A stretch of DNA of 64,000 bases from Rhodocyclaceae bacterium (lineage in GTDB: Bacteria; Pseudomonadota; Gammaproteobacteria; Burkholderiales; Rhodocyclaceae), in contig JACAEF010000024.1 of assembly GCA_013388985.1 (NCBI GenBank), positions 8,370 to 72,369 of the forward strand, given 5' to 3'. The translations under genes and the position numbers were made by a program. Below the pieces are notes generated by a model. That model saw only the letters and a list, made by a program, of their open reading frames with translations, did not search any database and had not been told where the DNA came from. Positions 1-64,000 of the stretch are shown here, piece after piece. Numbering within the stretch: position 1 is the first letter of the stretch; each line of letters starts with the position of its first letter.

Positions 1-160
1 CGGCGGCCAGCGCGGTCAGCGAGGCGATCGCGATCTGCACCAGGATCGCCGGACCGAAGAACCAGACGTAGGCGACGATGCCGGGGACGAGCGCGGCGAG
101 CACCTTCAGCATCACGGCGCGCACGCTGACGGGCTGGGAGATGTGGGGGGCGTAGGCCAT
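1..160 (-). CDS. rnfD: Rnf/Rsx electron-transport complex subunit D, first 53 codons only (gene continues beyond window start)
   Basis: Manual reverse-complement translation from ATG 160..158 gives [53 protein letters not shown]. This fits the RnfD/RsxD N-terminal pattern (..PGI.A..WFFG...LVQI). The start overlaps the rnfC stop (TGATG) and follows the rnfA-B-C order. Confidence 0.6.
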   Translation of the reverse strand, partial: MAYAPHISQPVSVRAVMLKVLAALVPGIVAYVWFFGPAILVQIAIASLTALAA

Positions 161-1665
161 CAGGAGCTGTCCTTTTCTTCGGCATGCGCGCGGCTCTGTG
201 CGGCGGCGATCACTGCTTCGGCGCCTTCCTGGGCGAGCTTGGCCTTGGTTTCCGCGGCCTTGGCCGCGAGGCGTGCGGCTTTTTCGGCCTTATCGCGCTC
301 CTCGCGGAACTTGCGGAATTCGTAACGCTCGCGCGCCCGGTCGGCGGCGGCTTTCTCGCGCTCGCGGGCGCGAATCTCCGCTTTCGCGAAGCGATAGTAA
401 TCGACCAGCGGGATGTGCGCCGGGCAGACGTAGGCGCAGCAGCCGCATTCGATGCAGTCGAACAGATGGTATTCCTGCGCCTTGCCGAAATTCTTCGCGC
501 GTGCATGCCAATAGAGTTCGTGGGGCTGCAGCACCATCGGGCAGACGCGGGTGCAGGCGCCGCAGCGGATGCAGGGCATCTCGGGGGGCGACGGCGGGAA
601 CAGCGTCGGGCTCATCGCCAGCAGGCAGTTGGTGGCTTTGACCACTGGCAGCGAGGTGTCCGGCAGCACGAAGCCCATCATCGGTCCGCCCATGACGATG
701 CGGTCGGTGTCCGCCTTGGGCTCGCCGAGTGCGAGCAGCGCATCGATCGGCGTGCCGATCGGCGCTTCGACGTTGCCCGGCCGGACGTAATTGCCCGCCA
801 GGGTGACGACGCGCGTGATCAGCGGTTCGTCGTGCAGCACCGCGCGCGCGACGGCATGGGCGGTGCCGACGTTGAAGCACTGCACACCGAAATCCGGACC
901 CAGCTTGCCGTAGGGAATTTCGATGCCGGTCAGCACGCGGATCAGCTGCTTTTCGCCGCCGGCGGGATAACGCGTCGGCACGCTGATCACCTGCATCTCG
1001 CCCTGGCCGACGGCTGCCACCGCGGCGCGCATCGCGGCTGCCGCGTCGGGCTTGTTGTCCTCGATGCCGATCAGGATGCGTTTGGCGCCCATCAGGTGGG
1101 CGATGATCGCCGCGCCGGCGACGATCGTCGGCGCACGCTCGCGCATCAGGCGGTCATCGCAGGTGATCCACGGCTCGCATTCGGCGCCGTTGATCACCAG
1201 CGTGTCGATGCGCGCATTCATCTTGACGTGGCTGGGAAACACCGCGCCACCGAGGCCGACGATGCCGGCCTCGCGGATACGGGCGCGCAGCTGCGCAGGG
1301 TCCGTGGCATAGGGGTCGAGCGGCACGCGCTCGCGCCAGGTCTCCGTGCCATCCGCTTCGATGATCGCGCAGGGTGCGGCCAGCGCCGAAGGATGAGGGA
1401 GCGTGCGCGATTCGATGGCGACGACTTTGCCGGAGGTCGGCGCATGCACGCAGGTGCCGAAGGGGCCTTCGGCGCTGCCGATGCATTGACCTTTCAGCAC
1501 CTGTTCGCCGGCCTGCACACGGATGTCGACACCGCCGGTGGCGCTCTGGCGGAACGGCACGACCAGCAGTGGCGGCAGCGGCGCCGGCACGATCGGCGTG
1601 CGTGCCGATTCTTCCTTGTGCGAATCCGGTTTCACGCCGCCAGGGAAGGCGAACAGTTCAAGCAT
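160..1665 (-). CDS. rnfC: Rnf/Rsx complex subunit C
   Basis: 501-aa ORF with two ferredoxin motifs ([24 protein letters not shown]), a K/A/E-rich C-terminal tail typical of RnfC, and a position between rnfB and rnfD. Confidence 0.9.
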
Positions 1666-2227
1666 GGTGGATCACCGTCCTGACGGGCTGGAGCTGATAG
1701 ACCGGATATTTCCATTTCCAGGTGTCGAGGGTTTCCGGCAAGGGCTGCATATGGATGCAATTGACCGGGCAAGGCGGCACGCACAGCTCGCAGCCGGTAC
1801 ATTGCGACGCGATCACCGTGTGCATCTGCTTCGCGGCACCGACGATCGCATCGACCGGACAGGCCTGGAGGCACAGCGTGCAGCCGATGCAAAGGTTTTC
1901 GTCGATGACCGCGACGCTCTTCGGCTTCTCGACGCCATGCTCGGCCGAGAGCGGCTTGAATTCACGGCCGAGCAGGTCGGCGAGCTTGCGGATGCCTTCC
2001 TCGCCGCCGGGCGGGCACTGGTTGATGTCGGCCTCGCCCTTGGCGATCGCCTCGGCATAGGGCTTGCAGCCGGGATAGCCGCACTGGCCGCATTGCGTCT
2101 GCGGCAGGATCGCGTCGATCTTCTCGACCAGCGGGTCGCCCTCGACCTTGAAACGCACGGCGGCGAAACCGAGTGCCGCGCCGAGCACGACGGCGCCCAA
2201 AGCCATGACCAGGATCGCCGCGAGCAT
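1658..2227 (-). CDS. rnfB: Rnf/Rsx complex subunit B (Fe-S)
   Basis: 189 aa with an N-terminal TM helix, the CGQCGYPGC motif, and two 4Fe-4S motifs ([24 protein letters not shown]). Overlaps the rnfC start by 8 nt. Confidence 0.9.
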
Positions 2228-2812
2228 TTACTTGTATTTGTCCAGTCCAGCGAAACCCATGAAGGCCAGGCTCATGATCCCGGCGGTGATCATCGCGATC
2301 GCGGTGCCGCGGAAATGCACCGGCACGTCCGCGCCTTCGAGACGTTCGCGCAGGCCGGCGAAGATCAGCAACGCCAGCGTGAAGCCCAGCGCCGAGCCGA
2401 AGCCGAACAGCAGCGATTCGGCGAGATCGTGCTTTAGGCCGATGTTGAGCAGCGGGATGCCCAGCACAGCACAGTTGGTGGTGATCAGCGGCAGGTAGAT
2501 GCCCAGCACCTGGTGCAGCACGGGACTCGTCTTCTGGATCACCAGCTCGGTGAGCTGGACGATCGCCGCGATGGTGACGATGAAGGAGAGGGTGCGCAGG
2601 TAGAGCAGGTCGTTGGGGGCGAGCAGCCAGCGGTCGATCACATAGCTGGTGCCGCAGGCCAGCGTCAGCACGAAGGTGGTGGCGGCGCCCATGCCGATGG
2701 CGGTTTCCAGCTTCTTCGACACGCCCATGAACGGACACAGGCCGAGGATGCGCACGAAGACGACGTTATTGACGAGAACCGCGCCCAGGATGATGAAAAG
2801 ATAGCTGGTCAT
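2228..2812 (-). CDS. rnfA: Rnf/Rsx complex subunit A (membrane)
   Basis: 194-aa polytopic membrane protein of the RnfA/NqrE type ([17 protein letters not shown]). Abuts rnfB. Confidence 0.9.
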
Positions 2813-2970
2813 GATGTCGGGTGATCGCCATGCACACTAAGGCACGGCGACAGCCGCGGATTATCGCGCTTCGGCCAAGGAACAACAACCCTGCGCGCGC
2901 CGCGGGGATGTGCCGTCCTGGCGCTGCTCGTAAAAACAACCCCGCCTCTCGACCTCGCAGCGCAGTCGGC

Positions 2971-4875
2971 TCACGTCGGCATGTGATGCGTATCGAGGGA
3001 ATAGCTCTTTTCCAGAAACAGCCTCAGGCAGGCATCCGCCACCGCAGCATCGTATAGCCTGCCCTTGTGGCGAGAAATTTCCTGCAGCGCAGGGTAGATG
3101 CCGAAGCCGGGGCGATAGGGGCGATGCGAGGCCATGGCCTCGACCACGTCGGCCACCGCGAGGATGCGCGCCTCCAACAGGATGTCCGGTTCGCACCGGC
3201 CATCCGGATAGCCTGAGCCGTCCAATCTCTCGTGGTGCTGCAGGACGATGTCGGCCACCGGCCAGGGGAAGTCGATGCTCTTGAGGATTTCGTAGCCGGC
3301 TCTGGGGTGGGTCTTGATGATCTCGAACTCGGCGTCGGTGAGCTTGCCCGGGTTGGCGAGGATTTCCGCCGGCACGTGGATCTTGCCGATATCGTGGACG
3401 ATGCCCGCCATGCGCAGTCCCTGGATGCGATCCGCGTCCAGTCCCATTTCGCGGGCGATGGCGCAGGCCAGTTCCGCCACGCGCCGCTGGTGGCCGGCGG
3501 TGTAGGGGTCGCGCATCTCGACCGTGCCGGCGATGGCGGTCACCGCGTGATCCAGGCTGGCGTCGAGCTTCTCCAGGATGCCCATGCGCTCGGCACGCGA
3601 ACGCAGGTTGCCGATGCCGAAGGCGAGGTCACCCGCCAGTTCCTGCAGCAGCGCCACCGTCTCGCCGTCGAAGGCATTGGCTTCGCGGCTGCCCACCCAC
3701 AGACAGCCGAAATGATGCCCCTCCGACACCAGGGGCAGCATCGCGGCGGAGGTAGCATCCAGTTCTGCGTTGACCGTCCCGAGTTTGGGTTCGTGCGTGA
3801 GATCGTTGCAGATGTCGGCCGTGCCGGTCTGAAACTTTCCGCCGGTTTCCGCCGCGCGCCGGGTACAGAAAGCCACCACCCAGCGCGTTTCTTCCTCGTT
3901 CAATCCCGCTGCACCCGCCACTGTCAACGCGTGCTCGGCGCCATTGCCGTGAAGGACGCAGGCGCCACGGAAGCCGCCGTGGTTGACCAAGACGCGGCAC
4001 ATTTCCCGGCAGAGCGTCAGTTCGTCGGTAGCATGCACCAGCGTCTGATTGCACAGGCTGATGGTGCGGTACATCCGGTCGAGGCGTTCGATGCGCTGAC
4101 GCGCCCGCCGCTGTTCGGTGACATCCCAGAAGATACCGAGGATGCCGGTGGGCCCGCCCGAGGCGGCGAGGAGCGGCACCTTCACCGTATGCACCCAGGA
4201 TTCCTGTCCATCGGCGGCGCGGTAGGGCTCCTCGATCTCCTCGACGCGTCCGCCGGCCATGATGCGTGCGTCGTCGGCCCGGTATTTCTCCGCCAGCTCC
4301 CGTGGGTAGAACTCGAAATCGTCGCGTCCGGCGATGTCGTCCGGCTGCGCCAGTTTCAGCTCTCGGGCATAGGCCGCGTTACAGGCGACGTAGACGGAGC
4401 GGCTGTCCTTCCAGAAGATCTTCTGTGGCAGGTTCTCCAGCAGGGTGCGATGCTTGGCCTCGCTCGCGGCGATCGCGGCGCGGGCCCGGTCGAGGGCGGT
4501 GATGTCGGTCAGGTCGTGGCGGCTGCAAAGATACGCGCCGTGCGCATCGAACAGGGGCGCGGAGCGCGACAGGAAGACCCGGCCGTCCGGCAGACGCACT
4601 TCTTCCGTTTCCTCTTCCTCCGCCTTGTCCATCGCATGGAGACAGGAGGGCAGGGGGCCGCCGTTCTTGGGGAACACCTCCCAGTAGGGGCGGCCAAGCG
4701 CTTCTTCTTCGGTCATGCCGGCGAGCGCCAGGTAGGCGCGGTTGGCCAGAATGAGACGGAATTCCCTGTCGTGGAGGAAGATCGGGTTGGGCCCGGCGTC
4801 CAGGACACGGCGCAGGTCGATGTCGCGGATATCGATTGCCATGGGACCCCCTTCCTTCTCCGAAGCCATCAACAT
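2971..4875 (-). CDS. PAS-PAS-GAF-HD-GYP signalling protein (probable c-di-GMP phosphodiesterase)
   Basis: 634 aa. The C-terminus carries HD-GYP hallmarks (HDIGKIHVP ... HHERLDGSGYP). The N-terminal half has two PAS-like segments followed by a GAF-like segment. Confidence 0.8.
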   Translation of the reverse strand: MLMASEKEGGPMAIDIRDIDLRRVLDAGPNPIFLHDREFRLILANRAYLALAGMTEEEALGRPYWEVFPKNGGPLPSCLHAMDKAEEEETEEVRLPDGRVFLSRSAPLFDAHGAYLCSRHDLTDITALDRARAAIAASEAKHRTLLENLPQKIFWKDSRSVYVACNAAYARELKLAQPDDIAGRDDFEFYPRELAEKYRADDARIMAGGRVEEIEEPYRAADGQESWVHTVKVPLLAASGGPTGILGIFWDVTEQRRARQRIERLDRMYRTISLCNQTLVHATDELTLCREMCRVLVNHGGFRGACVLHGNGAEHALTVAGAAGLNEEETRWVVAFCTRRAAETGGKFQTGTADICNDLTHEPKLGTVNAELDATSAAMLPLVSEGHHFGCLWVGSREANAFDGETVALLQELAGDLAFGIGNLRSRAERMGILEKLDASLDHAVTAIAGTVEMRDPYTAGHQRRVAELACAIAREMGLDADRIQGLRMAGIVHDIGKIHVPAEILANPGKLTDAEFEIIKTHPRAGYEILKSIDFPWPVADIVLQHHERLDGSGYPDGRCEPDILLEARILAVADVVEAMASHRPYRPGFGIYPALQEISRHKGRLYDAAVADACLRLFLEKSYSLDTHHMPT

Positions 4876-5039
4876 TGACCGCGAATTCCTTCTGAAGGTT
4901 TCAAAAAGTTTAACGCACCAATGCGCCGATCTTCGTCAGCAACCTCTCCTTCTGAAAGTTTAAGCGATGGAACCGGTAGCGCCGGCCTCGATGCTGGCGA
5001 GTACGAAAGACTCCTGCGAGAGGCAGTGGGCGGGTCTTC

Positions 5040-7121
5040 TTACTCCTCCGCCAGCTCGCCGAGCAGCAGCTCCTGCGCGCAGGTGCGCACGCGCCGCGAG
5101 GGACGGATGCGGTAATCGCCGTCGCTGTCCATGTCCCAGGCCTGGCAGTTGTCGGCCAGATAAGCGCGCAGGCCTTCCCGGATCACGCGCCGTTTGAGCT
5201 TCGGATCGAGCACCGGAAAGCAGACCTCGATGCGCCGGAAGAAGTTGCGTTCCATCCAGTCGGCGCTGCCGAGATAAAGCCGCTCGGCGCCGTCGGCATG
5301 GAAATAGAAGATGCGGTGGTGTTCGAGGAAGCGGCCGATCACCGAGCGCACGCGGATGTTTTCGGAAAGCGTCGGCACGCCGGGGCGCAGGCAGCAGACG
5401 CCGCGCACGATCAGGTCGATCTTCACGCCTGCCTGGCTCGCGGCGTAGAGCGCCTCGATGATCTGCGGTTCGAGCAGCGCGTTCATCTTGGCGATGATCT
5501 GTGCCTTGCGTCCGGCCTTGGCGATCTTGGTTTCCGCCCGGATCGCTTCCAGCATGTTGTCGTGCAGCGTGAAGGGGGCCTGCCAGAGATGCTTGAGCTC
5601 GACGGCCTTGCCCAATCCGGTGAGCTGCTTGAAGATTTCACTGACGTCGGCGGTGATTTCGTCGTGGCAGGTCAGCAAGCCGAAGTCGGTGTAGAAGCGC
5701 GTCGTGCGCGGGTGGTAGTTGCCGGTGCCCAGATGCGCGTAGCGGCGATAGCCGTGTTCCTCGCGCCGCAGCACCAGCATCATCTTGGCATGGGTCTTGT
5801 AGCCGAACACGCCATAGACGACATGGGCGCCGACCTCTTCGAGCCGCGCGGCGATCGAGAGGTTCGCCTCCTCGTCGAAGCGGGCCATCAGCTCGACGAC
5901 GACGGTGACTTCCTTGCCCTTCTGCGCGGCGCGCAGCAGGTGTTCCATCAGCACCGAATCGGTGCCGGTGCGATAGACGGTCATCTTGATCGCCACCACC
6001 TGCGGATCGTCGACCGCCTGCTTGAGGAAATCGATCACCGGCGTGAAGGACTGGTAGGGGTGATGCAGCAGGACATCGCCCTTGCGGATCACGTCGAAGA
6101 GGTCCTGGCGTCCGCTCAACTGCCGCGGCAAGCCGGGCTGGAAGGGTTTGAACTTGAGATCGGGGCGGTCGACGCGGTCCGGTACCGAGATCAGCCGCAC
6201 CAGGTTGACGATGCCGTGCACCTGATACAGATCGTCGCGGCCGAGACCGAACTGCTGGAGCAGGAATTCGACCATCGCCGGCGAGCAGTTGTCGGGCACT
6301 TCGAGCCGCACCGCATCGCCGAAATGGCGCTGCGGCAATTCGCCCTGCAGCGCGGTGCGCAGGTTCTTGACTTCTTCCTCGTCGACGAACAGGTCGGAGT
6401 TGCGCGTGACGCGGAACTGGTAACAGCCGAGCACGTTCATGCCGGCGAACAGTTCGCCGACGTAGCGGTGCATCACCGAGGAGAGGAAGACGAAGCCGTA
6501 GTCGATGCCGGTGAGCTCGCGCGGCAGCTGGATGACGCGCGGCAGCGCGCGCGGCGCCTGGACGATCGCCGCGCCGCCGGCACGACCGAAGGCGTCCATG
6601 CCTTCGAGCTCGACCGCGAAATTGAGGCTTTTGTTGAGCACGCGCGGGAAAGGGTGTGCCGGATCGAGGCCGATCGGCGTGAGCACCGGCATCACCTCGC
6701 GGCGGAAATAGTCGTGGATCCAGGCTTCCTGTGCCTCCGTCCATTCCGAGCGCTTGAAGAAGCAGATGCCTTCCTTGCGTAGCGCCGGCAGGATCACCTG
6801 GTTGAGCAGCGCATACTGCTCTTCGATCAGCCGGTGCGCCTCGCGCGTGACGAGGCGGAACACTTCCTGCGGCGAGCGCCGGTCGGCGCCGGTGATGCTG
6901 CTCTTGAGTTTGATCTGCTCCTTGATGCCGGCGACGCGGATCTCGAAGAATTCGTCGAGGTTCGACGAGACGATGCACAGGAAGCGCAGGCGTTCGAGCA
7001 GGGGCACGCGCGCGTCGGCGGCCTGGGCTAGCACGCGGCGGTTGAAGGCGAGCAGGGACAGTTCGCGGTTGAGGAAGTGTTCCGCCGGGTATTCGGGCGG
7101 CGCGGCCGGAAGCGTGGTCAT
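5040..7121 (-). CDS. ppk: Polyphosphate kinase 1
   Basis: PPK1-like sequence throughout (FLNRELSLLAFNRRVL, GYKTHAKMMLV with the phospho-His, LYLGSADWMERN). Start placed at Met40 of the ORF (MTTLPAAPPEY), giving 693 aa. The upstream extension runs into the intergenic repeat. Confidence 0.9.
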   Translation of the reverse strand: MTTLPAAPPEYPAEHFLNRELSLLAFNRRVLAQAADARVPLLERLRFLCIVSSNLDEFFEIRVAGIKEQIKLKSSITGADRRSPQEVFRLVTREAHRLIEEQYALLNQVILPALRKEGICFFKRSEWTEAQEAWIHDYFRREVMPVLTPIGLDPAHPFPRVLNKSLNFAVELEGMDAFGRAGGAAIVQAPRALPRVIQLPRELTGIDYGFVFLSSVMHRYVGELFAGMNVLGCYQFRVTRNSDLFVDEEEVKNLRTALQGELPQRHFGDAVRLEVPDNCSPAMVEFLLQQFGLGRDDLYQVHGIVNLVRLISVPDRVDRPDLKFKPFQPGLPRQLSGRQDLFDVIRKGDVLLHHPYQSFTPVIDFLKQAVDDPQVVAIKMTVYRTGTDSVLMEHLLRAAQKGKEVTVVVELMARFDEEANLSIAARLEEVGAHVVYGVFGYKTHAKMMLVLRREEHGYRRYAHLGTGNYHPRTTRFYTDFGLLTCHDEITADVSEIFKQLTGLGKAVELKHLWQAPFTLHDNMLEAIRAETKIAKAGRKAQIIAKMNALLEPQIIEALYAASQAGVKIDLIVRGVCCLRPGVPTLSENIRVRSVIGRFLEHHRIFYFHADGAERLYLGSADWMERNFFRRIEVCFPVLDPKLKRRVIREGLRAYLADNCQAWDMDSDGDYRIRPSRRVRTCAQELLLGELAEE

Positions 7122-7168
7122 GGTGGAGCGTGGGGCGGTTGCGGATGGCGCAAGTATGACACGTCGCT

Positions 7169-7194
7169 GTGCCGTTCCGCCAGCGCCGACTTTC
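7169..7194 (+). repeat. Dispersed intergenic repeat, copy 1 (GTGCCGTTCCGCCAGCGCCGACTTTC)
   Basis: Read directly. One of 10 near-identical copies in the window. Lies between the divergent ppk and ppx starts. Confidence 0.85.
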
Positions 7195-7249
7195 TTGCAA
7201 GGCGCGTTTTCGGGGCTGCTAGAATTGCCGCACTGCACACAGGGACGGA

Positions 7250-8752
7250 TTGCCTATCGTGGTTCATGAACACGTCGCCGCCGTCGACATCGGATCCAAC
7301 AGTTTCCGCCTTCAGGTTGGACGCGTGGTCGGCAACCAGATCTATCCGCTCGACAGTCTCAAGGAGCCGGTGCGTCTGGCCGCCGGCCTGACCGCGGAGA
7401 AGTGGCTCGATGCCGCCGCGCAGCGGCGCGGCCTGGCGGCGCTGGCGCGTTTCGGCGAGCGTCTGCGCGGGTTCGCGCCCGAAGCCGTGCGCGCCGTCGC
7501 CACCAACACGCTGCGCGTGGCGCGCAATGCCGCCCAATTCCTCGCCCAGGCCGAGGCGGTGCTCGGCTTTCCGATCGAGGTGATCGCCGGCCGCGAGGAG
7601 GCGCGCCTGATCTATCTCGGCGTCGCCCATACCCTGCCCAGCCAGCGCATCCGGCATCTGGTCGTCGATATCGGCGGTGGCTCCACCGAGTTCATCATCG
7701 GCCGCAATCTCAAACCGCAGCAGCTCGAATCGCTCTACATGGGCTGCGTCGGTTACAGCCTGCGTTACTTTCCCGCGGGCCGCATCGACAAGCGCAACAT
7801 GAAAGAGGCCGAACTGGCCGCACGGCGCGAGCTGCAAACCATCGTGCATGCCTATCGCGCCACGGGCTGGGACCAGGCGGTGGGTTCGTCCGGGACGGCC
7901 AAGGCGATCTGCGATCTGCTCGAATTCAACGGCTTCGCCGCGGGCACCATCACTTACGACGGCCTCGAACGGCTGCGGCACCGCCTCGTGACGGCCGGCC
8001 ATGCCGCCAAGACCGGCCTGGCCGGCATGCGGCCGGATCGCGTGCCGGTGTTGCCGGGCGGCGTGGCGATCATGTCGGCCGTGTTCAAGGAGCTGGGACT
8101 CGAGGAAATGGTCTATTCCGAGGGCGCGCTGCGTCTGGGCGTGCTCTACGACCTGCTCGGCCGCTATCACCACGAGGACATGCGCGAGGCGACCGTCAAG
8201 CGCTTCATCCAGCGTTACGAGGTCGATCGCAGCCAGGCCGCGCGGGTGGCGACGACGGCGCTCGAGCTCTATCAGCAATTGCGGCCGCAGGAGGACATCG
8301 AGACTTCGCCGGCGGCGCAGTTCCTCGCCTGGGCGGCGCGCCTGCACGAGATCGGCGTTTCCGTCGCGCATACGAGCTATCACAAGCATAGCGCCTACAT
8401 CCTCGCCAATGCCGACATGCCGGGCTTCTCGCGCCGCGACCAGGCGCTGCTGGCGCGTCTCGTGCTCGCCCACCGCGGCAAGCTCGAACGGGTGCAGCCG
8501 CTGCCGCGGGAGGCGCCCGAGTGGCTGCTGATCTTCTGTCTGCGCATCGCCGCGCTGCTGCACCGCGCCCGTGACGACGCGCCCTTGCCGGAGCTCCACG
8601 CCCGTCTCGGCGCGAAGGGCTTCGAGCTGGCCCTCGACCGCGAATGGCTCGCCGAGGCGCCCCTGACGGCCACCGCGCTGGACGAAGAGGTCGAGCAATG
8701 GGCGAGCGTCGGTATCGGTTTCAGGGTGCGCGGCCTGCGCGCACCAGCCTGA
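7250..8752 (+). CDS. ppx: Exopolyphosphatase (Ppx/GppA family)
   Basis: ASKHA-fold motifs AAVDIGSNSFRL and VVDIGGGSTEF, 500 aa, divergent from ppk. The ORF starts at TTG, so the exact start is uncertain. Confidence 0.85.
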   Translation: MPIVVHEHVAAVDIGSNSFRLQVGRVVGNQIYPLDSLKEPVRLAAGLTAEKWLDAAAQRRGLAALARFGERLRGFAPEAVRAVATNTLRVARNAAQFLAQAEAVLGFPIEVIAGREEARLIYLGVAHTLPSQRIRHLVVDIGGGSTEFIIGRNLKPQQLESLYMGCVGYSLRYFPAGRIDKRNMKEAELAARRELQTIVHAYRATGWDQAVGSSGTAKAICDLLEFNGFAAGTITYDGLERLRHRLVTAGHAAKTGLAGMRPDRVPVLPGGVAIMSAVFKELGLEEMVYSEGALRLGVLYDLLGRYHHEDMREATVKRFIQRYEVDRSQAARVATTALELYQQLRPQEDIETSPAAQFLAWAARLHEIGVSVAHTSYHKHSAYILANADMPGFSRRDQALLARLVLAHRGKLERVQPLPREAPEWLLIFCLRIAALLHRARDDAPLPELHARLGAKGFELALDREWLAEAPLTATALDEEVEQWASVGIGFRVRGLRAPA

Positions 8753-8759
8753 TGCATCG

Positions 8760-9875
8760 ATGAATCCGGCGGGATTCGCGCTGCGGCGCGGCGAGGATGG
8801 CGCCGACGAGATCGTCCTCGAAGGGGCCTGGGTCCTGCGCGCGATCGTCGCCGCCGGACGTCCCTGGCTGGTGCGTCTGCAGGAGGTGGCGGCTGACAGG
8901 AACCTGCGCTGGAACGGCCTGGGCATCGAGGCGCTCGACTCGGCGGGGGCGGTGCTGCTCTGGCATCTTTGGGGACGGCGGCTGCCCGAAGCCTTGCTGC
9001 TCGCGCCGGGACATCGCGAGCTCTTCGCGCGTATCGCAGGCATCCCGAAGCCGCCGGGCGGAGGGCGAGAGCCCTATGCCTGGCTCGTCGCGCTTGGCCT
9101 AGCGAGCCTGTCGCTCGCGTGGCATGTGCGAGACTTCATCGTCCTCTTGGGGCAGCTCGTGCTGGATATGCTCCATCTGCTGCGCCATCCAAGCGATCTG
9201 CCGAAGCGGGAAATCTCGGCCAACATCTACAAGACGGGGGTGCGGGCGATGCCGGTCACGGCGCTGGTCGGCTTCCTGATCGGCGTGGTGCTCTCCTATC
9301 TGTCGGCCTTGCAGCTTCGGCAGCTGGGCGCGGACATGTTCATCGTCAACATCCTCGGCTTCGGCATCATCCGCGAGCTCGGCCCGCTCCTGGTCGCGGT
9401 GCTGGTCGCCGGCCGCTCGGGCTCGGCGATGACGGCCCAGCTGGGGGTGATGCGCGTCACCGAGGAAATCGATGCGCTGGTCGCGATGGGCGTGCCGCGC
9501 AGCCTGCGGCTGGTGTTCCCGAAAGTGGTGGCGCTGGCAGTCACCGTGCCGCTGCTGGTGGTGTGGACTTCCGGCATCGCGCTCGCCGGCGGCATGGTGG
9601 CGGCGAACTTCCAGCTCGACATCGGCTATGGCTTCTTTTTCGACGCGCTGCCGAAGGCGGTGCCGGTGGCGAACCTGTGGATCGGGCTGGTCAAGGGTTT
9701 CGCCTTCGGCGTGGCGATCGCCCTGGTGGCCTGCCATTTCGGCCTGCGCGTGCTGCCCAACACCGAGAGCCTGTCCTTCAACACCACGGCTTCGGTGGTC
9801 ACCGCGATCACGTTCGTGATCCTGATCGATGCGGTGTTCGCGATCGTCACGCGCACCATCGGCATGCCCCTATGA
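8760..9875 (+). CDS. MlaE/YrbE-family ABC permease with N-terminal STAS-like extension
   Basis: The C-terminal ~255 aa is MlaE-like (IRELGPLLVAVLVAGRSGSAMTAQLGVMRVTEEIDAL). The N-terminal ~110 aa is soluble and STAS-like. Confidence 0.8.
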   Translation: MNPAGFALRRGEDGADEIVLEGAWVLRAIVAAGRPWLVRLQEVAADRNLRWNGLGIEALDSAGAVLLWHLWGRRLPEALLLAPGHRELFARIAGIPKPPGGGREPYAWLVALGLASLSLAWHVRDFIVLLGQLVLDMLHLLRHPSDLPKREISANIYKTGVRAMPVTALVGFLIGVVLSYLSALQLRQLGADMFIVNILGFGIIRELGPLLVAVLVAGRSGSAMTAQLGVMRVTEEIDALVAMGVPRSLRLVFPKVVALAVTVPLLVVWTSGIALAGGMVAANFQLDIGYGFFFDALPKAVPVANLWIGLVKGFAFGVAIALVACHFGLRVLPNTESLSFNTTASVVTAITFVILIDAVFAIVTRTIGMPL

Positions 9876-10645
9876 GCAGCGATCCTCCCGTGGTCTCCAT
9901 CCGCGATCTTTCCACCCGGCTGGGCGGGCGCTGGATCCATCGCCATCTGGATCTGGAAATCAAACGCGGCGAGCGGGTGGCGCTGGTGGGCGATTCGGGC
10001 AGCGGCAAGACGACGCTGCTGCGGCAGATGATCGGTCTTCTGACGCCCACCGAAGGCGAGGTGCGCCTGTTCGGCGAACCGCTGTTCGGCGGGGGCGTGG
10101 CGCGCGAACGGGCGCTGCGGCAGCGTTTCGGCGTGCTGTTCCAGCAGGGGGCGCTGTTTTCCGCGTTCGACGTCTTCGCCAACATCGCCTTTCCGCTGCG
10201 AGAGTTGAAGACGCTCGACGAGGCGGTGATCCGCGACCTGGTGATGCTCAAGCTCGAAATGGTCGAGCTGCCCGCGCATGCCGCGCACCTGATGCCGGCC
10301 CAGCTCTCCGGCGGGATGATCAAGCGCGTCGCGCTGGCGCGCGCGCTTTCGCTCGAACCGGAACTCTTGCTGCTCGACGAACCCACTGCCGGCCTCGATC
10401 CCGACCTCTCCGAAGCCTTCGAGCGGCTGATCCGGAGCCTGTGCGAGCGGCTCGGTCTGACGGTGGTGTTCGTCACCCACGATCTCGATACCGTCGCTGC
10501 GCTCGCCAGCCGTGTCGCCGTGCTGGCGGAGCAGAGGATTCTCGCTTATGGGGCGATCGATGAGATCATGCGCATCGACCATCCCTTTGTGCATAATTTC
10601 TTCCATTCCACCCGGGGGCGCCATGCCTTTGCCGCGTTTCGCTGA
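9872..10645 (+). CDS. MlaF-like ABC transporter ATP-binding protein
   Basis: Walker A GDSGSGKTT, signature LSGGMIKRVALARAL, Walker B LLLLDEPTAGLDP. The ATG overlaps the upstream stop (ATGA). The upstream part of ORF 8969..10645 is a frame-shadow of the permease. Confidence 0.85.
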   Translation: MSSDPPVVSIRDLSTRLGGRWIHRHLDLEIKRGERVALVGDSGSGKTTLLRQMIGLLTPTEGEVRLFGEPLFGGGVARERALRQRFGVLFQQGALFSAFDVFANIAFPLRELKTLDEAVIRDLVMLKLEMVELPAHAAHLMPAQLSGGMIKRVALARALSLEPELLLLDEPTAGLDPDLSEAFERLIRSLCERLGLTVVFVTHDLDTVAALASRVAVLAEQRILAYGAIDEIMRIDHPFVHNFFHSTRGRHAFAAFR

Positions 10646-10654
10646 AGCCTGAAG

Positions 10655-11590
10655 ATGGAGAACCGTGCCCATGCGCTGCTGGCCGGCCTGTTCACGCTGG
10701 TCTTCCTGATCGCGGCCGCGCTGGCCGTCTGGTGGCTGGGCGGCAGCGGCGAAAAGACGCACGTCTATCTGCTGGAGACGCGCGGCAACGTCAGCGGCCT
10801 GAACCTCGAAGCGCAGGTGCGCTACCGCGGCATTCGCGCCGGCAAGGTCAAGGAGATCTATACCGATCCCGACGACCCAGCCAAGCTGCTGGTGAAGATC
10901 GTCCTCGGCCGCCAGTACCGGCTCACCGACAAAACCATCGCGCGCCTTGCCCATCAGGGCGTGACCGGCATCGCCTATGTGATGCTCGAAGAGGCCGGTT
11001 CGCAGGGTAAACCGCTCGAGCCGAACGACGCCGCGCCGCCCCGGCTGCCGCTGCAGCCGGGGCTGCTCGACAGCCTGGGACAGCGGGCGGGCGACATCAC
11101 CGGCCAGCTGGCCGAGCTCGTCACGCGCCTGAACCGGGTGTTCGACGAGCGCAACCTGCGCAACCTGCAGCAGGCGCTCGACAACCTCGCCGCGTCTTCC
11201 GAGAGCCTGAAAGCCCTGCCGGTGATCATGGCCAACCTGAAGAGCGCCCTGTCGCAGGAAAATCTCGGCCGCCTGAATGCGCTGCTCGCCCATCTCGAAA
11301 GCGCGACGGGCGAGGCGGCGCCGCTCGCCGCCGAAGCGCGGCGACTGGTGTCGACGCTCGATGGTCTGGCGCAGCGTCTCGACGCGCTGGCAGTGACGGC
11401 CGGCACGCTCGGCGAGCGTCTGGACGCCACGACCCTGCCCCGCGCCGAGCAGCTGATCCAGGAGGCCGCCGCCGCGACGCGCCGCCTCGACCGGCTGATC
11501 GAGATGCTCAACGACAGACCACAGGCTTTGTTGTTCGGTCCGCCCGCAGCAGTGCCCGGGCCGGGCGAGCGCGGCTTTGCAAAGGAATGA
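10655..11590 (+). CDS. MCE/MlaD-family periplasmic substrate-binding protein
   Basis: N-terminal TM anchor, MCE-domain-like segment (GLNLEAQVRYRGIRAGKVKEIY), and a long helical C-terminus. Sits after the MlaE/F-like genes. Confidence 0.75.
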   Translation: MENRAHALLAGLFTLVFLIAAALAVWWLGGSGEKTHVYLLETRGNVSGLNLEAQVRYRGIRAGKVKEIYTDPDDPAKLLVKIVLGRQYRLTDKTIARLAHQGVTGIAYVMLEEAGSQGKPLEPNDAAPPRLPLQPGLLDSLGQRAGDITGQLAELVTRLNRVFDERNLRNLQQALDNLAASSESLKALPVIMANLKSALSQENLGRLNALLAHLESATGEAAPLAAEARRLVSTLDGLAQRLDALAVTAGTLGERLDATTLPRAEQLIQEAAAATRRLDRLIEMLNDRPQALLFGPPAAVPGPGERGFAKE

Positions 11591-11594
11591 GACG

Positions 11595-12200
11595 ATGCGT
11601 CTATGGATGCTTGCGGTGATGGTGTTCCTGCTCGCCGGTTGCGTCGGCAGCACGCCCCGAGCCCCGGCGATCGCGCGACATGACCTCGGCGATCCTGCCG
11701 GCCGCTGGTCAGAGAACGCGATCGTGATCCGCGACGTGGAGGTGCGTGCCGCGCCGTGGCTCGATTCGCCGGCGCTGCTCTACCGGCTGGCCGATACGGC
11801 GCCGCTGCGTCGCCAGAGCTACGCCGAAAGCCGCTGGGTGGCGCCGCCGGGCGAATTGCTCGAACGCTGGCTGGAACGGCTCATCCTGCCGGTGCAGCCG
11901 GCCGGCGAGGCCAGTGGCGGCTGCCGCCTCGTCCTCTGGCTCGACGAGCTCGAACAGCGATTCGGGTCTCCCCGCGCGAGCGAGGTGGTGCTTTTCGCCC
12001 GCGCCGGCCTTTGGCGCGGCAAGCGCATCCTCGCCCAGCAGACGGTGCAGATCGTGCGGCCGGCGCCGACGCCGGACAGCGCCGGGGGGGTCCAGGCGAC
12101 GCGCGCGGCGGCGGAAGCGCTGGCCGAAGCGCTCGCGCAGTGGCTGGGCGAGCGCCGACAGCAGGAACCTGCACTCGTGTCGGTCTGCGCGGGGCGTTGA
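11595..12200 (+). CDS. ABC-transport auxiliary lipoprotein (DUF330/PqiC/YmbA-like)
   Basis: Signal peptide with lipobox (MRLWMLAVMVFLLAGC). Typical position after an MCE gene. RBS AAGGAA lies 7 nt upstream of the chosen ATG. Confidence 0.6.
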   Translation: MRLWMLAVMVFLLAGCVGSTPRAPAIARHDLGDPAGRWSENAIVIRDVEVRAAPWLDSPALLYRLADTAPLRRQSYAESRWVAPPGELLERWLERLILPVQPAGEASGGCRLVLWLDELEQRFGSPRASEVVLFARAGLWRGKRILAQQTVQIVRPAPTPDSAGGVQATRAAAEALAEALAQWLGERRQQEPALVSVCAGR

Positions 12201-12224
12201 AAGTCGGCGCTGGCGGCACGGCAC
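12199..12224 (-). repeat. Dispersed intergenic repeat, copy 2 (GTGCCGTGCCGCCAGCGCCGACTTTC on minus strand)
   Basis: Read directly. Fills the gap between the convergent stop codons at 12200 and 12235. Confidence 0.85.
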
Positions 12225-12234
12225 CCGCGCCGGT

Positions 12235-12600
12235 TCAGCGCCGCTTCTTTTCCAGCGCCGCGGCGGCCTGCTTCTTGGTCTTCGGCGCTGCCACCCTGCG
12301 GCGGCGGGGCTTCGGTGCTTCCTCGCCTTCGGGCTTCGGACGCCAGAGGATCAGGATGTTGCCGATGCTCTGCACCGGCGCGCAGTCGAGCTCGGCGCAG
12401 ATTTCGCTCAGCAGCGCGGCGCGGTCGTCGCGCTCGATGCCGTGGAGCTTGACCTTGATCAGCGCGTGGGCTTTGAGCGAGACGTCGATTTCCTTCAGGA
12501 CGTTCGGCGTCAGCCCATTGCCGGCGATCGCGACGGTGGGTTGCAGGTGATGCGCGGCGGCGCGCAAGGCGCGGCGCTCGGTGGGGGATAATTCGATCAT
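12235..12600 (-). CDS. yhbY: YhbY-like CRM-domain RNA-binding protein
   Basis: LRAAAHHLQPTVAIAGNGLTPNVLKEID...HALIKVKL pattern, basic C-terminal tail, and the conserved divergent position next to rlmE. Confidence 0.8.
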   Translation of the reverse strand: MIELSPTERRALRAAAHHLQPTVAIAGNGLTPNVLKEIDVSLKAHALIKVKLHGIERDDRAALLSEICAELDCAPVQSIGNILILWRPKPEGEEAPKPRRRRVAAPKTKKQAAAALEKKRR

Positions 12601-12613
12601 GGACGGATTCTAG

Positions 12614-13249
12614 ATGAGCTGGACGACGAAGCAGAAAAAAAAGAGCAAGGCGTGGATGCGCGAGCACGTCAATGATCCTTACGTGCAGCAGGCGCAGAAG
12701 GAGGGTTGGCGCTCGCGCGCGGTGTTCAAGCTCAAGGAGATCGACGAGAAGGATCATCTGCTCAAGCCCGGCATGACGGTCGTCGACCTGGGGGCCACAC
12801 CCGGCAGCTGGTGCCAGTATGCCGTGAAGCGCATCCAGCCCGGCGGGAGGATCATCGCCCTCGACCTCCTGGATTTCGCGCCGCTTCCCGGCGTCGAGTT
12901 CATCCAGGGCGATTTCCGCGACGCGGCGGTGCTGGAACGGCTGGAGTCGGCCCTGGCGGGACGGCAGGTCGACCTTGTTTTGTCCGACATGGCCCCCAAC
13001 ATGACGGGTATCGCGGCGACGGACAGCGCGCAGGTCCTTTATCTGGCCGAGCTGACGCTCGATTTCGCGCGTCGGCATCTGAAACCCGGTGGCGATCTGC
13101 TGGTCAAAGTTTTCCAAGGTGCCGGCTTCATGGAGCTGCGGCGTGAGATGCAGGCGGCCTTCGAGACGCTGGCGACGCGCAAGCCGGCCGCATCGAGGGA
13201 TCGCAGCGCGGAGTTGTACCTGCTGGCGAGAAAGAAGCGGTTGACATAG
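12614..13249 (+). CDS. rlmE: 23S rRNA 2'-O-ribose (U2552) methyltransferase RlmE/FtsJ
   Basis: [36 protein letters not shown] (FtsJ SAM-binding region), 211 aa, upstream of ftsH. Confidence 0.9.
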
Positions 13250-13284
13250 AATCGGCCGCGATCGTGTGAAAGAGAGGCAAGCGC

Positions 13285-15171
<1,887 letters not shown>

Positions 15172-15183
15172 AGAACGAGCAAG

Positions 15184-15209
15184 GGAACGGGAGCATGAGC
15201 GCCCGTTCC
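15184..15209 (+). terminator. Hairpin after ftsH (GGAACGGG-N10-CCCGTTCC) without a U-tract
   Basis: 8-bp perfect stem read directly, 13 nt after the ftsH stop. There is no T-run, so terminator function is uncertain. Confidence 0.3.
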
Positions 15210-15229
15210 GGCTTGACGAAACCGTTCGG

Positions 15230-15255
15230 GTGCCGTCCCGCCAGCGCCGAATTTT
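15230..15255 (+). repeat. Dispersed intergenic repeat, copy 3 (GTGCCGTCCCGCCAGCGCCGAATTTT)
   Basis: Read directly. Lies 59 nt after the ftsH stop and 15 nt before the next start. Confidence 0.85.
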
Positions 15256-15270
15256 TACGACGGCCGGGGC

Positions 15271-15666
15271 ATGAGCTCCGCGACAGCGTTTGGCCCCTTG
15301 GTGCGCCCGCGGCTCTATCTCGGCGGGGAACTGTCGCTCGGTCCCGGCAAGATCGACCTGCTGCGCAAGGTCGGCGAGACGGGCTCGATCAGCGCGGCGG
15401 CGCGCGCGCTCGGCGTGCCCTACAAGCGTGCCTGGCTGCTGATCGATACCTTGAATCGCGGCTTCCCTTCCGCCGTGCTGGAAACCGCGGCAGGCGGCAG
15501 GGCGGGCGGCGGGGCGCGGCTCACGCCCTTGGGCGAGGCGCTGGTCGCGGCCTATGACGCGCTGGAAACGAAACTCAACGTCTCGGCGCAAAGCGAGATC
15601 GCCGCGATCATGCGGCTGGTGGAAAGCCCCGTCGCCGTAGCGCCGCGATCACGCCGGCGGCGATAG
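15271..15666 (+). CDS. ModE N-terminal-domain-like winged-helix regulator (no Mop domains)
   Basis: LGPGKIDLLRKVGETGSISAAARALGVPYKRAWLLIDTLN matches the ModE/LysR-type wHTH of ModE N-domains. At 131 aa it lacks the molybdate-binding di-Mop part. Confidence 0.6.
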   Translation: MSSATAFGPLVRPRLYLGGELSLGPGKIDLLRKVGETGSISAAARALGVPYKRAWLLIDTLNRGFPSAVLETAAGGRAGGGARLTPLGEALVAAYDALETKLNVSAQSEIAAIMRLVESPVAVAPRSRRRR

Positions 15667-16411
15667 CCGCCGGGCGGGCGCCGACGCCGAACACCGGCGT
15701 GCCTTCGGGCACGACCTCGACGCACTTCGTGCCGGGTTTGATGCGTACGCCATCGTGCGTGAGGCCACGCAGGATGCCCGGCTTGGGCGCCGGGATCGGC
15801 TGCCCGTCGAGGTGGGCGACGATCTCGCCAGCGGCGACGGCCTGGCCGATCCGATAGGTCGTGTGGAAGACGCCCGCGGCCGGCGCATAGACGTAACGTT
15901 CGCGGCCATAGCCGCCGATCGGTTTGGGTTCGCCGCCGAAAGCGCTGGTGGGGCCCGCTTCGATCACAGCGCCGAGCGTGTCTCCCCAGGCGGTTTCGAT
16001 GGCGAGATCGACGTTGCCACCGGCGACGAAATTCGGGCCGAGGCCGATCACCCGCGGTGCGCGGCCGCGTTGATCCTCGGGCAGCGCGCGTTTGCGCATG
16101 CGCGCATCGATCCAGACGGCCGGCGCCAGCGCCGGGGCAAAGTCATCGACGGCCTGCAAGGTGAGGGCGATTTCGCCGGCTCGCGCCTGTTCCGCCCAGG
16201 AAAGCGGCTCGGCCGTCAGGCGCGCGGTCTCGCCTTCGAGCCGGGCTTCGCCGTCGAATGCGGCATCGGCGAACGACTGGCCGCGGCGCGGAACCGCTGG
16301 CGCCGGCGCTTCGACCATCAACACGGCCAGACCATGACGGGCGAGTTCGAGCGCCACGGCCGAGGCCACGTCATTGACGCCGCGTACCAGGGCGATCGGG
16401 ACCGACATCAC
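15608..16411 (-). CDS. YqeB/EF2563-family protein (molybdenum-hydroxylase / Mo-cofactor accessory family)
   Basis: The N-terminus IALVRGVNDVASAVALELARHGLAVLMVEAPAPAVPRRGQSFADAAFDGEARLEG resembles the short YqeB-family pattern. Translationally coupled to the upstream ABC ATPase (4-nt overlap). Confidence 0.5.
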   Translation of the reverse strand: MMSVPIALVRGVNDVASAVALELARHGLAVLMVEAPAPAVPRRGQSFADAAFDGEARLEGETARLTAEPLSWAEQARAGEIALTLQAVDDFAPALAPAVWIDARMRKRALPEDQRGRAPRVIGLGPNFVAGGNVDLAIETAWGDTLGAVIEAGPTSAFGGEPKPIGGYGRERYVYAPAAGVFHTTYRIGQAVAAGEIVAHLDGQPIPAPKPGILRGLTHDGVRIKPGTKCVEVVPEGTPVFGVGARPAAIAAGVIAALRRRGFPPAA

Positions 16412-17475
16412 GCCCCTTTCCTGAGGCAGAAAATGTCCTGGGCCGGCAGGCCGACCATGCCGGGCATGCCAGCCCGATAGCCGAACTTACGCAGGATGCG
16501 GCTGCCGCAGCGCGCTTCGAGCAGCGTCCCGCCGTCGGTGCGAAAGTGCAGCAGCGCCGCCTCGCCGAGATCGATCGCCGCCTCGAAGCGGCCGGAAAGC
16601 CGGGTTTCACCCGCGCGCGGCGGATCGCCGGCTTGTCGCAGCGCGACGTGCTCGGGACGGATCGCGACGAGCAGCTCGGCTCCCGATGGATCGTCGCCTC
16701 CAACCGGCAGGCGGCCGCCGAGCGCCGGACAGTCGACGCCGTGCGCATCGAGCCTGCGCGCTGCAAACAGATTCTTGAGACCGAGGAAACGCGCCACCGC
16801 CTCGCTCGCAGGGCGGCGATAGACCGTTGCCCGATCGCCGCTTTGCTCCTGCCGCCCGTCGATCAGAACCGTGATGTGGTCGGCGAGGAAGTGGGCTTCG
16901 GCGAGATCGTGCGTGACGATCATCACCGTCAAACCCCGCTCCTTTTGCAGCGCCTTGACGAGCCACCATAGCTCGCGGCGCAGGCTCTCGTTCAAGGCCG
17001 TGAACGGTTCGTCAAGCAGCACCAGGCGCGGATTCGCCACGAGCGCGCGCACCAGCGCGACGCGTTGGCGTTCCCCGCCGGAAAGGGTGGCGGTGCGGCG
17101 ATCGAGCAGCGTGTCGATACCCGTGACTTCGACCAGCCGGTCGAGCAGCGGCCGGTATTCGGCTTCTGGCACGCGGCGGGCGCGGGCGCCATAGCGCAGG
17201 TTGTCGATGACCGAAAGGTGCGGAAACAGGCCGAGCTGTTGCGGCACATAGCCGAGCTGGCGACGCTCGGTCGGCAGCTTCGTGATGTCCGCGCCGGCGA
17301 GCCGGATGCACCCGGTGGTCACGGGCAGCGTTCCCAGCACGGCGGCGAGCAGGGTGCTTTTGCCCGAGCCCGAGGGGCCGAGCACGGCATGACATTCACC
17401 GGCGGCGATCGAGAGCGCGATGTCGGCGAGCCGGAATGTCCCGGCCTGCGCGCCCAGTCCCTCGATCTCAAGCAT
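16408..17475 (-). CDS. Molybdate/tungstate-type ABC transporter ATP-binding protein
   Basis: Walker A GPSGSGKST, LSGGERQRVALVRAL, VLLDEPFTALN, plus a C-terminal TOBE-like extension. Follows the permease and binding-protein genes. Confidence 0.8.
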   Translation of the reverse strand: MLEIEGLGAQAGTFRLADIALSIAAGECHAVLGPSGSGKSTLLAAVLGTLPVTTGCIRLAGADITKLPTERRQLGYVPQQLGLFPHLSVIDNLRYGARARRVPEAEYRPLLDRLVEVTGIDTLLDRRTATLSGGERQRVALVRALVANPRLVLLDEPFTALNESLRRELWWLVKALQKERGLTVMIVTHDLAEAHFLADHITVLIDGRQEQSGDRATVYRRPASEAVARFLGLKNLFAARRLDAHGVDCPALGGRLPVGGDDPSGAELLVAIRPEHVALRQAGDPPRAGETRLSGRFEAAIDLGEAALLHFRTDGGTLLEARCGSRILRKFGYRAGMPGMVGLPAQDIFCLRKGA

Positions 17476-18235
17476 GGACGCTCCGCGACAATAGCCAGCG
17501 CGCGACGAACAGGGCGGACAGGCCGAGGGCGACGAGGATCAGGATCAATGCCACCGTGCCCTCGATGTCGGCGGAAGACAGGCGCATGAAGATCGCGATC
17601 GGCAGCGTCTCGGTGCGCATCGCCATCGAGCCCGCGACCATCAGCGTCGCGCCGAATTCGCCCAGCGCCTTGGCCCAGGTGAGGATGAAGGCGGCGACGA
17701 GCCCGTTCTTCGCCAGCGGCAGCGTGACGGTGAAGAACGCATGACGGGGCGAGGCGCCGAGTGTGCGGGCGACGGTTTCCAGCTCTCTGGGCACTTCGTC
17801 GAAGGCGGCCTTGAGCATGCGCACGGCGAGGCCGAGCACGGTGATGAACTGCGCCAGCACGATGCCGGCGAAGCCGAAGACGAAATGGAATAGATGCTCC
17901 TGGAGCCACTCGCCGAGCGGGTTGTTGAAGAAGATCAGGATGATCGCGCCCAGCGCCGCCGGCGAGACGATGATCGGGAATTCGAGCACCGTCTCCGCGG
18001 CCTCCTTGCCGGGGAAGCGGTAACGCGATAGCGCGTAGGCGGCGGGAATCGCCAGCAGCAGCGCAATCGCCGTGGCGACGGTGGCTGCCATGAGCGACAG
18101 CCGGATCGAGAAGAAGCTGCGCTCGGACAGGAGGGTGCGGGTAAACAGCGCGCCGTCGAAGAACCAGAACAGCGAGACGATCAGCCCGGCATAGATCGCC
18201 AGCACCGCGAGCGCCGCGACGATGCTGGCGCGCAT
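17468..18235 (-). CDS. Molybdate/tungstate-type ABC transporter permease (ModB/CysTW family)
   Basis: EAA-loop region ARTLGASPRHAFFTVTLPLAKNGLVAAFILTWAKALGEFGATLMVAG. Start set at MRASIVAALA, 5 nt after the upstream stop. Confidence 0.8.
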   Translation of the reverse strand: MRASIVAALAVLAIYAGLIVSLFWFFDGALFTRTLLSERSFFSIRLSLMAATVATAIALLLAIPAAYALSRYRFPGKEAAETVLEFPIIVSPAALGAIILIFFNNPLGEWLQEHLFHFVFGFAGIVLAQFITVLGLAVRMLKAAFDEVPRELETVARTLGASPRHAFFTVTLPLAKNGLVAAFILTWAKALGEFGATLMVAGSMAMRTETLPIAIFMRLSSADIEGTVALILILVALGLSALFVARWLLSRSVHA

Positions 18236-18240
18236 CCCTT

Positions 18241-19122
18241 TCACTGCTTCGTCACCTTCTTCGGATCGACGGTGGCGCGCAGATCCAGCCATTCCTTGGG
18301 CACGACGTATTCGCCGCCGACGGGTTTCACCGCGCCGATCCACTTGAAAGCGGCCTCGGGTTCGGCGAAGTAGTGATACTTCGCGTAGATCGCCTGGCCT
18401 TCCTTGCCGGTGACGAAGTCGATGAACTGCTGGGCGAGCTTCGGCTGCTTGCTGAACTTCGCAATGGCGATCGGAATGTAGCCGATGCGCGGGATCATTT
18501 CCTTCGGCAGCGGGATGGTCTCGATGCGCTCCGGATCCCAGTATTGGAAGACGCGCCAGCCGATCACCGCGTCGGCGAGTTTGAGCTGGATTGCCGTCGC
18601 GGTCTGCTCGCAGGAACCGGTGTAGTTCTTGATGTTGGCCTTGAGCTGCTCGCGCTCTGCCTTGGTCAGCTCTTTCTCGAAGATCTCGACCGCGTAGGCG
18701 CCGACGCAGACGCCTTCGGGATTGGCGATCGCCACGCGCAGCCCGGGTTTGAGCAGGTCCTTCAAGCCCTTGATGTTGTGGGGGTTGCCCTTCTGCACGT
18801 TGATCGCCGGCACGACATAGACGATGATCTTCTCGGTCTCGGGCAACACGAGACCTTCGCGCTTGGCGACTTCCATGTAGTCGGACGAGCCGGGAAAGTA
18901 GAGATCGCCCTGCCGGGCGAGCTTCATCTGCGAGAGCACGTAGCCCGAGCCGCCGAAGACGACGTCGACCTTGACGCCGGTCTTCTGTTCGAAGGCCTTC
19001 GCCGCTTCGGTGGTGGGCGGCACCGTCGCGGCGCCGGCGAAGATCAGCAGGGATTCGGCGGCGGTCGCGGTCAAGGCCGACAGGCCGAGGGCGAGCGCAG
19101 TCAAGATGTGGCGCAGTTTCAT
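18241..19122 (-). CDS. Periplasmic molybdate/tungstate-binding protein (ModA/WtpA-like)
   Basis: Signal peptide MKLRHILTALALGLSALTATA, PBP fold (LLIFAGAA...VVFGGSG), first gene of the ABC operon. The ORF extension upstream of Met78 covers the intergenic repeat and was trimmed. Confidence 0.7.
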   Translation of the reverse strand: MKLRHILTALALGLSALTATAAESLLIFAGAATVPPTTEAAKAFEQKTGVKVDVVFGGSGYVLSQMKLARQGDLYFPGSSDYMEVAKREGLVLPETEKIIVYVVPAINVQKGNPHNIKGLKDLLKPGLRVAIANPEGVCVGAYAVEIFEKELTKAEREQLKANIKNYTGSCEQTATAIQLKLADAVIGWRVFQYWDPERIETIPLPKEMIPRIGYIPIAIAKFSKQPKLAQQFIDFVTGKEGQAIYAKYHYFAEPEAAFKWIGAVKPVGGEYVVPKEWLDLRATVDPKKVTKQ

Positions 19123-19139
19123 GGTGCGGGGCTCCCGTG

Positions 19140-19171
19140 GTTTCGTTGTGTCAATAATAACATAACGAAAC
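19140..19171. promoter_or_regulatory. Inverted repeat GTTTCGTT-N16(AT-rich)-AACGAAAC upstream of the Mo/W binding-protein gene (candidate ModE-type operator)
   Basis: Read directly, 18-49 nt upstream of the ATG at 19122. The inner sequence cgTTGTGT..ACATAAcg is reminiscent of the E. coli ModE operator (CGnTATAT-N-ATATAnCG). Confidence 0.4.
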
Positions 19172-19190
19172 GGACGGACGACTCGCAGGG

Positions 19191-19216
19191 GTGCCGTGTC
19201 GCCAGCGCCGACTTTC
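19191..19216 (+). repeat. Dispersed intergenic repeat, copy 4 (GTGCCGTGTCGCCAGCGCCGACTTTC)
   Basis: Read directly. Lies between the hypothetical-gene stop (19232) and the binding-protein start (19122). Confidence 0.85.
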
Positions 19217-19231
19217 AGCAGGTCTTTCCGA

Positions 19232-20401
19232 TTACTCAGCCGGCCACTGGGCAGTGGCGATGCCCGTGCCGAGATCGGCCTCGACCAGCCGGCGGCGCAC
19301 TTCGAGCAATTGTTCGAGCAGTGCCGGCTCGCTGCGGGCGTAGGCCGCCGCATCCGGCACCCGCTTGACGACCACGCCGAGCAGCTCGGTGATCGCGTTG
19401 CCGATCGAGTTCTGGCTGATCGTCACGATCAGATCGCCGTTGTCATTGCGATAGATGAGTTGCTTGAAGGCCGGCTGCCAGCGGATCGCATTCGCATATT
19501 TCGCATCCTTGATGCAACGGTCGCGCACCATCTTCGCCGCCTTGAGGAAGTCGTTGTCGAACAGCAGCTTCTCCTCGACGAGGGTCGGGAAATGCAAATC
19601 GCGCGGCGGCGGCGAATTGCGCGTGCTCACCTGGCCGAAGAAGGTGCGGTAGAAGTCGAGGAAGCCCTTGAGCAGCGTGTCGTAGTCGCGCCAGAACGCC
19701 ACTTCCCTGAGCGCCGCCGCGCCGCCGGGCACGCCCCAGCTCGGCAGGCCCTGCGGATAGCCGGTGAGCGAGAGGCGGCATTCGCCCTTGTCGCAGGGCT
19801 TGAGGATGCGGAAATCGAGCGCGTCGAAGAAGGCGCGATAGACCTCGCGCATGTGGGCCTGGAACAGCGAGTTCTGGCCGCCGTCGGTCAGGTTCGGGTT
19901 GTTCGGGTCGGCCAGGGGCGCGGCGGCGAGCTCGTGCTTGTCGAAGACCATGAAATGGTTGTGCAGCATGCGGATCGAGGGCACGCCGGGCGAGGTGAGC
20001 GGCCAGGTGGCATCGAGACTCGCTTCGCCGGCGAGCAGCAGATACCGTTCGGGATCGGGATAGCGTTCCAGCATGAAGGCGATGAGGATCTGGTTCATCC
20101 GGTTCCAGACATGCTTGACGGCATCGGGCACCTGGGTGCGCCTCACCGGTCGGCCGAGCGGGTCGAGGATCTGCTGCGAGGTGTTGTAGATGATCGAGGT
20201 GTCGAACAGGTTGCTGTGGCCGAGCGCCTTGCGATACAGCAGCAGCCCTTCCGGGTTCTGCAGCAGGCCGTTGTTGTGCACCAGGTCGTTGAGATTCTCG
20301 GCGCTGTTGAAGAACTCGTTCGGCGCCATGCCCTCCGGCACCTCGAGGGGAATGGGACGGAACGGGGTGACGATTTCGCGTGGACCGCACTGGGGGGACA
20401 T
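19232..20401 (-). CDS. Hypothetical protein, 389 aa, no family recognised
   Basis: Long ORF with normal amino-acid composition for this genome, unlike the Arg/Ala/Pro-rich shadow ORFs. Contains a ...SIRMLHNHFMVF... (HxHx) segment. No signal peptide or TM helices seen. Confidence 0.6.
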   Translation of the reverse strand: MSPQCGPREIVTPFRPIPLEVPEGMAPNEFFNSAENLNDLVHNNGLLQNPEGLLLYRKALGHSNLFDTSIIYNTSQQILDPLGRPVRRTQVPDAVKHVWNRMNQILIAFMLERYPDPERYLLLAGEASLDATWPLTSPGVPSIRMLHNHFMVFDKHELAAAPLADPNNPNLTDGGQNSLFQAHMREVYRAFFDALDFRILKPCDKGECRLSLTGYPQGLPSWGVPGGAAALREVAFWRDYDTLLKGFLDFYRTFFGQVSTRNSPPPRDLHFPTLVEEKLLFDNDFLKAAKMVRDRCIKDAKYANAIRWQPAFKQLIYRNDNGDLIVTISQNSIGNAITELLGVVVKRVPDAAAYARSEPALLEQLLEVRRRLVEADLGTGIATAQWPAE

Positions 20402-20522
20402 GGCGCCTCCGAAGTCGAAAGCGGCAAATTATCGGGCAATCGCACTGGATTGGCTTGGCGCGCCGCAGCATCGCCATGCGCTGAACGGGTAGGCGTGAGG
20501 AGGGAAGCTATACTGAGTCGAT

Positions 20523-22991
20523 ATGAACGAACTGCCTCCGCCCACGGGCCTGAGCCGGCTCGAGGCCGCGCAACGCCTTGCCCGTCATGGCCCCAACCGG
20601 CTGCAGCCGCACCGTGAGCGTGCACTGCTGGTGCAGTTCGTGCTGCGTTTTCGCAATCCGCTCGTCCTCATCCTGCTCGCGGCGAGCTTCGTCACCGCTT
20701 TGACGGGCGATGCCGCCGGCGCGGCCATCATCGGCGTCATCGTATTGATGAGCGTCACGCTGGACTTCGTGCAGGAATACCGTGCCGGCCGGGCGGCGGA
20801 GCGTCTGGCCCAGCGGGTCGCGGTGACCGCGACCGTGCTGCGCGATGGCGCGCTGCGCGAAGTGCCGGTCGTCGAGATCGTACCCGGCGACGTGGTGAGG
20901 CTGACGGCCGGCGACCTGGTGCCTGCCGACGGCCGGGTGCTCGAAGCGCGCGACTTCTTCGTCAACCAGGCGCAGCTCACCGGCGAGCCGTATCCGGTGG
21001 AAAAACGCGCCGTCGCTGGCGAGGCAGCCGGCGACGAGGCTGCCGTGTTCATGGGCAGCTCGGTGGTGAGCGGCGCGGCCACCGTGCTGATCGAGCGCAC
21101 CGGCCCGGCCACGGAACTGGGCAGGATCGCCGACAGCCTCGACCGTGCACCGCCGCCGACGGCCTTCGAGCGCGGCACGCGCCATTTCGGCATGCTGATC
21201 ATGCGCCTCACCATGCTGTTGGTGCTGTTTACGTTGCTGGTCAATCTCGCCTTCGCGCGCCCACTCCTGGAATCCTTCCTGTTCGCGGTGGCGCTGGCCG
21301 TGGGCCTGACACCCGAGCTGCTGCCGATGGTCGTCTCCGTTACGCTGGCGCGCGGTGCGCAGCGCATGGCGGCGCGGCAGGTGATCGTCAAGCGCCTCTC
21401 CGCGATCCAGGACATGGGGGCGATGGACGTGTTGTGCACCGACAAGACCGGCACGCTGACCGAAGCGAAGATCCGTCTCGAACGGCACATCGACGCCACC
21501 GGCCAGCCCAGTCAGCGGGTGCTGGAACTCGCTTACCTCAACAGCCTTTTCGAAAGCGGCCTGAAAAGCCCGCTCGACGAGGCCATCCTCGCGCATGGCG
21601 AGATCGACGTTGCCGGCTGGCGCAAGGTGGACGAAGTGCCGTTCGATTTCGAGCGCCGCCGCGTCTCGGTGCTGGCGGAGAAGGACGGCGGCCGCATCCT
21701 GGCGGTGAAAGGCGCCCCGGAAGACATCCTGGCGCTCTCCACCGCGTATGAGATGGCCGACGGCACGATCGTTCCGCTCACCGAGACTGCGCGCGAGCGT
21801 ATCGCCGCGGTGTTCGAGGCCCTGGGCGACGAGGGCTTCCGCGCGCTGGGCATCGCCTGGCGCGCGGTGCCGCCCGATCATCCGCATGCCGTGGTCACCG
21901 ACGAGACGGAGCTCACCTTCGCCGGCTTCGCCGCCTTTCTCGATCCGCCCAAGGCCAGCGCGGCGGCGGCGATCGCGCATCTGGCCAAGAGCGGCGTGGC
22001 GGTGAAGATCCTCACCGGCGACAACGAGCGCGTCACGCGCCACGTCTGCAGGGAGCTTGCCATTCCCGTCACCGGCGTGCTCACCGGGCAGGAGATCGCG
22101 CAGCTGGGCGACGAGGCGCTCGACGCGCGGGTGGATGAGGTCAATCTCTTCTGCCGCGTCACGCCGGCGCAGAAAAACCGCATCCTGCTCGCGCTCAAGC
22201 GCCGCGGCCACGCGGTCGGCTATCTCGGCGACGGCATCAACGACGCGCCGTCGCTGCACACCGCCGACGTCGGCATCTCGGTCGATGGCGCGGTGGATGT
22301 CGCGCGCGAGGCCGCCGATCTGGTGCTGCTCTCACACGATCTCGACGTGCTCCACGACGGCATCCGCGAGGGCCGGCGCACTTTCGGCAACGTGATGAAG
22401 TACATCATGATGGCCACCAGCTCCAATTTCGGCAACATGTTCAGCATGGCCGCGGCGACGCTGTTCCTGCCCTTCCTGCCGATGTTGCCGATGCAGATCC
22501 TGCTCAACAACCTGCTCTACGACGTCTCGGAAATCCCGCTGCCGCTCGATCGCGTCGATGCCGAGGAATTGGCGCGGCCGCGCCGCTGGGACATGGGCTT
22601 CATCCGCAACTTCATGCTCGCCGTCGGGCCGGTGAGCTCGCTGTTCGATTTCTTCACCTTCTATCTGCTGATGGTCGTGCTCGAAGCCAGCGAGACGCTG
22701 TTTCGCACCGGCTGGTTCGTCGAGTCCATCGCCACGCAGGTGCTGGTGATCTTCGTCATCCGCACGCGCCGCAATCCGCTACTGAGCCGCCCGCATCCCG
22801 CGCTGGCGCTCACCTCGCTGGGCGTGGTGGGCCTGGCGCTGCTGCTACCCTTCACGCCGCTGGCCGGCCTGCTGGGCTTCACCCCGCTGCCGCCGCTGTT
22901 CTTCCTGCTGCTGGCCGGTCTGCTCGTCGCCTATCTGTGCCTGGTCGAGCTGGTCAAGCGCCGCTTCTTTCATCGCCTGGGGATGGCGTGA
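20523..22991 (+). CDS. mgtA: Mg2+-importing P-type ATPase (MgtA/MgtB type)
   Basis: P-type motifs DKTGTLT, TGDN, GDGINDAP. The N-terminus GLSRLEAAQRLARHGPNRL and the C-terminal TM block (NLLYD.SE) are typical of the MgtA family. 822 aa. Confidence 0.8.
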   Translation: MNELPPPTGLSRLEAAQRLARHGPNRLQPHRERALLVQFVLRFRNPLVLILLAASFVTALTGDAAGAAIIGVIVLMSVTLDFVQEYRAGRAAERLAQRVAVTATVLRDGALREVPVVEIVPGDVVRLTAGDLVPADGRVLEARDFFVNQAQLTGEPYPVEKRAVAGEAAGDEAAVFMGSSVVSGAATVLIERTGPATELGRIADSLDRAPPPTAFERGTRHFGMLIMRLTMLLVLFTLLVNLAFARPLLESFLFAVALAVGLTPELLPMVVSVTLARGAQRMAARQVIVKRLSAIQDMGAMDVLCTDKTGTLTEAKIRLERHIDATGQPSQRVLELAYLNSLFESGLKSPLDEAILAHGEIDVAGWRKVDEVPFDFERRRVSVLAEKDGGRILAVKGAPEDILALSTAYEMADGTIVPLTETARERIAAVFEALGDEGFRALGIAWRAVPPDHPHAVVTDETELTFAGFAAFLDPPKASAAAAIAHLAKSGVAVKILTGDNERVTRHVCRELAIPVTGVLTGQEIAQLGDEALDARVDEVNLFCRVTPAQKNRILLALKRRGHAVGYLGDGINDAPSLHTADVGISVDGAVDVAREAADLVLLSHDLDVLHDGIREGRRTFGNVMKYIMMATSSNFGNMFSMAAATLFLPFLPMLPMQILLNNLLYDVSEIPLPLDRVDAEELARPRRWDMGFIRNFMLAVGPVSSLFDFFTFYLLMVVLEASETLFRTGWFVESIATQVLVIFVIRTRRNPLLSRPHPALALTSLGVVGLALLLPFTPLAGLLGFTPLPPLFFLLLAGLLVAYLCLVELVKRRFFHRLGMA

Positions 22992-23046
22992 GCACAACGG
23001 CCGCCGGCAACCCGCACGGTGCGAAAATCCGCTCATGTGCCGGTGC

Positions 23047-23072
23047 GTGCCGTATCGCCAGCGCCGACCTCA
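23047..23072 (+). repeat. Dispersed intergenic repeat, copy 5 (GTGCCGTATCGCCAGCGCCGACCTCA)
   Basis: Read directly. Lies 56 nt after the mgtA stop and 37 nt before the rhodanese start. Confidence 0.8.
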
Positions 23073-23109
23073 TCATCGGTAAATCGAACCTTTCCATGAA
23101 AGGGGAACA

Positions 23110-24039
23110 ATGCGTCACTTCGTCACTTTGCTACTTGCGCTCTTCATGACAATGACCGGCGGTGCACGCGCCGCCGAGAGGCCGGATTTCCTCGTCGACG
23201 CCGATTGGCTCGCCGAACGCATCCGGGATCCGAAACTGGTCGTGCTCGAAGTGCGCTACCACCCGCATCGTTACTTCACGATCGGTCACGTTCCCGGCGC
23301 GATCCAGGTGCAGCGTTTTGCCGACCTCGGCGCCAACGACAAACTGCCGATCATGAAATTTCCCTCGCGCGAGGTCTTTCAGGCGACCTTGCGACGCTGG
23401 GGCGTGAATGATGATTCGATCATCGTCGTCTATGACGATTCGGTCTCCGCGCTGGCGTCGCGCGTGCTGTTCCTGCTCGACCTCTACGGCTTCGATATGA
23501 AGCGCGTCAAGCTGCTCGACGGAGGCACGGTCGGCTGGACCGGTTTCAACGAACTCGACAAGACTCCGACGCCGCCCAAGCCCCTCGGCAAGGTGACGCT
23601 CAAGCCGGCCGATCCGAAACGGCTGGTCGCTTGGCCCGAGGTCTATCGGCGCGTGGTGGCCGAGCGCGATGCAAAGGTCACGCTGATCGACGCGCGGCCC
23701 ACCGAGATGTATGAGGGCAGCCGTATTCAGCATTCAGTGCAGGGCGGCCACATCCCGGGCGCGATCAACATCGTCAGCTTGCAAGGAGTCGATGGCCAAT
23801 CGCAGCAATGGAAATCTCTCGACGAGCTGGCGAAGCTCTATCAAGCGGTGCCGAAAGACCATACCGTCATCACTTATTGCCACGATGGCTTCCGCTCGAC
23901 GCTGGCCTGGTTACAGTTGAAGGCGCTCGGTTACGCGGAGGTGCGCGTCTATGACGGCGGCTGGGGTGATTGGGACCGCACGCTAACGCTGCCGGTCGTC
24001 AAGGGCGGCAAACCCTTCGACGCCGATTTCGAGCTGTAG
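23110..24039 (+). CDS. Periplasmic two-domain rhodanese (thiosulfate / 3-mercaptopyruvate sulfurtransferase-like)
   Basis: Signal peptide MRHFVTLLLALFMTMTGGARA, tandem rhodanese domains, catalytic loop ITYCHDGFRST in the second domain. Confidence 0.8.
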   Translation: MRHFVTLLLALFMTMTGGARAAERPDFLVDADWLAERIRDPKLVVLEVRYHPHRYFTIGHVPGAIQVQRFADLGANDKLPIMKFPSREVFQATLRRWGVNDDSIIVVYDDSVSALASRVLFLLDLYGFDMKRVKLLDGGTVGWTGFNELDKTPTPPKPLGKVTLKPADPKRLVAWPEVYRRVVAERDAKVTLIDARPTEMYEGSRIQHSVQGGHIPGAINIVSLQGVDGQSQQWKSLDELAKLYQAVPKDHTVITYCHDGFRSTLAWLQLKALGYAEVRVYDGGWGDWDRTLTLPVVKGGKPFDADFEL

Positions 24040-24048
24040 GACGCTTCC

Positions 24049-25404
24049 TCATGGTTCGTTGTCTCTCGACCTGATGCCGAGACGGCGCAGCTTCTCCCAG
24101 AGCGTCTTGCGCGTGATGCCGAGCGCCTCGGCCGCTCGCGTCATGTGGTGATCGTGGCGTTCGAGCATCATCAGCAGATAATCGCGCTCGCAGGCCATCA
24201 GGTAATCGGCCAAGGATGCCGATGCAGGTGGCTGGCCGCCGGTACTGCTCGCCACGCCATCAGTGAAGAACGCTTCCGCTTCGAGCAGCGGCCCGCTGGA
24301 GAGGATGCAGGCGCGCTCGACGGCGTGCTTCAGCTCACGCACATTGCCAGGCCACGAGTAGCTCAGCAGCGCCTGTTCGGTGCGAGGGTCGATGCGCCGC
24401 ATGAGTTCGGGGTGGCGGCGGTTGAAGGCTTCGACGAAATGGCGCACGAACCAGCGGATGTCTTCCGGTCGCTCGCGCAACGGCGGAATGCGCAGATGGA
24501 TGACGTGTATGCGGTAGTAGAGGTCTTCGCGGAACTGACCGGCCTCGACCATCGCCTTGAGATCGCGGTGCGTCGCGCAGACGAGGCGGAAGTCGGCAGC
24601 GACCGGTTTCTCGCCGCCCAGCCGCGTCAGCTTTCTGTCCTGAAGCGTGCGCAGTAGCTTGGCCTGCATCGACAATGGCATTTCGCCGATCTCGTCGAGG
24701 AACAGGGTGCCTTGGTGGGCCTGCTCGAACATGCCGCGCTTGGCTTTGATCGCGCCGGTGAAGGCGCCTTTTTCGTAGCCGAACAGTTCGGCCTCCATCA
24801 GGGATTCCGGAATCGCGGCGCAGTTGACGGCGACGAATTCACCGACCGTGCCCACCGCATGCTGATGAAAAAGGCGCGCGACATGTTCCTTTCCGGAACC
24901 CGACTCGCCGGTGATCAGCAGGGTTTCGATATGGCGGGCGAGTCGGGGCAGGGCTTCGGCGATGCGCTGCATGGCATCGGAAATGCCGAGGCTGGCGTCA
25001 TTCGTGTCGCTTCCCGCCCCATAGCTGGCAGCAAGCCCCCGCACCTTTTGCACCAGCACATCGACATCGAAGGGTTTGGTGACATAGTCGGCGGCTCCGG
25101 CTTTGAGCAGTTCGACCGCACGGTCGATCGTGCCGTAAGCGGTCATGAACAGCCAGGGTGGCAGTCCGGAGAGTCGGCTACGTAGATCCAGGAAGAGCTC
25201 GCCGCCATCGCGGTCGGGCAGCCGGATGTCGCTGACGACGACGTTGAAGCGGTTCTCGCCGATGGCTTGCGCGGCCTCGGCCGCAGTGCGGCACCAGGCC
25301 GGCTCGAAGCCTTCGAGCTGGAAGAGCTGCAGTAGCGATTCGCCCATGATCTCGTCGTCCTCGATGAGACAGATACGGGGATGGAATTCATTGGCCTTGG
25401 GCAT
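24049..25404 (-). CDS. Sigma-54-dependent response regulator (NtrC/AioR-type), paralogue 1
   Basis: REC domain (ICLIEDD...SDIRLPD), AAA+ domain with GESGSGKE and the sigma-54 contact loop EKGAFTGA, C-terminal HTH. 451 aa. Confidence 0.85.
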
Positions 25405-26839
25405 AGGGAATCTCGATGTGAAAGCTCGTGCAGCCGGGTTCGCTATCGACGGTCAGACCGCCGTTGAGTTGCCGGACGATTTGATAGACCACCCACAGTC
25501 CCAATCCGTGTCCCTGGGCACGGCCGGTGGCAAAAGGCTCGAACAGATAGGTCATTTGTTCGTCGGGAATGTGCTGACCGTCGTTGCAGACGGCAAGACG
25601 CAGCATACCGTCGCTCGCGGCGATCTCGAGTTTGACGTGTCCTTGCTCATCGGCCGCCGCGATGGCATTCAAGAGCAGGTTGAGCAGAATTTGCCGCACC
25701 AAGGTCGCGGGCAGAGGCAGCTCGTCGGCAAGCCCGCCTGCCAGTGTGATCGTGACGGAACGGCTCTGGGCCTGAGCCTCGACGAGGATCAGGACGTCCT
25801 CGATGTCGGCGGGCTCGAGGGGGCGATCCTGGGTTTTCGTCTCGACCAGAAGGGCGGCGACGGTATTGCGGATTTGTTGCAGTCCGCGTTCGAGCCGCGC
25901 CATCGTCTGGTTGGCCAGCGCGTCGTCATTGCCGTGTCGCTGCCAGGTCTTGATGGCCGTCAGCATGCCGCCGAGCGGGTTGTTGATTTCATGAGCGATG
26001 CCTGCAGAGAGCCGGCCGACGGCCGCGAGACGCTCGGAGGCCAGCATTTGGGCTTCGAGTTCCTGCTTCTTCCTGAGCTCTGCGATCATGCGGCTGAAAG
26101 CCTGTCCGAGCTGGCCGATTTCGTCCTGATTGTCCGGCAGGGCAAGGCGGGTAGTCTCGTCGAGCCTGTCGGGTACATAGCGCATCGCCTCTGCAAGCGC
26201 CAGCAGCGGTGCCCCCGTGCTGCGCGCCCATACCCATGAGACCGGCATGATGACGACCAGCACGATCAGCGTCACCAGCATGGCGCGGCCGACCAGACCC
26301 AGGAAGCGCGGCAGGAAAGAAGTCTTGGAGTAGCCGAGGATGACGTGCCCGAGAATGACGCCATCGGCGACGAGCGGTGACATGACGAAATAAAGCGACG
26401 ATCCGGAAGGCTCGATGATCTGCTGTTCGAGCGCGGAATGATGGCTGATGCGCGCGCGCAGCTCGGCGTAGGCACCACCCAGTTCGGCGGGACTGCTGCC
26501 GATCGGAAATTTGCGCGGAGTCGTCGACACGAAGACACGGTAACTGGCATCGGTGACCAGCACGATGTTCGCTTGCAGTTCCGGTGAGGGCGGATTGGAC
26601 TCACGCGCCGACTGCAGGATTTCATAGGCCCGCCAGACGTCGTCGTGCAGGACCGGCGCCACGAGCGTGTTGGCCAGCACCTTGCCCAGGCTGCGCGCAT
26701 GCCCTTCGAGGTTTTGCCGCAGCTCGTCGTATTCTCTCGCTACGAGGGCGGTCGTCACCGCGATGGCGGTTCCCATGACGGCCGCCATCACGCGCAGCGG
26801 AATCTTCCAGCGCAGAGAGAGATCCGCAAGCCGGATCAT
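25388..26839 (-). CDS. Sensor histidine kinase (AioS/ArxS-like), paralogue 1
   Basis: Two TM helices flank a periplasmic domain of about 170 aa. HAMP-like linker, H-box AHEINNPL, HATPase N/G boxes (LLNLLLNAI, GHGLGLW). Start MIRLADL overlaps the upstream stop (ATGA). The longer ORF extension was rejected. Confidence 0.8.
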   Translation of the reverse strand: MIRLADLSLRWKIPLRVMAAVMGTAIAVTTALVAREYDELRQNLEGHARSLGKVLANTLVAPVLHDDVWRAYEILQSARESNPPSPELQANIVLVTDASYRVFVSTTPRKFPIGSSPAELGGAYAELRARISHHSALEQQIIEPSGSSLYFVMSPLVADGVILGHVILGYSKTSFLPRFLGLVGRAMLVTLIVLVVIMPVSWVWARSTGAPLLALAEAMRYVPDRLDETTRLALPDNQDEIGQLGQAFSRMIAELRKKQELEAQMLASERLAAVGRLSAGIAHEINNPLGGMLTAIKTWQRHGNDDALANQTMARLERGLQQIRNTVAALLVETKTQDRPLEPADIEDVLILVEAQAQSRSVTITLAGGLADELPLPATLVRQILLNLLLNAIAAADEQGHVKLEIAASDGMLRLAVCNDGQHIPDEQMTYLFEPFATGRAQGHGLGLWVVYQIVRQLNGGLTVDSEPGCTSFHIEIPYAQGQ

Positions 26840-27705
26840 AAGCGGCCTACTCTGACGGCCATGCGGGCGATCTCGTCGTATAACGCGGGCCTTCCCGTGA
26901 TGAAACCGTCGAGCCGCATCGATTCGAGCAATTCCATGCCCATCGGCTCTGTCGCCATCTCCAGGAGCGCGGACCGGAATAGATGCAATTGTGCCTCGGG
27001 GATGTCCGCGCGAGCTACGAAGGGCGGGTAGCCCAGATCCCCGGAGCGGCCGATGATGCGGGTGGCTGCGGTGAGTCGGGGATGGGTTTCTGACAAGGTT
27101 TCCCAAACATAGCCGTCGACGGCACCCCCATCCGCGAGACCGACGCCGACGGCCTCGACCACCTTGCGGTGCGCCCAGGTGAAAAAACTGCGCGCAAAAA
27201 ACAACGAGGGATTCTCGCCCTGCATGGTGAGCAGATACTGCGGATAAAGGTATCCGGAATTCGAATCGGGGTCGGAATAAGCGAATACCTTGCCGCGCAA
27301 ATCTGCCAATGAACGGCTCTGATCGTCGTCGGCAGGCACGATTAGGTATGACCGATAAAGCGGCCGCCCGCGCCACAAAGGCACGGCGACGAGTTTCAGC
27401 TGGCGCCGGTATCGGACATACGGGTAACCGCAAAGCCAGGCGAAATCGAGTTTGCCGCTCAGCAGTAACTCCACGATTTCGCGATAGCTGCCGCGTTGCA
27501 CGAAGATGACCTGACGTTCCAGCTTTTTTTCCAGCCAGGCACGCCAACGGGAAAGGAAACTGACCTGATCATCAAGAAAAACAGGGGTCAGGCCGACGCG
27601 CATCGGCGGCGCTTCGGCGCGCAGCGGCGATATCGGCATCGCGGCAAGCCCGCCAGCCGCTCGAAGGAATCTGCGTCGCGCAAGCCCGCGCTGATCTAGC
27701 TCCAT
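26836..27705 (-). CDS. Periplasmic PhnD-fold (phosphonate/oxyanion-binding) protein, AioX/ArxX-like, paralogue 1
   Basis: Twin-arginine-like signal (RRRFLRAAGGLAA) and PhnD-family pattern (RVGLTPVF...GKLDFAWLCGYPYV...YSDPDSNSGYL...DGGAVDGYVWE). First gene of the X-S-R operon. Confidence 0.75.
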   Translation of the reverse strand: MELDQRGLARRRFLRAAGGLAAMPISPLRAEAPPMRVGLTPVFLDDQVSFLSRWRAWLEKKLERQVIFVQRGSYREIVELLLSGKLDFAWLCGYPYVRYRRQLKLVAVPLWRGRPLYRSYLIVPADDDQSRSLADLRGKVFAYSDPDSNSGYLYPQYLLTMQGENPSLFFARSFFTWAHRKVVEAVGVGLADGGAVDGYVWETLSETHPRLTAATRIIGRSGDLGYPPFVARADIPEAQLHLFRSALLEMATEPMGMELLESMRLDGFITGRPALYDEIARMAVRVGRL

Positions 27706-27801
27706 GCAAGCAATGATAAGCAGCGCAAGCCCTGCTTGCCAGTCCGAGGTTTCTGACGTTACGTCGGTGTATCAGGTTGCATTGCAGCAAATCCGGGAAT
27801 T

Positions 27802-27817
27802 GTTACGCCCGCGTAAC
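27802..27817. promoter_or_regulatory. Perfect inverted repeat GTTACG-CCCG-CGTAAC (candidate enhancer-binding-protein site)
   Basis: Read directly, about 80 nt upstream of the -24/-12 element. Further palindromes lie at 27755..27765 (GACGTTACGTC) and 27725..27739 (GCAAGCcctGCTTGC). Confidence 0.35.
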
Positions 27818-27896
27818 GGCCCTCTTCATGCCATAGCCATAAAGAATCGGGCTAACTTGCGGTTCCTCAACGAAGAGTGACCGAAAACCCCTTTCC

Positions 27897-27912
27897 TGGC
27901 GCGATTGTTGCG
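27897..27912 (+). promoter_or_regulatory. Candidate sigma-54 promoter TGGCGC-N5-TTGCG for the B1-C1-A1 operon
   Basis: GG-N10-GC spacing is exact (consensus TGGCAC-N5-TTGCA). Lies 51 nt upstream of the ATG at 27963, next to a sigma-54-dependent regulator operon. Confidence 0.55.
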
Positions 27913-27962
27913 GATAAGCAGCACCGTTGAGCGCAGTGCATTCACGAGAGGAGGCAAGCCAG

Positions 27963-28673
27963 ATGAGTGAGGAACTGAGAGTCTCGCCGATCGAGACGCG
28001 CGAGGTGCCGGGCAAGCGGCGCTTTGCAATGGTGGTGGATGTCCGCCGTTGCATTGGCTGCATGGCCTGCCAGGTCGCCTGCAAGGCCGAATACGACACG
28101 CCGCTGGGCGTCAACCGCACCTGGGTGCCCTATAAGGTCGTGGGCAAGTATCCGAATGTCAAGAAACACTTTTTGCCGCGCTTGTGCAATCACTGCGACG
28201 ATCCGCCATGCGTGCGCAACTGCCCGGTCGAAGCGACCTTCAAGGTCGATGACGGCGGCTTCATCCTCCAGCGTTACGAACGTTGCATCGGCTGCCGCAG
28301 CTGCATGGCGGCCTGCCCATACAACGCCCGTTTCATGCTGCCAGCGCATCGCACCTACACCCCGATCACCAACGTCGTCGACAAGTGCACCTTCTGTTTC
28401 CATCGCGTCACCCAAAACCTGGTGCCGGCTTGCGTGCAGACCTGCATCGGCCGTTCGCGCGTGTTTGGCGATCTCAACGATCCGACCAGCGAAGTCTCAT
28501 ACCTGGTGGCGAAAAATGCGACCCAGGTGCTGCGTCCCGAACAGGGGACGAAGCCGCATGTGTTCTACATCGGCGCCGACCGCAATCAAACCGAGTTCGG
28601 CCGCGACGCCTATCGCCAGCCCGAAGTGATGGAACTGGAACGCGCAGCCTTCAAACGACACTTCAAGATCTGA
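27963..28673 (+). CDS. 4x[4Fe-4S] electron-transfer subunit of Mo-bisPGD oxidoreductase 1 (DmsB/PsrB/NrfC family), 'B1'
   Basis: Cys motifs CIGCMACQVACK, CNHCDDPPCVRNCP, CIGCRSCMAACP, CTFC...PACVQTC. RBS GAGAGGAGG upstream of the ATG at 27963. Confidence 0.85.
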   Translation: MSEELRVSPIETREVPGKRRFAMVVDVRRCIGCMACQVACKAEYDTPLGVNRTWVPYKVVGKYPNVKKHFLPRLCNHCDDPPCVRNCPVEATFKVDDGGFILQRYERCIGCRSCMAACPYNARFMLPAHRTYTPITNVVDKCTFCFHRVTQNLVPACVQTCIGRSRVFGDLNDPTSEVSYLVAKNATQVLRPEQGTKPHVFYIGADRNQTEFGRDAYRQPEVMELERAAFKRHFKI

Positions 28674-28686
28674 AAGGGGAGCCGTC

Positions 28687-29550
28687 ATGGGTGATTACGT
28701 CTGGTTTCACGATGTATCGTGGCATGCCACTTATGCCATCTATTTCTTCGTCATCGGCATCCTGGCCGGTTTGTCGTTCCTGTCCTATGGCTCTTGGATG
28801 ATGCCGGCGTTGCGGCCCTTGCGAGAAAAGGCTGCCTATGGGTCGCTGGGGCTGCTGGTGGTCGGCGGCTTGCTGTTGATCGCGGACCTTTCGCAACCGC
28901 TGCGTTTCCTGAACATCCTCAACCCGGCTTATCTGCATTTCACCTCGCCGCTGGCCTGGGGAGCGCTCAACATCGTCGCTTTCGGGGTCTGTTCGCTCCT
29001 CTACATCGTCGAGCTGAGGAAAGGTGAAGAGAGTGTGCGTGGCAAAACGCTGGCGATGGTCACTGCGCTATTGGCCTTGGGCCTGCCGATCTACACTGGC
29101 TATGACCTCTCGGTACACCAGTCGCGGCCGATGTGGAACACGCCGATCATGCCGGTGCTTTTCGTCGCCCTTGCGATTGCTTCGGGTTCCGCGGTCGGAA
29201 CGCTGCTCGCAGGAGGCAATCAGGCGGCGCAGAAGATACTGCGGGAATTCATGCTGTGGTCGACGGCGGCAGTCGGCGTGATGCTGATCGGCATTCTCGG
29301 CACGACCAATTACGGCGGTTCGGCCGAAGAGCTGACCTTCATGATCCTGACCACCGGCACGATGGGCATGCTCTTCATCGGCGTCGGTTTCCTGGCTGGC
29401 ACCGCTGCACCGGTCGCCATGCTTTTCTTTGCCCACCTCAAGGAGCGAACGACCGGGCTGTTCCTCGCTGCGATCCTGATTCTGCTGGGCAGTGCCGCCC
29501 TGCGCTATGCGCTGTTGATGGGGCCGCAACAACTGCAAACCCTCTACTGA
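28687..29550 (+). CDS. NrfD/PsrC-family integral membrane quinol-interacting subunit, 'C1'
   Basis: 287 aa, about 8 predicted TM helices. Sits between the Fe-S and catalytic subunits. Confidence 0.75.
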   Translation: MGDYVWFHDVSWHATYAIYFFVIGILAGLSFLSYGSWMMPALRPLREKAAYGSLGLLVVGGLLLIADLSQPLRFLNILNPAYLHFTSPLAWGALNIVAFGVCSLLYIVELRKGEESVRGKTLAMVTALLALGLPIYTGYDLSVHQSRPMWNTPIMPVLFVALAIASGSAVGTLLAGGNQAAQKILREFMLWSTAAVGVMLIGILGTTNYGGSAEELTFMILTTGTMGMLFIGVGFLAGTAAPVAMLFFAHLKERTTGLFLAAILILLGSAALRYALLMGPQQLQTLY

Positions 29551-29571
29551 CCGATTCGAGGAGAGAGAAAC

Positions 29572-32211
29572 ATGGAAATGCCGAAAATTACGCGCCGCAC
29601 CTTCCTCAAGGTCAGCGCTACGACCGGCGCCGCGGCTGCGGCTGCGCCGCGTCTGCTCAACGCCATGGAAAACGAGCTGGGCGGCAAGGACTTCGCACCG
29701 GTGTCCGGCATCGAGCGCAAAGCCATCCCAATCAACTGCCATGTCTGCAACATCCAGGATGGCGCCATTGCCTACGTCGAAAACGATCGCGTCGTGAAAC
29801 TCGAAGGCAATCCCGAACACGTTTCGACACGCGGGCGGTTGTGCGCGAAAGGTAACTCGGGCATGTGGTACAGCTATGATCCCGACCGTATCCTTTATCC
29901 ATTGAAGCGTGTCGGCGCGCGTGGCGAAGGCAAGTGGAAGCGCATCACCTGGGATGAGGCGCTCACCGAGGTGGCGGCCAAGCTCGATGCCGCGCTCAAG
30001 GAAGACCCCAACACCATCATGCTGAAATGGGGGCGCAATCGCACTGGCGGCACATTGGAGCGCTTCATGAAGACGCTCGGTTCGGCGACGGTGCTCAACC
30101 ATACCTCCGTGTGCGAATCATCGAAGAAGATCGGCATGGAGCCAACCTGGGGACCGGACATCGAGACTCCCGATTTCGCCAATACCCGGTATGTGCTCAA
30201 CTTCGGTTCGAACGTGCTGGAAGCATCCTATTTCCATAACCCGCTTTCGCAGCGCATCGCCGATGGGCGTATCGACAATCGCATGAAGATCGTCACTTTT
30301 GATGTGCGCCTGTCGAATACCGCGGGCTTTTCGGACGAGTGGATTCCGGTGCATCCGGCCACCGACGGCGCCGTGGCGCTGGCGATGGGACATGTCATCT
30401 TACGTGAGAACTTGCAGGATTCCGATTTCATCAACACCTGGACCAACGTCACGGTCGATGAGCTGAAGGAGCATTACAAGCAATACACGCCGGAATGGGC
30501 CGAGAAGATCTCCGGCGTGCCGGCGGCGACGATCGAACGCATCGCACGCGAGTTTGCCACCACGAAGCCAGCGACATTATTCACCTATCGTGGCCCGGCC
30601 AAGCATCTCTATGGCTCCTACAACGAAAAAGCGTGCATGATGCTGCCGATCATGACCGGCAACGTCGAGAAGAAAGGCGGCTATTGCCTGCCGCGCGGCA
30701 TGGGCTGGCCGCAGCCCAAGCCTGAGCCTCCGAAACCGGCGAAGGGTTCCTACCTCGCCGACCATCCGGATTATCCGCTCGCGGCGCACAAGGTTTCCCA
30801 TCTCGTACCGTTCTGGATTGCCGATGGCAAGCAGAAGATCAATGTCTATTTCACTTATCAGGACAACCCGGTCTATACCAACCCGGGATCGATGGCCGTG
30901 TGGGGCAAGCTCCTCAAGGATGAGAAACTGATTCCCTTCTTCGTCTCGATGAGCTCGCACATGGGCGAGGAAACGGCGCTGGCCGACATCATCCTGCCCG
31001 ACTGTCCGTATCTCGAGCGTTGGGAGCCCGAATCGATGCCCAACTCGTTGTGGCCGTGGTTGGGCATCCGCCAGCCGGTGCACAAGTCGCTCGGCGAATC
31101 GCGCGAGAACCGCGTGCTGTTGCGCGACATCATCTGGAAGCTCGACCCGGACGGCAAGCGTGGCATGAAGCAGTACTGGGACTTCAAGGATGGCGAGGAT
31201 TACATGCGCCATCATTTCGACAACATCCCGGGCCTCAAGGAAGCCGGCGGCCTCGACTTCCTGAAAAAACATGGGGTCTGGCCGATCTATGGCAAGCTCG
31301 ATCCGAAGACCGGCAAGATCGTCGACAAGACCGGCCGCGAGATCAGGGCCGAGTATGGGTTGCACATGAAGGAACTGTCGGAAGCCGACATGGTCGGCGC
31401 CACGGTGGCCAAGGATGGCCTCATCACCAAGAACGGCAAGGCGATCGGCATCCGTCGCAACGGCAAGAACTATGTCGGCTTTCCGACTGCCAACCGCCTG
31501 ATCAACGTGCGCGTCGACGAGTGGGCCGAATACGGCTTCAACCCGATGCCGACCTTCAAGCGTATCCCATGGCACGAGACGATGAAGGACGACGAACTGA
31601 TCCTCACCACCTTCAAGCTCAACGTGCATAAACAGTCGCGGACGGCCGCGGTGAAGTGGCTGGCGGAGATCGCGCACAGCAATCCGATGTGGATCAACAG
31701 CGAGACCGCAAAGAAGATCGGTGTCAAGACGGGCGATTTGGTGCGAGTCGAATCCAAAGTCGGTTATCTGGTCACCAAGGCTTATGTCACCGAGGGCATC
31801 CATCCGCGCGCGGTGGCGATTCCGACCGGCTTCGGCCACTGGGAATATGGCCGTCTGGCAACCCTGAAACTCAAGGAGAAGAAGGGTGAAGCCAGCCATG
31901 GTCAGGATGACCCCGACCTCAACAACGTCTGGTGGGACGACAAGGGGGTGCATCCGAACAACATCATTCCGGCGGTTGTCGACCCGATCGGCGGCTCGCA
32001 AGGCTGGTATGACACGGTCGTCAAGGTCACCAAGGCCGGACCGAACGACAAGTATGGCGATACGCAGGGTTACTGGGACAAGCACTACGAGGCCTACAAG
32101 GAGACCTTGCGTTACGCCTATACCGGCGATCTGCACCGCAAGATGCACCCGGAGATGGCCAGCTGGGCGGGACCCGAGAGCGTCAAGCCCAAGGTGCATG
32201 GCGGGCACTGA
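29572..32211 (+). CDS. Tat-exported Mo-bisPGD oxidoreductase catalytic subunit 1 (Psr/Phs/Ttr/Arr super-clade, substrate unassigned), 'A1'
   Basis: Tat signal ITRRTFLKVSATTGAAAAAA. N-terminal cluster motif C56-x2-C59-x3-D63-x27-C91. KRVGARGEGKWKRITWDEAL. Probable Mo-ligand Cys in NHTSVCESS. 879 aa. Confidence 0.85.
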   Translation: MEMPKITRRTFLKVSATTGAAAAAAPRLLNAMENELGGKDFAPVSGIERKAIPINCHVCNIQDGAIAYVENDRVVKLEGNPEHVSTRGRLCAKGNSGMWYSYDPDRILYPLKRVGARGEGKWKRITWDEALTEVAAKLDAALKEDPNTIMLKWGRNRTGGTLERFMKTLGSATVLNHTSVCESSKKIGMEPTWGPDIETPDFANTRYVLNFGSNVLEASYFHNPLSQRIADGRIDNRMKIVTFDVRLSNTAGFSDEWIPVHPATDGAVALAMGHVILRENLQDSDFINTWTNVTVDELKEHYKQYTPEWAEKISGVPAATIERIAREFATTKPATLFTYRGPAKHLYGSYNEKACMMLPIMTGNVEKKGGYCLPRGMGWPQPKPEPPKPAKGSYLADHPDYPLAAHKVSHLVPFWIADGKQKINVYFTYQDNPVYTNPGSMAVWGKLLKDEKLIPFFVSMSSHMGEETALADIILPDCPYLERWEPESMPNSLWPWLGIRQPVHKSLGESRENRVLLRDIIWKLDPDGKRGMKQYWDFKDGEDYMRHHFDNIPGLKEAGGLDFLKKHGVWPIYGKLDPKTGKIVDKTGREIRAEYGLHMKELSEADMVGATVAKDGLITKNGKAIGIRRNGKNYVGFPTANRLINVRVDEWAEYGFNPMPTFKRIPWHETMKDDELILTTFKLNVHKQSRTAAVKWLAEIAHSNPMWINSETAKKIGVKTGDLVRVESKVGYLVTKAYVTEGIHPRAVAIPTGFGHWEYGRLATLKLKEKKGEASHGQDDPDLNNVWWDDKGVHPNNIIPAVVDPIGGSQGWYDTVVKVTKAGPNDKYGDTQGYWDKHYEAYKETLRYAYTGDLHRKMHPEMASWAGPESVKPKVHGGH

Positions 32212-32339
32212 TTGGAGATGCGGGGATTCGTCCGTCGTGGTCCTGTCGCGGCGGACGGGATTTGAAGGTCCGGCATTCATGCGGACCATTTTTCGGGGTT
32301 CGACATGCTCAGCAGTATTTTCGAAATCGAGGACGAAGG

Positions 32340-32365
32340 GAAAATCGGCGCTGGCGAGACGGCAG
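32340..32365 (-). repeat. Dispersed intergenic repeat, copy 6 (CTGCCGTCTCGCCAGCGCCGATTTTC on minus strand)
   Basis: Read directly. Lies between the A1 stop (32211) and the preferred TorD-like start (32389). Confidence 0.8.
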
Positions 32366-32388
32366 TCATTCCTGCATCGCCAGCGGCG

Positions 32389-33147
32389 ATGGCCGCCGAA
32401 TGTCGCGCGCGTGCAAGCGTGTATCGTCTGTTGTCCGGTGTGTTCGTCGAGGAGGCCGCTGCGGAATTCCTCGCGGCGATTCGCGCCGACGACATGCTGC
32501 GCCAGCTTGCGGAAACCGGTTTGCGTTTCGACGATGACTTCGTCGCCACGCCTTTGAGCGAATTGGTCGAGACGTTGGCAATCGAATATGCAAGTCTGTT
32601 CGCCGCTTCCGGCGGTTTCCCGCCGGTCGAATCGGTGCGGCTTTATGGTCGTTACAAGCAAGAGCCTGAATTCGCGACGATGCAAACCTACCGGCGGCTT
32701 GGATTCGTTCTGCAGTCCGGCCGCCATGAGGTGTTTGCCGATCAGCTCGGTGTGGAGTTGATGTTCGTTGCCGCGCTGCTCGAGCGCCAGGCTGTGCGGC
32801 TCGATGGCGATGGGCATGCGCAGGCGCGCGAGCTGGAAAAAGAGATCAAGCGGTTCTGGACGCAGCATCTCGGCCGCTGGGCACGCGGCTATGGGCGCTT
32901 GGTCGAGCGCGCCGCCTCGCATTCTTTCTACCGCGAGATGGGGCGCTTTCTTGCCGGCTTCGCCGAAGAGGAGATCGGGGCGATGGGACTGCGCGTCGAG
33001 GATGCCGATCAGGCACGTCTCGAAGTTCCGAAGGCCGAGGTGCAAGTCGCGTTCGACCCGGACGAACCGGTCTGCAATGGCTGTGCCAGTGAAGCCATCG
33101 CCCAACGGTCGGGCATTGTCTCTGTCTTGCACGATCTGCGCGTATGA
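32389..33147 (+). CDS. TorD/DmsD-family redox-enzyme maturation chaperone 1
   Basis: MAAECRARASVYRLLSGVFVEE...EYASLF...ADQLGVELMFVAALL is TorD-family-like. An alternative upstream ATG at 32305 would place the repeat inside the CDS, so 32389 is preferred. Confidence 0.7.
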   Translation: MAAECRARASVYRLLSGVFVEEAAAEFLAAIRADDMLRQLAETGLRFDDDFVATPLSELVETLAIEYASLFAASGGFPPVESVRLYGRYKQEPEFATMQTYRRLGFVLQSGRHEVFADQLGVELMFVAALLERQAVRLDGDGHAQARELEKEIKRFWTQHLGRWARGYGRLVERAASHSFYREMGRFLAGFAEEEIGAMGLRVEDADQARLEVPKAEVQVAFDPDEPVCNGCASEAIAQRSGIVSVLHDLRV

Positions 33148-33587
33148 AACTCCTCGATCTTGCCTCGCGTGAGCTGCTCCCGCCAGACCGACGGGTTCTC
33201 GCGCATCTCGATTGGTCCGAGGTCGCGGCGATGTGGAATGGCAACCGTCTGGAACAACTTCACGACTGGCTCAACGAACGCTGGTCGCGGCTGATCCGCA
33301 ACAGCCTGCTCGGCACGAAGGACCCCGAAGCGGAATTTCTGCAGGCACTCGCCTATGCCGTGCTGGCTCTGTTCTTCACCCAGAATCACAATCAGGAAGG
33401 CGCACTCCTGATGATCGACGATGCACAGCTGACGCTGGGGAAATATCGCCCTCGCTTCCTCGGCGTGCACGTCGATCCGATCCTCGCCGCGTTGCAAGAG
33501 CTGCGACCCCTGCTGGTCGGACTCGCCCCTGACGCGGAGTGTCCACTCTATCCTTTCGTCTATCCGAAATTCGAATACACGGGCTGA
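33144..33587 (+). CDS. Hypothetical protein, possibly DUF309-like
   Basis: 147 aa. ATG overlaps the upstream stop (ATGA). LHDWLNERW...FLQALAYAVLALFFTQNHNQEGALLMIDDA loosely resembles the DUF309 helical pattern. Confidence 0.45.
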   Translation: MKLLDLASRELLPPDRRVLAHLDWSEVAAMWNGNRLEQLHDWLNERWSRLIRNSLLGTKDPEAEFLQALAYAVLALFFTQNHNQEGALLMIDDAQLTLGKYRPRFLGVHVDPILAALQELRPLLVGLAPDAECPLYPFVYPKFEYTG

Positions 33588-33593
33588 TTTCTC

Positions 33594-34286
33594 ATGGATA
33601 GAGCGGTGAGCGAGAAGTCGTCGCTGTTGATACGGCGGCTGGCAGCCTTCGACCCGGAGCGGACGGAGCGGATCACGGCGGAAGATTTCCTCTTCGACGC
33701 GCCGGGCATCGAGACCGTCGCTGACGCATGTGCGGGCATCGTCGTCGCGACGGGTGGCGCCGAGCGGGCTATGACCTTGCTGGCTGTCGGTGCGCCTTTT
33801 GTATTCCTCGGCGATGCAGCGCTGAGCGACAGCGATGCGCTGACACGGCTGGCGCAGGCGCATCCGGGACGTATCGGCATCCATGCCTTGGCGCGGCGCA
33901 TGGCTGTCAGCTGGTCGTTCGAGACGACCTCGAACGCCGATTTCAAGACCGTGGCGCCTTCTCTGTGCGAGCCATCCTGGGAAATCCTCAAGTCTGACGG
34001 TGCGCCGACCGGCGTGCTCGCCGGCTGGTGGCTGAAAGCCATGCAGGACTTGGGGGCGATGGGCATGCTCGTCCGCGCCGAAGTGTGCGATGACACCGAT
34101 CTCAACATCCTCGCCGGCCTGAGCGAGGAATTCGGTGACCTCCTCTGGGTCGCGCCACTGAATGGCATGCATCTGCCCCTCGCCGACTGGGTTGTCTATG
34201 GCCATGGCCGGCGACTGGCCCTGCCCGACGAGATTCATGCACGCCGTGCGGAACTGCTCGGCGACTTTATGGCCGCGGCCCGATGA
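33594..34286 (+). CDS. Hypothetical protein with HisA/HisF-like TIM-barrel segment
   Basis: 230 aa. IVVATGGAERAMTLLAVGAPFVFLGDAALSDSDALTRLAQAHPGRIGIHAL aligns by eye with the HisF segment VAGGI....A..L..GADK..I...AL.DP.L...LA..FG. Tightly packed in the operon. Confidence 0.4.
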   Translation: MDRAVSEKSSLLIRRLAAFDPERTERITAEDFLFDAPGIETVADACAGIVVATGGAERAMTLLAVGAPFVFLGDAALSDSDALTRLAQAHPGRIGIHALARRMAVSWSFETTSNADFKTVAPSLCEPSWEILKSDGAPTGVLAGWWLKAMQDLGAMGMLVRAEVCDDTDLNILAGLSEEFGDLLWVAPLNGMHLPLADWVVYGHGRRLALPDEIHARRAELLGDFMAAAR

Positions 34287-34290
34287 GACC

Positions 34291-34746
34291 ATGAACTTTT
34301 CGCTTTCCGTGTTCCTCATGTTGCTGGGCCTGTCGGGCACCGTTCGCGCTGATGTCGTATTCATGGAGCGGGTGCAACTGCTCCAAGCCTTGAAGACCAA
34401 TGCTCCTTGTTGCGTCATCGATGCACGCAATGAAGTCAGCCGAAAAAAGCATCCACTCGATGATGCCTTGCCCTACACGGAAGACATGCGACTCAACCCC
34501 AGCGCGGCCATCGTCGTAATCGCGGATAACGATGCAAACGCTTTGCGCGTCGCAAAGATTCTCGATGCAGCCTATCCTGGCCAGCGAGTCTGCGCCGTCA
34601 AGGGTGGTGTGAGAGCCTGGGAAGCGACGCTCGTCGAACTCAGCCGTGCAGCCGCCAGCGGACCGCCGAGCGGCATCGGCTTCATCATTCCGAAGAATAC
34701 CTGCGAGTCGGGCTCACCGCTGCAACGGCTGCGCAGCGCCAAATAA
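34291..34746 (+). CDS. Secreted single-domain rhodanese-homology protein lacking the catalytic Cys
   Basis: Signal peptide MNFSLSVFLMLLGLSGTVRA. Rhodanese pattern (CCVIDARNE...AIVVIADNDANALRVAKIL...VKGGVRAWE). The active-site loop reads IADNDANALR, with no Cys. Confidence 0.55.
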   Translation: MNFSLSVFLMLLGLSGTVRADVVFMERVQLLQALKTNAPCCVIDARNEVSRKKHPLDDALPYTEDMRLNPSAAIVVIADNDANALRVAKILDAAYPGQRVCAVKGGVRAWEATLVELSRAAASGPPSGIGFIIPKNTCESGSPLQRLRSAK

Positions 34747-34751
34747 GTCAC

Positions 34752-35837
34752 ATGACGATAGCTTATCCAGAGTTTCACGCCTCGTGTTGCACCCGCTATC
34801 GCTACCGCTATAGCGAGTGCCGGCGCTGTGCCGATGCCTGTCCGCACGAGGCGATCGTTCTTGATGATCATGGCGCCGAGATCGACCGCTCACGTTGTCA
34901 AAACTGCGCTCTTTGTGTCTCGGCATGCCACACCGGCGCGTTGGCGAGTGCGACATTCAAGCCGATCGATCTGTTGCGTCAGGCCATCAAGCAGCCTGCT
35001 TACAGCATCGCCTGCGCACCTTCCGGCCTCGCTGCGGATGCAACCGTTCCCTGTCTGGGGGCGATCGACGCCGTGATGATCGCCTATCTGGGCAAGCGCC
35101 GCATCCCACTGTCCCTCCTTGGCAGTGCGCATTGCAGCGACTGTCCCCATGGCGCGCGTGGTGCCGCGCAGCTGGTGCTCAATCTCGACGCGGCCAGTGC
35201 ATTGAAGCGGGCTGCGCAGGAGGAGGGGAGAGACTGGCTCGATCCGGGGCTTGTCGATACCTCGGTCGTGAGCAAGCCAGTCCGGGCGGAGCGCCGCCAG
35301 TTGTTCCGCCGCTTCATCGGTCGCGGAGTCGATGCCGTGACTGCGTCACAAACCGCGGCTCGCGCCGTGATTCCCGACAGGGCCATCCGTGCCGGTCCCT
35401 ATGTGGGCACCGAACAGCGCGAGCTGTTGCAGATCGTCTGTGAGCGTAAGGACGGCCAGCCCGCACGCATCGGCTGGCACGAAGCGCTACCATTGATGCA
35501 ACTTACATTGCAGGCGGGTTGCACTGCTTGTGAAGCCTGTTTCCGCGCCTGTCCGACCGGTGCGATCCAGATCGCCGAGGATTCCGCTGACTGGGCCCTG
35601 ACGTTCCAGACCGATCGCTGCGTCGCCTGCGAGGTCTGTCTCGAAGTCTGCCAGCCGCGCGTGCTCGATGCCGCAGCTGGTTTCGATGCCCGTCCCGAAC
35701 AGCCGGTGCAGGTATTGCATCGCCTGCACAAGCAGCGCTGTGCACGCTGCGATCGTTTTTTTGTCTCGGCCCGGCCGGCGGAAACCTGCCCGGTCTGCCG
35801 TGACGACGAAGAAGCATTCGCGGCGATATTCGGATAG
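34752..35837 (+). CDS. Polyferredoxin (2+2 [4Fe-4S] motifs) with C-terminal CxxC...CxxC zinc-ribbon, paralogue 1
   Basis: Motifs CRRCADACP, CQNCALCVSAC, CTACEACFRACP, CVACEVCLEVC, and C-terminal CARCDRFFVSARPAETCPVC. Same architecture as 36283..37452. Confidence 0.7.
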   Translation: MTIAYPEFHASCCTRYRYRYSECRRCADACPHEAIVLDDHGAEIDRSRCQNCALCVSACHTGALASATFKPIDLLRQAIKQPAYSIACAPSGLAADATVPCLGAIDAVMIAYLGKRRIPLSLLGSAHCSDCPHGARGAAQLVLNLDAASALKRAAQEEGRDWLDPGLVDTSVVSKPVRAERRQLFRRFIGRGVDAVTASQTAARAVIPDRAIRAGPYVGTEQRELLQIVCERKDGQPARIGWHEALPLMQLTLQAGCTACEACFRACPTGAIQIAEDSADWALTFQTDRCVACEVCLEVCQPRVLDAAAGFDARPEQPVQVLHRLHKQRCARCDRFFVSARPAETCPVCRDDEEAFAAIFG

Positions 35838-35853
35838 CAAGGAGTTGGAAGCG

Positions 35854-36255
35854 ATGGAATGGGAATTCACCCCCGAAGATGTCGTCAAGGGCTACAGCGG
35901 CTACGGTCTGGCCGAGTTCCGCCGCGACCTGGCCGAAGAGGTGCGCATCAACGTCGGCGACGATGCCGAGCGCTTTGCGCGCGTCTATCATCTGCTCTAC
36001 GATCTCTGTTACGCGCTCGCCACCAACAAGGATTTCGAGGCGCATCTGTCCGCTTATGCCTACGATCCACCGACGGTGCAGTTCCTGCGTGAATTGCAAC
36101 CGCTGATGGAAGACAACGTCGCCATGTTGGGGGCTATCCTGCAGCGCCAGATCATGGATCGCGTCGCCGCTGGCATGCCGCTGGAGACCGCGATTGCCGA
36201 CGTCGCCGAATGGCACCGACAGAGCATTGCCGCCGAGCCTGCCGCAGCGGACTGA
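35854..36255 (+). CDS. Small acidic hypothetical protein (133 aa)
   Basis: RBS AAGGAG 9 nt upstream of the ATG. MEWEFTPEDVVKGYSGYGLAEFRRDLAEEV... No family recognised. Last gene of operon 1. Confidence 0.5.
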   Translation: MEWEFTPEDVVKGYSGYGLAEFRRDLAEEVRINVGDDAERFARVYHLLYDLCYALATNKDFEAHLSAYAYDPPTVQFLRELQPLMEDNVAMLGAILQRQIMDRVAAGMPLETAIADVAEWHRQSIAAEPAAAD

Positions 36256-36281
36256 GTGCCGTCTCACCAGCGCCGACTTTG
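36256..36281 (+). repeat. Dispersed intergenic repeat, copy 7 (GTGCCGTCTCACCAGCGCCGACTTTG)
   Basis: Read directly. Exactly fills the 27-nt gap between the convergent stops of the two oxidoreductase operons. Confidence 0.8.
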
Positions 36282-36282
36282 C

Positions 36283-37452
36283 TCACGAACCCTTGAAGAG
36301 GCTGGCTCCCATGGCATGATTGCGTCGACAGCTGGGGCAGAGTGCGCTCAGGGAGGAAGTGGCGAAAACCCGCAGACATTCGCGGCAGATCCGCAAGGCA
36401 TGGCTGGTCAGCCGTTGCGGCGCTTCGCTGAGGGGGGGAGTGTCGGCGCGACGCAGGCGCAGCGCGTGCTCTGGGCAGGCGGTCACGCATCTACCGCAGC
36501 CAATGCAGCGCAGCGCATCGAACTCGATGCCGGTTCGTTCCGGTTCCTCATAGCGTCTGAGCGCCGCGGTTGGACAGACCCCTGCGCAGACCGTGTGATT
36601 GGCGCACTCCGGCTCGATTTCCACGACGTGAAACGGCGTGGCGGGAACGGAATGCCCGGCTCGCGTCGCGACACGCAGTAGCAGCGTGAGCAGACGTGAG
36701 CGCGCCGGTAACGGCATCAGGTCTGTTCTGCGCAGGGCATGGGGTTGCGGGAGCTTCTGGGCGTCGTCGATGCCGACCGCGCGTCTGGCTTCGTTGCCCA
36801 GCCGCAGCAGAAAACCTCGCCGCGCCGGGGCGGTGGGGGCAGCGTCAGGAATATGTCGGGGCATCCGGCTGGCCGGCAAGGGTTCGCGACTCAGCCTGGG
36901 GAGGTATGTGGCAGGCACGCCTGCCACCTCCAGCCATTGCGCGGCTGTTTCGAGTGCCGCAGCAGCCGGATGCCGTTCGACGCATTTTGCCCCGGCATTG
37001 CACTGGCGGCACCAGCCTCGATCGATGACGAGCACGGGTTGCGTCCCCGCATTTTCGACCAGTTCGAGCCAGTCCGCAGGCGCCAGACCACCCAGGCAGG
37101 GAACGCGCAGGGCCGTTCCGGCAACGTGGCGATCGATCTTCTGACACTCGATACGCAACGGGGTGACGGCCGGAAGCGCATCGGGCAGAGCGAAGCCTTT
37201 GACGACAAGGGCGCCGGTGGGACAGGCGGCCGCGCAGCGGCCGCAGCCGAGGCATTGATTGCCGATGCGAAATACGCCCGCGCCGATGTCGATGCACTCG
37301 ACCGGGCAGGCGCTGCGGCAGGTACTGCAACCCGATTCGTCGAATCGCAGGGCGATGCAGGCCGCAGGCAACAGACGCACCCGGCCATCGGCTTCGACCG
37401 CCTGCCAGTCATGCCCCGATGACACGGCGGAATACTGCAGGGAATCTCTCAC
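36283..37452 (-). CDS. Polyferredoxin (2+2 [4Fe-4S] motifs) with C-terminal zinc-ribbon, paralogue 2
   Basis: Motifs CSTCRSACP, CLGCGRCAAACP, CANHTVCAGVCP, CIGCGRCVTACP, and C-terminal CRECLRVFATSSLSALCPSC. GTG start overlaps the upstream stop (GTGA). Confidence 0.7.
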   Translation of the reverse strand: MRDSLQYSAVSSGHDWQAVEADGRVRLLPAACIALRFDESGCSTCRSACPVECIDIGAGVFRIGNQCLGCGRCAAACPTGALVVKGFALPDALPAVTPLRIECQKIDRHVAGTALRVPCLGGLAPADWLELVENAGTQPVLVIDRGWCRQCNAGAKCVERHPAAAALETAAQWLEVAGVPATYLPRLSREPLPASRMPRHIPDAAPTAPARRGFLLRLGNEARRAVGIDDAQKLPQPHALRRTDLMPLPARSRLLTLLLRVATRAGHSVPATPFHVVEIEPECANHTVCAGVCPTAALRRYEEPERTGIEFDALRCIGCGRCVTACPEHALRLRRADTPPLSEAPQRLTSHALRICRECLRVFATSSLSALCPSCRRNHAMGASLFKGS

Positions 37453-38249
37453 TTGATGGCGCGCTTGAAGTAACCTTGCATCGCGTCACGGCACTCGGGG
37501 CAGTGATCGAGATGATCGACCGCCAGGCCGGCTTCGGTGAGGGCCTTGATCATGATGCCGATTTCTTTTTCCCGCGCGAATGGCTTGCCGCAGGTCTTGC
37601 AGTGGCGCCAGACACCAAGGCTCGTATCGGCACGGCGTTCGGCATGGCGGCGCCGTTGCAGGGTCTTCTTGTCCGGCTCGGCAACGAGTTCAGCCATGGC
37701 CTTGCTGGCAAGCCTGGCAAGCGGAGCGTAGGGGGAAGCGGTGGATTCGGCCTCGATCGCCGCCGTCAGGCGCGGCAGGGCTCCGACCAGACAGACATTG
37801 GCGAACTGCTCGGGGGAAAGCGCCGGATCCGGCTCGCCATACAGGACGGCGAGCGTTTCCAGTTGCACCGACAGATGATCGGGCAAGTCCTTCAGCGCGT
37901 CGCGTTTGACGATGCCCGCCAGCCGGTAGGCGTTTTCGAGTGCGTCGAGGCAGGGGCCGTTCAATGCGCCGTCGATATAGATGCCGAGGTTGAGTTTGGC
38001 GGGGATCGGCGGTTGGAGAAACAGGTGGCTGTAATCCACCAGCAGCCCGAGATTGTCCGGGATGCGGCCGAGGCTGAGGCGGAACGCGGTGAGTTCCGGT
38101 TGTGCTGCGATGCCGAGGGCCGTGCACAGTTCATCGAGATCCTCGACCAGCGCGGTGCGAAAGGCTGTTGCGACTTCAGGGCGCTGCGGCGGCAGGAAGG
38201 CGTTGGCGAGCGTGAGCCAGAAGGTCTGCTTGATTTCGTCGGCTGTCAT
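37449..38249 (-). CDS. TorD-family chaperone fused to a C-terminal CxxC-N30-CxxC zinc-ribbon domain (ArxD-like position)
   Basis: The N-terminal ~180 aa is TorD-like (LVDYSHLF...PDHLSVQLETLAVL). The C-terminus is HCKTCGKPFAREKEIGIMIKALTEAGLAVDHLDHCPEC. Confidence 0.65.
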   Translation of the reverse strand: MTADEIKQTFWLTLANAFLPPQRPEVATAFRTALVEDLDELCTALGIAAQPELTAFRLSLGRIPDNLGLLVDYSHLFLQPPIPAKLNLGIYIDGALNGPCLDALENAYRLAGIVKRDALKDLPDHLSVQLETLAVLYGEPDPALSPEQFANVCLVGALPRLTAAIEAESTASPYAPLARLASKAMAELVAEPDKKTLQRRRHAERRADTSLGVWRHCKTCGKPFAREKEIGIMIKALTEAGLAVDHLDHCPECRDAMQGYFKRAIK

Positions 38250-38306
38250 GGCGAGAAGGCCGATGCGCCAGAGAAGGATGGCGCACCGGCAAACGGCTGA
38301 ATACTA

Positions 38307-39512
38307 TCAGGCGGCGGCGCCCGCCAGCTTGTTTTGCGTTGTGTGATTGGGCGTGGCCGACAGATGGAAGAGTTTCTCACCGATCGCATAGCCACCGAGT
38401 GCCACTGCCAAGCCGAAGATCGCCATCGCCCATTCGGTCGTCGAAGGGAAGTAAGGCTCGAGGCTGTTGACCCACGTGCCCTTGAACATCGGTACGACCT
38501 GACCGCTGACGATGAATTCGTAGCGGTTGATGAACATCCCTCCCAGGACGAGGAAGGCGGCGATCATCTGCGGCTGCATGCGCACCTGCATGCCGGGTTG
38601 CAGCATCATCCAGAACGGGAGGACGAGGCCGAGCAGGAATTCGATCCAGAACAAGGGAGACCTGATGAGGACATGGAATCCTTCCAGTCCGTCGAGGTTG
38701 CTCCACAAGCCGGTCCACATGCGGGTGACGATCATCACCAGGGTGATGCCGATCAGCGTGGCGAACACTTTCGGCAATTGATCGCTTTCGGCCAGCGCAC
38801 GCAATTCGTCAGGCATGTTGCGGTTGTCGAAGTCGAAGGCCATGTAGGTCGTCACCACGATCGCCGCGGCGCCGCAAAGCGCGGCGGTCAGCATGTAGTA
38901 GATCGAGGTGAAGGAACCGAACCACATCGGCCGCATCGCGACGGAACCGAACAGCAGCCCAAGCATGCCGGAGGCGAGGATGACGGCGACGAAGCTGGCT
39001 ACGCCGATGAGCTTGGACAGGTTGCTGTGCCAGTCGTCCTGCATGATCAGGTAGAACTTGATGATCAGCAGCACGAGATCGATCGTGTAGAACACGCCCA
39101 TCCAGAACATCGGACTCGCCACCTGCATGCCGGTGGGCATCGCCCAGAGCATGCGGAAGGGGTGGCCGAGCTCGAACGCCAACACGGCGAAGCCAGAGGC
39201 CAGGGTGATGATGGCCAGCCAGATGCAGCGCTTGACGATCGGATAAAACTGTTTGAAGCCGAACACCATCGCCAATGAAGCGATCATCGACAGGCCGGAG
39301 GAGGTCAGGGCGAAGAACACATAGGTGGCGATCGGCAGCCCCCAGTTGACGCCGTCGCTCGAGGTGTTGAACGCTGCATGACCGACGCTCGTCAACTGAT
39401 AAAGCATGTAGGCGCCGGAAATGCCGCCGACGATGATGCAAGAGACCAGCCAGGCATTGGCCGCCGAACGCACGCGGCTGCTGATCTCCGTCGATTTCGC
39501 GAAAGTTGCCAT
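38307..39512 (-). CDS. NrfD/PsrC-family membrane subunit, 'C2' (ArxC/ArrC-like)
   Basis: 401 aa, about 10 TM helices, directly downstream of the Fe-S subunit. Confidence 0.75.
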   Translation of the reverse strand: MATFAKSTEISSRVRSAANAWLVSCIIVGGISGAYMLYQLTSVGHAAFNTSSDGVNWGLPIATYVFFALTSSGLSMIASLAMVFGFKQFYPIVKRCIWLAIITLASGFAVLAFELGHPFRMLWAMPTGMQVASPMFWMGVFYTIDLVLLIIKFYLIMQDDWHSNLSKLIGVASFVAVILASGMLGLLFGSVAMRPMWFGSFTSIYYMLTAALCGAAAIVVTTYMAFDFDNRNMPDELRALAESDQLPKVFATLIGITLVMIVTRMWTGLWSNLDGLEGFHVLIRSPLFWIEFLLGLVLPFWMMLQPGMQVRMQPQMIAAFLVLGGMFINRYEFIVSGQVVPMFKGTWVNSLEPYFPSTTEWAMAIFGLAVALGGYAIGEKLFHLSATPNHTTQNKLAGAAA

Positions 39513-39523
39513 GAGGATTCTCC

Positions 39524-40276
39524 TTAGATCTTCTTGAGCGAACGTGTGGCGGGAACGGAGCCGCCTTCACCGGTGAGGTAATAGACCTGCGGTTTGTTGC
39601 CGAGGTGATCGAGCAAACGCACGCCGTTCTTGTAGGCGATCTGCCTGTTGACCTCGCTGTTCGGATTCGACAAATCGCCAAAGAACCGGGCGCCGGGCGA
39701 GCAGGTCACGACGCATGCAGGCGTGTATTCGCGCGTGGCGGGATTTTGCGGATCGAAATCCACGGTGCCCTTGGGCGCTTTGCTGACACGGTGAAAACAG
39801 AAGGTGCATTTCGAAACCACGTCGTGCGGCTGCACGCCGACACCGTGCTTCCAATCCTCCTGGGGCATCTTCCAGGGCGGACTCCATGAATGCGCGTCTT
39901 CGCTCTTGAAGACATCTTTCATGTTGGGGCCGCCGTAAGTCGCCTTTTCCTCGGTATAGAAACGCACGCCATAAGGGCAGGCGATCATGCAGTACTTGCA
40001 ACCGATACACCGCTCCCAGTCGATCAGCACCTGACCATCCTCGGCCTTGTAGGTGGCGCGCACCGGGCAGACCGCAACGCACGAAGGGTTCTCGCAATGC
40101 ATGCACGGGCGCGGGAACCATTTGATTTCTGCGTTCGGATATTCACCCTCCTGAAAAAAGATGACGTCTTGCCAATGCTCGCCGGGCAGCCGGCTGTTTT
40201 CCATGCCGCAAGCGATGGTGCAAGCCTGGCAACCCGTGCATTTTTCCAGATCGATGACCATTCCCCACTTTGCCAT
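39524..40276 (-). CDS. 4x[4Fe-4S] electron-transfer subunit, 'B2' (ArxB/ArrB-like)
   Basis: WGMVIDLEKCTGCQACTIAC, CMHCENPSCVAVCP, CIGCKYCMIACP, CTFC...PACVVTC. Confidence 0.85.
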   Translation of the reverse strand: MAKWGMVIDLEKCTGCQACTIACGMENSRLPGEHWQDVIFFQEGEYPNAEIKWFPRPCMHCENPSCVAVCPVRATYKAEDGQVLIDWERCIGCKYCMIACPYGVRFYTEEKATYGGPNMKDVFKSEDAHSWSPPWKMPQEDWKHGVGVQPHDVVSKCTFCFHRVSKAPKGTVDFDPQNPATREYTPACVVTCSPGARFFGDLSNPNSEVNRQIAYKNGVRLLDHLGNKPQVYYLTGEGGSVPATRSLKKI

Positions 40277-40287
40277 GATGCGCTCCT

Positions 40288-43077
40288 TTAGACTCGTTCC
40301 ACACTGACCAGGCCGCTGTGGTAGCAGGCCAGGCCAGACAAGGGTTCCGACAGATTCTCGGTGACTTCGTTGGTGCTGCCGGAGGGTAGGCGGTCCTTGG
40401 CCTCGGCCCAGCGGCCTTGCGCCCAGTGGCCATGGATCATCGGCAGTACGACGGTATCGGGCCGAGTGGTGTGCGTCACGCGCGCGCGCACGCGAATCTC
40501 ACCGATCTTGTTCTTGATCTTGACGATGTCCCCGTCTCGGATGCCACGCTTGGCCGCGGCTTCGGGATGGATTTCGAGAAACACTTCGCGTTTGCCGCCC
40601 TGTACCGGCTGGATCATGGCCGTGACATGCGGCAGATTGGCACTGCGCCCTTCCGCCTGCCCGGCGAGCTTGGGAGAGACGAAATGCAGATCACCATTGC
40701 CGCCGTGCCTGGGTTCGACCCATTGCGGGAAGGGCGCGCGTTCGGCGGGCAGACCGAATCTTTCTTGAACATAGTCGGCATGATGTTCGAGTTCCGTGAC
40801 CTTGAGCTCGAACTTGCCCGTCGGGGTCGGCATCACCTTTTCCTTGACTTCGGCCGCGGTGAGGATCTTGTTGTAGCCCTTGCCATCCCATTCGTAAAAC
40901 ACCCCATCCTTTTGCAGGTAGGCATAGGGCTTGCGGTACCAGACCCCCTTCTGCTTGAAGGTCTCGAAGTCGACGACCCCGTTGTCGCCGGGTTTTTCCT
41001 TGAAGCCTTCGCACATCCACTTGATGATGTTTTCGGTATTGTCGATCTTCTTGTAGTACTCGGCGGTCGGTCCTTTGATGCGCTTGCCGATTTCGATGAT
41101 CACATCGCCGAAGACCTTGGTGTCGTACAACGGCTTGATCGCTGGTGTGCGGATCATCGAGATCGGATAACCCTCGTAAGGATAGGTATCGGCGATTTGC
41201 AAGCGTTCGAGGTAGGTGTGATCGGGAAGGATCAGATCGGCGAACCTGTTGGTTTCGCCAGGAAAGGGCGAGGTGTCGATGACGAAAACTTCGCGCCACA
41301 TCTCCTCCCATTTGGTGCAATCGGGTCCAGAGAACACCGCGCCGGTCATATAGATGATCGCCGTGTCGAGCTTGTAGGGCTCGCCCTTCAGATGGTTGAT
41401 GGCGATCTCCTGCATCATGTTCTTCGCCAGCGGCCATTTTTTCGTCTTGACCATGTCGATGCGCGGCTGTTTTTTCCACGGCCCATCCTTGGCGTAATCG
41501 TCCTGGTAGTCTTCGACCTTGATCGGCAGCTTTGCCCAGGCCGTCTTCATCTGATAGCCGCGCAACCCACCCTTGGCGAACATGTTGCCGGTCAAGGCAT
41601 TGAGCGCATGGATCGCCATACCGTTATAGACGCCGTTGGTGTGCGCCGAGGCGCCGCGTTCGAACAGAGCGACCGCCGGCTTGGTCGTCGCGAATTCGCG
41701 CGCCACTGTGATGATGTCCTTGGCGGAGACGCCGGAGATTTCCTCGGCCCATTCCGGGGTGCGATCTTTCAGTTCGATGTTCCACCACTCGATCAGGCCG
41801 TGCGTCCATTTTTCCTGGAACAGCGGTTGGCCGACGACGGGGACGGGCTCGGGTTTTCTGTCTTTTTCGAGCATGGCACGCTGCTCGGCAATCAGCTTGG
41901 CCTTCGCATCGGCTTCGTCCTGCTTCTTCAGCGCCTCGGCAAGTTTCTTTTCGAGCGCCGCCTTCGCATCTCCTTTGGCCTCTTTGACCGCTTTCTTCAG
42001 CTTGTCGATCTCGGCCAGCATCTTGACCTTTTCTTCAGCCGCCTTTTGCGCCGCCGCGTCCTTCTTCGCGGCGGCTTCGGCCTTGGCGGCTTTCCAGGCG
42101 TCGACGTCTTCCTGATTTACCGTGAGCGGGATCGCTGCGCCTGTCTTGAAGCGATTGATGCCATCGACGAAGTCGCCGACGAAATGCTTGTCCCATAGCC
42201 CTTCGGTGAGGATCACATGCGCCATCGCCAGCGCCAGCGCACCGTCGCGGCCAGGTTTGACGAGTAGCAGGCGGTCGGCGGAGGACCCTGTCGTATTGAG
42301 ATGCACATCGACCACCGTGACCTTGGTCTTCGGCGATTTGCTGCGCATCAGGCCCCATTTCTGCATGTTGGGATTGAAGGGGCGGAAGGCTTCGAGGAAG
42401 CCTGCGCCGAAGACGAGCAGGTAGTTGGTGTTGGCATAATCGTAGGCGCTGTAGGCATGATGCCCGTCCATGATGTGCTTGACGGTTTCGGAAGCATCCG
42501 AGCACATCGAAGAATGGCCGAGGTTGTAGTTCGGCGTGCCGTAGAGTTTGCCGAATTCGGTGAGCAGTCCGACGTCGGAATAGCCCCAGCCGCGCCCGGT
42601 GAGCGTGGCGAAGCGGTGCGATTCACCTTTTTCACGCAGTGCGTTCAGGCGGCCAGCGACGATGTCGAGGGCTTCGTCCCAGGAGATCGGCACGAATTTC
42701 GGATCCTCGTTTCGACCTTTCTTGGGGTTGGTGCGTTTCATCGGCCCCTTGATGCGGTCGGCGTCGTAGGTCAAATACACGCCATAATGCCCCTTCGGGC
42801 AGAGCTTGCCATTGGAGAGGGGATTGTCGAGAGTGCCATAGATCGCGTGGATGCGGCCGTTGGTCGTATAGACGTCGATGCCGCAGCGTGCCGGGCATTG
42901 GTGGCAGAAACTCTTGGTGACCACTGTCTGTCCCGTGGTCGTCGGTGCCTCGGCTTGCGCCTTCTGCACGCTGATCAACTGACTGCCCAGTCCGATGCTG
43001 CCGGCCGCACCTGCAACACCCGTCGCTTGGAGAAACCTGCGGCGTGTCAGTTTCGGATTGAAGAGGGAATCGCTCAT
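40288..43077 (-). CDS. arxA: Tat-exported Mo-bisPGD oxidoreductase catalytic subunit 2, ArxA-like (carries TGRGWG motif), with ~100-aa K/A/E-rich insertion, 'A2'
   Basis: Tat signal LTRRRFLQATGVAGAAG. Canonical C58-x2-C61-x3-C65-x26-C92. TGRGWG at aa 160-165 (nt 42583..42600). Probable Mo-ligand Cys in GHSSMCSD. RBS GAGGAG. Start at Met30 of the ORF, giving 929 aa. Confidence 0.6.
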   Translation of the reverse strand: MSDSLFNPKLTRRRFLQATGVAGAAGSIGLGSQLISVQKAQAEAPTTTGQTVVTKSFCHQCPARCGIDVYTTNGRIHAIYGTLDNPLSNGKLCPKGHYGVYLTYDADRIKGPMKRTNPKKGRNEDPKFVPISWDEALDIVAGRLNALREKGESHRFATLTGRGWGYSDVGLLTEFGKLYGTPNYNLGHSSMCSDASETVKHIMDGHHAYSAYDYANTNYLLVFGAGFLEAFRPFNPNMQKWGLMRSKSPKTKVTVVDVHLNTTGSSADRLLLVKPGRDGALALAMAHVILTEGLWDKHFVGDFVDGINRFKTGAAIPLTVNQEDVDAWKAAKAEAAAKKDAAAQKAAEEKVKMLAEIDKLKKAVKEAKGDAKAALEKKLAEALKKQDEADAKAKLIAEQRAMLEKDRKPEPVPVVGQPLFQEKWTHGLIEWWNIELKDRTPEWAEEISGVSAKDIITVAREFATTKPAVALFERGASAHTNGVYNGMAIHALNALTGNMFAKGGLRGYQMKTAWAKLPIKVEDYQDDYAKDGPWKKQPRIDMVKTKKWPLAKNMMQEIAINHLKGEPYKLDTAIIYMTGAVFSGPDCTKWEEMWREVFVIDTSPFPGETNRFADLILPDHTYLERLQIADTYPYEGYPISMIRTPAIKPLYDTKVFGDVIIEIGKRIKGPTAEYYKKIDNTENIIKWMCEGFKEKPGDNGVVDFETFKQKGVWYRKPYAYLQKDGVFYEWDGKGYNKILTAAEVKEKVMPTPTGKFELKVTELEHHADYVQERFGLPAERAPFPQWVEPRHGGNGDLHFVSPKLAGQAEGRSANLPHVTAMIQPVQGGKREVFLEIHPEAAAKRGIRDGDIVKIKNKIGEIRVRARVTHTTRPDTVVLPMIHGHWAQGRWAEAKDRLPSGSTNEVTENLSEPLSGLACYHSGLVSVERV

Positions 43078-43160
43078 CGTGTTTTCTCCTCGTGGATAAG
43101 ATCGATGCTGATCAGGTCTGCGCACCTTCCTGGGGCGCAAACAACCCATGCCGTTACTCT

Positions 43161-43175
43161 GCAAACTCTGTTCCT
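43161..43175 (-). promoter_or_regulatory. Weak candidate sigma-54 promoter (minus strand AGGAAC-N5-TTGCA) for the A2 operon
   Basis: GG-N10-GC spacing is exact on the minus strand. The -12 TTGCA is good and the -24 is degenerate. Lies about 85 nt upstream of the ATG at 43077. Confidence 0.35.
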
Positions 43176-43346
43176 GAGCGGCACGCTCGGTTATCGTCCG
43201 GAGGACGTTCGTATTTTTTTCATCAACGACAGCAAAGACTTATCGCCTCTGAGGCAAAGGCCGCGATCATTTGCGCATGCGCGCGATAGCTTTGGGAAAG
43301 CCTAGGCCTAAAATAGCCGTTACCGTTTTTCGACAAAGGCCGGACC

Positions 43347-44234
43347 ATGACGAGGGGCGCGTTACCGCTTGAAGACGGCGCGCGTAGGCGCTGGCTGAAG
43401 CAGCTTGCCATCGGCGCGTTGACAGCAGGGATGGGGAAGGCGGTCGGGGCCGCCGCCCCGGGCACGATCCGGGTGGGCATGACGCCCGCCTTCCTCAATG
43501 ACCAGTATTCACTGTTGGCCGACTGGCGTGCTTATCTCCAGGCCAAGCTGGGTATGCCGGTGGAGTTCGTGCAACGTGATCGCTACCGTGAGACGATGGA
43601 CTTGCTCCATCTCGGCAAACTGGATTTCGCCTGGCTGTGTGATTACCCCTTCGTTTTTCTCAAAGACCTGGTCAGACTGCTAGTGGTGCCGCTCAATCAG
43701 GGCAGACCCTATTACCGCTCGTTACTGCTGGTTGGGGCGGCAGACCGCAGACGCAACAGCATGGCCGACCTGGCGGGCGGCGTGTTCGCTTTTGCCGATC
43801 CCTACTCGAATACCGGTTATCTCGCCCCGCGTTACCGGATTCGCGAACTGGGCCGCGATCCCAATACCTTTTTTCGCCAGACATACTTCACCTGGTCGCA
43901 CCGCAAGGTGATCGAAGCCGTGAGCAAAGGCTTTGCGGATGGCGGCGCGGTCGACAGTTTCGTCTGGGATACCCTGGAAAAGGTGCGTCCCGATGTCACC
44001 CAGGGGGCGCGCATCATCGAGCGCTCGCCGGAATATGCCTTTCCACCGTTTGCTGCGCATCGCGCGGTGCCGGCCGAAATGTTCGAGCGTATGCAGAAGG
44101 TGCTGATCGGCATGTCGCAGGACGAATCCGGCCGTTTGTTGCTGACGCGCCTCAATCTCGATGGCTTCATCGTCGGTCGGCGCCAGATGTATGACAGCGT
44201 GGCGAAAATGATGGCGGCATTCGGCGAGATCTGA
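43347..44234 (+). CDS. Periplasmic PhnD-fold oxyanion-binding protein, AioX/ArxX-like, paralogue 2
   Basis: Twin-arginine-like signal (ARRRWLKQLAIGALTAG). Aligns by eye with 26836..27705 over its whole length (GKLDFAWLCDYPF, FFTWSHRKVIEAV, ADGGAVDSFVWDTL). Confidence 0.75.
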   Translation: MTRGALPLEDGARRRWLKQLAIGALTAGMGKAVGAAAPGTIRVGMTPAFLNDQYSLLADWRAYLQAKLGMPVEFVQRDRYRETMDLLHLGKLDFAWLCDYPFVFLKDLVRLLVVPLNQGRPYYRSLLLVGAADRRRNSMADLAGGVFAFADPYSNTGYLAPRYRIRELGRDPNTFFRQTYFTWSHRKVIEAVSKGFADGGAVDSFVWDTLEKVRPDVTQGARIIERSPEYAFPPFAAHRAVPAEMFERMQKVLIGMSQDESGRLLLTRLNLDGFIVGRRQMYDSVAKMMAAFGEI

Positions 44235-45694
44235 TGCGGCGGTTTTTCGATCTCAGCCTACGTCACAAACTGCCTCTGTGGGGGAGCGGGCTGATCGTCG
44301 CCGCGACGCTGCTGGTCTCCGCCGGCCTGATGTATCGTGCCTACGCCGACTTGAAACACGATGTCATCGTCAGTTCCTCTGGGCTGGGACGAACACTGGC
44401 GAAGCCATTGTTTCAGGCTCTGCTCCACGACGATCTGTGGCGCGCCATCGAAATCATCAACTCGCCGTTGCAAGGGGGAAGCCATGATGCGCCAATGCAG
44501 GCGAGCGTGATTTTCATCCTCGATCCGGCGCTGAAAGTCAGGGCTTCGACAGCGCCGCGCAGCATGCCGCTCGATGCCGAGCTCGACAGCTTGGGGCAAG
44601 ACTATCGTCTCCTGGCGGCCGCGCTCGAGACTGCCGATCCGCAACAAAGCCACACCTTCGAATTCGCCGAATCGGATTACCTGCATGTCACCACGCCGCT
44701 GGCGGAGGAGGGCGGCCATCTCGGCACGCTCGTCATCACTCATTCCAAAAACGATTTCCTGCCACGCTTTTCCAGCATTGCGCTCGAAGGCGCCGGTATG
44801 GGTCTGCTGGCGCTCGCGATCCTGCTACCCATCAATTGGTATTGGGGGCGGCGCATGGCCGAACCGCTCGTGCAGTTGGCCAGTAATATGGCTTTGATGG
44901 TCAAGGGGGCGCCGGCGAATCTGCACCCCGAACTGTATGCCTACCACGACGAACTCGGCCAGCTCTTCAATGCCTACCGGCAGGCGGCTGAGGAAATCAG
45001 CGCCAAGGCGGCGCTCGAACGCGAGATGCTGCGTTCCGAGCGTCTGGCGGCGATAGGCAGGCTGGCCGCCGGCATCGCCCATGAAGTGAACAATCCGCTG
45101 ACCGGCATGCTGATCGCGCTGGACAATCTCAAGCAACGCAAGCCGGACCATGGCATCGATGCCAAGCTCATGCGCACGCTCGAATTCCTCGAGCGCGGGC
45201 TGGCGCAGATCTCTGAAACCATCGGTGCGCTGCTCGTCGAGTCGCGCGTGCAATTGCGCCCCCTCGAACGCCATGATTTCGAGGATGTCCGTACCTTGAT
45301 CGAACCCCAAGCCGCGCGCAGGTCGTTGCGGCTCGATTGGCAGGTTGCGGTCGCGGATCCGATCCCCGTCGCCGCTGGACAAGTGCGCCAGATTCTGATC
45401 AACCTGTTGCTGAACGCGGTCCAAGCCACCGCCAACGGCGGCCGGATCCGCTTCTCCGCCGAGAAACGCAATGACGGATTGCTGCTGGACGTGACCAATG
45501 AAGGTGTTCCGCCCCCTCCGCAGGTGCTCGCCCATATCTTTGAGCCCTTCGTCTCCGGGCGGGAAGGAGGGCATGGTCTCGGCCTGTGGGTGACTTACCA
45601 GACCGTCCAGCAATTGGGCGGGACGATCGTCATCGAAACGCCCGAGGGTCAGGTAACCTTCCGCGTCCACCTGCCAATCAAGGAAAACGGATGA
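44234..45694 (+). CDS. Sensor histidine kinase (AioS/ArxS-like), paralogue 2
   Basis: Two TM helices plus a periplasmic domain, H-box AHEVNNPL, LINLLLNAV, GHGLGLW. Start overlaps the upstream stop (TGATG). Confidence 0.8.
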   Translation: MRRFFDLSLRHKLPLWGSGLIVAATLLVSAGLMYRAYADLKHDVIVSSSGLGRTLAKPLFQALLHDDLWRAIEIINSPLQGGSHDAPMQASVIFILDPALKVRASTAPRSMPLDAELDSLGQDYRLLAAALETADPQQSHTFEFAESDYLHVTTPLAEEGGHLGTLVITHSKNDFLPRFSSIALEGAGMGLLALAILLPINWYWGRRMAEPLVQLASNMALMVKGAPANLHPELYAYHDELGQLFNAYRQAAEEISAKAALEREMLRSERLAAIGRLAAGIAHEVNNPLTGMLIALDNLKQRKPDHGIDAKLMRTLEFLERGLAQISETIGALLVESRVQLRPLERHDFEDVRTLIEPQAARRSLRLDWQVAVADPIPVAAGQVRQILINLLLNAVQATANGGRIRFSAEKRNDGLLLDVTNEGVPPPPQVLAHIFEPFVSGREGGHGLGLWVTYQTVQQLGGTIVIETPEGQVTFRVHLPIKENG

Positions 45695-47028
45695 GAGCCG
45701 GAATCTGTCTGATCGAAGACGATCCTTTCGTCGGTAGCCCGCTTTCGGAGCGGCTGGAAATGGACGGCTATGTCTGTGACTGGTTCCAGACGGGGGCCGA
45801 AGCACTGGCGGCGTTGCGCAAGAACCGTTATCAACTGGCCATCAGCGACATCCGCTTGCCCGACATCAGTGGCGAAGAACTGTTCGAGACCTTGCGCCAG
45901 GAAGAAATTTATCTGCCGCCCTTTCTCTTCATCACCGGGCATGGCACCATCGACCAGGCCGTCCGGCTGCTGAAGCTCGGCGCCCATGATTACATCACCA
46001 AGCCATTCGACCCCAGCGCGCTGATGGCAAAAGTGCGCAGCCTGTGCGACAGCCGGCTTGCCATCGCCGCTACCCAGAGCCTGGGAATTTCTACGGCCAT
46101 GCGCACGATCGAGGCCTTGCTGCCGCGGCTGGCCACCAGTCGCAGCCCAGTGCTGATCACAGGCGAATCGGGCGTTGGCAAGGAAGAGGTGGCGCGTCAT
46201 TTACACCGCTTGGGCGATCCCACGGGCAATAAGCCCTTCATCGCCGTCAATTGCGGTGCGATTCCCGAAACCTTGATCGAATCGGAACTCTTCGGTCACG
46301 AGAAGGGCAGTTTCACCGGGGCGGTGAAGGCGCGCAGCGGCGTGTTCGAACAGGCCGACGGCGGCACGCTCTTCCTCGACGAAATCGGTGAAATGCCCTT
46401 GCCGATGCAAGTCAAGTTGCTGCGGGCGATCCAGGACAGCGCGATCGTGCCGGTGGGTGGCGAGATGCCCCGACCCGTGAATATCCGCCTGGTATGCGCG
46501 ACGCATCGCGATCTCAAGGCGATGGTGGAAAACGGCGAATTCCGTGAAGATCTGTACTACCGCATCCACGTCATCCACTTGCCGATACCTCCGCTCAGGG
46601 AACGGCAGGACGACATTCTCTGGCTCACGGAGCGCTTCCTTGCCGAAATCGGACGGCGCGAACGTCGGTTGCTCTCGATCTCCGCGCGCGCCGCGAGCGC
46701 GATGGTGAATTATCCTTGGCCGGGCAACATCCGCGAATTGCGTCATTGCCTCGAACGTGCCGCGGTTCTTTCAGCAAGCGATTGTTTCGAGACGGCAGCG
46801 CTCTTCGGCGGGGCAACCGCGCTGGCGGAGGCCGCCAATCAGTCGATGGACCGTCAGCCGCTCGGCGAATATATGGAAGCCTGCGAACGCGATTACATCA
46901 ATCGCGCCCTGGGCGAAGCCGGAGGCAAAATCAGCCGGGCGGCGGTGCTGCTCGGCATCAGCCGCAAGAATCTGTGGCAGAAAATGCGCAGACTGGGCAT
47001 CAGCGCCAATAGCGGCGAGGATGCCTGA
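45691..47028 (+). CDS. Sigma-54-dependent response regulator, paralogue 2
   Basis: MRAGICLIEDD...[46 protein letters not shown]-terminal HTH. ATG overlaps the kinase stop (ATGA). Confidence 0.85.
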   Translation: MRAGICLIEDDPFVGSPLSERLEMDGYVCDWFQTGAEALAALRKNRYQLAISDIRLPDISGEELFETLRQEEIYLPPFLFITGHGTIDQAVRLLKLGAHDYITKPFDPSALMAKVRSLCDSRLAIAATQSLGISTAMRTIEALLPRLATSRSPVLITGESGVGKEEVARHLHRLGDPTGNKPFIAVNCGAIPETLIESELFGHEKGSFTGAVKARSGVFEQADGGTLFLDEIGEMPLPMQVKLLRAIQDSAIVPVGGEMPRPVNIRLVCATHRDLKAMVENGEFREDLYYRIHVIHLPIPPLRERQDDILWLTERFLAEIGRRERRLLSISARAASAMVNYPWPGNIRELRHCLERAAVLSASDCFETAALFGGATALAEAANQSMDRQPLGEYMEACERDYINRALGEAGGKISRAAVLLGISRKNLWQKMRRLGISANSGEDA

Positions 47029-47072
47029 GAGTGGAGAATGACATCTCGAGTTACGTTGCATTCATCGGGCGC

Positions 47073-47098
47073 GTGCCGTCCCGCCAGCGCCGACTTTG
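47073..47098 (+). repeat. Dispersed intergenic repeat, copy 8 (GTGCCGTCCCGCCAGCGCCGACTTTG)
   Basis: Read directly. Lies 45 nt after the regulator stop and 19 nt before the OsmC-like ATG. Confidence 0.85.
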
Positions 47099-47117
47099 AT
47101 CATTCGTGGAGACAGAA

Positions 47118-47564
47118 ATGAGTGAGCCGCAATTCACTTTCACGCTCGAACAGCAGGAGGACTACGCCTTCCTCGTGCGTTTCGACAACGACCTGCCGGC
47201 CCTGCTGACCGACGAGCCGCCGCCGCTGGGCAAGGGCGCGGGGCCGAACCCGTCGCGGCTGATCGCGGCCGGCGTGGCCAACTGCCTGATGGCGAGCCTG
47301 CTGTTCGCGTTGCGCAAGTTCAAGAACGAGCCCGGCAGGCTCACCGCCACGGTGACCGCCCAGATGACGCGCAACGAGCAAAAGCGCCTGCGCATCGGCC
47401 GCATCGATGTCGAGCTGCGCTTCAGTGCGGCCGCGGCCGGGATGGAGCATCTCGACCGCATCCTGGCCACTTTCGAGGACTATTGCGTGGTCACGCAAAG
47501 CGTGCAAAGCGGCATTCCGGTGGGCATTGCGGTCTATGATGGCACGGGCGCCCAGCTGAAATAG
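47118..47564 (+). CDS. OsmC/Ohr-family protein
   Basis: LGKGAGPNPSRLIAAGVANCLMASLLFALRK and a later CVVTQS are typical of the OsmC family. ATG at 47118 is preceded by GGAGA. A GTG at 47106 is an alternative start. Confidence 0.7.
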   Translation: MSEPQFTFTLEQQEDYAFLVRFDNDLPALLTDEPPPLGKGAGPNPSRLIAAGVANCLMASLLFALRKFKNEPGRLTATVTAQMTRNEQKRLRIGRIDVELRFSAAAAGMEHLDRILATFEDYCVVTQSVQSGIPVGIAVYDGTGAQLK

Positions 47565-47694
47565 CGGAAACGCTGAATAAATTGCTGCGCGGGCGGTCTG
47601 CTGTGTTGCACGGTGCTCGCTCCCTCGCCTATCAGCTTGATATGTCTCGGTCGCTGCGCGCCGTGCGCCTTGCATCCCATCCCGCTCGCGGCTT

Positions 47695-47724
47695 TTTTCA
47701 GCGTTTCCTGACCGCCCGTATAAT
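47695..47724 (+). promoter_or_regulatory. Candidate sigma-70 promoter (-35 TTTTCA, 18-bp spacer, perfect -10 TATAAT) ending 6 nt before the folP ATG
   Basis: Read directly. TATAAT is at 47719..47724. There is no Shine-Dalgarno between it and the ATG at 47731, so the predicted TSS coincides with the start codon. Confidence 0.4.
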
Positions 47725-47730
47725 CCGGCC

Positions 47731-48564
47731 ATGACGACGCTGTATTGCGGCCGCTACCGGCTGGTGCTCGATCGCCCGCTGATCATGGGCATCGTCAATC
47801 TGACGCCCGATTCGTTTTCCGGGGACGGCGTCGGCGACGATACCAGCGCCGCGATCGCCCATGCCGAAGCGCAACGCGCGGCCGGTGCCGACATCCTCGA
47901 TCTCGGCGCCGAATCCTCGCGTCCCGGTGCGGCGCCGGTGCCCGCGGAGGTCGAAATCACGCGCCTGCGGCCGGTGCTGCGGGCGCTGCGCGACTGGGAT
48001 GTGCCGGTCTCGGTCGATACGGCCAAGCCGGAGGTGATGCGCATGGCGATCGACGAGGGCGCGGCGCTGATCAACGACATCATGGCCCTGCGCGCGCCCG
48101 GCGCACTGGAATGCGTGGCGAACAGCGACGTCGGCGTCTGCCTGATGCACATGCAGAAGGATCCGCGCACGATGCAGGCGCAGCCACATTACGAAGATGT
48201 GGTCGAGGAGGTGCATGCGTTCCTCACCGCTCGCCTGATGGCCTGTGTCGCCGCCGGCATCGAGCACGAACGGATCTGCATCGATCCCGGCTTCGGCTTC
48301 GGCAAGACCGTGGCGCACAACTACACGCTGCTGCGCGAGCTGCGGCGTTTTACGGAGCTGGGCGTGCCGGTGCTGGCCGGGCTGTCGCGCAAGTCGATGC
48401 TCGGCGCGGTGACCGGGCGCGACAGCGGTCCGGCGCGCATGCCGGCGAGCATCGCGGCGGCGCTGCTGGCGGTCGAGCGCGGCGCGCGCATCGTGCGCGT
48501 GCATGACGTCGCCGCGACCAAGGATGCGCTCGCCGTGCTGGCGGCGATGGAAGGGAGGATTTGA
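47731..48564 (+). CDS. folP: Dihydropteroate synthase
   Basis: [43 protein letters not shown]. 277 aa, upstream of glmM. Confidence 0.9.
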
Positions 48565-49934
48565 TGACGACGAGACAATATTTCGGCACCGACGGGGTGC
48601 GCGGCCGCGTCGGCCGGTTTCCGATCACGCCGGATTTCGCGCTGCGGCTGGGTTTTGCCGCCGGCGAGACGCTCGTCGCCCATGCGCGCGAATCAGGCCA
48701 TGCGCGCGATGGCGAGCGTCCGGCGGTGCTGATCGGCAAGGACACGCGCATTTCCGGCTACATGCTCGAAGCGGCGCTGGAGGCGGGCTTTGCCGCGGCC
48801 GGCGTCGACGTGATGCTGTGCGGGCCGCTGCCGACGCCGGCCGTCGCCTATCTGACCCGGGCGCTGCGTCTGGCCGCGGGCGTGGTGATCTCCGCCTCGC
48901 ACAATCCGTATGACGATAATGGCATCAAGTTCTTCGCTGCCGGCGGCTGGAAGCTGCCCGATGCGGTGGAGGCCGAGATCGAGGCGCGGCTGGCTGAGCC
49001 GATGGGCTGCCGGCCATCGAGCGAGCTCGGCAAGGCCCGCCGGGTTGACGATGCGGCGGGCCGTTACATCGAATTCTGCAAGAGCACCTTTCCCAACGAT
49101 CTCGACCTGCGCGGCTTGAAACTCGTCGTCGATTGCGCCCATGGCGCCGCCTACAACGTCGCCCCGAAGGTCTTTCACGAGCTCGGTGCCGAGGTGGTGG
49201 CGGTGGGCGCCCAGCCCGACGGCCTCAACATCAACGCCGGCGTCGGCGCGACGGTGCCGGCCTTCCTGCAGGAGCAGGTGCAAAAGCACCAAGCCGATCT
49301 GGGCATCGCCCTCGATGGCGACGCCGACCGTGTCGTGATGGCCGATGCCAGCGGCCGCCTGTTCGACGGCGACGCGCTGCTCTATGTGATCGCCCGCCGC
49401 CAGCAGGCCGCCAAAGGCCTGCCGGGGATCGTCGGCACCCTGATGAGCAACCTCGGCTTCGAGCAGGCGCTGGCGCGGCTGGGCATCGGTTTCGCGCGCG
49501 CCAAGGTCGGCGACCGTTACGTGCTGGAGATGATGCAGGAGAAAGGCTGGCCCTTGGGCGGCGAGAATTCCGGCCACATCATCTGTCTCGACCGGCATAC
49601 CACCGGCGATGGCATCGTCGCCGCGCTGCAGGTGCTGGCGGCCTTGCGCGAGCGTGGCGAGACGCTTGCGCAAGCCTGTGCCGACCTGACCATGTTCCCG
49701 CAGAAGCTGATCAACGTCCGCTTCACCAAGCCCTTCGACTGGCGCAGCAATGCCGCCATCCAGGCCGCGACGGCGCGCGCCGAGAAGATCCTCGACGGCA
49801 GGGGCCGCGTGCTGCTGCGCCCCTCGGGCACGGAGCCCCTGCTGCGCGTGATGGTCGAAGGCGAGGACGGGGCGCTCGTGCTGGCCCAGGCCGAGGCAAT
49901 CGCCGCGGCGGTGCGGGCGGCTGCGGATCTGTGA
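48564..49934 (+). CDS. glmM: Phosphoglucosamine mutase
   Basis: YFGTDGVRG, the phosphoserine loop [22 protein letters not shown]-type DGDADRV. ATG overlaps the folP stop. RBS GGGAGGA. Confidence 0.92.
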
Positions 49935-49946
49935 TGAGCCTTTGAG

Positions 49947-49972
49947 GTGCCGTCCCGCCAGCGCCGATTTCT
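49947..49972 (+). repeat. Dispersed intergenic repeat, copy 9 (GTGCCGTCCCGCCAGCGCCGATTTCT)
   Basis: Read directly. Lies between the convergent stops of glmM (49934) and dgkA (49979). Confidence 0.85.
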
Positions 49973-49978
49973 TTCTGC

Positions 49979-50380
49979 TTACCCGAACAGCACCAGTCCC
50001 CAGGTCGCCACGACGTTGATCAGCGCGATCAACACGGCCGCGCTGCCGATGTCCTTGGCGCGCTTGGCGAGCCGGTGGCGTTCGAGAGAAACGCGATCGA
50101 CGGCGGCCTCGATCGCCGAATTGAGCAGTTCGACGACCAGCACCAGCAGCACACTGGCGATCATCAGCGCCTTGCCGAGACCACTGGCCGGCAGGAACAG
50201 TGCCAGTGGGATCAGCACCAGCGCGAGCAAGACCTCCTGGCGAAACGCATCCTCATGCCGGTAGGCGGCGGCTAGGCCGTCGAGCGAATAGCGCAGGGCG
50301 TTGATCAGGCGGGTAAGGCCGGTCTTGCCCTTGAAGGGGCTCTCTCCGCTTCCGGGCGGGGTGTCGTCATGCGGTTCCAT
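49979..50380 (-). CDS. dgkA: Diacylglycerol kinase
   Basis: 133 aa, three TM helices, LTRLINALRYSLDGLAAAYRHEDAFRQE and ...ELLNSAIEAAVDR typical of DgkA. Confidence 0.85.
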   Translation of the reverse strand: MEPHDDTPPGSGESPFKGKTGLTRLINALRYSLDGLAAAYRHEDAFRQEVLLALVLIPLALFLPASGLGKALMIASVLLVLVVELLNSAIEAAVDRVSLERHRLAKRAKDIGSAAVLIALINVVATWGLVLFG

Positions 50381-50414
50381 GCGCGAAAGATAGCAGCTTT
50401 GCGCTGCATCCCGG

Positions 50415-51428
50415 CTACAGGAACCATGTGCCGAGCCACCAGAAGACCGCGGCGATCAGCCCGCTGGCGGGAATCGTCAGCACCCAGGCGATGGCCAGAT
50501 TGATCGAGATGTCCCAGCGCACGCGCTTCATGTTGTGCGCCGCGCCGGCGCCGGCGATGGCGCCGGTGATCGTGTGCGTGGTCGAGACCGGGACGCCGCC
50601 CAGCGTGGCGAGGCCGAGACTGAGCGCGCCGCCCATCGAGGCGCAGGAGCCGCTCACCGAATTGAGCTTGGTGATCTTGGTGCCCATCGTCTTGACGATG
50701 CGCCAGCCGCCCAGATACGTGCCCCAGGCGATCGACAGATAGCAGGCGTAGATCACCCAGTCGGGCAGCGTGGCGACGTCGGTGGTCGCGGCGCCGGCAG
50801 TGATCAAGAGCAGCCAGATGATGCCGATGGTCTTCTGCGCGTCGTTGCCGCCGTGGGCGAGGCTGTAGGCGCCCGAGGTGAAGATCTGCGCGTAGTTGAA
50901 CCAGCGTCGCACCTGGGCCGGCGTCTTCTTGCGGAACAGCCAGGCGACCAGCACCATCAGCAGCCCGCCGAGCATGAAGCCGACGAATGGCGAGACGACG
51001 ATGAAGACGAGGATCTTGCCGAAGCCGCTCCAGATGACCGGCGCGAGGCCGCCCGCCTTGGCGATCGTGGCGCCGACCAGACCGCCGATCAGGGCATGGG
51101 AAGACGAGGAGGGGATGCCGTAATACCAGGTGATGAAGTTCCAGATCAAGGCGCCGCACAGCGCGCCGAAGATCACGTAGTAATCGACGAAAGCCGGGTC
51201 GACCGTGCCCTTGCCGATCGTCGCGGCGACCTTGAGCTGGAACACCCAAAGAGCGGCGAAATTGAAGAAGGCGGCGAACAGCACCGCCTGTTTCGGCGTC
51301 AGCACGCCGGTGGCGACGATGGTCGAGATCGAGTTGGCGCCGTCGTGGAAGCCGTTCATGAAATCGAAGGCCAGGGCGACGAAAATCAGGACCGCGAGGA
51401 TCCCGACGCTGATGGTCAAACCTTCCAT
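50415..51428 (-). CDS. pitA: Inorganic phosphate transporter, PiT family
   Basis: 337-aa polytopic protein with the paired PiT signatures NGFHDGANSIST and AHGGNDAQKTIG. Confidence 0.85.
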   Translation of the reverse strand: MEGLTISVGILAVLIFVALAFDFMNGFHDGANSISTIVATGVLTPKQAVLFAAFFNFAALWVFQLKVAATIGKGTVDPAFVDYYVIFGALCGALIWNFITWYYGIPSSSSHALIGGLVGATIAKAGGLAPVIWSGFGKILVFIVVSPFVGFMLGGLLMVLVAWLFRKKTPAQVRRWFNYAQIFTSGAYSLAHGGNDAQKTIGIIWLLLITAGAATTDVATLPDWVIYACYLSIAWGTYLGGWRIVKTMGTKITKLNSVSGSCASMGGALSLGLATLGGVPVSTTHTITGAIAGAGAAHNMKRVRWDISINLAIAWVLTIPASGLIAAVFWWLGTWFL

Positions 51429-51518
51429 ACACCCTCCCGAAGGGCCGCCCCGAGGGAGGCGCAGCCCCCTGTGGGGGCAGCGAGCGTAGCAGGCGTGGGG
51501 GTCATTGTGTCCAGTCTC

Positions 51519-52157
51519 TCAGGCGTTTTCGATCAGGATTTCCTCGATGATGCGCGCCGTGTACTGGCACTGGTCGAGCACGTGCTCCTGCAGGAAATAG
51601 AACTCACGCAGGCGGATCGCCGTCCACATCTGGCTTTCGTCGGCAAACAGCCGCGTGATCGCCTTCTTCAGGAGCTTGTCCGCCTTGGTCTCGATTTCCT
51701 CGATCTCGTGGCAGAGATCGATGGCCTCCTTGGTGCGCGTCTTGTCGCCGAGGACCACCACGGCGCGGCTCAGGCGCAGGCAGGCATCCGAGGTCAGGGC
51801 GGCGAGCTCGCGCGATTCGGGCGTCGAATCGGTGATGTGATACATGCCGACCGCATTGGCGACGTCCTGCAGCTTGCCGAGGATCTGGTCCAGCGCCAGC
51901 GTCAGGGCATGGATCTCGTCGCGGCTGAACGGCGTGATGAAGGATTTGTGCAGCAGGGCGACCATCTCCATCTTGATCTTGTCGCCGCTGCGCTCGTTCA
52001 TGACGATTTCCTTGACGAGCGCCTCGTGCTCGCTGGACTGGGTGCCCAGCGTGTTGATCAGCCGCAGCGTGGCATTGGCCGCCGCGATCACGCGGTCGGC
52101 ATGGGCGTTGAGGAGCTCGAAGAATTCCTTGCGATGGGGCATCATGCCGCTGAACAT
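51519..52157 (-). CDS. DUF47/PhoU-like Pit accessory protein
   Basis: MFSGMMPHRKEFFELL... is the typical DUF47 (TIGR00153-like) N-terminus. Located upstream of pit. The longer ORF extension would overlap the tRNA genes and was rejected. Confidence 0.7.
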   Translation of the reverse strand: MFSGMMPHRKEFFELLNAHADRVIAAANATLRLINTLGTQSSEHEALVKEIVMNERSGDKIKMEMVALLHKSFITPFSRDEIHALTLALDQILGKLQDVANAVGMYHITDSTPESRELAALTSDACLRLSRAVVVLGDKTRTKEAIDLCHEIEEIETKADKLLKKAITRLFADESQMWTAIRLREFYFLQEHVLDQCQYTARIIEEILIENA

Positions 52158-52264
52158 GTGCGTTCCTTTGAGGGAGAGCCGGAAAAAGACGAAGGCGTGC
52201 ATGTTACAAAAATGTGACGCGCGTTGTGGGCTTTCCTGCCGATTACGGCGCCGTGCGATTTCGA

Positions 52265-52293
52265 TTGACCCGCGCCGGAGACGCCAGTAGAAT
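52265..52293 (+). promoter_or_regulatory. Sigma-70 promoter for the tRNA cluster (TTGACC-N17-TAGAAT, GC-rich discriminator)
   Basis: Read directly. The -10 ends 10 nt before tRNA-Pro position 1. The discriminator GCGTGC suggests stringent control. Confidence 0.55.
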
Positions 52294-52303
52294 GCGTGCT
52301 TCT

Positions 52304-52380
52304 CGGGGTGTAGCGCAGCCCGGTAGCGCGCTTGCTTTGGGAGCAAGATGTCGGGGGTTCGAATCCCTCCACCCCGACCA
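52304..52380 (+). tRNA. tRNA-Pro (anticodon UGG)
   Basis: Hand-folded cloverleaf: acceptor CGGGGTG/CACCCCG, D-arm GCGC..GCGC, anticodon arm CTTGC-TTTGGGA-GCAAG, T-loop TTCGAAT, encoded CCA. Confidence 0.9.
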
Positions 52381-52408
52381 GGCGCCTTGCCCCGTACCGT
52401 TTGACGGA

Positions 52409-52485
52409 CCGCCCGTAGCTCAACCGGATAGAGCACCGGCCTTCTAAGCCGGGGGTTACAGGTTCGAGTCCTGTCGGGCGGGCCA
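52409..52485 (+). tRNA. tRNA-Arg (anticodon UCU)
   Basis: Hand-folded: acceptor CCGCCCG/CGGGCGG, D-arm GCTC..GAGC, anticodon arm CCGGC-CTTCTAA-GCCGG, T-arm ACAGG-TTCGAGT-CCTGT, encoded CCA. The 5' end could be off by 1 nt. Confidence 0.85.
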
Positions 52486-52496
52486 GTTTTCGAGGT

Positions 52497-52573
52497 GGTG
52501 GACGTAGCTCAGTTGGTAGAGTCCCGGATTGTGATTCCGGTCGTCGTGGGTTCGAGTCCCATCGTCCACCCCA
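52497..52573 (+). tRNA. tRNA-His (anticodon GUG)
   Basis: Hand-folded with the His-specific extra G(-1): G-GTGGACG...CGTCCAC-C-CCA. Anticodon arm CCGGA-TTGTGAT-TCCGG. Confidence 0.9.
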
Positions 52574-52659
52574 CTCTCCCGAATCCTTCCCTCTGATTCC
52601 CTTCTGGACTTTTCCGGCCTGCCTTGGTCTTGCGGAAGGAAATTTTTTCCCGTAGCATT

Positions 52660-52673
52660 CAAACGAACGTATG
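52660..52673. promoter_or_regulatory. PsrA-type operator-like site CAAAC-GAAC-GTATG upstream of the TetR gene
   Basis: Read directly, within the 20-bp imperfect palindrome ATTCAAACGAACGTATGAAT, 17 nt upstream of the TetR ATG. Confidence 0.4.
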
Positions 52674-52690
52674 AATAGCTCGGAGCTCCG

Positions 52691-53377
52691 ATGAAGAATC
52701 CTCGCGACGGCCAGTCGGCCGATACCCGGGAGCGCATCCTCGATGTCGCCGAGCGCTTGTTCATGGAGCACGGCTATGAAGGCGCTTCGATGCGCCAGAT
52801 CACCGGCGAGGCCAGCGTCAATCTGGCGGCGGTCAATTACCACTTCGGCTCCAAGGAAGCGCTGCTGCAGGCGGTATTCCGCCGCCGTCTCGCCTGCCTG
52901 AACGAAGAGCGGCTGCGCGTGCTCGACCGGCTCGAAGCCGAAGCCAAGGGTAGGCCCTTGAAGCCCTCGCAGATCGTCGATGCCTTCTTCGGCACTATGC
53001 TGCGCATGGCGCAGGACGAGGATTGCGGCGGGCAGATCTTCCTGCGGCTGCTGGGCCGGACGATGACCGAACCGGCCGAATTCATCCGCACCTTCCTGGC
53101 GCAGGAATATCGCACGGTGCTCGAGCGCTACAAGGCCGCGCTGTTCAAGGCCTTGCCCGACGTGCCGCATGCCGAGATCGTCTGGCGCTTTCACTTCATG
53201 CTCGGGGCGACGTCGTATGCGATCGCTGGCACGGATGCGCTGCGGCTGGTCACCGACTGGGAGATCGAAGAGGAGGACGCGGTCGATCGCCTCGACCGCC
53301 TGCTGCCGCGCCTGATGAGCTTCCTGCTCGGCGGGCTGCGCGCGCCGCTGCCGGAATTCGGCGTGGGAAAAAAATGA
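52691..53377 (+). CDS. TetR-family transcriptional regulator (PsrA/FadR-like, fatty-acid degradation control)
   Basis: N-terminal TetR HTH (RERILDVAERLFMEHGYEGASMRQITGEASVNLAAVNYHFGSKEAL). Heads the fad cluster. Confidence 0.8.
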   Translation: MKNPRDGQSADTRERILDVAERLFMEHGYEGASMRQITGEASVNLAAVNYHFGSKEALLQAVFRRRLACLNEERLRVLDRLEAEAKGRPLKPSQIVDAFFGTMLRMAQDEDCGGQIFLRLLGRTMTEPAEFIRTFLAQEYRTVLERYKAALFKALPDVPHAEIVWRFHFMLGATSYAIAGTDALRLVTDWEIEEEDAVDRLDRLLPRLMSFLLGGLRAPLPEFGVGKK

Positions 53378-53440
53378 GCGCCTCCTGTGTTGCATAAAGG
53401 GAACAGCACAGGTGGGCAACGACACATTCGAACGCTATTT

Positions 53441-53454
53441 CAAACACCTGTTTG
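53441..53454. promoter_or_regulatory. PsrA-type operator-like palindrome CAAAC-ACCT-GTTTG upstream of fadL
   Basis: Perfect match to (G/C)AAAC-N2-4-GTTT(G/C), 47 nt upstream of the fadL ATG. Confidence 0.5.
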
Positions 53455-53501
53455 CGTTCTAATCGGGCGACGAACAGGACAATCCAAGGAGGAGCAAGAC
53501 C

Positions 53502-54779
53502 ATGCAGAAACGTTTCAAGCTGAAATTGATCGCCGCGCTCGTCGCTGCCGCACCCGTCGGGGCGGCGTGGGCGTCGGGGTTCCAACTTCTTGAGCAGAAC
53601 GGCAGCGGCATCGCGACGGCCTATGCCGGTTCGGCGGCGATCGCCGACAATGCGAGCACGATCTTCTTCAATCCTGCCGGCATGACCAAGCTTCAGGCTC
53701 GGGAATTTTCGGTCGGTCTCGATGCCGTGCGACCGAGCTTCAAGTTTTCCAACAACGGCACCATCATCACTCCGGCGACAGGAACGGGCACCGGCGATGC
53801 CGGCGACTGGAGCTACATTCCGAACGGTTATCTGTCCTGGGCGCTGAACAAAGACGTCTATCTCGGCATCGGCCTCAGCGCGCCGTTTGGTCTGAAGACC
53901 GACTACGACCCCACCTGGGTGGGGCGTTTTCAGTCGATCAGCTTCGACATCAAGACCTACAACATCAACCCGTCGATCGCCTGGAAAGTCAATGACAAGG
54001 TCTCGCTCGGCTTCGGTGTCAACTGGCAGCGGATGGAGGCTGAATATCAGCGTTATGCAGCAGTAATCAACTCAGCAACCCAAAACACCAAAGTCGTGCT
54101 CGATGCCGATGACGACAGCTGGGGCTGGAATGCCGGCGTGCTGTTCGACCTCTCGCCGGCGACTCGGATCGGCATCTCCTATCGCTCGGCGATCAAGCAT
54201 ACCCTCGAAGGCACACTCAAATTCAGCGGGCCTGCTGCCCAATCGAACGCGCTGATGACCGACGTCAATGCCAAAGGCGAGATCAAACTGCCGGATACGC
54301 TGATCCTCAGTGTCGTGCAGAAGCTCGACGACAGATGGACGATGCTCGGTGATTTGTCTTGGACCGGCTGGTCGAGCGTCAACAAGGTCGACATCATTCG
54401 GACTTCGGGTGTGCTGAACGGCTCGACGGCTCAGACGCTCGATACCGACTTCCGTGACACTTGGCGGGTGGCCTTTGGCGGCATTTATCAATACAGTGCC
54501 GATTGGGATCTGCGCTTTGGCATCGCCTACGATCAGACGCCGGTCAAGAATGCGCAGAAGCGTTTGACCTCGCTGCCCGACAACGACCGGCTGTGGCTTT
54601 CTTTTGGCGGCCAAAGAAAATTTGGCAAGGATGCCAAGCTCGATCTCGGAGCGGCTTACCTGTATGTGAAGGATACCGCCATCGACAACAATCAGACCTT
54701 GTCTGGTCGCGGCTGGGTGAAGGGCAGTTACGACTCCAGCGTCTGGATTCTCGGTGCTCAATACTCCCAAGCATTCTGA
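53502..54779 (+). CDS. fadL: Long-chain fatty acid outer-membrane transporter (FadL/OMPP1/TodX family)
   Basis: Signal peptide ...AAAPVGAAWA, hatch-region SGFQLLEQNGSGIATAYAGSAA, beta-barrel ending in ...GAQYSQAF. Confidence 0.85.
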   Translation: MQKRFKLKLIAALVAAAPVGAAWASGFQLLEQNGSGIATAYAGSAAIADNASTIFFNPAGMTKLQAREFSVGLDAVRPSFKFSNNGTIITPATGTGTGDAGDWSYIPNGYLSWALNKDVYLGIGLSAPFGLKTDYDPTWVGRFQSISFDIKTYNINPSIAWKVNDKVSLGFGVNWQRMEAEYQRYAAVINSATQNTKVVLDADDDSWGWNAGVLFDLSPATRIGISYRSAIKHTLEGTLKFSGPAAQSNALMTDVNAKGEIKLPDTLILSVVQKLDDRWTMLGDLSWTGWSSVNKVDIIRTSGVLNGSTAQTLDTDFRDTWRVAFGGIYQYSADWDLRFGIAYDQTPVKNAQKRLTSLPDNDRLWLSFGGQRKFGKDAKLDLGAAYLYVKDTAIDNNQTLSGRGWVKGSYDSSVWILGAQYSQAF

Positions 54780-54800
54780 CCTCTTCCACCCTTCACACGA

Positions 54801-54826
54801 CCCCGGAACTCCTCCGGGGTTTTTTT
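54801..54826 (+). terminator. Rho-independent terminator after fadL (CCCCGGA-actcc-TCCGGGG-TTTTTTT)
   Basis: 7-bp GC-rich stem, 5-nt loop, T7 run, 22 nt after the fadL stop. Confidence 0.8.
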
Positions 54827-54868
54827 CGCCTTGAGCTTGACAAGGCTGGCGCGATTGAGCATACAATT

Positions 54869-54882
54869 CAAACGTTCGTTTA
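54869..54882. promoter_or_regulatory. PsrA-type operator-like site CAAAC-GTTC-GTTTA upstream of the beta-oxidation operon
   Basis: Read directly, 17 nt upstream of the GTG start at 54899. Confidence 0.45.
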
Positions 54883-54898
54883 ATAAGGAGGGAGTGGA

Positions 54899-57295
54899 GT
54901 GAACAACCCGACCATCAAACGCGTCGCGGTGCTCGGCGCCGGCGTGATGGGGGCGCAGATCGCCGCCCATCTGGCCAATGCCCGTGTGCCCGTGGTGCTC
55001 TTCGACCTGGCGGCCAAGGATGGCGATCCCGATGCCATCGTCAAGAAGGCGCTCGATAGCCTGAAGAAGCTCAAGCCCGCGCCCCTGGCGACCAGGAACG
55101 TGCTGCCTTACATCGACATCGCCAATTACGACCAGCATCTTGCCCGCCTGGGCGAGTGCGATCTGGTGATCGAGGCGATCGCCGAACGGCTCGACTGGAA
55201 GAAGGAGCTCTACGCGAAGATCGTCCCGCATCTGGCGCCGTCCGCGATCCTGGCCTCGAACACTTCGGGGCTCTCCCTGGCGGCGCTGTCGGCCGTGATG
55301 CCCGAGTCGATCCGCCCGCGCTTCTGTGGCATCCATTTCTTCAACCCGCCGCGCTACATGCATCTCGTGGAATTGATCGCGGCGCCGGATACTCAGGCCG
55401 TGCTGCTCGACGGACTGGAGACCTGGCTGACGATGCGCCTGGGCAAGGGCGTGGTGCGCGCGCTCGATACGCCGAACTTCATCGCCAACCGCATCGGCGT
55501 GTTCTCGATGCTGGCGGTGATGCACCATACCGAGGCATTCGGACTCGGCTTCGACGAGGTCGATGCCCTGACCGGCCCGCTGATCGGCCGGCCGAAGAGC
55601 GCGACCTATCGCACTGCCGACGTCGTCGGCCTCGACACGCTGGCGCATGTCGTGCGCACGATGCAGGAGGCGCTGCCCGAGGACCCTTGGCATGCGCATT
55701 TCCAGATTCCGCTCTGGCTGTCGATGCTGATCGAGAAGGGCGCGTTGGGGCAAAAGGTCGGCGCCGGCATCTACCGCAAGCTGGGAAAGGAAATCCAGGT
55801 GCTCGATCTCAAGCTGCGGGACTATCGCCCTTCGGGCGGAACCGTGGCCGAGGAGGTGGCGGCGATCCTGAAGAACAGGAATCCGGCGGAGAGGTTCGCC
55901 CAGTTGCGGGCGAGCCAGCATCCGCAGGCCCGCTTCCTCTGGGCGATCTTCCGCGATCTGTTCCATTACGCGGCCTGTCATCTGGCCGCGATCGCCGACA
56001 ATGCGCGCGACGTCGATCTCGCGCTGCGCTGGGGCTTCGGCTGGCAGCTCGGCCCGTTCGAGACCTGGCAGGCGGCCGGCTGGCAGGCGATCGCGGAGGC
56101 GATCAGTGACGACATCGCGGCAGGCAAGGCGATGAGCACGGCGCCGCTGCCCGCCTGGGTGAGCGATGGGCGCGGCGGCGTGCATGCGCCCGAAGGCTCG
56201 TGGTCGGCGCGGCGGCAGGGTTATGTGCCGCGCTCGGCGCTGCCGGTCTATCGCCGCCAGCTCTTTCCCGAGCGGCTCGTCGGCGAAGGCGGCGCGGACT
56301 GGAGCACGGCCGGGGAGACGCTTTTCGCCAACGAAGGCGTGCGGCTGTGGCGCCTGCCAGAAGTCGATGCCGGCATCGGCATCCTGTCGGTGATCTCGAA
56401 GAACCACACGTTGGGTTCCGAGGTGCTCGACGGCATCCAGGCGGCCGTGCGCACCGCCGAGGAAAAGCTCGACGGGCTGGTGATCTGGCACCCGGCGCCG
56501 TTCGCGGTGGGGGCGAATCTCAAGCAGGTGCTGGGGGCGATCCAGTCCGGCCAGTGGGGTCTGCTCGAAGCGACGGTCGAGAAATTCCAGCGCACCTCGC
56601 AGGCGCTCAAATACGCCCAGCTGCCGGTGGTGGCCGCAGTCGAGGGCATGGCCTTGGGCGGCGGCTGCGAGTTCCTGATGCATTGCGCGAAACGCGTGCT
56701 GGCGCTGGAGTCCTACGTCGGCCTCGTCGAAGCCGGCGTCGGGCTGATCCCGGCCGGCGGCGGCTGCAAGGAGTTTGCCGTTCGGGCCGCGCAGTGGGCG
56801 GCCCGCTCGGCGACGCCCGCCGAAGTGTTCGATTATCTGCAGCCGGTATTTCAGACCATTGCGATGGCCAAAGTGGCGGAGAGCGCCTTGGAAGCGATCG
56901 ATTACGGTTTCGCCCAGCCGACCGACACGGTGCGCTTCAATGCCAAGGAAATCCTCCATGTGGCGCTCAAGGAGGCGCGCGCGCTGGCCGACGCGGGATT
57001 CGTGCCGCCGCTGCCGGCGCGTGACATTCCCGTCGCCGGTCGCACGGGCATCGCCAGCTTCGAGATGATGCTGGTGAACATGAAGGAAGGCGCGATGATT
57101 TCGGCGCACGACTATCGCGTCGCCAAGGCGGCGGCGGTGGCTTTGTGCGGCGGCGAGGTCGAGACCGGTTGCCGGGTCGATGAGGAATGGCTGCTTACCA
57201 TCGAGCGGCGCGAATTCATGCAGCTTTTGCGCACGCCGGAAACCCAGGCGCGCATCGCGCACATGATGGAAACCGGCAAGCCTTTGAGGAACTGA
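54899..57295 (+). CDS. Bifunctional 3-hydroxyacyl-CoA dehydrogenase / enoyl-CoA hydratase
   Basis: N-terminal Rossmann VAVLGAGVMGAQIAAHLA, C-terminal crotonase fold AAVEGMALGGGCEFLMHC. 798 aa. GTG start with RBS AAGGAGGGAG. Confidence 0.85.
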   Translation: MNNPTIKRVAVLGAGVMGAQIAAHLANARVPVVLFDLAAKDGDPDAIVKKALDSLKKLKPAPLATRNVLPYIDIANYDQHLARLGECDLVIEAIAERLDWKKELYAKIVPHLAPSAILASNTSGLSLAALSAVMPESIRPRFCGIHFFNPPRYMHLVELIAAPDTQAVLLDGLETWLTMRLGKGVVRALDTPNFIANRIGVFSMLAVMHHTEAFGLGFDEVDALTGPLIGRPKSATYRTADVVGLDTLAHVVRTMQEALPEDPWHAHFQIPLWLSMLIEKGALGQKVGAGIYRKLGKEIQVLDLKLRDYRPSGGTVAEEVAAILKNRNPAERFAQLRASQHPQARFLWAIFRDLFHYAACHLAAIADNARDVDLALRWGFGWQLGPFETWQAAGWQAIAEAISDDIAAGKAMSTAPLPAWVSDGRGGVHAPEGSWSARRQGYVPRSALPVYRRQLFPERLVGEGGADWSTAGETLFANEGVRLWRLPEVDAGIGILSVISKNHTLGSEVLDGIQAAVRTAEEKLDGLVIWHPAPFAVGANLKQVLGAIQSGQWGLLEATVEKFQRTSQALKYAQLPVVAAVEGMALGGGCEFLMHCAKRVLALESYVGLVEAGVGLIPAGGGCKEFAVRAAQWAARSATPAEVFDYLQPVFQTIAMAKVAESALEAIDYGFAQPTDTVRFNAKEILHVALKEARALADAGFVPPLPARDIPVAGRTGIASFEMMLVNMKEGAMISAHDYRVAKAAAVALCGGEVETGCRVDEEWLLTIERREFMQLLRTPETQARIAHMMETGKPLRN

Positions 57296-57297
57296 CA

Positions 57298-58494
57298 ATG
57301 AGCAAACAGATTCAAGATGCCTACATCGTCGCTGCCAAACGGTTGCCGGTGGCGAAGAAGAACGGCATGTTCCGTTACGTGCGGCCCGATGACATGCTTG
57401 CCCAGGCGATCCGCACGGTGGTCGCGGAAGTGCCGCAATTCGACCCGGCGCGCATCGGCGACGTCATCGTCGGCTGCGCGATGCCCGAGGCCGAGCAGGG
57501 CATGAACGTCGCGCGCATCGGCCTGCTGCTCGCCGGCCTGCCGGTTTCGGTGCCGGGGATGACGATCAACCGCTTCTGCGCCTCGGGCTTGCAGGCGGTC
57601 GCCGATGCCGCGAACCAGATCCGCCTCGGCCTGGCCGATGTGATGGTCGCGGCGGGCACCGAGTCGATGACCATCATGCCGCAGATGATGGGCAACAAAG
57701 TGGCGATGAACCCCGCCGTGTTCTCCGACGAGAACGTCGGCATCGCTTTTGGCATGGGGCTCACTGCCGAGAACGTCGCGGCGCGCTGGAAAGTCTCCCG
57801 CGAGGATCAGGACGCCTTCGCGCTCGAATCGCATCGCCGCGCGCTGGCGGCGATCGCCGCCGGGCATTTCAAGGCGGAGATCACGCCTTATCCGGTGCGC
57901 GAGCATCTTCCGGATCTGGCAACGGGCGAGGTGAAGCTGCGGGAATTCGTCGCCGAGAACGATGAAGGGCCGCGCGCCGACAGCTCGCTGGAAAAGCTCG
58001 CGAAACTGAAGCCGGTGTTCCATGCGAAGGGATCGGTCACGGCGGGCAATTCCTCGCAGATGTCGGATGGCGCGGCGGCGGTGCTGCTGATGTCCGAGCG
58101 GGCGCTGAAGGAAACCGGCGCCACGCCGCTGGCGCGCTTCGTCGGCTATGCGGTGGCGGGCGTCGAACCCGAGATCATGGGCATCGGGCCGATCGCGGCG
58201 ATTCCGAAGGTATTGGCGCAGACCGGCGTGAAGCAGGAGGAGCTCGACTGGATCGAGCTCAACGAAGCCTTCGCGGCGCAGTCGCTGGCGGTGATCCGCG
58301 AGCTCGGCCTCGACCCGGCGAAGGTGAACCCGCTGGGCGGCGCGATCGCCCTCGGACATCCGCTCGGCGCCACCGGCGCGATCCGCACCGCGACCGTCGT
58401 GCATGGCCTGAGGCGCACGTCCGCCCGCTATGGCATGGTGACGATGTGCATCGGCACCGGCATGGGGGCGGCGGGAGTCTTCGAGCGCATCTGA
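57298..58494 (+). CDS. fadA: Acetyl-CoA C-acyltransferase (3-ketoacyl-CoA thiolase)
   Basis: Active-site [38 protein letters not shown] lies 3 nt after the upstream stop. Confidence 0.9.
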
Positions 58495-58621
58495 GCTTCG
58501 GGCCGATGTCAGACCAGGTTGGCTTGGGTGCCTGCCGCCGCATGGCTCCTGCGGGTCGGGCGGTCGGGCACATCCGCTCCATCGCCTGCCAAGAACATCA
58601 TCGACGAATAGGAGGAGGAGC

Positions 58622-59200
58622 ATGCGAAACGCCCGGCGGATGATGCAGACCGTGTTGTTCGCGGCGAGCCTGGCCATCGCGAATGCGGCGATGGCGCTCG
58701 ACGTGGCAGGCGTCAAGGTCGAAGAACGTGTCCAAGTCGCGGGCAAGGAGCTGGCGCTCAATGGCGCCGGCCTTCGCACCCGGCTGTTCTTCAAGGTCTA
58801 TGTCGCGGCGCTGTATGCCGAGAAGCCGAGCAAGGATGCGACCGTGCTGATCGCCGGGCCGGGAAGCCGGCGCATCGTCATGACGATGCTGCGCGAGCTC
58901 GATGCCGAGACGCTCCAGGGCGCGCTCGAAGAGGGCTTGCGCAACAATCTGACGGAAGCCGAACGGGCGGCGCTCAAGCCGTCGATCGAGGCGCTGGGGA
59001 CGGCGATGCGCTCGATCGGCAAGGTTGTGCCGGGTGATACCGTGACGCTCGATTTTTCGGGCGAAGGTCTGTCCATTGCCTACAATGGCTCGCCCCGTGG
59101 CAAGATCGCCGATGAGAGGATCGGCCCGGCGGTGCTGAAGGTCTGGCTCGGCGAAAAACCAGCCGAGGAGGCACTCAAGCAGGCGCTGCTCGGCCGCTGA
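58622..59200 (+). CDS. Secreted chalcone-isomerase-like (CHI-fold, fatty-acid-binding-type) protein
   Basis: Signal peptide ...LAIANAAMA. LNGAGLRTRLFFKVYVAALY is the characteristic CHI-like family segment. Confidence 0.6.
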   Translation: MRNARRMMQTVLFAASLAIANAAMALDVAGVKVEERVQVAGKELALNGAGLRTRLFFKVYVAALYAEKPSKDATVLIAGPGSRRIVMTMLRELDAETLQGALEEGLRNNLTEAERAALKPSIEALGTAMRSIGKVVPGDTVTLDFSGEGLSIAYNGSPRGKIADERIGPAVLKVWLGEKPAEEALKQALLGR

Positions 59201-59225
59201 TCCCCGTGAGAGGAGGAGAGGGACG

Positions 59226-60884
59226 ATGGACAAGGTCTGGTTGAGGAGCTATCCGCCGGGCGTGCCGGCAGAGATCGATCCGGCGCGCTTTGCGAGCGTC
59301 GCGGCGCTGTTTGCCGAGTCTTGCGAGAAATTCGCCGAAAAAACCGCTTATCTGTCGATGGGCAAGGGTATCGGCTATCGCCAGTTGCATGCCGATGCGC
59401 AGGCCTTCGCCGGCTGGTTGCAGTCGCGCGGGGTGAAGAAGGGCGACCGCGTCGCGCTGATGATGCCCAACGTGCTGCAGTATCCGGTGGCGCTGTTCGG
59501 CACGCTGCTCGCCGGCGCGGTGGTGGTCAATTGCAACCCGCTCTACACGCCGCGCGAGCTCGAACACCAGCTCAAGGATTCCGGCGCGACGACGATCGTG
59601 ATCCTGGAAAACTTCGCCCACACGCTGCAGGCGGTGCTCGACAAGACTGCGGTGCGCAATGTCGTCGTCACCTCGCTCGGCGAGATGCTGGGCGTGAAGG
59701 GCCTGATCGTCAATTTCGTCGTGCGCCATGTCAAGAAGCTCGTGCCGGCCTGGCGTCTGCCGCAGGTGATCGACTTTCGCCGCGCACTGGCCGAGGGCAG
59801 GCGCCAGGGCTTTGGCGCCGTGCCGCTCGGTCATGACGATCTCGCTTTCCTGCAATACACGGGCGGCACCACCGGTATCTCGAAAGGCGCGATGCTCACC
59901 CACGGCAACATCTGCGCCAACGTGCTCCAGGCGCATGCCTGGATTCAGGGCGATCTCGAAGAGGGCAAGGAAGTCATCGTCACCGCGCTGCCGCTCTATC
60001 ACATCTTCGCGCTGACCGCGAACTGCCTGACTTTCGTGCTGATGGGCGCGCGCAACGTGCTGATCGCCAACCCGCGCGACATTCCGCATTTCGTCAGGGA
60101 GTGGGCGAAACATCCGGTCTCGGTGGTCACCGGCGTCAATACGCTGTTCAATGCGCTGCTGAACAACGAGGCATTCCGCAAGCTCGATTTCTCGACGATG
60201 AAGGTGACGCTCGGCGGTGGCATGGCGGTGCTGAAAGCGACGGCCGATCGCTGGCGCGAAGTGGTCGGCGTGCCGCTGATCCAGGCCTACGGTCTGACCG
60301 AGACTTCGCCGGCGGCGACGATCAATCCACTGAACCTGACCGAGTTCAACGGCTCGATCGGCCTGCCGATCTCCTCGACCGAGGTCTCGATCCGCGCCGA
60401 CGACGGTCACGAAGTGCCGCTCGGCCAGGTCGGCGAGATCTGTATCCGCGGCCCGCAGGTGATGAAGGGTTACTGGCAGCGGCCGGACGAGACCGCCAAC
60501 GTGCTGCTGCCGGACGGTTTCCTGCGCACCGGCGATCTCGGCTATGTCGATGCCAACGGCTTCGTCTATCTGGTGGATCGCAAGAAGGACATGATCCTGG
60601 TTTCGGGCTTCAACGTCTTCCCGAACGAAGTCGAGGAAGCGGTGGCCCAGCATCCGGGCGTGCTCGAGGCGGCGGCGATCGGCGTGCCCGACGAGCATTC
60701 GGGCGAGGCGGTGAAGATCTTCGTCGTGCGCAAGGACCCGAACCTTACCGCCGAGGAGCTGATCGCCCACTGCCGGCAGCTGCTCACCGGCTACAAGGTG
60801 CCCAAGCACGTCGAGTTTCGCGCCGATCTGCCGAAGACCAATGTCGGCAAGATTTTGCGCCGGGCGCTGAAGGAGCAGGGCTGA
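59226..60884 (+). CDS. fadD: Long-chain-fatty-acid--CoA ligase
   Basis: AMP-binding motifs LQYTGGTTGISKGAMLTHGN, AYGLTETSP, LRTGDLGYVDANGFVYLVDRKKDMI, and the terminal ...PKTNVGKILRR. Confidence 0.9.
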   Translation: MDKVWLRSYPPGVPAEIDPARFASVAALFAESCEKFAEKTAYLSMGKGIGYRQLHADAQAFAGWLQSRGVKKGDRVALMMPNVLQYPVALFGTLLAGAVVVNCNPLYTPRELEHQLKDSGATTIVILENFAHTLQAVLDKTAVRNVVVTSLGEMLGVKGLIVNFVVRHVKKLVPAWRLPQVIDFRRALAEGRRQGFGAVPLGHDDLAFLQYTGGTTGISKGAMLTHGNICANVLQAHAWIQGDLEEGKEVIVTALPLYHIFALTANCLTFVLMGARNVLIANPRDIPHFVREWAKHPVSVVTGVNTLFNALLNNEAFRKLDFSTMKVTLGGGMAVLKATADRWREVVGVPLIQAYGLTETSPAATINPLNLTEFNGSIGLPISSTEVSIRADDGHEVPLGQVGEICIRGPQVMKGYWQRPDETANVLLPDGFLRTGDLGYVDANGFVYLVDRKKDMILVSGFNVFPNEVEEAVAQHPGVLEAAAIGVPDEHSGEAVKIFVVRKDPNLTAEELIAHCRQLLTGYKVPKHVEFRADLPKTNVGKILRRALKEQG

Positions 60885-61825
60885 TGCCGGTTCCTGCCGC
60901 TTTGGCGAAAAATCTGGCGCTGCCGGTGATCGGCGCGCCGATGTTCATCGTCTCGACGCCGGCGCTGGTGATCGCCCAGTGCAAGGCCGGCATCATCGGT
61001 GCTTTCCCCGCCCTCAATGCGCGACCGGCGGAGAAGCTGGATGAGTGGCTGACGACGATCGAGGCGGCGCTCGGCGATGGCCAGGCGGCTGCCTACGCGG
61101 TGAATCTGATCGTGCATCCGACCAACGAGCGGCTCGAGGCCGATCTCGCCGCCTGTGTCGCCCATCGCGTGCCGCTGGTGATCACCAGCTTAGGCAAGCC
61201 GAGCGCGATCGTCGCCGCGGTGCATGGCTATGGCGGCCTGGTGTTCCATGACGTGACCAATGTGCGTCATGCCGAGAAGGCGCTCGAAGCCGGCGTCGAC
61301 GGTCTGATCCTGGTCGCGGCCGGCGCCGGCGGGCATGGCGGAACCTCGAGCCCCTTCGCGCTGGTGGCCGAGGTGCGGCGCTTCTACGAGGGCCCGCTGG
61401 CGCTGGCGGGCGCGCTCACGCAGGGTCGGCAGATCCTCGCCGCGCAGGCGCTGGGCGCCGATTTCGCCTATCTCGGCACACGCTTCATCGCCACGCAGGA
61501 GGCCAACGCCAGCGCCGACTACAAGCAGGCGATCCTCGCCGCCCGGAGTGATGACATCGTCTATACGCCGTATTTCACCGGCGTGCCCGGTAATTACCTG
61601 AAGAGCAGCATCGTCCGCGCCGGCCTCGATCCCGAGCGGCTGCCTTCCGGTCACGGGCCGAAACTTGAATTCACGCGCGCCACCGAGGGCGCCAAGGCCT
61701 GGCGCGACATCTGGGGCGCCGGCCAGGGGGTGGGCGCGATCGACGACATCCCGAGCGCCGCGGTACTGATCGCGCGGCTGAAAGACGAATTCCAACAGGC
61801 ACGGACCTCGCTGTGTGGGCGTTGA
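60884..61825 (+). CDS. Nitronate monooxygenase / FabK-like FMN oxidoreductase (NMO family)
   Basis: PVIGAPMFIVSTPALVIAQCKAGIIGAF and LILVAAGAGGHGG. ATG overlaps the fadD stop. Confidence 0.75.
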   Translation: MPVPAALAKNLALPVIGAPMFIVSTPALVIAQCKAGIIGAFPALNARPAEKLDEWLTTIEAALGDGQAAAYAVNLIVHPTNERLEADLAACVAHRVPLVITSLGKPSAIVAAVHGYGGLVFHDVTNVRHAEKALEAGVDGLILVAAGAGGHGGTSSPFALVAEVRRFYEGPLALAGALTQGRQILAAQALGADFAYLGTRFIATQEANASADYKQAILAARSDDIVYTPYFTGVPGNYLKSSIVRAGLDPERLPSGHGPKLEFTRATEGAKAWRDIWGAGQGVGAIDDIPSAAVLIARLKDEFQQARTSLCGR

Positions 61826-61850
61826 TGCCGTCCCGCCAGCGCCGATTTTT
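61825..61850 (+). repeat. Dispersed intergenic repeat, copy 10 (ATGCCGTCCCGCCAGCGCCGATTTTT)
   Basis: Read directly. Starts at the last base of the NMO stop codon and lies 32 nt upstream of the next ATG. Confidence 0.85.
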
Positions 61851-61882
61851 TTCATGACGACCGATATCAAGGAGTGGAAGCA

Positions 61883-63688
61883 ATGAGTGACTACCGGGCA
61901 CCCGTCGAAGAAATGCGTTTTCTGATCGAAGAGATCGCCGGGCTCTCCGAGATCCGCCAACTGCCGGGCTGCGAGGAGGCCAGCGAAGACGTCGCGGCGG
62001 CGATCCTCGACGAGGCGGCGAAGTTCGCCGGCGAGGTGCTCTCGCCACTGAACCGCATTGGCGACAAGACTGGCTGCCGGCTCGAAGGCGATGTCGTGAC
62101 CACGCCGCCAGGCTGGAAGGAGGCTTACCGGCAATTCTGCGAGGCCGGCTGGGGCGGCATCACCGCGCCTGCGGAGTTCGGCGGCCAGGGCCTGCCCAAG
62201 GCGCTCGGCGTGGCGGTCGAGGAGATGTGGAATGCGGCCAACATGGCGTTCGCGCTCGGGCCGATGCTCACCACCGGCGCCGTCGATGCGCTGCTCACCG
62301 CCGGCACGCCCGAGATCCAGGCGCTGTATCTGCCGAAGATGATCTCCGGCGAGTGGACCGGGACGATGAACCTCACCGAGCCGCAGGCCGGTTCCGATCT
62401 GGCGCTGATCCGCACCCGTGCCGAGCCGCAGGCCGACGGCAGCTATCGGCTCTATGGCCAGAAGATCTTCATCACCTATGGCGAACACGACCTGAGCGAA
62501 AACATCATCCATCTCGTGCTCGCCCGGTTGCCCGATGCGCCGCCCGGCGTGAAGGGCATCTCGCTATTCGTCGTGCCGAAGTTCCTGGTCAAGCCGGATG
62601 GCTCGCCGGGCGAGAGGAACGACGTGCATTGCGTGTCGATCGAGCACAAGCTCGGCATCCACGCCAGTCCCACCTGCGTGATGGCCTACGGCGATAACGG
62701 CGGCGCGGTGGGCTATCTTGTCGGCGAGCCGAATTCCGGCCTCAAGTACATGTTCATCATGATGAATGCGGCGCGCCATGCGGTGGGACTGCAGGGCGTG
62801 GCGATCGCCGAGCGCGCCTATCAGCAGGCGCTCGCCTATGCGCGCGAGCGCAAGCAGGGGCGCGATCTGGCCAGCGGCGAAGGGCCGGTGAGCATCGACC
62901 GCCATCCCGACGTGCAACGCATGCTGCTGACGATCAAGGCACGCACCGAGGCGGCGCGCGCACTCGCCTACTATGCCGCAGGACAGTTCGACCGCGCCCA
63001 TCATCATCCCGATGCCGCGGAGCGCGAAGCGGCATTGATGCTCGGCGAGCTGTTGATCCCGCTGGTCAAGGGCGGGGCCACTGAAATGAGCATCGAGGCG
63101 ACCTCGTTGGCCGTGCAGGTGCACGGCGGCATGGGCTATGTCGAGGAAACGGGCGCCGCCCAGCATTTCCGCGATGCGCGCATCACGACGATCTACGAGG
63201 GCACCACCGCGATCCAGGCCAACGACCTGATCGGCCGCAAGCTGATGCGCGACCAGGGGGCGACGCTGAAAAGGCTTTTGGGCATGGTCGAGGCGACCTG
63301 CAAGGAACTCGCGGCGAGCGGCGACGCGGAGCTTGCCGCGATCGGTGCGCGTCTTACCAAGGCGCTTGCCGCCTGGGGCGAAGCGGCCCGCTGGGTCGGC
63401 GAGAACCTCAAAGGCAACACGCTCGGCGTCTTCGCCGGCTCGGTGCCCTTCCTCGAACTGTCGAGCCGGGTCGCCGGCGGCTGGCTGCTGGCGAAAGCGG
63501 CGCAGATCGCCAAGCGGCGGCTGGCCGAAGGCGTGGGGAACGCCCGCTTCTACCAGGCCAAGATCGCCAGCGCGCGGTTTTACGCCGATCATCAGCTGCC
63601 GCAGGCCAAGGCATTGGCCGTGTCGATCCAGACGCTCGAGGCGGCGAACCTGACAGCCTACGGCCCCGTACTCTCCGCGTATGATTGA
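61883..63688 (+). CDS. Long acyl-CoA dehydrogenase (FadE-type with C-terminal extension)
   Basis: ACAD motifs (GEWTGTMNLTEPQAGSDL, GGMGYVEETGAAQHFRDARITTIYEGTTAIQANDLIGRK). About 600 aa. RBS AAGGAG 8 nt before the ATG. Confidence 0.85.
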   Translation: MSDYRAPVEEMRFLIEEIAGLSEIRQLPGCEEASEDVAAAILDEAAKFAGEVLSPLNRIGDKTGCRLEGDVVTTPPGWKEAYRQFCEAGWGGITAPAEFGGQGLPKALGVAVEEMWNAANMAFALGPMLTTGAVDALLTAGTPEIQALYLPKMISGEWTGTMNLTEPQAGSDLALIRTRAEPQADGSYRLYGQKIFITYGEHDLSENIIHLVLARLPDAPPGVKGISLFVVPKFLVKPDGSPGERNDVHCVSIEHKLGIHASPTCVMAYGDNGGAVGYLVGEPNSGLKYMFIMMNAARHAVGLQGVAIAERAYQQALAYARERKQGRDLASGEGPVSIDRHPDVQRMLLTIKARTEAARALAYYAAGQFDRAHHHPDAAEREAALMLGELLIPLVKGGATEMSIEATSLAVQVHGGMGYVEETGAAQHFRDARITTIYEGTTAIQANDLIGRKLMRDQGATLKRLLGMVEATCKELAASGDAELAAIGARLTKALAAWGEAARWVGENLKGNTLGVFAGSVPFLELSSRVAGGWLLAKAAQIAKRRLAEGVGNARFYQAKIASARFYADHQLPQAKALAVSIQTLEAANLTAYGPVLSAYD

Positions 63689-63719
63689 GGCAACCCCCAA
63701 CGACGACGCAGGAGAAGTC

Positions 63720-64000
63720 ATGCAGGCAGACGATATGGAAGCGAAGAACGAGCTGGAGCGGAAACTGCTGGCCGCCATCGAGGGCGAGCTGTCTGCCGAA
63801 GATTTCATGCGTGAGCTGCTCACGCAGCAGATCTTCATCCCGATCAAGGACGATCGCGACAGCGGCATCGGCGGGCTCCAGCTCACCCACAAGGCGACGC
63901 CGCTGGTCGTCGAGGACGAGGCCGGCGGCAAGATCCTCGTGCTGTTCACGAGTCCGGAACGCGCGAAGGATTTTCTTGCCGACGTGCCGGGCTACAGCGG
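63720..64000 (+). CDS. SseB-family-like protein, N-terminal fragment (runs off window end)
   Basis: Manual translation: MQADDMEAKNELERKLLAAIEGELSAEDFMRELLTQQIFIPIKDD...ILVLFTSPERAKDF. The pattern resembles SseB N-domains. RBS GGAGAAG. Not in the ORF track because there is no stop within the window. Confidence 0.4.
   Translation, partial: MQADDMEAKNELERKLLAAIEGELSAEDFMRELLTQQIFIPIKDDRDSGIGGLQLTHKATPLVVEDEAGGKILVLFTSPERAKDFLADVPGYS

What the first reader, a model, noticed from the sequence alone, without database searches (positions are those of the whole stretch)
33144..36255. Five-gene accessory tail of operon 1 with no counterpart in standard molybdoenzyme operons
Downstream of the TorD-like chaperone, five ORFs are packed with overlaps or gaps of 17 nt or less. 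The junctions are ATGA at 33144, then gaps of 6, 4, 5 and 16 nt. The ORFs are:
- a 147-aa helical protein, possibly DUF309-like;
- a 230-aa protein with a HisA/HisF-like phosphate-binding barrel segment;
- a secreted Cys-less rhodanese-homology protein;
- a 361-aa polyferredoxin with a zinc-ribbon;
- a 133-aa acidic protein (MEWEFTPEDVV...).

The tight coupling argues that they function with the enzyme. The mix of cytoplasmic Fe-S, TIM-barrel and small helical proteins plus one periplasmic rhodanese-fold protein is not the usual chaperone-only maturation set. Operon 2 has only the chaperone and the polyferredoxin.
Basis: partly seen in the sequence, partly recalled or inferred. Interest (0 to 1): 0.7.

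Follow-up and report, generated by a model that had tools for sequence, protein, structure and literature searches.

The report
Conserved accessory genes of unknown molybdoenzyme
Five tightly packed genes behind an uncharacterised, probably arsenic-regulated molybdenum enzyme are real and are kept in the same order in about 60 other bacterial species; three of them have no known role with such enzymes, and together they most likely help build and serve the enzyme.

Summary
All five ORFs, their lengths and their junctions (ATGA overlap, then gaps of 6, 4, 5 and 16 nt) are as described. They form the 3' half of a nine-gene operon, B1-C1-A1-D1-E1-F1-G1-H1-I1.

In 61 other genomes with enough downstream DNA, the tail is collinear behind the A1 orthologue:
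- D, E and H: 61/61
- F: 60 (+1 partial)
- I: 60
- G: 58

Identities:
- E1 is a divergent DUF309 protein.
- F1 has a full HisF-like TIM-barrel fold but lacks the HisF catalytic Asp.
- G1 is a secreted Sud-like rhodanese fold. Its catalytic Cys is replaced, and it has an invariant C-terminal Cys.
- H1 is a paralogue of ArxB2 from the neighbouring arx operon (24 invariant Cys).
- I1 is an orphan helical protein with no Pfam family and no PDB fold match.

The operon has a conserved sigma-54 promoter. It sits divergent from an AioX-type sensor system whose arsenite-binding pocket is intact. moaA, moaD and mobB often join the tail or sit inside it.

Best reading (about 0.5): a dedicated cytoplasmic maturation module plus a periplasmic partner for a Psr-lineage enzyme of unknown substrate. 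I found no paper describing it. This is a new variant of a known kind.

The parts
24049..25404 (-). R1: sigma-54-dependent response regulator (AioR/ArxR type)
   Evidence: NCBIfam AtoC/NtrC-type hits. Pfam Response_reg + Sigma54_activat + HTH_8. Conserved divergent from the operon in most loci.
25388..26839 (-). S1: sensor histidine kinase
   Evidence: Gene call of 483 aa with HAMP, HisKA and HATPase_c. Conserved next to X1 and R1.
26836..27639 (-). X1: periplasmic AioX/ArxX-type oxyanion-binding sensor protein
   Evidence: Matches PDB AioX 6ESK at E=7e-71. The AioX pocket residues (Tyr88, Cys106, Tyr131, Ser161, Ser163, His192, Asp210) and the Val56/Phe57 loop are conserved in the window, and in about 71 of 73 orthologues (residue list from PMC5908839).
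27803..27818 (.). Perfect palindrome GTTACGCCCGCGTAAC, a candidate binding site for the sigma-54 activator R1
   Evidence: Read. GTTAC-N6-GTAAC is found at a similar distance upstream of B1 in 48 of 76 loci. The function is inferred.
27897..27911 (+). Sigma-54 (-24/-12) promoter-like site TGGCGCGATTGTTGC, 52 nt upstream of the B1 ATG
   Evidence: TGGCxC-N5-TTGC lies 47-132 nt upstream of B1 (mostly 60-126 nt) in 45 of 76 loci under a strict pattern.
27963..28673 (+). B1: four-cluster Fe-S subunit (TtrB/DsrO/ArrB-like)
   Evidence: Pfam Fer4_11. Best NCBIfam hit is TtrB at 216 bits, below its cut-off. 72-94% identical in orthologous loci.
28687..29550 (+). C1: NrfD/PsrC-type membrane quinone-interacting subunit
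   Evidence: Pfam NrfD E=5e-33.
29572..32211 (+). A1: Tat-exported Mo-bisPGD catalytic subunit of the Psr/Phs lineage; substrate unknown
   Evidence: Pfam Molybdopterin, Molydop_binding, Molybdop_Fe4S4 and TAT_signal. Best NCBIfam hit is PhsA at 360 bits, below its cut-off of 694. Nearest solved structures are PsrA 2VPW (E=3e-60) and ArrA 6CZ7 (E=2e-49), and the Cys Mo-ligand is aligned. The FS0 motif C-x2-C-x3-D is conserved in 80/80 orthologues.
32305..33147 (+). D1: TorD/NarJ-family redox-enzyme maturation chaperone
   Evidence: Pfam Nitrate_red_del at 57 bits, above the 22.2 cut-off. Present in 61/61 loci.
33144..33587 (+). E1: 147-aa helical DUF309-family protein with conserved motif HDWLNERW...DPEA.FLQGLA
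   Evidence: Pfam DUF309 E=0.008 in the window protein. Orthologues are named DUF309 by NCBI and some have PF03745 hits. PDB TTHA0068 matches only at E=0.23. Alignment A2. Present in 61/61 loci.
33594..34286 (+). F1: 230-aa HisF-fold (beta-alpha)8 barrel, not a HisA/HisF enzyme
   Evidence: AlphaFold2 pLDDT 91.7. Foldseek PDB top hits are all HisF (E=6e-8, TM 0.62, 13-18% identity). Profile against PDB sequences finds HisF at E=5e-4; HisF Asp130 aligns to Pro/Leu while the DRDGT-like DDTD motif is kept. Invariant residues listed. Present in 60/61 loci plus one partial.
34291..34746 (+). G1: Sec-exported 151-aa rhodanese-fold (Sud-like) protein. The catalytic Cys is replaced (VVVVADxD), and there is an invariant C-terminal motif F[VI]IPxNTC[EQ]xG.
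   Evidence: Alignment A5. 15 of 38 members hit Pfam Rhodanese. The profile hits Sud 1QXN at E=0.019, with Sud's VVVFCK aligned to VVVVAD. Present in 58/61 loci; absent in L028 and L047 and undetected in L084.
34752..35837 (+). H1: 361-aa cytoplasmic polyferredoxin and paralogue of ArxB2. It has 24 invariant Cys: four CxxCxxCxxxC-type motifs, a middle Cys4 set, and a C-terminal CxxC...CxxC.
   Evidence: Pfam Fer4 families. 23-25% identity over 91% of ArxB2. 23 of the 24 invariant Cys columns are also Cys in ArxB2. Present in 61/61 loci.
35854..36255 (+). I1: 133-aa acidic helical protein of an orphan family
   Evidence: No Pfam or NCBIfam hit. AlphaFold2 pLDDT 91.2, helical. No PDB fold match better than E=2.5. 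Only 88 clusters at 50% identity among 1.84 billion representatives. Present in 60/61 loci.
36283..37452 (-). Comparator, not part of operon 1: ArxB2 of the convergent arxABCD-B2 operon
   Evidence: A2 carries the ArxA signature TGRGWG. The layout arxABCD-B2 with divergent arxXSR matches strain M52 (PMC6549141).

Best explanation
The five ORFs are genuine genes. They form the conserved 3' half of a nine-gene, sigma-54-dependent operon (B1-C1-A1-D1-E1-F1-G1-H1-I1). The operon encodes a periplasmic, membrane-anchored, quinone-coupled molybdoenzyme of the Psr/Phs lineage whose substrate is unknown. It is controlled by an AioX/ArxX-type oxyanion sensor system (X1-S1-R1).

Most likely, D1, E1, F1, H1 and I1 work in the cytoplasm as a dedicated assembly line for pre-A1/B1 before Tat export.
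- D1 is the TorD-type chaperone.
- H1 is a 24-Cys polyferredoxin. By analogy with NapF it may supply or check Fe-S clusters or reducing power. A1 has an unusual C-x2-C-x3-D FS0 site.
- F1 is a HisF-fold barrel that has lost the HisF catalytic Asp but keeps a conserved pocket. It may bind a phosphorylated ligand such as a pterin or nucleotide cofactor intermediate.
- E1 (DUF309) and I1 (orphan helical) may act as adaptors.
- G1 is exported by Sec and acts in the periplasm as a Sud-like partner or substrate carrier, using its invariant C-terminal Cys.

Shown here: the genes, their order and conservation, the folds and family relationships, the regulatory elements, and the link to Moco genes. Inferred: every individual biochemical role and the substrate.
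For: **Conservation**
- Collinear conservation behind A1 orthologues: D 61, E 61, F 60 (+1 partial), G 58, H 61 and I 60 of 61 genomes.
- Overlapping or tiny junctions are conserved.
- Only I1 has an SD sequence.
- No internal terminator signal above background.
- One conserved sigma-54 promoter and an upstream palindrome.

**Individual proteins**
- D1 passes the Pfam TorD/NarJ threshold.
- H1 shares 23 of its 24 invariant Cys positions with ArxB2, which sits in the same position relative to the TorD-like ArxD in the neighbouring arx operon.
- E1, F1, H1 and I1 have no signal peptide, whereas G1 has one.

**Link to Moco biosynthesis**
- moaA-moaD lie between H1 and I1 in three Sulfuricella loci.
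- moaA follows I1 on the same strand within 11-74 nt in five loci.
- Overall, moaA is found in 16 loci, mobB in 9, moaE in 8 and moaC in 6.

**F1 and G1**
- F1's conserved residues lie in beta-alpha loops, the ligand-binding face of TIM barrels.
- G1 resembles the periplasmic polysulfide carrier Sud.
Against: - There are no expression, interaction or mutant data.
- The arx operon next door matures a related enzyme with only ArxD and ArxB2, so E, F, G and I are not generally required by this enzyme class.
- Neither DUF309 nor HisF-like barrels has any documented link to Moco or Fe-S assembly.
- Distant relatives of I1 lie in unrelated contexts without molybdoenzymes.
- G1 is missing in two or three lineages.
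- The arx literature treats ArxB2 as a possible enzyme subunit rather than a maturation factor (PMC6683785).
- Moco genes are also common in arsenic islands in general, so their proximity is only suggestive.
Confidence: 0.5

Rival explanations
1. E1, F1, H1 and I1 form a separate cytoplasmic redox or catalytic module. The polyferredoxin would feed or drain a HisF-fold enzyme that processes the enzyme's substrate or product, or a linked metabolite such as an arsenic- or sulfur-containing compound. On this reading they do not mature A1.
For: - F1 keeps a conserved pocket with invariant polar residues: E40, D79, R102, N114, D116 and the DDTD motif. Two Cys, C46 and C125, are nearly invariant. This looks more like an enzyme or ligand-binding protein than a scaffold.
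- H1 has up to five or six metal centres, which is a lot for a chaperone.
- Distant I1 relatives are not linked to molybdoenzymes.
- A cytochrome b561 gene replaces moaA-moaD between H1 and I1 in Thiohalomonadaceae loci, hinting at electron transfer.
Against: - No partner with a recognisable catalytic domain or transporter is conserved in the operon.
- The HisF catalytic Asp residues are lost.
- The genes sit directly behind, and are translationally coupled to, the TorD-like chaperone.
- Moco biosynthesis genes are interleaved with them.
Confidence: 0.2
2. H1, and possibly other tail proteins, are structural subunits of the mature enzyme. H1 would be an extra Fe-S electron wire co-exported with A1/B1 by Tat hitch-hiking, as is sometimes assumed for ArxB2.
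For: - The arx literature lists ArxB2 with ArxB as a putative small subunit (PMC6683785).
- H1 is present in all 61 loci and all 24 Cys are invariant.
Against: - H1 has no signal peptide.
- A1B1C1 already forms the complete three-subunit Psr architecture.
- arxB2 is absent from four arx-bearing genomes (PMC6549141).
- E1, F1 and I1 bind no obvious redox cofactor.
Confidence: 0.15
3. The tail genes are passengers of a mobile island and have no functional relation to the enzyme.
For: - In the window the whole block lies between ftsH and folP/glmM, like an inserted island.
- The flanks differ widely among genomes.
Against: - The flanks vary, but the nine genes stay together in the same order with overlapping junctions in about 60 species from several orders.
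- The proteins are under clear purifying selection: 27-80% identity with conserved motifs.
Confidence: 0.03

Closest known systems
arx cluster (arxXSR / arxB2ABCD), the anaerobic arsenite oxidase, present as operon 2 in the same window
   Same: - A divergent PhnD-like sensor, histidine kinase and sigma-54 regulator.
- A Tat-exported Mo-bisPGD subunit, a four-cluster Fe-S subunit and an NrfD membrane subunit.
- A TorD-like chaperone.
- A 24-Cys polyferredoxin: H1 corresponds to ArxB2 (PMC6549141).
   Different: - Gene order is B-C-A rather than A-B-C.
- A1 is of the Psr/Phs lineage. It is about 30% identical to ArxA, lacks the GRGWG motif, and has Asp in FS0.
- Four extra conserved genes (E1, F1, G1, I1) are absent from arx.
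Polysulfide reductase PsrABC with the periplasmic sulfur carrier Sud (Wolinella succinogenes); also thiosulfate reductase PhsABC
   Same: - A1's nearest solved structure is PsrA, with the Cys Mo-ligand aligned.
- C1 is an NrfD/PsrC-type subunit.
- G1 is a small periplasmic rhodanese-fold protein, and Sud is among its closest solved relatives.
   Different: - All NCBIfam scores are far below the cut-offs.
- G1 lacks Sud's catalytic Cys and carries its invariant Cys in a C-terminal tail.
- Regulation is by an arsenite-type sensor.
- From my own knowledge, Psr/Phs operons have no DUF309, HisF-like or I1 genes.
Dedicated molybdoenzyme maturation factors: TorD/NarJ/DmsD chaperones, NapF (cytoplasmic Fe-S protein for NapA), FdhD/FdhE
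   Same: - They are cytoplasmic and operon-encoded, and they act on the pre-enzyme before Tat export.
- D1 is a true TorD/NarJ family member.
- H1 gives weak NapF-model hits (E=5.5e-10, 39 bits) and has an FdhE-like CxxC...CxxC end (by analogy, from my own knowledge).
   Different: - H1 is far below the NapF cut-off of 102 bits.
- No known maturation system uses a HisF-fold barrel, a DUF309 protein or an I1-like protein.
HisF/HisA (beta-alpha)8 barrels of histidine biosynthesis
   Same: - Fold of F1.
- The DRDGT-like motif after beta-6 and the GADKV-like segment are recognisable.
   Different: - 13-18% identity.
- The HisF Asp130 position is Pro/Leu, and beta-1 carries Arg-Arg with no conserved Asp.
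- A conserved 25-residue insertion follows beta-5.
- There is no HisH partner, and the context is not histidine biosynthesis.

Membership tests
DUF309 (PF03745), for E1 | Match to the Pfam model at or above the gathering score | tested here: inconclusive
   The window protein scores 16.2 bits against a cut-off of 27. Several 74-85% identical orthologues carry precomputed PF03745 hits, and NCBI names them DUF309. The profile matches the solved DUF309 protein TTHA0068 only at E=0.23.
DUF309 (PF03745), for E1 | Conserved His/Glu/Trp helix motif (HxxxExxW, as I recall it from the Pfam description) | tested here: inconclusive
   E1 has an invariant H40 and W47 in HDWLNERW, with Glu one position later than in the recalled motif. 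The motif was recalled from memory and not checked against the model.
HisA/HisF family (PF00977), for F1 | (beta-alpha)8 barrel fold of HisF/HisA | tested here: met
   AlphaFold2 pLDDT 91.7. All top Foldseek PDB hits are HisF (E=6e-8, TM 0.62).
HisA/HisF family (PF00977), for F1 | Sequence match to the family model | tested here: not met
   No Pfam or NCBIfam hit for the window protein. Only 2 of the 120 listed homologues carry PF00977. The profile against HisF reaches E=5e-4 over partial segments only.
HisA/HisF family (PF00977), for F1 | Catalytic Asp residues at the ends of beta-1 and beta-5 (HisF D11 and D130) | tested here: not met
   In the profile alignment the D130 column is Pro in the consensus and Leu99 in the window. 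Beta-1 has a nearly invariant R14 and no conserved acidic residue. The beta-1 assignment comes from the secondary-structure register, not from a structural superposition.
Rhodanese / Sud-type sulfurtransferases, for G1 | Rhodanese fold or sequence similarity | tested here: inconclusive
   Window protein E=0.018, below threshold. 15 of 38 orthologues hit PF00581, best E=9.8e-5. The profile hits rhodanese-fold chains, including Sud at E=0.019. No structure model was made.
Rhodanese / Sud-type sulfurtransferases, for G1 | Catalytic Cys in the active-site loop after the central beta-strand | tested here: not met
   Sud's VVVFCK aligns with VVVVAD. The Cys position is Ala, followed by DxD, in the family.
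ArxB2 polyferredoxin, for H1 | Same Cys-motif architecture, same length class and same operon context (with a TorD-like chaperone of an XSR-regulated Mo enzyme) | tested here: met
   23 of the 24 invariant Cys columns are shared. 23-25% identity over 91% of the length. ArxB2 follows ArxD in operon 2. The comparison was made with the window's own ArxB2 only.
TorD/NarJ redox-enzyme maturation proteins, for D1 (context gene) | Pfam PF02613 above the gathering score | tested here: met
   57 bits against a cut-off of 22.2.
AioX/ArxX/ArrX arsenic-oxyanion sensor proteins, for X1 (regulator of the operon) | Binding-pocket residues Tyr88, Cys106, Tyr131, Ser161, Ser163, His192 and Asp210. Cys106 is absent from PhnD. 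| tested here: met
   All are aligned and conserved in X1 and in about 71 of 73 orthologues. The residue list is from PMC5908839. Ligand binding itself is not testable here.
Psr/Phs polysulfide or thiosulfate reductases, for A1 (context gene) | Equivalog-level match to PhsA/PsrA | tested here: not met
   PhsA scores 360 bits against a cut-off of 694. A1 belongs to the lineage (nearest solved structure is PsrA, E=3e-60, Cys ligand kept) but is not an orthologue.
ArxA/ArrA arsenic oxidoreductases, for A1 | Signature motif after the Mo-ligand region (ArxA xGRGWG, ArrA (R/K)GRY; from my own knowledge of Zargar et al. 2012) | tested here: not met
   A1 has neither motif, whereas A2 has TGRGWG. The ArrA model scores 184 bits against a cut-off of 1600.

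The most novel reading that the evidence does not exclude
Operon 1 encodes a third lineage of arsenic-responsive respiratory molybdoenzyme, derived from Psr/Phs. It could be an arsenite, thio-arsenic or antimonite oxidoreductase distinct from Aio, Arx and Arr. E1 (DUF309), F1 (HisF-fold barrel), H1 (ArxB2-like) and I1 would together be a previously unknown maturation machinery that this enzyme needs, for example for its Asp-ligated FS0 cluster or for a modified Mo-bisPGD. G1 would deliver the substrate on its C-terminal Cys.
Probability: 0.25. Interest if true: 0.85.

Novelty: new variant of a known kind. Interest (0 to 1): 0.65.

Why it matters
**Distribution.** The enzyme behind these genes is widespread. 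At least 162 species-level genomes encode a relative of A1; the best 80 (74-91% identical) were examined. One 90%-identity cluster has 448 members, from genera including Polaromonas, Rhodoferax, Azoarcus/Aromatoleum and Sulfuritalea. The genome loci also include Thiobacillus, Gallionella and Sideroxydans. These organisms matter for groundwater sulfur, iron, nitrogen and arsenic chemistry. Even so, the enzyme is annotated only as 'molybdopterin-dependent oxidoreductase' or 'thiosulfate reductase'.

**Arsenic link.** The sensor has an intact arsenite-binding pocket, and ars, pst and arx genes are frequent neighbours. This suggests an overlooked arsenic- or metalloid-linked respiratory enzyme.

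**Accessory genes.** The tail gives DUF309, a HisF-fold pseudo-enzyme and an orphan family their first consistent functional context. If these proteins are maturation factors, they add steps to molybdoenzyme assembly beyond the TorD/NapF/FdhD paradigm. They would also be needed for heterologous production of the enzyme.

**Testability.** The hypothesis can be tested directly in cultured hosts: Aromatoleum toluclasticum, A. buckelii, Thauera aminoaromatica S2, Hydrogenophaga taeniospiralis, Sulfuritalea hydrogenivorans and Azoarcus sp. KH32C.

Tried and rejected
1. **H1-I1 fusion.** A 387-aa protein (P0395) seemed to fuse an H1-like ferredoxin to I1. Its sequence shows out-of-frame stretches at the H1 C-terminus and inside I1, so it is a frameshifted metagenome call and not a fusion.
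2. **E1 related to I1.** hhalign probability is 0.7%, so they are unrelated.
3. **PDB fold match for I1.** None better than E=2.5.
4. **Contexts of distant I1 relatives.** P0455, P0437, P0453 and P0440 sit next to FKBP and trehalose genes, in an integrase/Fic element, or on contigs too short to judge. None is near a molybdoenzyme. The family as a whole is therefore not molybdoenzyme-specific.
5. **Literature.** Eight full-text searches found no description of this operon or of a DUF309 function. The SoeABC-like candidate in Thioalkalivibrio (PMC6620896) is a different, cytoplasmic enzyme.
6. **Internal terminators and promoters.** Nine terminator-like sites against 7.7 expected, so there is no signal.
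7. **Structured RNAs.** No Rfam hit in 27000-37600.
8. **Antisense ORFs.** ORFs such as 33009-34430 and 35503-36267 vary in length among orthologous loci and were rejected as genes.
9. **A1 as an Arx/Arr orthologue.** Rejected on model scores and motifs.

Full report
**Observation**

The ORF table reproduces every coordinate in the finding.
- D1 (TorD-like) ends at 33147.
- E1 starts at 33144 (ATGA overlap) and ends at 33587.
- F1 is 33594-34286, G1 is 34291-34746 (MNFSL start), H1 is 34752-35837 and I1 is 35854-36255.
- The gaps are 6, 4, 5 and 16 nt.

Codon-position GC fits + strand coding, and only I1 has a clear Shine-Dalgarno sequence. That pattern is what translationally coupled genes show. 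The long antisense ORFs are GC-rich artefacts of variable length. No Rfam family matches the region.

**Operon context**

Upstream lie three structural genes.
- B1 is a four-cluster Fe-S protein whose best match is TtrB.
- C1 is an NrfD/PsrC-type membrane subunit.
- A1 is an 879-aa Tat-exported Mo-bisPGD subunit. Its best model is PhsA at 360 bits, well below the cut-off of 694.

A1's nearest solved structures are PsrA (E=3e-60) and ArrA (E=2e-49), and the Cys Mo-ligand is aligned. Divergently transcribed are X1 (PhnD-like), S1 (histidine kinase) and R1 (sigma-54 activator).

A -24/-12 site, TGGCGCGATTGTTGC, lies 52 nt upstream of B1. A perfect palindrome, GTTACGCCCGCGTAAC, lies about 90 nt further upstream. 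Both elements recur upstream of B1 orthologues, in 45 and 48 of 76 loci. Terminator-like hairpins inside the operon do not exceed the shuffled expectation.

**Operon 2 is arx**

The convergent operon 2 is an arx cluster.
- A2 carries the ArxA signature TGRGWG (the motif is from my own knowledge of Zargar et al. 2012).
- A2 scores best on the ArrA model.
- The layout arxABCD-arxB2 with divergent arxXSR is the one reported for betaproteobacterial strain M52, whose ArxA has a long insertion (PMC6549141).

The 'polyferredoxin' of operon 2 is therefore ArxB2.

**Conservation**

A scan of one genome per species found 162 relatives of A1. The best 80 are 74-91% identical. They come from Rhodocyclales (Aromatoleum toluclasticum, A. 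buckelii, Thauera aminoaromatica S2, Sulfuritalea), Burkholderiales (Hydrogenophaga taeniospiralis, Polaromonas, Rhodoferax), Nitrosomonadales (Thiobacillus, Sulfuricella, Gallionella, Sideroxydans), Hydrogenophilus and Thiohalomonadaceae.

tblastn with all window proteins shows the same gene order and strand everywhere. In the 61 loci with at least 4.5 kb downstream of A1, the counts and identity ranges are as follows.

| Gene | Loci with gene (of 61) | Identity to window protein |
|---|---|---|
| D1 | 61 | 47-71% |
| E1 | 61 | 39-81% |
| F1 | 60, plus 1 partial | 36-58% |
| G1 | 58 | 27-53% |
| H1 | 61 | 36-68% |
| I1 | 60 | 40-79% |

Median junctions are 5, -4, -4, 2 and 22 nt. The flanks differ widely between genomes.

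**The five proteins**

*E1.* Helical, with an invariant HDWLNERW...DPEA.FLQGLA core. It is sub-threshold for DUF309 in the window. Orthologues carry PF03745 hits and NCBI names them DUF309. DUF309 has no known function.

*F1.* The AlphaFold2 model is confident (pLDDT 91.7), and all top PDB fold matches are HisF (E=6e-8, TM 0.62, 13-18% identity). A sequence profile reaches HisF at E=5e-4 and aligns the GADKV-like and DRDGT-like segments. However, the HisF Asp130 column is Pro/Leu, and beta-1 carries Arg-Arg. A conserved 25-residue insertion (W107, N114-F117, P122, S123, W129) follows beta-5. F1 therefore has the HisF fold but is not a HisA/HisF enzyme. Its conserved residues sit on beta-alpha loops, the usual ligand-binding face.

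*G1.* It has a Sec-type signal peptide. 15 of 38 orthologues hit Pfam Rhodanese, and the profile reaches the periplasmic polysulfide carrier Sud (1QXN, E=0.019). Sud's catalytic Cys in VVVFCK aligns with Ala in VVVVAD. The family has an invariant C-terminal motif, F[VI]IPxNTC[EQ]xG. 'Cys-less' is thus true only of the canonical site. No G1 was detected in three loci. The F1-H1 gap is about 240 nt in L028 and L047, so the gene is absent there. In L084 the gap is about 440 nt and could hold a divergent copy.

*H1.* It has 24 invariant Cys: four ferredoxin-type motifs, a middle Cys4 set, and a terminal CxxC...CxxC. 23 of these columns are also Cys in ArxB2, with 23-25% identity over 91% of the length. 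H1 is a paralogue of ArxB2.

*I1.* No Pfam or NCBIfam hit. The model is a confident all-helical fold with six helices (pLDDT 91.2) and has no PDB match better than E=2.5. The family has only 88 clusters at 50% identity among 1.84 billion representatives. Its distant members are not next to molybdoenzymes. An apparent H1-I1 fusion is a frameshift artefact. E1 and I1 are unrelated.

**What the system senses**

X1 matches the solved arsenite sensor AioX at E=7e-71, better than the window's own ArxX does (E=2e-59). Every pocket residue defined for the AioX/ArxX/ArrX subfamily is present in X1 and in about 71 of 73 orthologues: Tyr88, Cys106, Tyr131, Ser161, Ser163, His192 and Asp210. Cys106 is absent from PhnD. 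The hydrophobic Val56/Phe57 loop typical of the arsenite binders is present too (PMC5908839).

About 7-10 of the 80 loci carry each of ACR3, ArsR and ArsC, and some have PstB next to the operon. In the window the operon abuts arx. Yet A1 is not an Arx/Arr orthologue. The substrate stays unknown. An arsenic- or metalloid-linked role is the leading inference.

**What the tail does**

The strongest hint comes from Moco genes.
- moaA and moaD lie between H1 and I1 in three Sulfuricella loci.
- moaA follows I1 within 11-74 nt on the same strand in five loci.
- moaA, mobB, moaE and moaC occur in 16, 9, 8 and 6 loci.

Four further points fit a cytoplasmic assembly line plus a periplasmic partner (G1): the direct coupling to the TorD-type D1, the cytoplasmic location of E1, F1, H1 and I1, the ArxD-ArxB2 precedent, and A1's unusual FS0 site. 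That site is C-x2-C-x3-D, with Asp in place of the third Cys, in all 80 orthologues. I give this reading about 0.5.

Three rivals remain.
- A separate cytoplasmic redox or catalytic module (0.2). It is favoured by F1's enzyme-like conserved pocket and by a cytochrome b561 gene at the H1/I1 junction in Thiohalomonadaceae loci.
- H1 as a structural subunit (0.15).
- Unrelated island passengers (0.03).

**Against the maturation reading**

- arx manages with ArxD and ArxB2 alone.
- Neither DUF309 nor HisF-like barrels has a documented cofactor role.
- Distant I1 relatives live elsewhere.
- There are no expression or mutant data.

**Novelty**

Source annotations call A1 only 'molybdopterin-dependent oxidoreductase' or 'thiosulfate reductase'. 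The tail proteins are 'hypothetical' or 'DUF309'. Eight full-text searches found no description of the operon.

The architecture belongs to a known kind: a three-subunit Psr/Arx-type enzyme with a TorD chaperone, an ArxB2-like ferredoxin and XSR regulation. It differs by gene order, by a distinct catalytic lineage with an Asp-type FS0, and by four extra conserved genes, three of which have no precedent in molybdoenzyme operons. I rate it a new variant of a known kind, with interest 0.65.

Noticed in passing
window 29737-29850 (A1 residues 56-93): The FS0 iron-sulfur motif of A1 is C56-x2-C59-x3-D63...C91. The Asp aligns with the third Cys of the PsrA FS0 site and is conserved (CH[VF]CN[IV]QDG) in all 80 orthologues. 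This suggests an Asp-ligated or otherwise unusual cluster.
   Followed up: partly
window 15200-47730: The whole block sits between ftsH (13285-15171) and folP/glmM (47731-49934), genes that are usually adjacent. It contains an ABC transporter (SBP_bac_11/TOBE), a P-type ATPase, a periplasmic tandem rhodanese, XSR1, operon 1, the arx operon and arxXSR. It looks like an inserted metalloid island of about 32 kb.
   Followed up: partly
window 36283-47028: Operon 2 is an arx cluster of the 'long-insertion, low-salt' type. ArxA is 929 aa with TGRGWG, and arxB2 lies downstream of arxD as in strain M52. arxXSR is divergent.
   Followed up: yes
window 36255-36283: The stop codons of I1 (+) and arxB2 (-) are convergent and only 27 nt apart. 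No terminator-like hairpin was detected between them.
   Followed up: no
window 37449-37600 (C-terminus of ArxD): The TorD-like ArxD ends in CKTCGKPF...HCPECR. This CxxC...CxxC extension resembles the C-terminal Cys4 module of H1 and ArxB2. D1 has only one CxxC (CNGC) near its end.
   Followed up: no
window 23110-24039; L076 about 6 kb downstream of A1: A 309-aa secreted tandem rhodanese with an intact catalytic Cys lies next to R1. A 65%-identical copy lies near the operon in one Sulfuricella genome, but it is not a core member of the operon.
   Followed up: partly
L062 16391-17637, L065 16177-17424, L076 16292-17275; L089 16046-16663, L090 15991-16650: Genes are inserted between H1 and I1 in some lineages. 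Sulfuricella loci L062 and L065 have moaA plus moaD, with a chemoreceptor gene as well in L062; L076 shows moaA only. Thiohalomonadaceae loci have a cytochrome b561 gene.
   Followed up: yes
L011-L090 flanks: Genes that recur next to the operon in other genomes include ACR3, ArsR, ArsC, an ArsP/SaoE-like permease, PstB, a porin and a SoxH-like metallohydrolase, each in 8-11 of 80 loci.
   Followed up: partly
window 29572-32211 versus 24049-27639 and 33144-36255: A1 (74-91%) and B1 (72-94%) are much more conserved across orders than their regulators (29-79%) or the accessory proteins (27-81%). One 90%-identity cluster of A1 holds 448 members from several genera. This suggests strong constraint, recent horizontal spread, or both.
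   Followed up: no
window 33144-33233; L001 and L002: Public gene calls for E1 differ (118 or 147 aa). The conserved Trp24 lies upstream of the short start, which supports the 147-aa form overlapping D1.
   Followed up: yes

Follow-up and report, generated by a model that had tools for sequence, protein, structure and literature searches.

A probable group 3 arx gene cluster for anaerobic arsenite oxidation in a Sulfuricystis-like betaproteobacterium

The stretch of DNA analysed here (the window, 64,000 nucleotides from a Rhodocyclaceae bacterium) carries eight genes in two divergent sets between positions 36283 and 47028. Five of them, arxA, arxB, arxC, arxD and arxB2, follow one another in this order on the minus strand, to which all their coordinates below refer, and arxX, arxS and arxR lie on the plus strand. 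Gene content and order were set by Pfam and NCBIfam assignments and by gene calls made independently on public contigs of identical sequence, which bore out the minus-strand A-B-C-D order and the divergent set of PhnD-like protein, kinase and sigma-54 regulator reported in a preliminary description of this DNA. The order and direction of arxA-arxB-arxC-arxD were identical in all loci long enough to judge among the best 80 of 215 loci kept in our genome scan (Alkalilimnicola ehrlichii, Ectothiorhodospira, Azoarcus CIB and strain M52 fall outside those 80), and arxXSR divergent from (B2)ABCD is a synteny found in dozens of loci.

The arxA gene (40288..43077) codes for a 929-aa protein starting with MSDS, the predicted Mo-bisPGD catalytic subunit of an anaerobic arsenite oxidase, in which Pfam and NCBIfam recognise a Tat signal and the domains Molybdop_Fe4S4, Molybdopterin and Molydop_binding. 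Within the Tat export motif TRRRFLQ (aa 11-17, 43027..43047), residues R12, R13, R14 and F15 are nearly invariant in alignments of 13 and of 79 sequences, and L16 is invariant in the smaller alignment and nearly so in the larger. The FS0 [4Fe-4S] motif C58-x2-C61-x3-C65...C93 (42799..42906, Pfam Molybdop_Fe4S4) keeps all four cysteines across 79 homologues. Cys192 (42502..42504), nearly invariant in both alignments, belongs to the segment GHSSMC, which aligns with SHSSVC of ArrA; in view of the ArrA structure, this residue is the predicted molybdenum ligand.

Translation of 42562-42621 on the minus strand gives SHRFATLTGRGWGYSDVGLL, so TGRGWG occupies residues 160-165 of the 929-aa ArxA (42583..42600), as had been described. 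The XGRGWG motif, a discriminator of ArxA from ArrA, is shared by 116 of the window ArxA's 120 best homologues. When 50%-identity representatives of at least 700 aa, drawn from the best 150 matches, were aligned, it occurred only in the representative of the ArxA cluster, in agreement with the clade specificity assumed earlier. The contrast of XGRGWG with (R/K)GRY stands as well, but PMC6549141 credits it to Glasser et al. 2018, who described the ArrA structure, and not to the original ArxA clade paper. A literature text search on 'GRGWG' returned unrelated papers only.

Aligned to ArrA, the window ArxA contains a Lys/Ala/Glu-rich insertion of ~100 residues (about aa 317-416, 41830..42129) between the positions equivalent to 275 and 277. 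The insertion site measures 120 residues in the window protein as against 20-33 in a comparison of 121 homologues, and the homologues fall into three length classes there. In an AlphaFold model the insertion is folded as an antiparallel two-helix hairpin (helices 322-366 and 370-406, block pLDDT ~88-92), which would form a surface appendage of the enzyme. The large insertion had been listed as a departure from canonical arx loci; its presence is evident, but a long helical ArxA insertion was already reported for many group 3 ARX members by Ospino et al. 2019 (PMC6549141) and is a trait of that group.

The remaining core genes code for the predicted electron-transfer, membrane and maturation components. 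ArxB (39524..40276, 250 aa, free of a signal peptide) is a four-cluster ferredoxin subunit with 16 cysteines forming four 4-Cys motifs; it matches Fer4_11 and related families in Pfam and is ArrB/QrcC-like in NCBIfam. ArxC (38307..39512, 401 aa, Pfam NrfD) is an NrfD-type integral membrane quinone-interacting anchor. ArxD (37449..38249, 266 aa, Pfam Nitrate_red_del) belongs to the TorD/NarJ family of maturation chaperones, and its homologues come after arxC in nearly all of the related loci. The protein ends in a zinc-ribbon-like CxxC-29-CxxC tail (aa 217-253, 37491..37601; C217-x2-C220...C250-x2-C253). This tail had been noted correctly, but it does not set the cluster apart from canonical arx loci: 54 of the 70 complete ArxD proteins in the loci examined carry both CxxC pairs, those of Thioalkalivibrio, Halomonas, Nitrincola and Azoarcus-type clusters included.

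The arxB2 gene (36283..37452) sits downstream of arxD, with which it overlaps by 4 nt, and codes for a signal-less cytoplasmic polyferredoxin of 389 aa with 25 cysteines and Pfam Fer4 families at both ends. Its product is 30-45% identical to the protein whose gene precedes arxA in most of the related loci, and 60% identical to the downstream copy of the metagenomic lineage L086; arxB2 likewise lies downstream of arxD in lineage L068. A 314-aa gene after arxD in Sulfuritortus-like contigs was considered as a further arxB2 and rejected, having no ArxB2 homology. The preliminary description was right to place the extra Fe-S protein after the chaperone, but the arrangement is not novel, as it has been published for strain M52 and for a Candidatus Muproteobacteria MAG (PMC6549141). 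The same source describes arxB2 as specific to arx clusters.

The divergent genes make up a predicted regulatory system. ArxX (43347..44234, plus strand, 295 aa, Pfam Phosphonate-bd) is a periplasmic binding protein and predicted arsenite sensor, whose best solved relative is AioX (6esv, 2e-59, versus 5e-36 for ArrX) and which shares 44% identity with ArxX of A. ehrlichii. Six of the seven AioX pocket residues are kept, i.e. the equivalents of Tyr88, Cys106, Tyr131, Ser161, His192 and Asp210, and Ser163 is replaced by Thr; Cys98 of the window protein corresponds to Cys106, the arsenite-ligand cysteine of AioX. Judged by its sequence, ArxX is of the AioX/ArxX type, nearer to arsenite-binding AioX than to arsenate-binding ArrX. 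For the A. ehrlichii ArxX, arsenite binding at 311 nM has been measured (PMC5908839). The sensor histidine kinase ArxS (44234..45694, plus strand, 486 aa; HisKA, HATPase_c) is collinear with the X and R genes across related loci, and the sigma-54-dependent response regulator ArxR (45691..47028, plus strand; Response_reg, Sigma54_activat, HTH_8) has a length of 445 aa according to the gene call on public contigs. Upstream of arxA, a sigma-54-type -24/-12 element, AGGAAC-N5-TTGCA (43160..43175, minus strand), starts 98 nt and ends 83 nt before the ATG with two mismatches to the consensus. Of 33 distinct related loci, 28 have an equivalent element, with two mismatches at most, ahead of their first arx gene. 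Within 36000-47300 no sigma-70-like site was detected, and the search for an ArxR upstream activator site yielded just one unconvincing 9-nt palindrome (43194-43205).

An alignment and a tree had been proposed as a check on the class of the catalytic subunit. A neighbour-joining tree built on 729 columns with 100 bootstraps places the window ArxA in a 33-sequence clade with 100% bootstrap. This clade holds every sequence with GRGWG, among them the Thioalkalivibrio, Halomonas boliviensis LC1, Nitrincola lacisaponensis 4CA and Halorhodospira proteins; the experimentally verified ArxA proteins (MLHE-1, BSL-9, CIB, M52) stand outside this tree, and the bridge to them is formed by taxa listed as Arx in PMC6549141 and PMC5908839. 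The ArrA of Shewanella ANA-3 is placed apart, together with RGRY sequences, at a weakly supported node (16%). Within its clade the window ArxA nests among sequences from Sulfuricella, Crystal-Geyser Hydrogenophilales and Rifle MAGs, all assigned to group 3 ARX in PMC6549141, and it is 81% identical to the cluster containing the Sulfuritortus calidifontis protein. The NCBIfam ArrA model NF041714 gave 430 bits for the window protein (cut-off 1600) versus 617-1178 bits for RGRY representatives; by its motif and its ArrA-family score the protein does not appear to be an ArrA. An aerobic arsenite oxidase of the AioAB type, with an AioA-type large subunit and a Rieske small subunit, is not indicated either: the AioA-type model TIGR02693 scored 30 bits, its cut-off being 359, and no Rieske protein is encoded in the arx cluster according to Pfam, NCBIfam and the public-contig gene calls.

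Every arx hallmark that can be tested on sequence is represented at this locus, namely the clade, XGRGWG, the order of arxABCD, a homologue of arxB2, and arxXSR in divergent orientation with an AioX/ArxX-type sensor, and the original reading as an arx-type cluster is supported by the clade at 100%, the motif, the synteny and the AioX-like sensor. Its grouping with Sulfuricella, Sulfuritortus, Sulfuricystis and low-salt MAGs, along with the long insertion, places the enzyme in group 3 ARX. The cluster is complete and a new metagenomic member of the freshwater and hot-spring arx variant described in 2019, and in all likelihood it represents the published group 3 cluster in a Sulfuricystis-like betaproteobacterial host.

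Among the closest known systems is the arx cluster of strain M52 (Sterolibacteriaceae; Sulfuricystis thermophila, AP019373), a group 3 ARX described by Ospino, Kojima & Fukui 2019 (PMC6549141). By the published description M52 shares with the window arxXSR divergent from arxABCD, arxB2 3' of arxD and an ArxA with a long Lys/Ala/Glu-rich coiled-coil insertion; both come from a neutral-pH, low-salt, hot-spring-type betaproteobacterial host with ~64% G+C. Next to arxR, M52 has an IS110 transposase, whereas the window has osmC, folP and glmM-like genes. M52, which has no aio, couples arsenite oxidation to nitrate or low oxygen (PMC6549141). In the hot-spring sulfur oxidiser S. multivorans J5B (AP018718), ArxA, ArxB and ArxC are 89%, 93% and 85% identical to those of the window and the ArxA insertion is equal in length and sequence type; however, arxB2 occupies the canonical position upstream of arxA, and identities drop to 40% for ArxB2, 63% for X, 53% for S and 60% for R. 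Since the window X, S and R (84%, 79% and 86%), like B2, are closest to lineage L086 and not to the J5B lineage, the cluster is mosaic. The canonical arxB2ABCD/arxXSR clusters of groups 1 and 2 (A. ehrlichii MLHE-1, Ectothiorhodospira, Azoarcus sp. CIB) have the eight genes, the motifs and the divergent regulatory operon in common with the window, and their relatives' ArxD shows the Cys-rich tail. Unlike the window, they have arxB2 upstream and an ArxA devoid of the long insertion, and the window ArxA is ~56-60% identical to group 1/2 ArxA (Thioalkalivibrio, Halomonas, Nitrincola, Azoarcus-like MAGs). ArrAB of Shewanella sp. ANA-3 (PDB 6CZ7), whose ArrA is the nearest solved relative of the window ArxA in both sequence and fold, shares with the window proteins the fold (Foldseek E 5e-61, TM 0.84 on target length), FS0, the active-site segment HSSxC and a partner subunit with four clusters. 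In contrast, ArrA is only ~27-28% identical to the window ArxA, has RGRY in place of TGRGWG, is free of the insertion, belongs to a different clade and works in what would be the opposite physiological direction.

By analogy with these systems, arsenite in the periplasm would be bound by ArxX, upon which ArxS would phosphorylate ArxR, and ArxR would switch on the sigma-54 promoter of arxABCDB2. Apo-ArxA would be matured in the cytoplasm by ArxD, possibly with the help of ArxB2, and the folded ArxAB would be exported via Tat and dock on ArxC. At its molybdenum centre ArxA would convert As(III) to As(V), and the electrons would pass from FS0 through the four ArxB clusters to ArxC and the quinone pool, with nitrate or a high-affinity oxidase encoded elsewhere serving the final step.

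In vitro, the Arx of A. ehrlichii works in both directions, and the in vivo direction of Arx is therefore not readable from sequence. This reversibility, along with ArrA being the closest solved structure and the best NCBIfam match, would suit a respiratory arsenate reductase in vivo, i.e. an Arr-like function on an Arx-like sequence. We consider such a function very unlikely: the protein carries XGRGWG and lacks (R/K)GRY, scores on the ArrA model far under true ArrA-like sequences, falls in the ArxA clade and is encoded beside a sensor nearer to AioX/ArxX than to ArrX and beside the reputedly arx-specific arxB2. M52, with the same gene order and an insertion-bearing group 3 ArxA by published description, oxidises arsenite. 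The physiological substrate might instead be another reduced metalloid or sulfur species, such as antimonite or a thioarsenic species, which seems marginally less probable again. The hosts are sulfur oxidisers (PMC6549141), and the pocket residues of the AioX family alone are insufficient to set ligand specificity (PMC5908839). Nevertheless, the core of the enzyme shares its motifs and 56-60% of its residues with group 1/2 ArxA of known arx organisms, and when ArxX and AioX were assayed with ten oxyanions, antimonite and thiosulfate among them, arsenite was the only one bound (PMC5908839). NaoA, the only nitrate-dependent Sb(III) oxidase published for this family, is NapA-like and unrelated. 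A decaying or silent remnant can practically be dismissed; apart from the mosaic appearance of the cluster nothing was found in its favour, whereas all eight ORFs are intact, the cofactor motifs are conserved and an identical ArxA protein is present on at least 14 contigs, the places shown being four different metagenome samples.

Read as a group 3 arx cluster, the locus adds one environmental lineage, probably from a hot spring, to the low-salt group 3 ARX. The arxB2-downstream layout is common to several lineages, and recombination between arx modules accompanied its origin. No ArxA model was returned by NCBIfam, and homologues are named only 'molybdopterin-dependent oxidoreductase'; automatic annotation misses arx genes, and therefore calling them correctly makes for better estimates of anaerobic arsenite oxidation in waters of neutral pH. 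The absence of ars resistance genes from the 64 kb, remarked on previously, agrees with the Pfam assignments over the whole window, which include none of the ArsC, ArsB, Acr3, ArsR, ArsA, ArsH and ArsM families.

The arx cluster adjoins a conserved Ttr/Psr-like molybdoenzyme unit of 12 genes (24049-36255), in which a second AioX-type sensor, a kinase and a sigma-54 regulator are divergent from a TtrB/TtrC-like pair. The unit also codes for an 879-aa Psr/Phs-like molybdoenzyme, whose active-site segment, HTSVC, resembles that of Arr/Arx, as well as for a TorD-like chaperone, an ArxB2 paralogue and four unknown proteins. Its sensor is closer to AioX (7e-71) and to ArxX of A. ehrlichii (52%) than the sensor of the arx cluster is. 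Such a unit stands beside arx in at least six lineages and directly adjoins arx in J5B as in the window, whereas in the M52 genome the same unit is found near dnaA. It is conceivable, though rather improbable, that arx and the adjacent unit are two halves of a two-enzyme, two-sensor arsenic module, in which case the unit would provide a new arsenite- (or thioarsenic-/antimony-) responsive enzyme working with Arx. No relevant paper on a Psr-like enzyme regulated by AioX came out of a literature search.

Two published candidates were rejected as relatives, NaoA for its NapA-like character and the Thioalkalivibrio 'alternative arsenite oxidation' candidate as a cytoplasmic Soe-like enzyme. The family of the host is Sterolibacteriaceae in the NCBI taxonomy, and the nearest MAG of the genome collection (L005) is labelled Rhodocyclaceae.

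The assignment of positions 36283-47028 to an anaerobic arsenite oxidase (arx) cluster in the preliminary description is correct, and all the particulars it cited (the TGRGWG motif, the arxA-B-C-D order and the divergent PhnD-like/kinase/sigma-54 set) were seen in the window. Five closely spaced genes lie on the minus strand (36283-43077), from which a three-gene plus-strand set diverges. The gene arxA (40288-43077) codes for a protein of 929 aa, counted from MSDS, with Molybdop_Fe4S4, Molybdopterin and Molydop_binding domains and a twin-arginine motif; TGRGWG occupies residues 160-165 of the translated sequence (nt 42583-42600). It is followed by arxB, encoding a 250-aa ferredoxin with 16 Cys in four motifs, arxC (NrfD protein, 401 aa), arxD (TorD/NarJ family, 266 aa) and, as the last gene, arxB2 (36283-37452), which overlaps arxD by 4 nt and whose 389-aa product carries ferredoxin motifs at both ends. 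The plus-strand set comprises arxX (43347-44234), coding for a PhnD-family periplasmic protein, the histidine kinase gene arxS (44234-45694) and arxR (45691-47028), coding for a sigma-54-dependent response regulator. These gene boundaries match the gene calls on public contigs encoding an identical ArxA, which is present on at least 14 metagenome contigs, including a 301-kb JGI contig (3300006865), with sampling places given for four samples.

Comparative analysis of the catalytic subunit placed it apart from the respiratory arsenate reductase ArrA. By sequence, ArrA of Shewanella ANA-3 was the top solved relative of the window ArxA (7.5e-111), with polysulfide reductase next, and a confident AlphaFold model (pLDDT 86, pTM 0.84) gave the same ranking by fold. 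NCBIfam holds no ArxA model; against its ArrA model, with a cut-off of 1600, the window protein scored 430 bits, in the range of other ArxA-clade sequences including that of strain J5B (425-432) and below representatives with the ArrA motif RGRY (617-1178). XGRGWG, put forward earlier as the ArxA marker, was found in 116 of the 120 closest database proteins and, among the aligned 50%-identity representatives (length 700 aa or more, drawn from the best 150 in the whole protein universe), was confined to the ArxA cluster representative. In a neighbour-joining tree of 90 sequences (729 columns, 100 bootstraps) the window ArxA fell within a 33-member GRGWG clade with 100% support; ANA-3 ArrA lay outside it, grouped with RGRY sequences at a node of weak bootstrap (16%). 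The clade holds Thioalkalivibrio, Halomonas boliviensis LC1, Nitrincola lacisaponensis 4CA, Halorhodospira and Azoarcus-like MAGs, all of which belong to taxa listed as arx carriers (PMC6549141; PMC5908839 Table S2). Since no experimentally verified ArxA sequence was among the 90, the tree points only indirectly, through these named carriers, to the window protein as a member of the ArxA clade. The clade placement, TGRGWG, the ArrA-model score and a sensor of AioX type together uphold the arx-type call.

Inside the clade, the window ArxA groups with Sulfuricella, Crystal-Geyser Hydrogenophilales and a Rifle groundwater MAG, corresponding to ARX group 3 of Ospino et al. 2019 (PMC6549141). The window cluster is a further environmental representative of this already published variant of a known system. 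In an insertion-bearing ArxA-like subclade (a Rhodoferax MAG locus, L011, and the homologues P0055, P0062 and P0070) VGREWG replaces XGRGWG, which is therefore not strictly invariant within the ArxA clade. The closest non-Arx relatives, the 50%-identity cluster representatives P0122, P0123 and P0124 (49%, 43% and 43% identical), branch just outside it with GGRYRG, AGRLRG and YGRGMG at the motif position; P0124 may correspond to the Methanoperedens clade of archaea to which PMC6549141 refers.

The large insertion in ArxA is real, although the preliminary description counted as a departure from canonical loci what is already published for group 3. It was first noted in Sulfuricella denitrificans and later in strains M52 and J5B and Sulfuritortus calidifontis J1A; the published account confines it to this group, describes a high content of Lys, Ala, Glu and Leu and predicts a coiled-coil structure (PMC6549141). 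Across 121 homologues the insertion site showed three length classes (~20, ~33 and ~120-128 residues), and the long versions could be aligned with each other. In the window protein the insertion is modelled as two long helices (322-366 and 370-406, pLDDT ~90) at a position between ArrA residues 275 and 277. The core of the insertion-less homologue P0008 is 86% identical to the window ArxA and those of the insertion-bearing P0001 and P0002 are 86-87% identical; with both kinds equally close, loss or gain of the hairpin has therefore taken place inside group 3.

The sensor ArxX belongs to the AioX family, matching the arsenite-binding AioX of Rhizobium NT-26 at 2e-59 versus 5e-36 for the arsenate-binding ArrX. 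It is 44% identical to ArxX of A. ehrlichii, which binds arsenite at 311 nM (PMC5908839), and of the seven AioX pocket residues it has six unchanged, among them the arsenite-bonding Cys; in the seventh, Ser is replaced by Thr. Upstream of arxA, the element AGGAAC-N5-TTGCA starts 98 nt and ends 83 nt before the ATG. It has the GG/GC spacing of sigma-54 promoters and is a weak match taken alone; an element at the equivalent position with at most two mismatches was present in 28 of 33 distinct related loci, against a chance expectation of ~0.08 per region. A scan of 36000-47300 for a sigma-70-like site found none. As the preliminary description had stated, no ars genes occur in the 64 kb, judging by the Pfam assignments of the whole window; this absence weighs little, because in strain M52 arsC, arsR and acr3 sit elsewhere in the genome (PMC6549141).

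The closest genome in the species collection was a Rhodocyclaceae MAG (ArxA 89%), and the closest cultured organism was Sulfuricystis multivorans J5B, a sulfur oxidiser of Japanese hot-spring origin that is neutrophilic and moderately thermophilic (PMC6397845); its ArxA shares 89% identity with the window protein from end to end, insertion included. The closest relatives of ArxB (93%) and ArxC (85%) are likewise those of J5B. The closest counterparts of ArxX (84%), ArxS (79%), ArxR (86%) and ArxB2 (60%) are instead those of the metagenomic locus L086, compared with 63%, 53%, 60% and 40% in J5B. The structural core and the flanking modules therefore have different histories and, as judged from these identities, the window cluster is a mosaic, a pattern that agrees with the horizontal transfer of arx proposed earlier (PMC6549141). 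L086, like the window, has arxB2 downstream. Mobile-element genes adjoining the arx cluster were not found in the window, unlike in strain M52.

When the eight window proteins were compared by tblastn with 84 fetched loci, the common layout had B2-A-B-C-D on the strand opposite to R-S-X. The 389-aa protein, 30-45% identical to the product of the gene that usually precedes arxA, is the homologue of ArxB2. Its position after arxD, recognized in the preliminary description, is confirmed and is shared with L086 and a Ca. Muproteobacteria locus (L068); it is not new, having been published for strain M52 and a Ca. Muproteobacteria MAG (PMC6549141). ArxB2 lacks a signal peptide and has a C-terminal CxxC-12-CxxC. 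It is a full-length paralogue (25% identity, same Cys motifs and architecture) of a 361-aa polyferredoxin (34752-35837) of the neighbouring molybdoenzyme unit. Both proteins end in CxxC...CxxC, and each has a TorD-like gene upstream in its own operon, which arxB2 directly follows. On the grounds of the missing signal, the arxD overlap, the CxxC end and the paralogue in a TorD-containing operon, we speculate that ArxB2 acts in cytoplasmic maturation or redox poising, comparable to NapF; the pair may point to a role in maturation common to both.

The zinc-ribbon tail of the chaperone (37491-37601, minus strand, aa 217-253; C217-x2-C220 and C250-x2-C253) is also real and no peculiarity of this cluster, as a CxxC-27..29-CxxC tail with the conserved core 'GL...HL..CP.CR' occurs in 54 of 70 complete ArxD from fetched loci L005-L084, covering all ARX groups and including Halomonas, Nitrincola, Thioalkalivibrio and Azoarcus-type clusters. 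The architecture of ArxD thus suggests the fusion of a TorD-like domain with a small, zinc-ribbon-like Cys4 domain, a description not found in the arx literature examined. On a Sulfuritortus-like contig (L085; loci noted at 9880-10824 and 12615-14809), a 314-aa family-less protein without similarity to ArxB2 follows arxD, and an AioA-like gene (Rieske_3 and Molybdopterin) lies nearby, in agreement with a report that strain J1A has both aio and arx.

The analysis itself showed the domain content, the motifs, the order of the genes, the promoter element and the type of sensor; how they most probably work together we infer from what is established for Tat-exported complex iron-sulfur molybdoenzymes and for Aio/Arx XSR systems. 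ArxX would bind arsenite, and ArxS and ArxR would activate the sigma-54 promoter. ArxD would hold the Tat leader during cofactor insertion, after which ArxAB would leave the cell interior as a folded pair and dock on ArxC. Electrons from As(III) would reach quinone by way of FS0 and the four ArxB clusters, to be taken up by a terminal reductase or oxidase whose genes lie outside the window. Sequence alone cannot give the catalytic direction; sensor type, clade and the phenotype of M52 favour arsenite oxidation.

Of more interest than the arx cluster is its neighbour, a 12-gene Ttr/Psr-like unit (24049-36255) convergent with arx. Its minus-strand regulatory genes code for a sigma-54 regulator (R', 24049-25404), a kinase (S', 25388-26839) and an AioX-type sensor (X', 26836-27639). 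Divergent from these, the plus strand encodes a TtrB-like ferredoxin (B1, 27963-28673), a TtrC-like membrane protein (C1, 28687-29550), an 879-aa Psr/Phs-like molybdoenzyme with the active-site segment HTSVC (A1, 29572-32211), a TorD-like protein (D1, 32305-33147), three family-less ORFs (33231-34746), the polyferredoxin and a fourth family-less ORF (o133, 35854-36255). X' is 49% identical to the window ArxX, and its matches to AioX (7e-71) and A. ehrlichii ArxX (52%) both exceed those of the arx sensor itself. The unit, A1 included, is 80-91% conserved in Thauera, Aromatoleum aromaticum EbN1, Hydrogenophilus thermoluteolus and both Sulfuricystis species, and stands beside arx in at least six lineages (the window, J5B, L019, L024, L028 and L086). 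A literature search found no account of it.

Beside this second regulatory module lies a gene (23110-24039) for a 309-aa two-domain rhodanese with a signal peptide, similar to 3-mercaptopyruvate sulfurtransferase and weakly matching ExtH, a selenite/tellurite operon protein. A 389-aa ORF without family assignment is located at 19232-20401. The housekeeping context (160-2812, 5040-8752 and 49500-51200) comprises Rnf complex genes, polyphosphate kinase and exopolyphosphatase, and a PHO4/PhoU-like phosphate transporter pair. An ABC transporter encoded on the minus strand at 16408-19122 consists of an SBP_bac_11 binding protein, a permease and a TOBE_2-containing ATPase and resembles uptake systems for molybdate or tungstate. 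The distance to the neighbouring molybdoenzyme unit, which lies downstream of it, is ~8 kb, and that to the arx cluster is 17 kb.

What the first reader, a model, noticed from the sequence alone, without database searches (positions are those of the whole stretch)
41860..42117. ~100-residue Lys/Ala/Glu-rich helical insertion inside the catalytic subunit A2
In A1 about 20 residues separate ...DSDFINTW... from TPEWAEKISGV. In A2 about 135 residues separate the equivalent ...HFVGDFVDG... from TPEWAEEISGV. The extra segment is low-complexity and strongly helical or coiled-coil in character: ...NQEDVDAWKAAKAEAAAKKDAAAQKAAEEKVKMLAEIDKLKKAVKEAKGDAKAALEKKLAEALKKQDEADAKAKLIAEQRAMLEKDRKPEPVPVV...

The segment is in frame within a single long ORF, so it is not a frameshift artefact of the window. 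It resembles TolA domain II or histone-H1-like tails rather than anything I associate with molybdoenzymes. A surface-exposed charged coiled coil on a periplasmic catalytic subunit could be a docking arm, an oligomerisation element, or a tether to the envelope or a partner cytochrome.
Basis: seen in the sequence. Interest (0 to 1): 0.7.

Follow-up and report, generated by a model that had tools for sequence, protein, structure and literature searches.

The report
Known helical-arm insertion in arsenite oxidase ArxA
The Lys/Ala/Glu-rich segment is real, but it is the "long insertion" already published for freshwater-type anaerobic arsenite oxidases (ArxA): a roughly 100-residue predicted two-helix arm on the enzyme surface whose function is still unknown.

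Summary
The minus-strand gene 40288-43080 encodes a 930-aa Tat-exported molybdoenzyme. Residues 319-418 (window 41827-42126) are an in-frame insert rich in Ala, Lys and Glu that is absent from ArrA (PDB 6CZ7) and from most homologues.

The gene is arxA, the catalytic subunit of the anaerobic arsenite oxidase. It lies in an arxXSR / arxABCD-B2 cluster.

The insert is not new. Watanabe 2014 and Ospino, Kojima and Fukui 2019 (PMC6549141) described this "long insertion" in group-3 ArxA. They reported it as K/A/E/L-rich, predicted helical, and without homologues outside ArxA.

What I add:
- AlphaFold predicts an autonomous antiparallel helix-turn-helix arm (H323-367, H371-406; pLDDT about 85).
- All 30 insert-bearing homologue clusters found share one alignable insert.
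- Insert presence is patchy on the core tree (at least 10-16 state changes). Near-identical orthologues lack it or carry a different 12-aa insert, which points to loss and allele swapping.
- Where present it is under purifying selection (dN/dS 0.05-0.21).
- Its net charge is near neutral.
- Nothing in ArxB or ArxC co-varies with it.
- A profile search of 1.84 billion proteins finds it only in ArxA.

My best reading is a non-catalytic accessory surface arm. Its function is unproven.

The parts
41827..42126 (-). The ~100-aa insertion (ArxA residues 319-418). It consists of base segment LTVNQED, helix 1 (323-367), turn K369-G370-D371, helix 2 (371-406) and return segment KDRKPEPVPVVGQ.
   Evidence: Boundaries come from phmmer against ArrA 6cz7_A and from the alignment with 120 homologues. 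Helices come from the AlphaFold2 models. Conserved positions are listed.
40288..43080 (-). arxA, the catalytic Mo-bisPGD subunit of the anaerobic arsenite oxidase (930 aa). It has a Tat signal, a 4Fe-4S Cys motif (C59, C62, C66, C94) and the ArxA-type TGRGWG motif at 161-166.
   Evidence: Pfam domains PF04879, PF00384 and PF01568. Best solved relative is ArrA 6cz7, by sequence and by fold (TM 0.85). The NCBIfam ArrA equivalog scores 430 bits against a cutoff of 1600. It is 61% identical to S. denitrificans skB26 ArxA.
39524..40276 (-). arxB, the four-cluster Fe-S electron-transfer subunit (250 aa, no signal peptide).
   Evidence: NCBIfam ArrB/QrcC-like and Pfam Fer4_11.
38307..39512 (-). arxC, the NrfD/PsrC-type membrane anchor (401 aa).
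   Evidence: Pfam PF03916.
37449..38249 (-). arxD, a TorD/NarJ-type maturation chaperone (266 aa).
   Evidence: Pfam PF02613.
36283..37452 (-). arxB2-like ferredoxin (389 aa). It lies downstream of arxD rather than upstream of arxA.
   Evidence: Pfam Fer4 domains. tblastn places its homologues upstream of arxA in most other loci. The downstream position has been reported for strain M52 (PMC6549141).
43347..47028 (+). Divergent regulatory genes: arxX (PhnD-like binding protein, 43347-44234), arxS (histidine kinase, 44234-45694) and arxR (sigma-54 response regulator, ORF 45586-47028).
   Evidence: Pfam PF12974; HisKA/HATPase_c; Response_reg/Sigma54_activat/HTH_8.

Best explanation
The segment is the published "long insertion" of group-3 (low-salt, neutral-pH) ArxA.

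Shown or computed here:
- It sits in a surface loop that tolerates insertions. The loop lies between the helix after the PGTDGALALA strand and the conserved TPEWAE helix.
- It is predicted to fold on its own into an antiparallel helix-turn-helix arm. The helices are 45 and 36 residues long, so the arm should project roughly 55-65 A.
- The arm is held together by a hydrophobic cluster near the tip (I358/L361/V365 against L376/L380/A383), an Ala-rich middle, and conserved base residues (F321, D325, V326, A337, Q400, R401, L404, KPEP, G417).
- It arose once.
- It is kept under purifying selection where present.
- It has been lost, or swapped by recombination, many times between closely related arxA alleles.

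Inferred:
- It is not part of the catalytic or electron-transfer machinery.
- It acts as an accessory arm, most plausibly a protein-protein contact or spacing element. Candidate roles are self-association of ArxAB(C) units or loose docking of a periplasmic partner. The tower domain of LSD1 is a comparable case of a helical arm inserted in a catalytic domain.
- It is useful in some settings and dispensable in others.
For: Identity:
- The site and sequence are alignable with the S. denitrificans skB26 insert and with 29 other clusters.
- The literature description matches.

Structure:
- The full-length model has pLDDT 85.2 and pTM 0.84, with the insert at pLDDT 78-88 forming H323-367 and H371-406.
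- The isolated insert gives the same hairpin at pLDDT 87.4.

Non-catalytic and dispensable:
- ArrA and most ArxA lack the insert.
- P0012, which lacks the insert, is a syntenic orthologue of insert-bearing P0007. The two are about 88% identical in DNA throughout and differ by a clean 318-bp in-frame indel.
- P0058 carries a 12-aa insert instead, on a backbone at least 90% identical to the insert-bearing P0038, P0033 and P0034.
- A Fitch count gives 12 changes between insert-present and insert-absent on the core tree, 10-16 across bootstraps. A single gain would give 1 and shuffled states about 27.

Selected where present:
- Length between anchors stays at 133-141 residues across core identities down to about 60%.
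- There are invariant or near-invariant positions.
- dN/dS of the insert is 0.05-0.21 in ten close pairs, against 0.04-0.16 for the core.

Permissive loop:
- Unrelated inserts of 12, about 22 and about 55 residues occur in the same loop in other lineages.
Against: - No partner is identified. No gene content, ArxB or ArxC length, or ArxB or ArxC alignment column segregates with the insert.
- The outward faces, the tip sequence (KGD, KGNP or EESDDEK) and the net charge (-4 to +9) are not conserved, which is not what a specific docking surface would show.
- The insert evolves faster than the core. At about 90% core identity, insert identity averages 62%.
- Repeated loss suggests low fitness cost.
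- Heptad periodicity is not significant.
- Where the arm points relative to the substrate funnel, ArxB or the membrane could not be determined, because no model coordinates were available.
Confidence: 0.55

Rival explanations
1. The insert is a tolerated passenger. It is an in-situ expansion of low-complexity helical sequence in a permissive loop with no function of its own. Selection acts only to keep it soluble and helical so that it does not harm folding or Tat export.
For: - Frequent loss between near-identical orthologues.
- Faster evolution than the core.
- Variable tip and variable charge.
- No co-varying partner.
- No homologue elsewhere.
- Short imperfect internal DNA repeats at spacings that are multiples of 3, consistent with growth by duplication.
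- Other lineages fill the same loop with unrelated, partly disordered-looking inserts.
Against: - dN/dS of 0.05-0.21 is nearly as low as in the catalytic core.
- Length is held within 8 residues across deep divergence.
- Charged surface positions K346, K351, K353, K379, K385, Q400 and R401 are at least 90% conserved. That is more than solubility alone requires.
Confidence: 0.3
2. The insert is an electrostatic tether. A TolA- or H1-like polycationic arm would bind the membrane surface, the envelope or an acidic redox partner.
For: - Lys-rich composition, 21 of 100 residues.
- The enzyme is periplasmic and anchored through ArxC.
Against: - Acidic residues nearly balance the basic ones. Net charge is +3 in the window and -4 to +9 (mean +1.8) across homologues, and beta-subtype inserts are net negative.
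- There is no TolA or other Pfam match.
Confidence: 0.05
3. The arm modulates catalysis or substrate access by sitting at the funnel, where it gates or steers arsenite and arsenate.
For: None directly. The host loop lies in one of the two MGD-binding domains that flank the funnel in this enzyme family. That placement comes from general knowledge of the family and was not tested here.
Against: - Near-identical enzymes work without the insert or carry other inserts.
- The catalytic motifs are unchanged.
- The published analysis places the insert far, in sequence, from conserved functional regions.
Confidence: 0.07
4. The insert is an assembly or sequencing artefact.
For: None.
Against: - Single ORF.
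- Same insert in isolates and in many independent assemblies.
- Native codon usage.
Confidence: 0.01

Closest known systems
The "long insertion" of group-3 ArxA (Sulfuricella denitrificans skB26, Sulfuritortus calidifontis J1A, Sterolibacteriaceae strains M52 and J5B, several MAGs), described by Watanabe et al. 2014 and by Ospino, Kojima and Fukui 2019 (PMC6549141)
   Same: - Same protein, same loop and alignable sequence.
- Same K/A/E/L-rich helical character.
- Same arx cluster. The unusual arxB2 position downstream of arxD, reported for strain M52, is also present.
   Different: Nothing essential. The window's insert belongs to what I call the alpha subtype, whereas skB26 carries the gamma subtype. 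No IS110 transposase lies next to arxR in the window, unlike the description of M52. The window is therefore a relative of M52 and not demonstrably M52 itself.
ArrA of Shewanella sp. ANA-3 (PDB 6CZ7), the respiratory arsenate reductase catalytic subunit
   Same: Closest solved structure by sequence (E 5.5e-111) and by fold (TM 0.85). The domain order and cofactor motifs are the same.
   Different: - ArrA has no insert. Its residues 275-277 bridge the site directly.
- ArrA has the (R/K)GRY motif where ArxA has XGRGWG (cited).
- The window protein scores far below the ArrA equivalog cutoff.
The 12-residue insertion of other group-3 ArxA ("QPKDPxAPRxP")
   Same: Same loop and same clade. Also noted by Ospino et al.. 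It is interleaved with the long insert on the core tree.
   Different: It lies a few residues upstream, before the (N)RF(K/E)xG motif. It is Pro-rich and not helical. No sequence carries both inserts.
Tower domain of human LSD1 (an antiparallel helical arm inserted in the amine-oxidase domain that docks CoREST)
   Same: Architecture only. Both are long two-helix hairpins of about 100 residues inserted in a catalytic domain and projecting from it.
   Different: No homology. The Foldseek matches of the isolated hairpin are not significant (best E 0.74; LSD1 entries E above 2). No partner is known for ArxA.
TolA domain II and histone H1 tails
   Same: Lys/Ala(/Glu)-rich low-complexity composition.
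   Different: No sequence relationship. The ArxA insert is a near-neutral polyampholyte that returns to its starting point as a hairpin. It is not an extended linker or a basic tail.

Membership tests
ArxA (anaerobic arsenite oxidase catalytic subunit, DMSO-reductase family) | N-terminal twin-arginine signal, 4Fe-4S Cys motif, molybdopterin and MGD-binding domains | tested here: met
   RRRFLQ at residues 13-18. PF04879, PF00384 and PF01568 are all above their cutoffs. C59, C62, C66 and C94 are invariant. The Pfam TAT_signal score of 20.0 is just below its cutoff of 22.7.
ArxA (anaerobic arsenite oxidase catalytic subunit, DMSO-reductase family) | XGRGWG motif near the active site (ArrA has (R/K)GRY) | tested here: met
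   TGRGWG at residues 161-166. G162, R163, W165 and G166 are invariant in 71 homologues. The criterion is as cited in PMC6549141.
ArxA (anaerobic arsenite oxidase catalytic subunit, DMSO-reductase family) | arx gene neighbourhood: arxB, arxC (NrfD), arxD (TorD-like), arxB2 and divergent arxXSR | tested here: met
   The same layout appears in related loci.
ArxA (anaerobic arsenite oxidase catalytic subunit, DMSO-reductase family) | Groups with ArxA rather than ArrA | tested here: met
   61% identity to S. denitrificans skB26 ArxA. The ArrA equivalog HMM scores 430 bits against a cutoff of 1600. I did not build a rooted Arx/Arr tree.
ArxA (anaerobic arsenite oxidase catalytic subunit, DMSO-reductase family) | Arsenite-oxidising activity | not testable with these tools
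   Activity has been demonstrated physiologically only for strain M52 among carriers of group-3 Arx (PMC6549141).
Group-3 ArxA "long insertion" | About 92-106 extra residues at this loop, homologous among carriers | tested here: met
   The loop measures 133 residues against 34 in ArxA without the insert. All 30 inserts align, with invariant D325, A337, Q400 and G417.
Group-3 ArxA "long insertion" | K/A/E/L-rich, predicted alpha-helical, no homologue outside ArxA | tested here: met
Canonical coiled coil | Statistically supported heptad (about 3.5-residue) hydrophobic periodicity | tested here: not met
   The Fourier test on alignment-averaged hydropathy was matched or exceeded by 233 of 500 permutations for helix 1 and 131 of 500 for helix 2. 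Large hydrophobic residues cluster only near the tip and the base, and the middle is Ala-rich.
TolA domain II / histone-H1-like basic tail | Sequence-family match or strong net positive charge | tested here: not met
   No Pfam match. Net charge is -4 to +9 with mean +1.8.

The most novel reading that the evidence does not exclude
The loop may be a recombining allelic cassette with three long-lived states: no insert, the 12-aa insert and the 100-aa hairpin. These states would be shuffled among otherwise near-identical arxA backbones and kept by balancing or niche-dependent selection. The hairpin would act as a docking or oligomerisation arm, similar in principle to the LSD1 tower, that changes how the arsenite oxidase assembles or couples to partners. 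That would be a mode of modular tuning not described for a bacterial molybdoenzyme.
Probability: 0.15. Interest if true: 0.55.

Novelty: already known. Interest (0 to 1): 0.27.

Why it matters
Arx drives anaerobic arsenite oxidation in groundwater, hot springs and lakes, and no Arx structure has been solved. A 100-residue arm on the catalytic subunit is a convenient molecular marker for freshwater-type Arx. Primers that size it already exist.

If the arm mediates assembly or partner docking, it would bear on how electrons leave this enzyme.

The patchy pattern of presence and absence found here also matters in practice. The insert cannot be used as a simple clade marker, and arxA alleles probably recombine in nature. 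The existence and general character of the insert are already published, so the finding itself is not a discovery.

Tried and rejected
- **Family search with the insert alone.** Pfam returned only noise.
- **Profile search.** A 17-sequence insert profile searched against 1.84 billion representative proteins returned only a truncated ArxA (P0121) and one marginal low-complexity fragment (P0122, E 7e-4). No donor or origin was found.
- **Fold search with the isolated hairpin.** Nothing was significant in Foldseek against the PDB.
- **Heptad periodicity.** Not significant.
- **DNA-level origin.** There is no tandem repeat, no meaningful inverted repeat and no composition shift. Only short imperfect direct repeats typical of K/A/E codon runs were found. 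I considered an in-frame mobile-element origin and dropped it.
- **Co-variation with partners.** No difference in gene content or in ArxB, ArxC or ArxD length, and no ArxB or ArxC column segregates with the insert. One weak ArxD column does.
- **Recent lateral transfer of the insert.** This was tested for the discordant cases P0007, P0023 and P0092. The inserts differ sharply from those of their core sisters but are not close to any sampled donor, so the result is suggestive and not conclusive.
- **Orientation of the arm.** This was not possible. The structure tool returns no coordinates and the ArrAB structure paper is not in the held library.
- **Identity of the source genome.** It was not found in the genome collection. 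The closest locus is a Rhodocyclaceae MAG, L001, at 89%.
Full report
**Observation.**
The quoted peptide is encoded on the minus strand inside a single long ORF, 40288-43164. The likely start is the ATG at 43080 (MSDSLFNPKLTRRRFLQ, a twin-arginine motif), which gives 930 residues.

A phmmer alignment to the closest solved structure, ArrA of Shewanella ANA-3 (6cz7_A, E 5.5e-111), breaks at query residue 318 / ArrA 275 and resumes at query 419 / ArrA 277. The extra piece is therefore residues 319-418, window 41827-42126. It contains 25 Ala, 21 Lys, 12 Glu, 8 Leu and 8 Asp.

The spacing between HFVGDFVDG and TPEWAEEISGV is 133 residues. The A1 paralogue has 15 residues between its equivalent anchors. 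GC, GC3 and codon choice of the insert match the rest of the gene. There is no significant tandem repeat.

**What the gene is.**
Pfam finds the Fe4S4, molybdopterin and MGD-binding domains. The ArrA equivalog HMM scores 430 bits against a cutoff of 1600, and PhsA scores lower still.

The protein carries TGRGWG at 161-166. This is the XGRGWG motif that distinguishes ArxA from ArrA, as cited in PMC6549141.

Downstream lie a four-cluster Fe-S subunit (39524-40276), an NrfD anchor (38307-39512), a TorD-like chaperone (37449-38249) and a ferredoxin-like arxB2 (36283-37452). Upstream and divergent lie a PhnD-like binding protein, a histidine kinase and a sigma-54 regulator (43347-47028). This is an arx cluster, arxXSR / arxABCD-B2.

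A1 (29572-32211) is a separate PhsA/Psr-like enzyme. It was therefore not an ideal comparator, although the conclusion drawn from it holds.

**It is already known.**
A full-text search found Ospino, Kojima and Fukui 2019 (Front Microbiol 10:1210, PMC6549141). That paper, citing Watanabe et al. 2014 for S. denitrificans skB26, reports the following:
- ArxA of "group 3" (low-salt, near-neutral habitats) carries a "long insertion". In strain M52 it amounts to 92 extra residues relative to strain MLHE-1.
- The insertion is enriched in Lys, Ala, Glu and Leu.
- Jpred predicts helices with high coiled-coil probability.
- There is no BLAST homologue outside ArxA.
- The function is unknown.
- A second, 12-residue insertion type exists.

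The skB26 plasmid gene aligns with the window through the insert. The window also shares with strain M52 the unusual position of arxB2 downstream of arxD.

**Distribution.**
Among the 120 best homologue clusters, 30 carry the long insert, with 133-141 residues between the anchors. Another 44 carry the 12-residue insert (46 residues between anchors), and 46 carry none (mostly 33-35).

All 30 long inserts align with each other. D325, A337, Q400 and G417 are invariant, and many positions are near-invariant: F321, V326, K346, K351, K353, I358, L361, L376, K379, L380, K385, R401, L404 and P410. This indicates a single origin. Three sequence subtypes are visible.

On a neighbour-joining tree of 758 core columns, with the loop excluded, the three loop states are interleaved. 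Fitch parsimony needs 12 changes between long insert and no long insert. The range is 10-16 over 30 bootstraps. The count is 10 using the C-terminal half alone and 16 using the N-terminal half alone. Shuffled states need about 27.

Specific cases:
- P0012 (no insert) and P0007 (long insert) are sisters in 30 of 30 bootstraps. Their contigs are syntenic and about 88% identical in DNA across arxS, arxX, arxA and arxB, and differ by one clean 318-bp in-frame indel. Each was assembled from two or three independent samples.
- P0058 carries the 12-residue insert on a backbone at least 90% identical to the long-insert proteins P0038, P0033 and P0034. Across the loop, however, it matches other 12-residue-type sequences. 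Deletion alone cannot produce this, so it implies allele replacement by recombination.
- P0007 and P0023 carry insert subtypes that differ from those of their core sisters. Core identity is 89-92% while insert identity is 31-45%.

The same loop holds unrelated inserts in alphaproteobacterial homologues. Loktanella/Yoonia MAGs carry about 55 residues rich in Pro, Ala, Asp and Glu, and a Gemmobacter MAG carries about 22 residues. The loop is therefore a permissive hot spot for insertions.

**Structure.**
AlphaFold2 run with a 71-sequence alignment gives a confident model (pLDDT 85.2, pTM 0.84). Its best PDB match is ArrA (TM 0.85).

The insert forms two long helices, 323-367 and 371-406, joined by K369-G370-D371. 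Its pLDDT is 78-88. Run alone with 17 sequences, the insert gives the same helix-turn-helix at pLDDT 87.4. This is consistent with an autonomous hairpin about 55-65 A long (my arithmetic, at 1.5 A per residue).

Large hydrophobic residues are conserved only near the tip (358, 361 and 365 facing 376, 380 and 383) and near the base (321, 326, 404). The middle is Ala-rich. A test for 3.5-residue periodicity was not significant. I therefore describe it as a helical hairpin and not a canonical coiled coil.

The arm is a near-neutral polyampholyte. Net charge is +3 in the window and -4 to +9 across homologues. Foldseek with the hairpin alone finds nothing significant.

I could not obtain coordinates. 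The direction of the arm relative to the funnel, ArxB or the membrane is therefore unknown.

**Selection.**
At about 90% core identity the inserts are on average 62% identical, with a range of 30-85%. In ten close pairs with unsaturated dS, however, insert dN/dS is 0.05-0.21 against 0.04-0.16 for the core. The amino-acid sequence is therefore constrained where the insert exists.

Between the window and its closest relative L001, both dN and dS of the insert are more than twice those of the core. This fits either a separate history for the cassette or a higher local mutation rate.

**Partners and origin.**
Gene content around arxA does not differ with insert state. ArxB is 249-261 residues long in every locus, whichever loop state arxA has. 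No ArxB or ArxC alignment column segregates with the insert.

A profile of the insert searched against 1.84 billion representative proteins found only a truncated ArxA and one marginal low-complexity fragment. Pfam finds nothing.

**Interpretation.**
The following points are shown or computed:
- The insert is the known group-3 ArxA insertion.
- It is predicted to be an autonomous two-helix arm in a permissive surface loop.
- It arose once.
- It is dispensable for the fold.
- It is under purifying selection where present.
- It is repeatedly lost or exchanged among alleles.

The function is inferred. I favour a non-catalytic accessory arm for protein-protein contact or spacing (confidence about 0.55 for the whole statement, lower for the functional part alone). 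A tolerated passenger is the main rival (0.3). An electrostatic tether is disfavoured by the neutral and variable charge, and a role in gating the funnel is disfavoured by the near-identical enzymes that lack the insert.

**Verdict.**
This is a real feature, correctly spotted, but already described in the literature with the same descriptive conclusions. The added value here is the hairpin model, the evidence for selection, the mosaic distribution implying loss and recombination, and a much larger negative search for homologues. Interest is low to moderate.

Noticed in passing
window 25388-33147: A1 belongs to a second molybdoenzyme cluster: Fe-S subunit 27927-28673, NrfD 28687-29550, A1 29572-32211 and a TorD-like gene 32305-33147. 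On the other strand it is preceded by a PhnD-like periplasmic binding protein (26836-27705) and a HAMP histidine kinase (25388-27547). This is a second AioX/ArxX-type sensor module. A1 is below every NCBIfam equivalog cutoff, so its substrate is unknown.
   Followed up: partly
window 36283-37452 (-): The arxB2-like ferredoxin lies downstream of arxD instead of upstream of arxA. This arrangement has been reported for strain M52 and one Muproteobacteria MAG (PMC6549141). The closest locus, L001, likewise has arxX directly upstream of arxA with no arxB2 between them; its contig ends before the downstream region.
   Followed up: partly
L008 ~8533-11172, L018 ~6267-8906, L014, L052: Rhodobacteraceae ArxA homologues carry unrelated inserts at the same loop. 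The Loktanella/Yoonia MAGs have about 55 residues rich in Pro, Ala, Asp and Glu, and a Gemmobacter MAG has about 22 residues. The loop is a general hot spot for insertions.
   Followed up: partly
homologues P0008, P0010, P0013, P0016, P0044-P0061 etc.; loci L009-L012, L015, L017, L047: A 12-residue Pro-rich insert (QPKDPxAPRxP) lies just upstream of the long-insert site and never occurs together with it. It is interleaved with the long-insert and no-insert forms on the core tree, with 19 state changes for the three states.
   Followed up: yes
L058 1939-4452 vs L060 6001-8832: These syntenic arxA orthologues are about 88% identical in DNA and differ by a clean 318-bp in-frame indel that removes the whole hairpin. 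The junction lies between two Phe codons (TTC) that flank the insert.
   Followed up: yes
window 41827-42126 vs L001: Synonymous divergence of the insert between the window and its closest relative is more than twice that of the core (dS 2.28 against 0.85), and dN is also doubled. This suggests a separate history or a higher local mutation rate. The sample is small and the estimate is near saturation.
   Followed up: partly
window 45586-45694: As listed, the arxR ORF starts at a GTG that overlaps the end of arxS by about 109 nt. The real start is probably further downstream. This was read from the ORF list only.
   Followed up: no
window 47100-51432: No IS110 transposase lies beside arxR, unlike the description of strain M52. 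The neighbouring genes are two ORFs without Pfam hits, a phosphoglucomutase (48561-49934) and a PHO4 phosphate transporter (50415-51428). Window GC is 64.1% against 63.6% reported for the M52 genome.
   Followed up: partly
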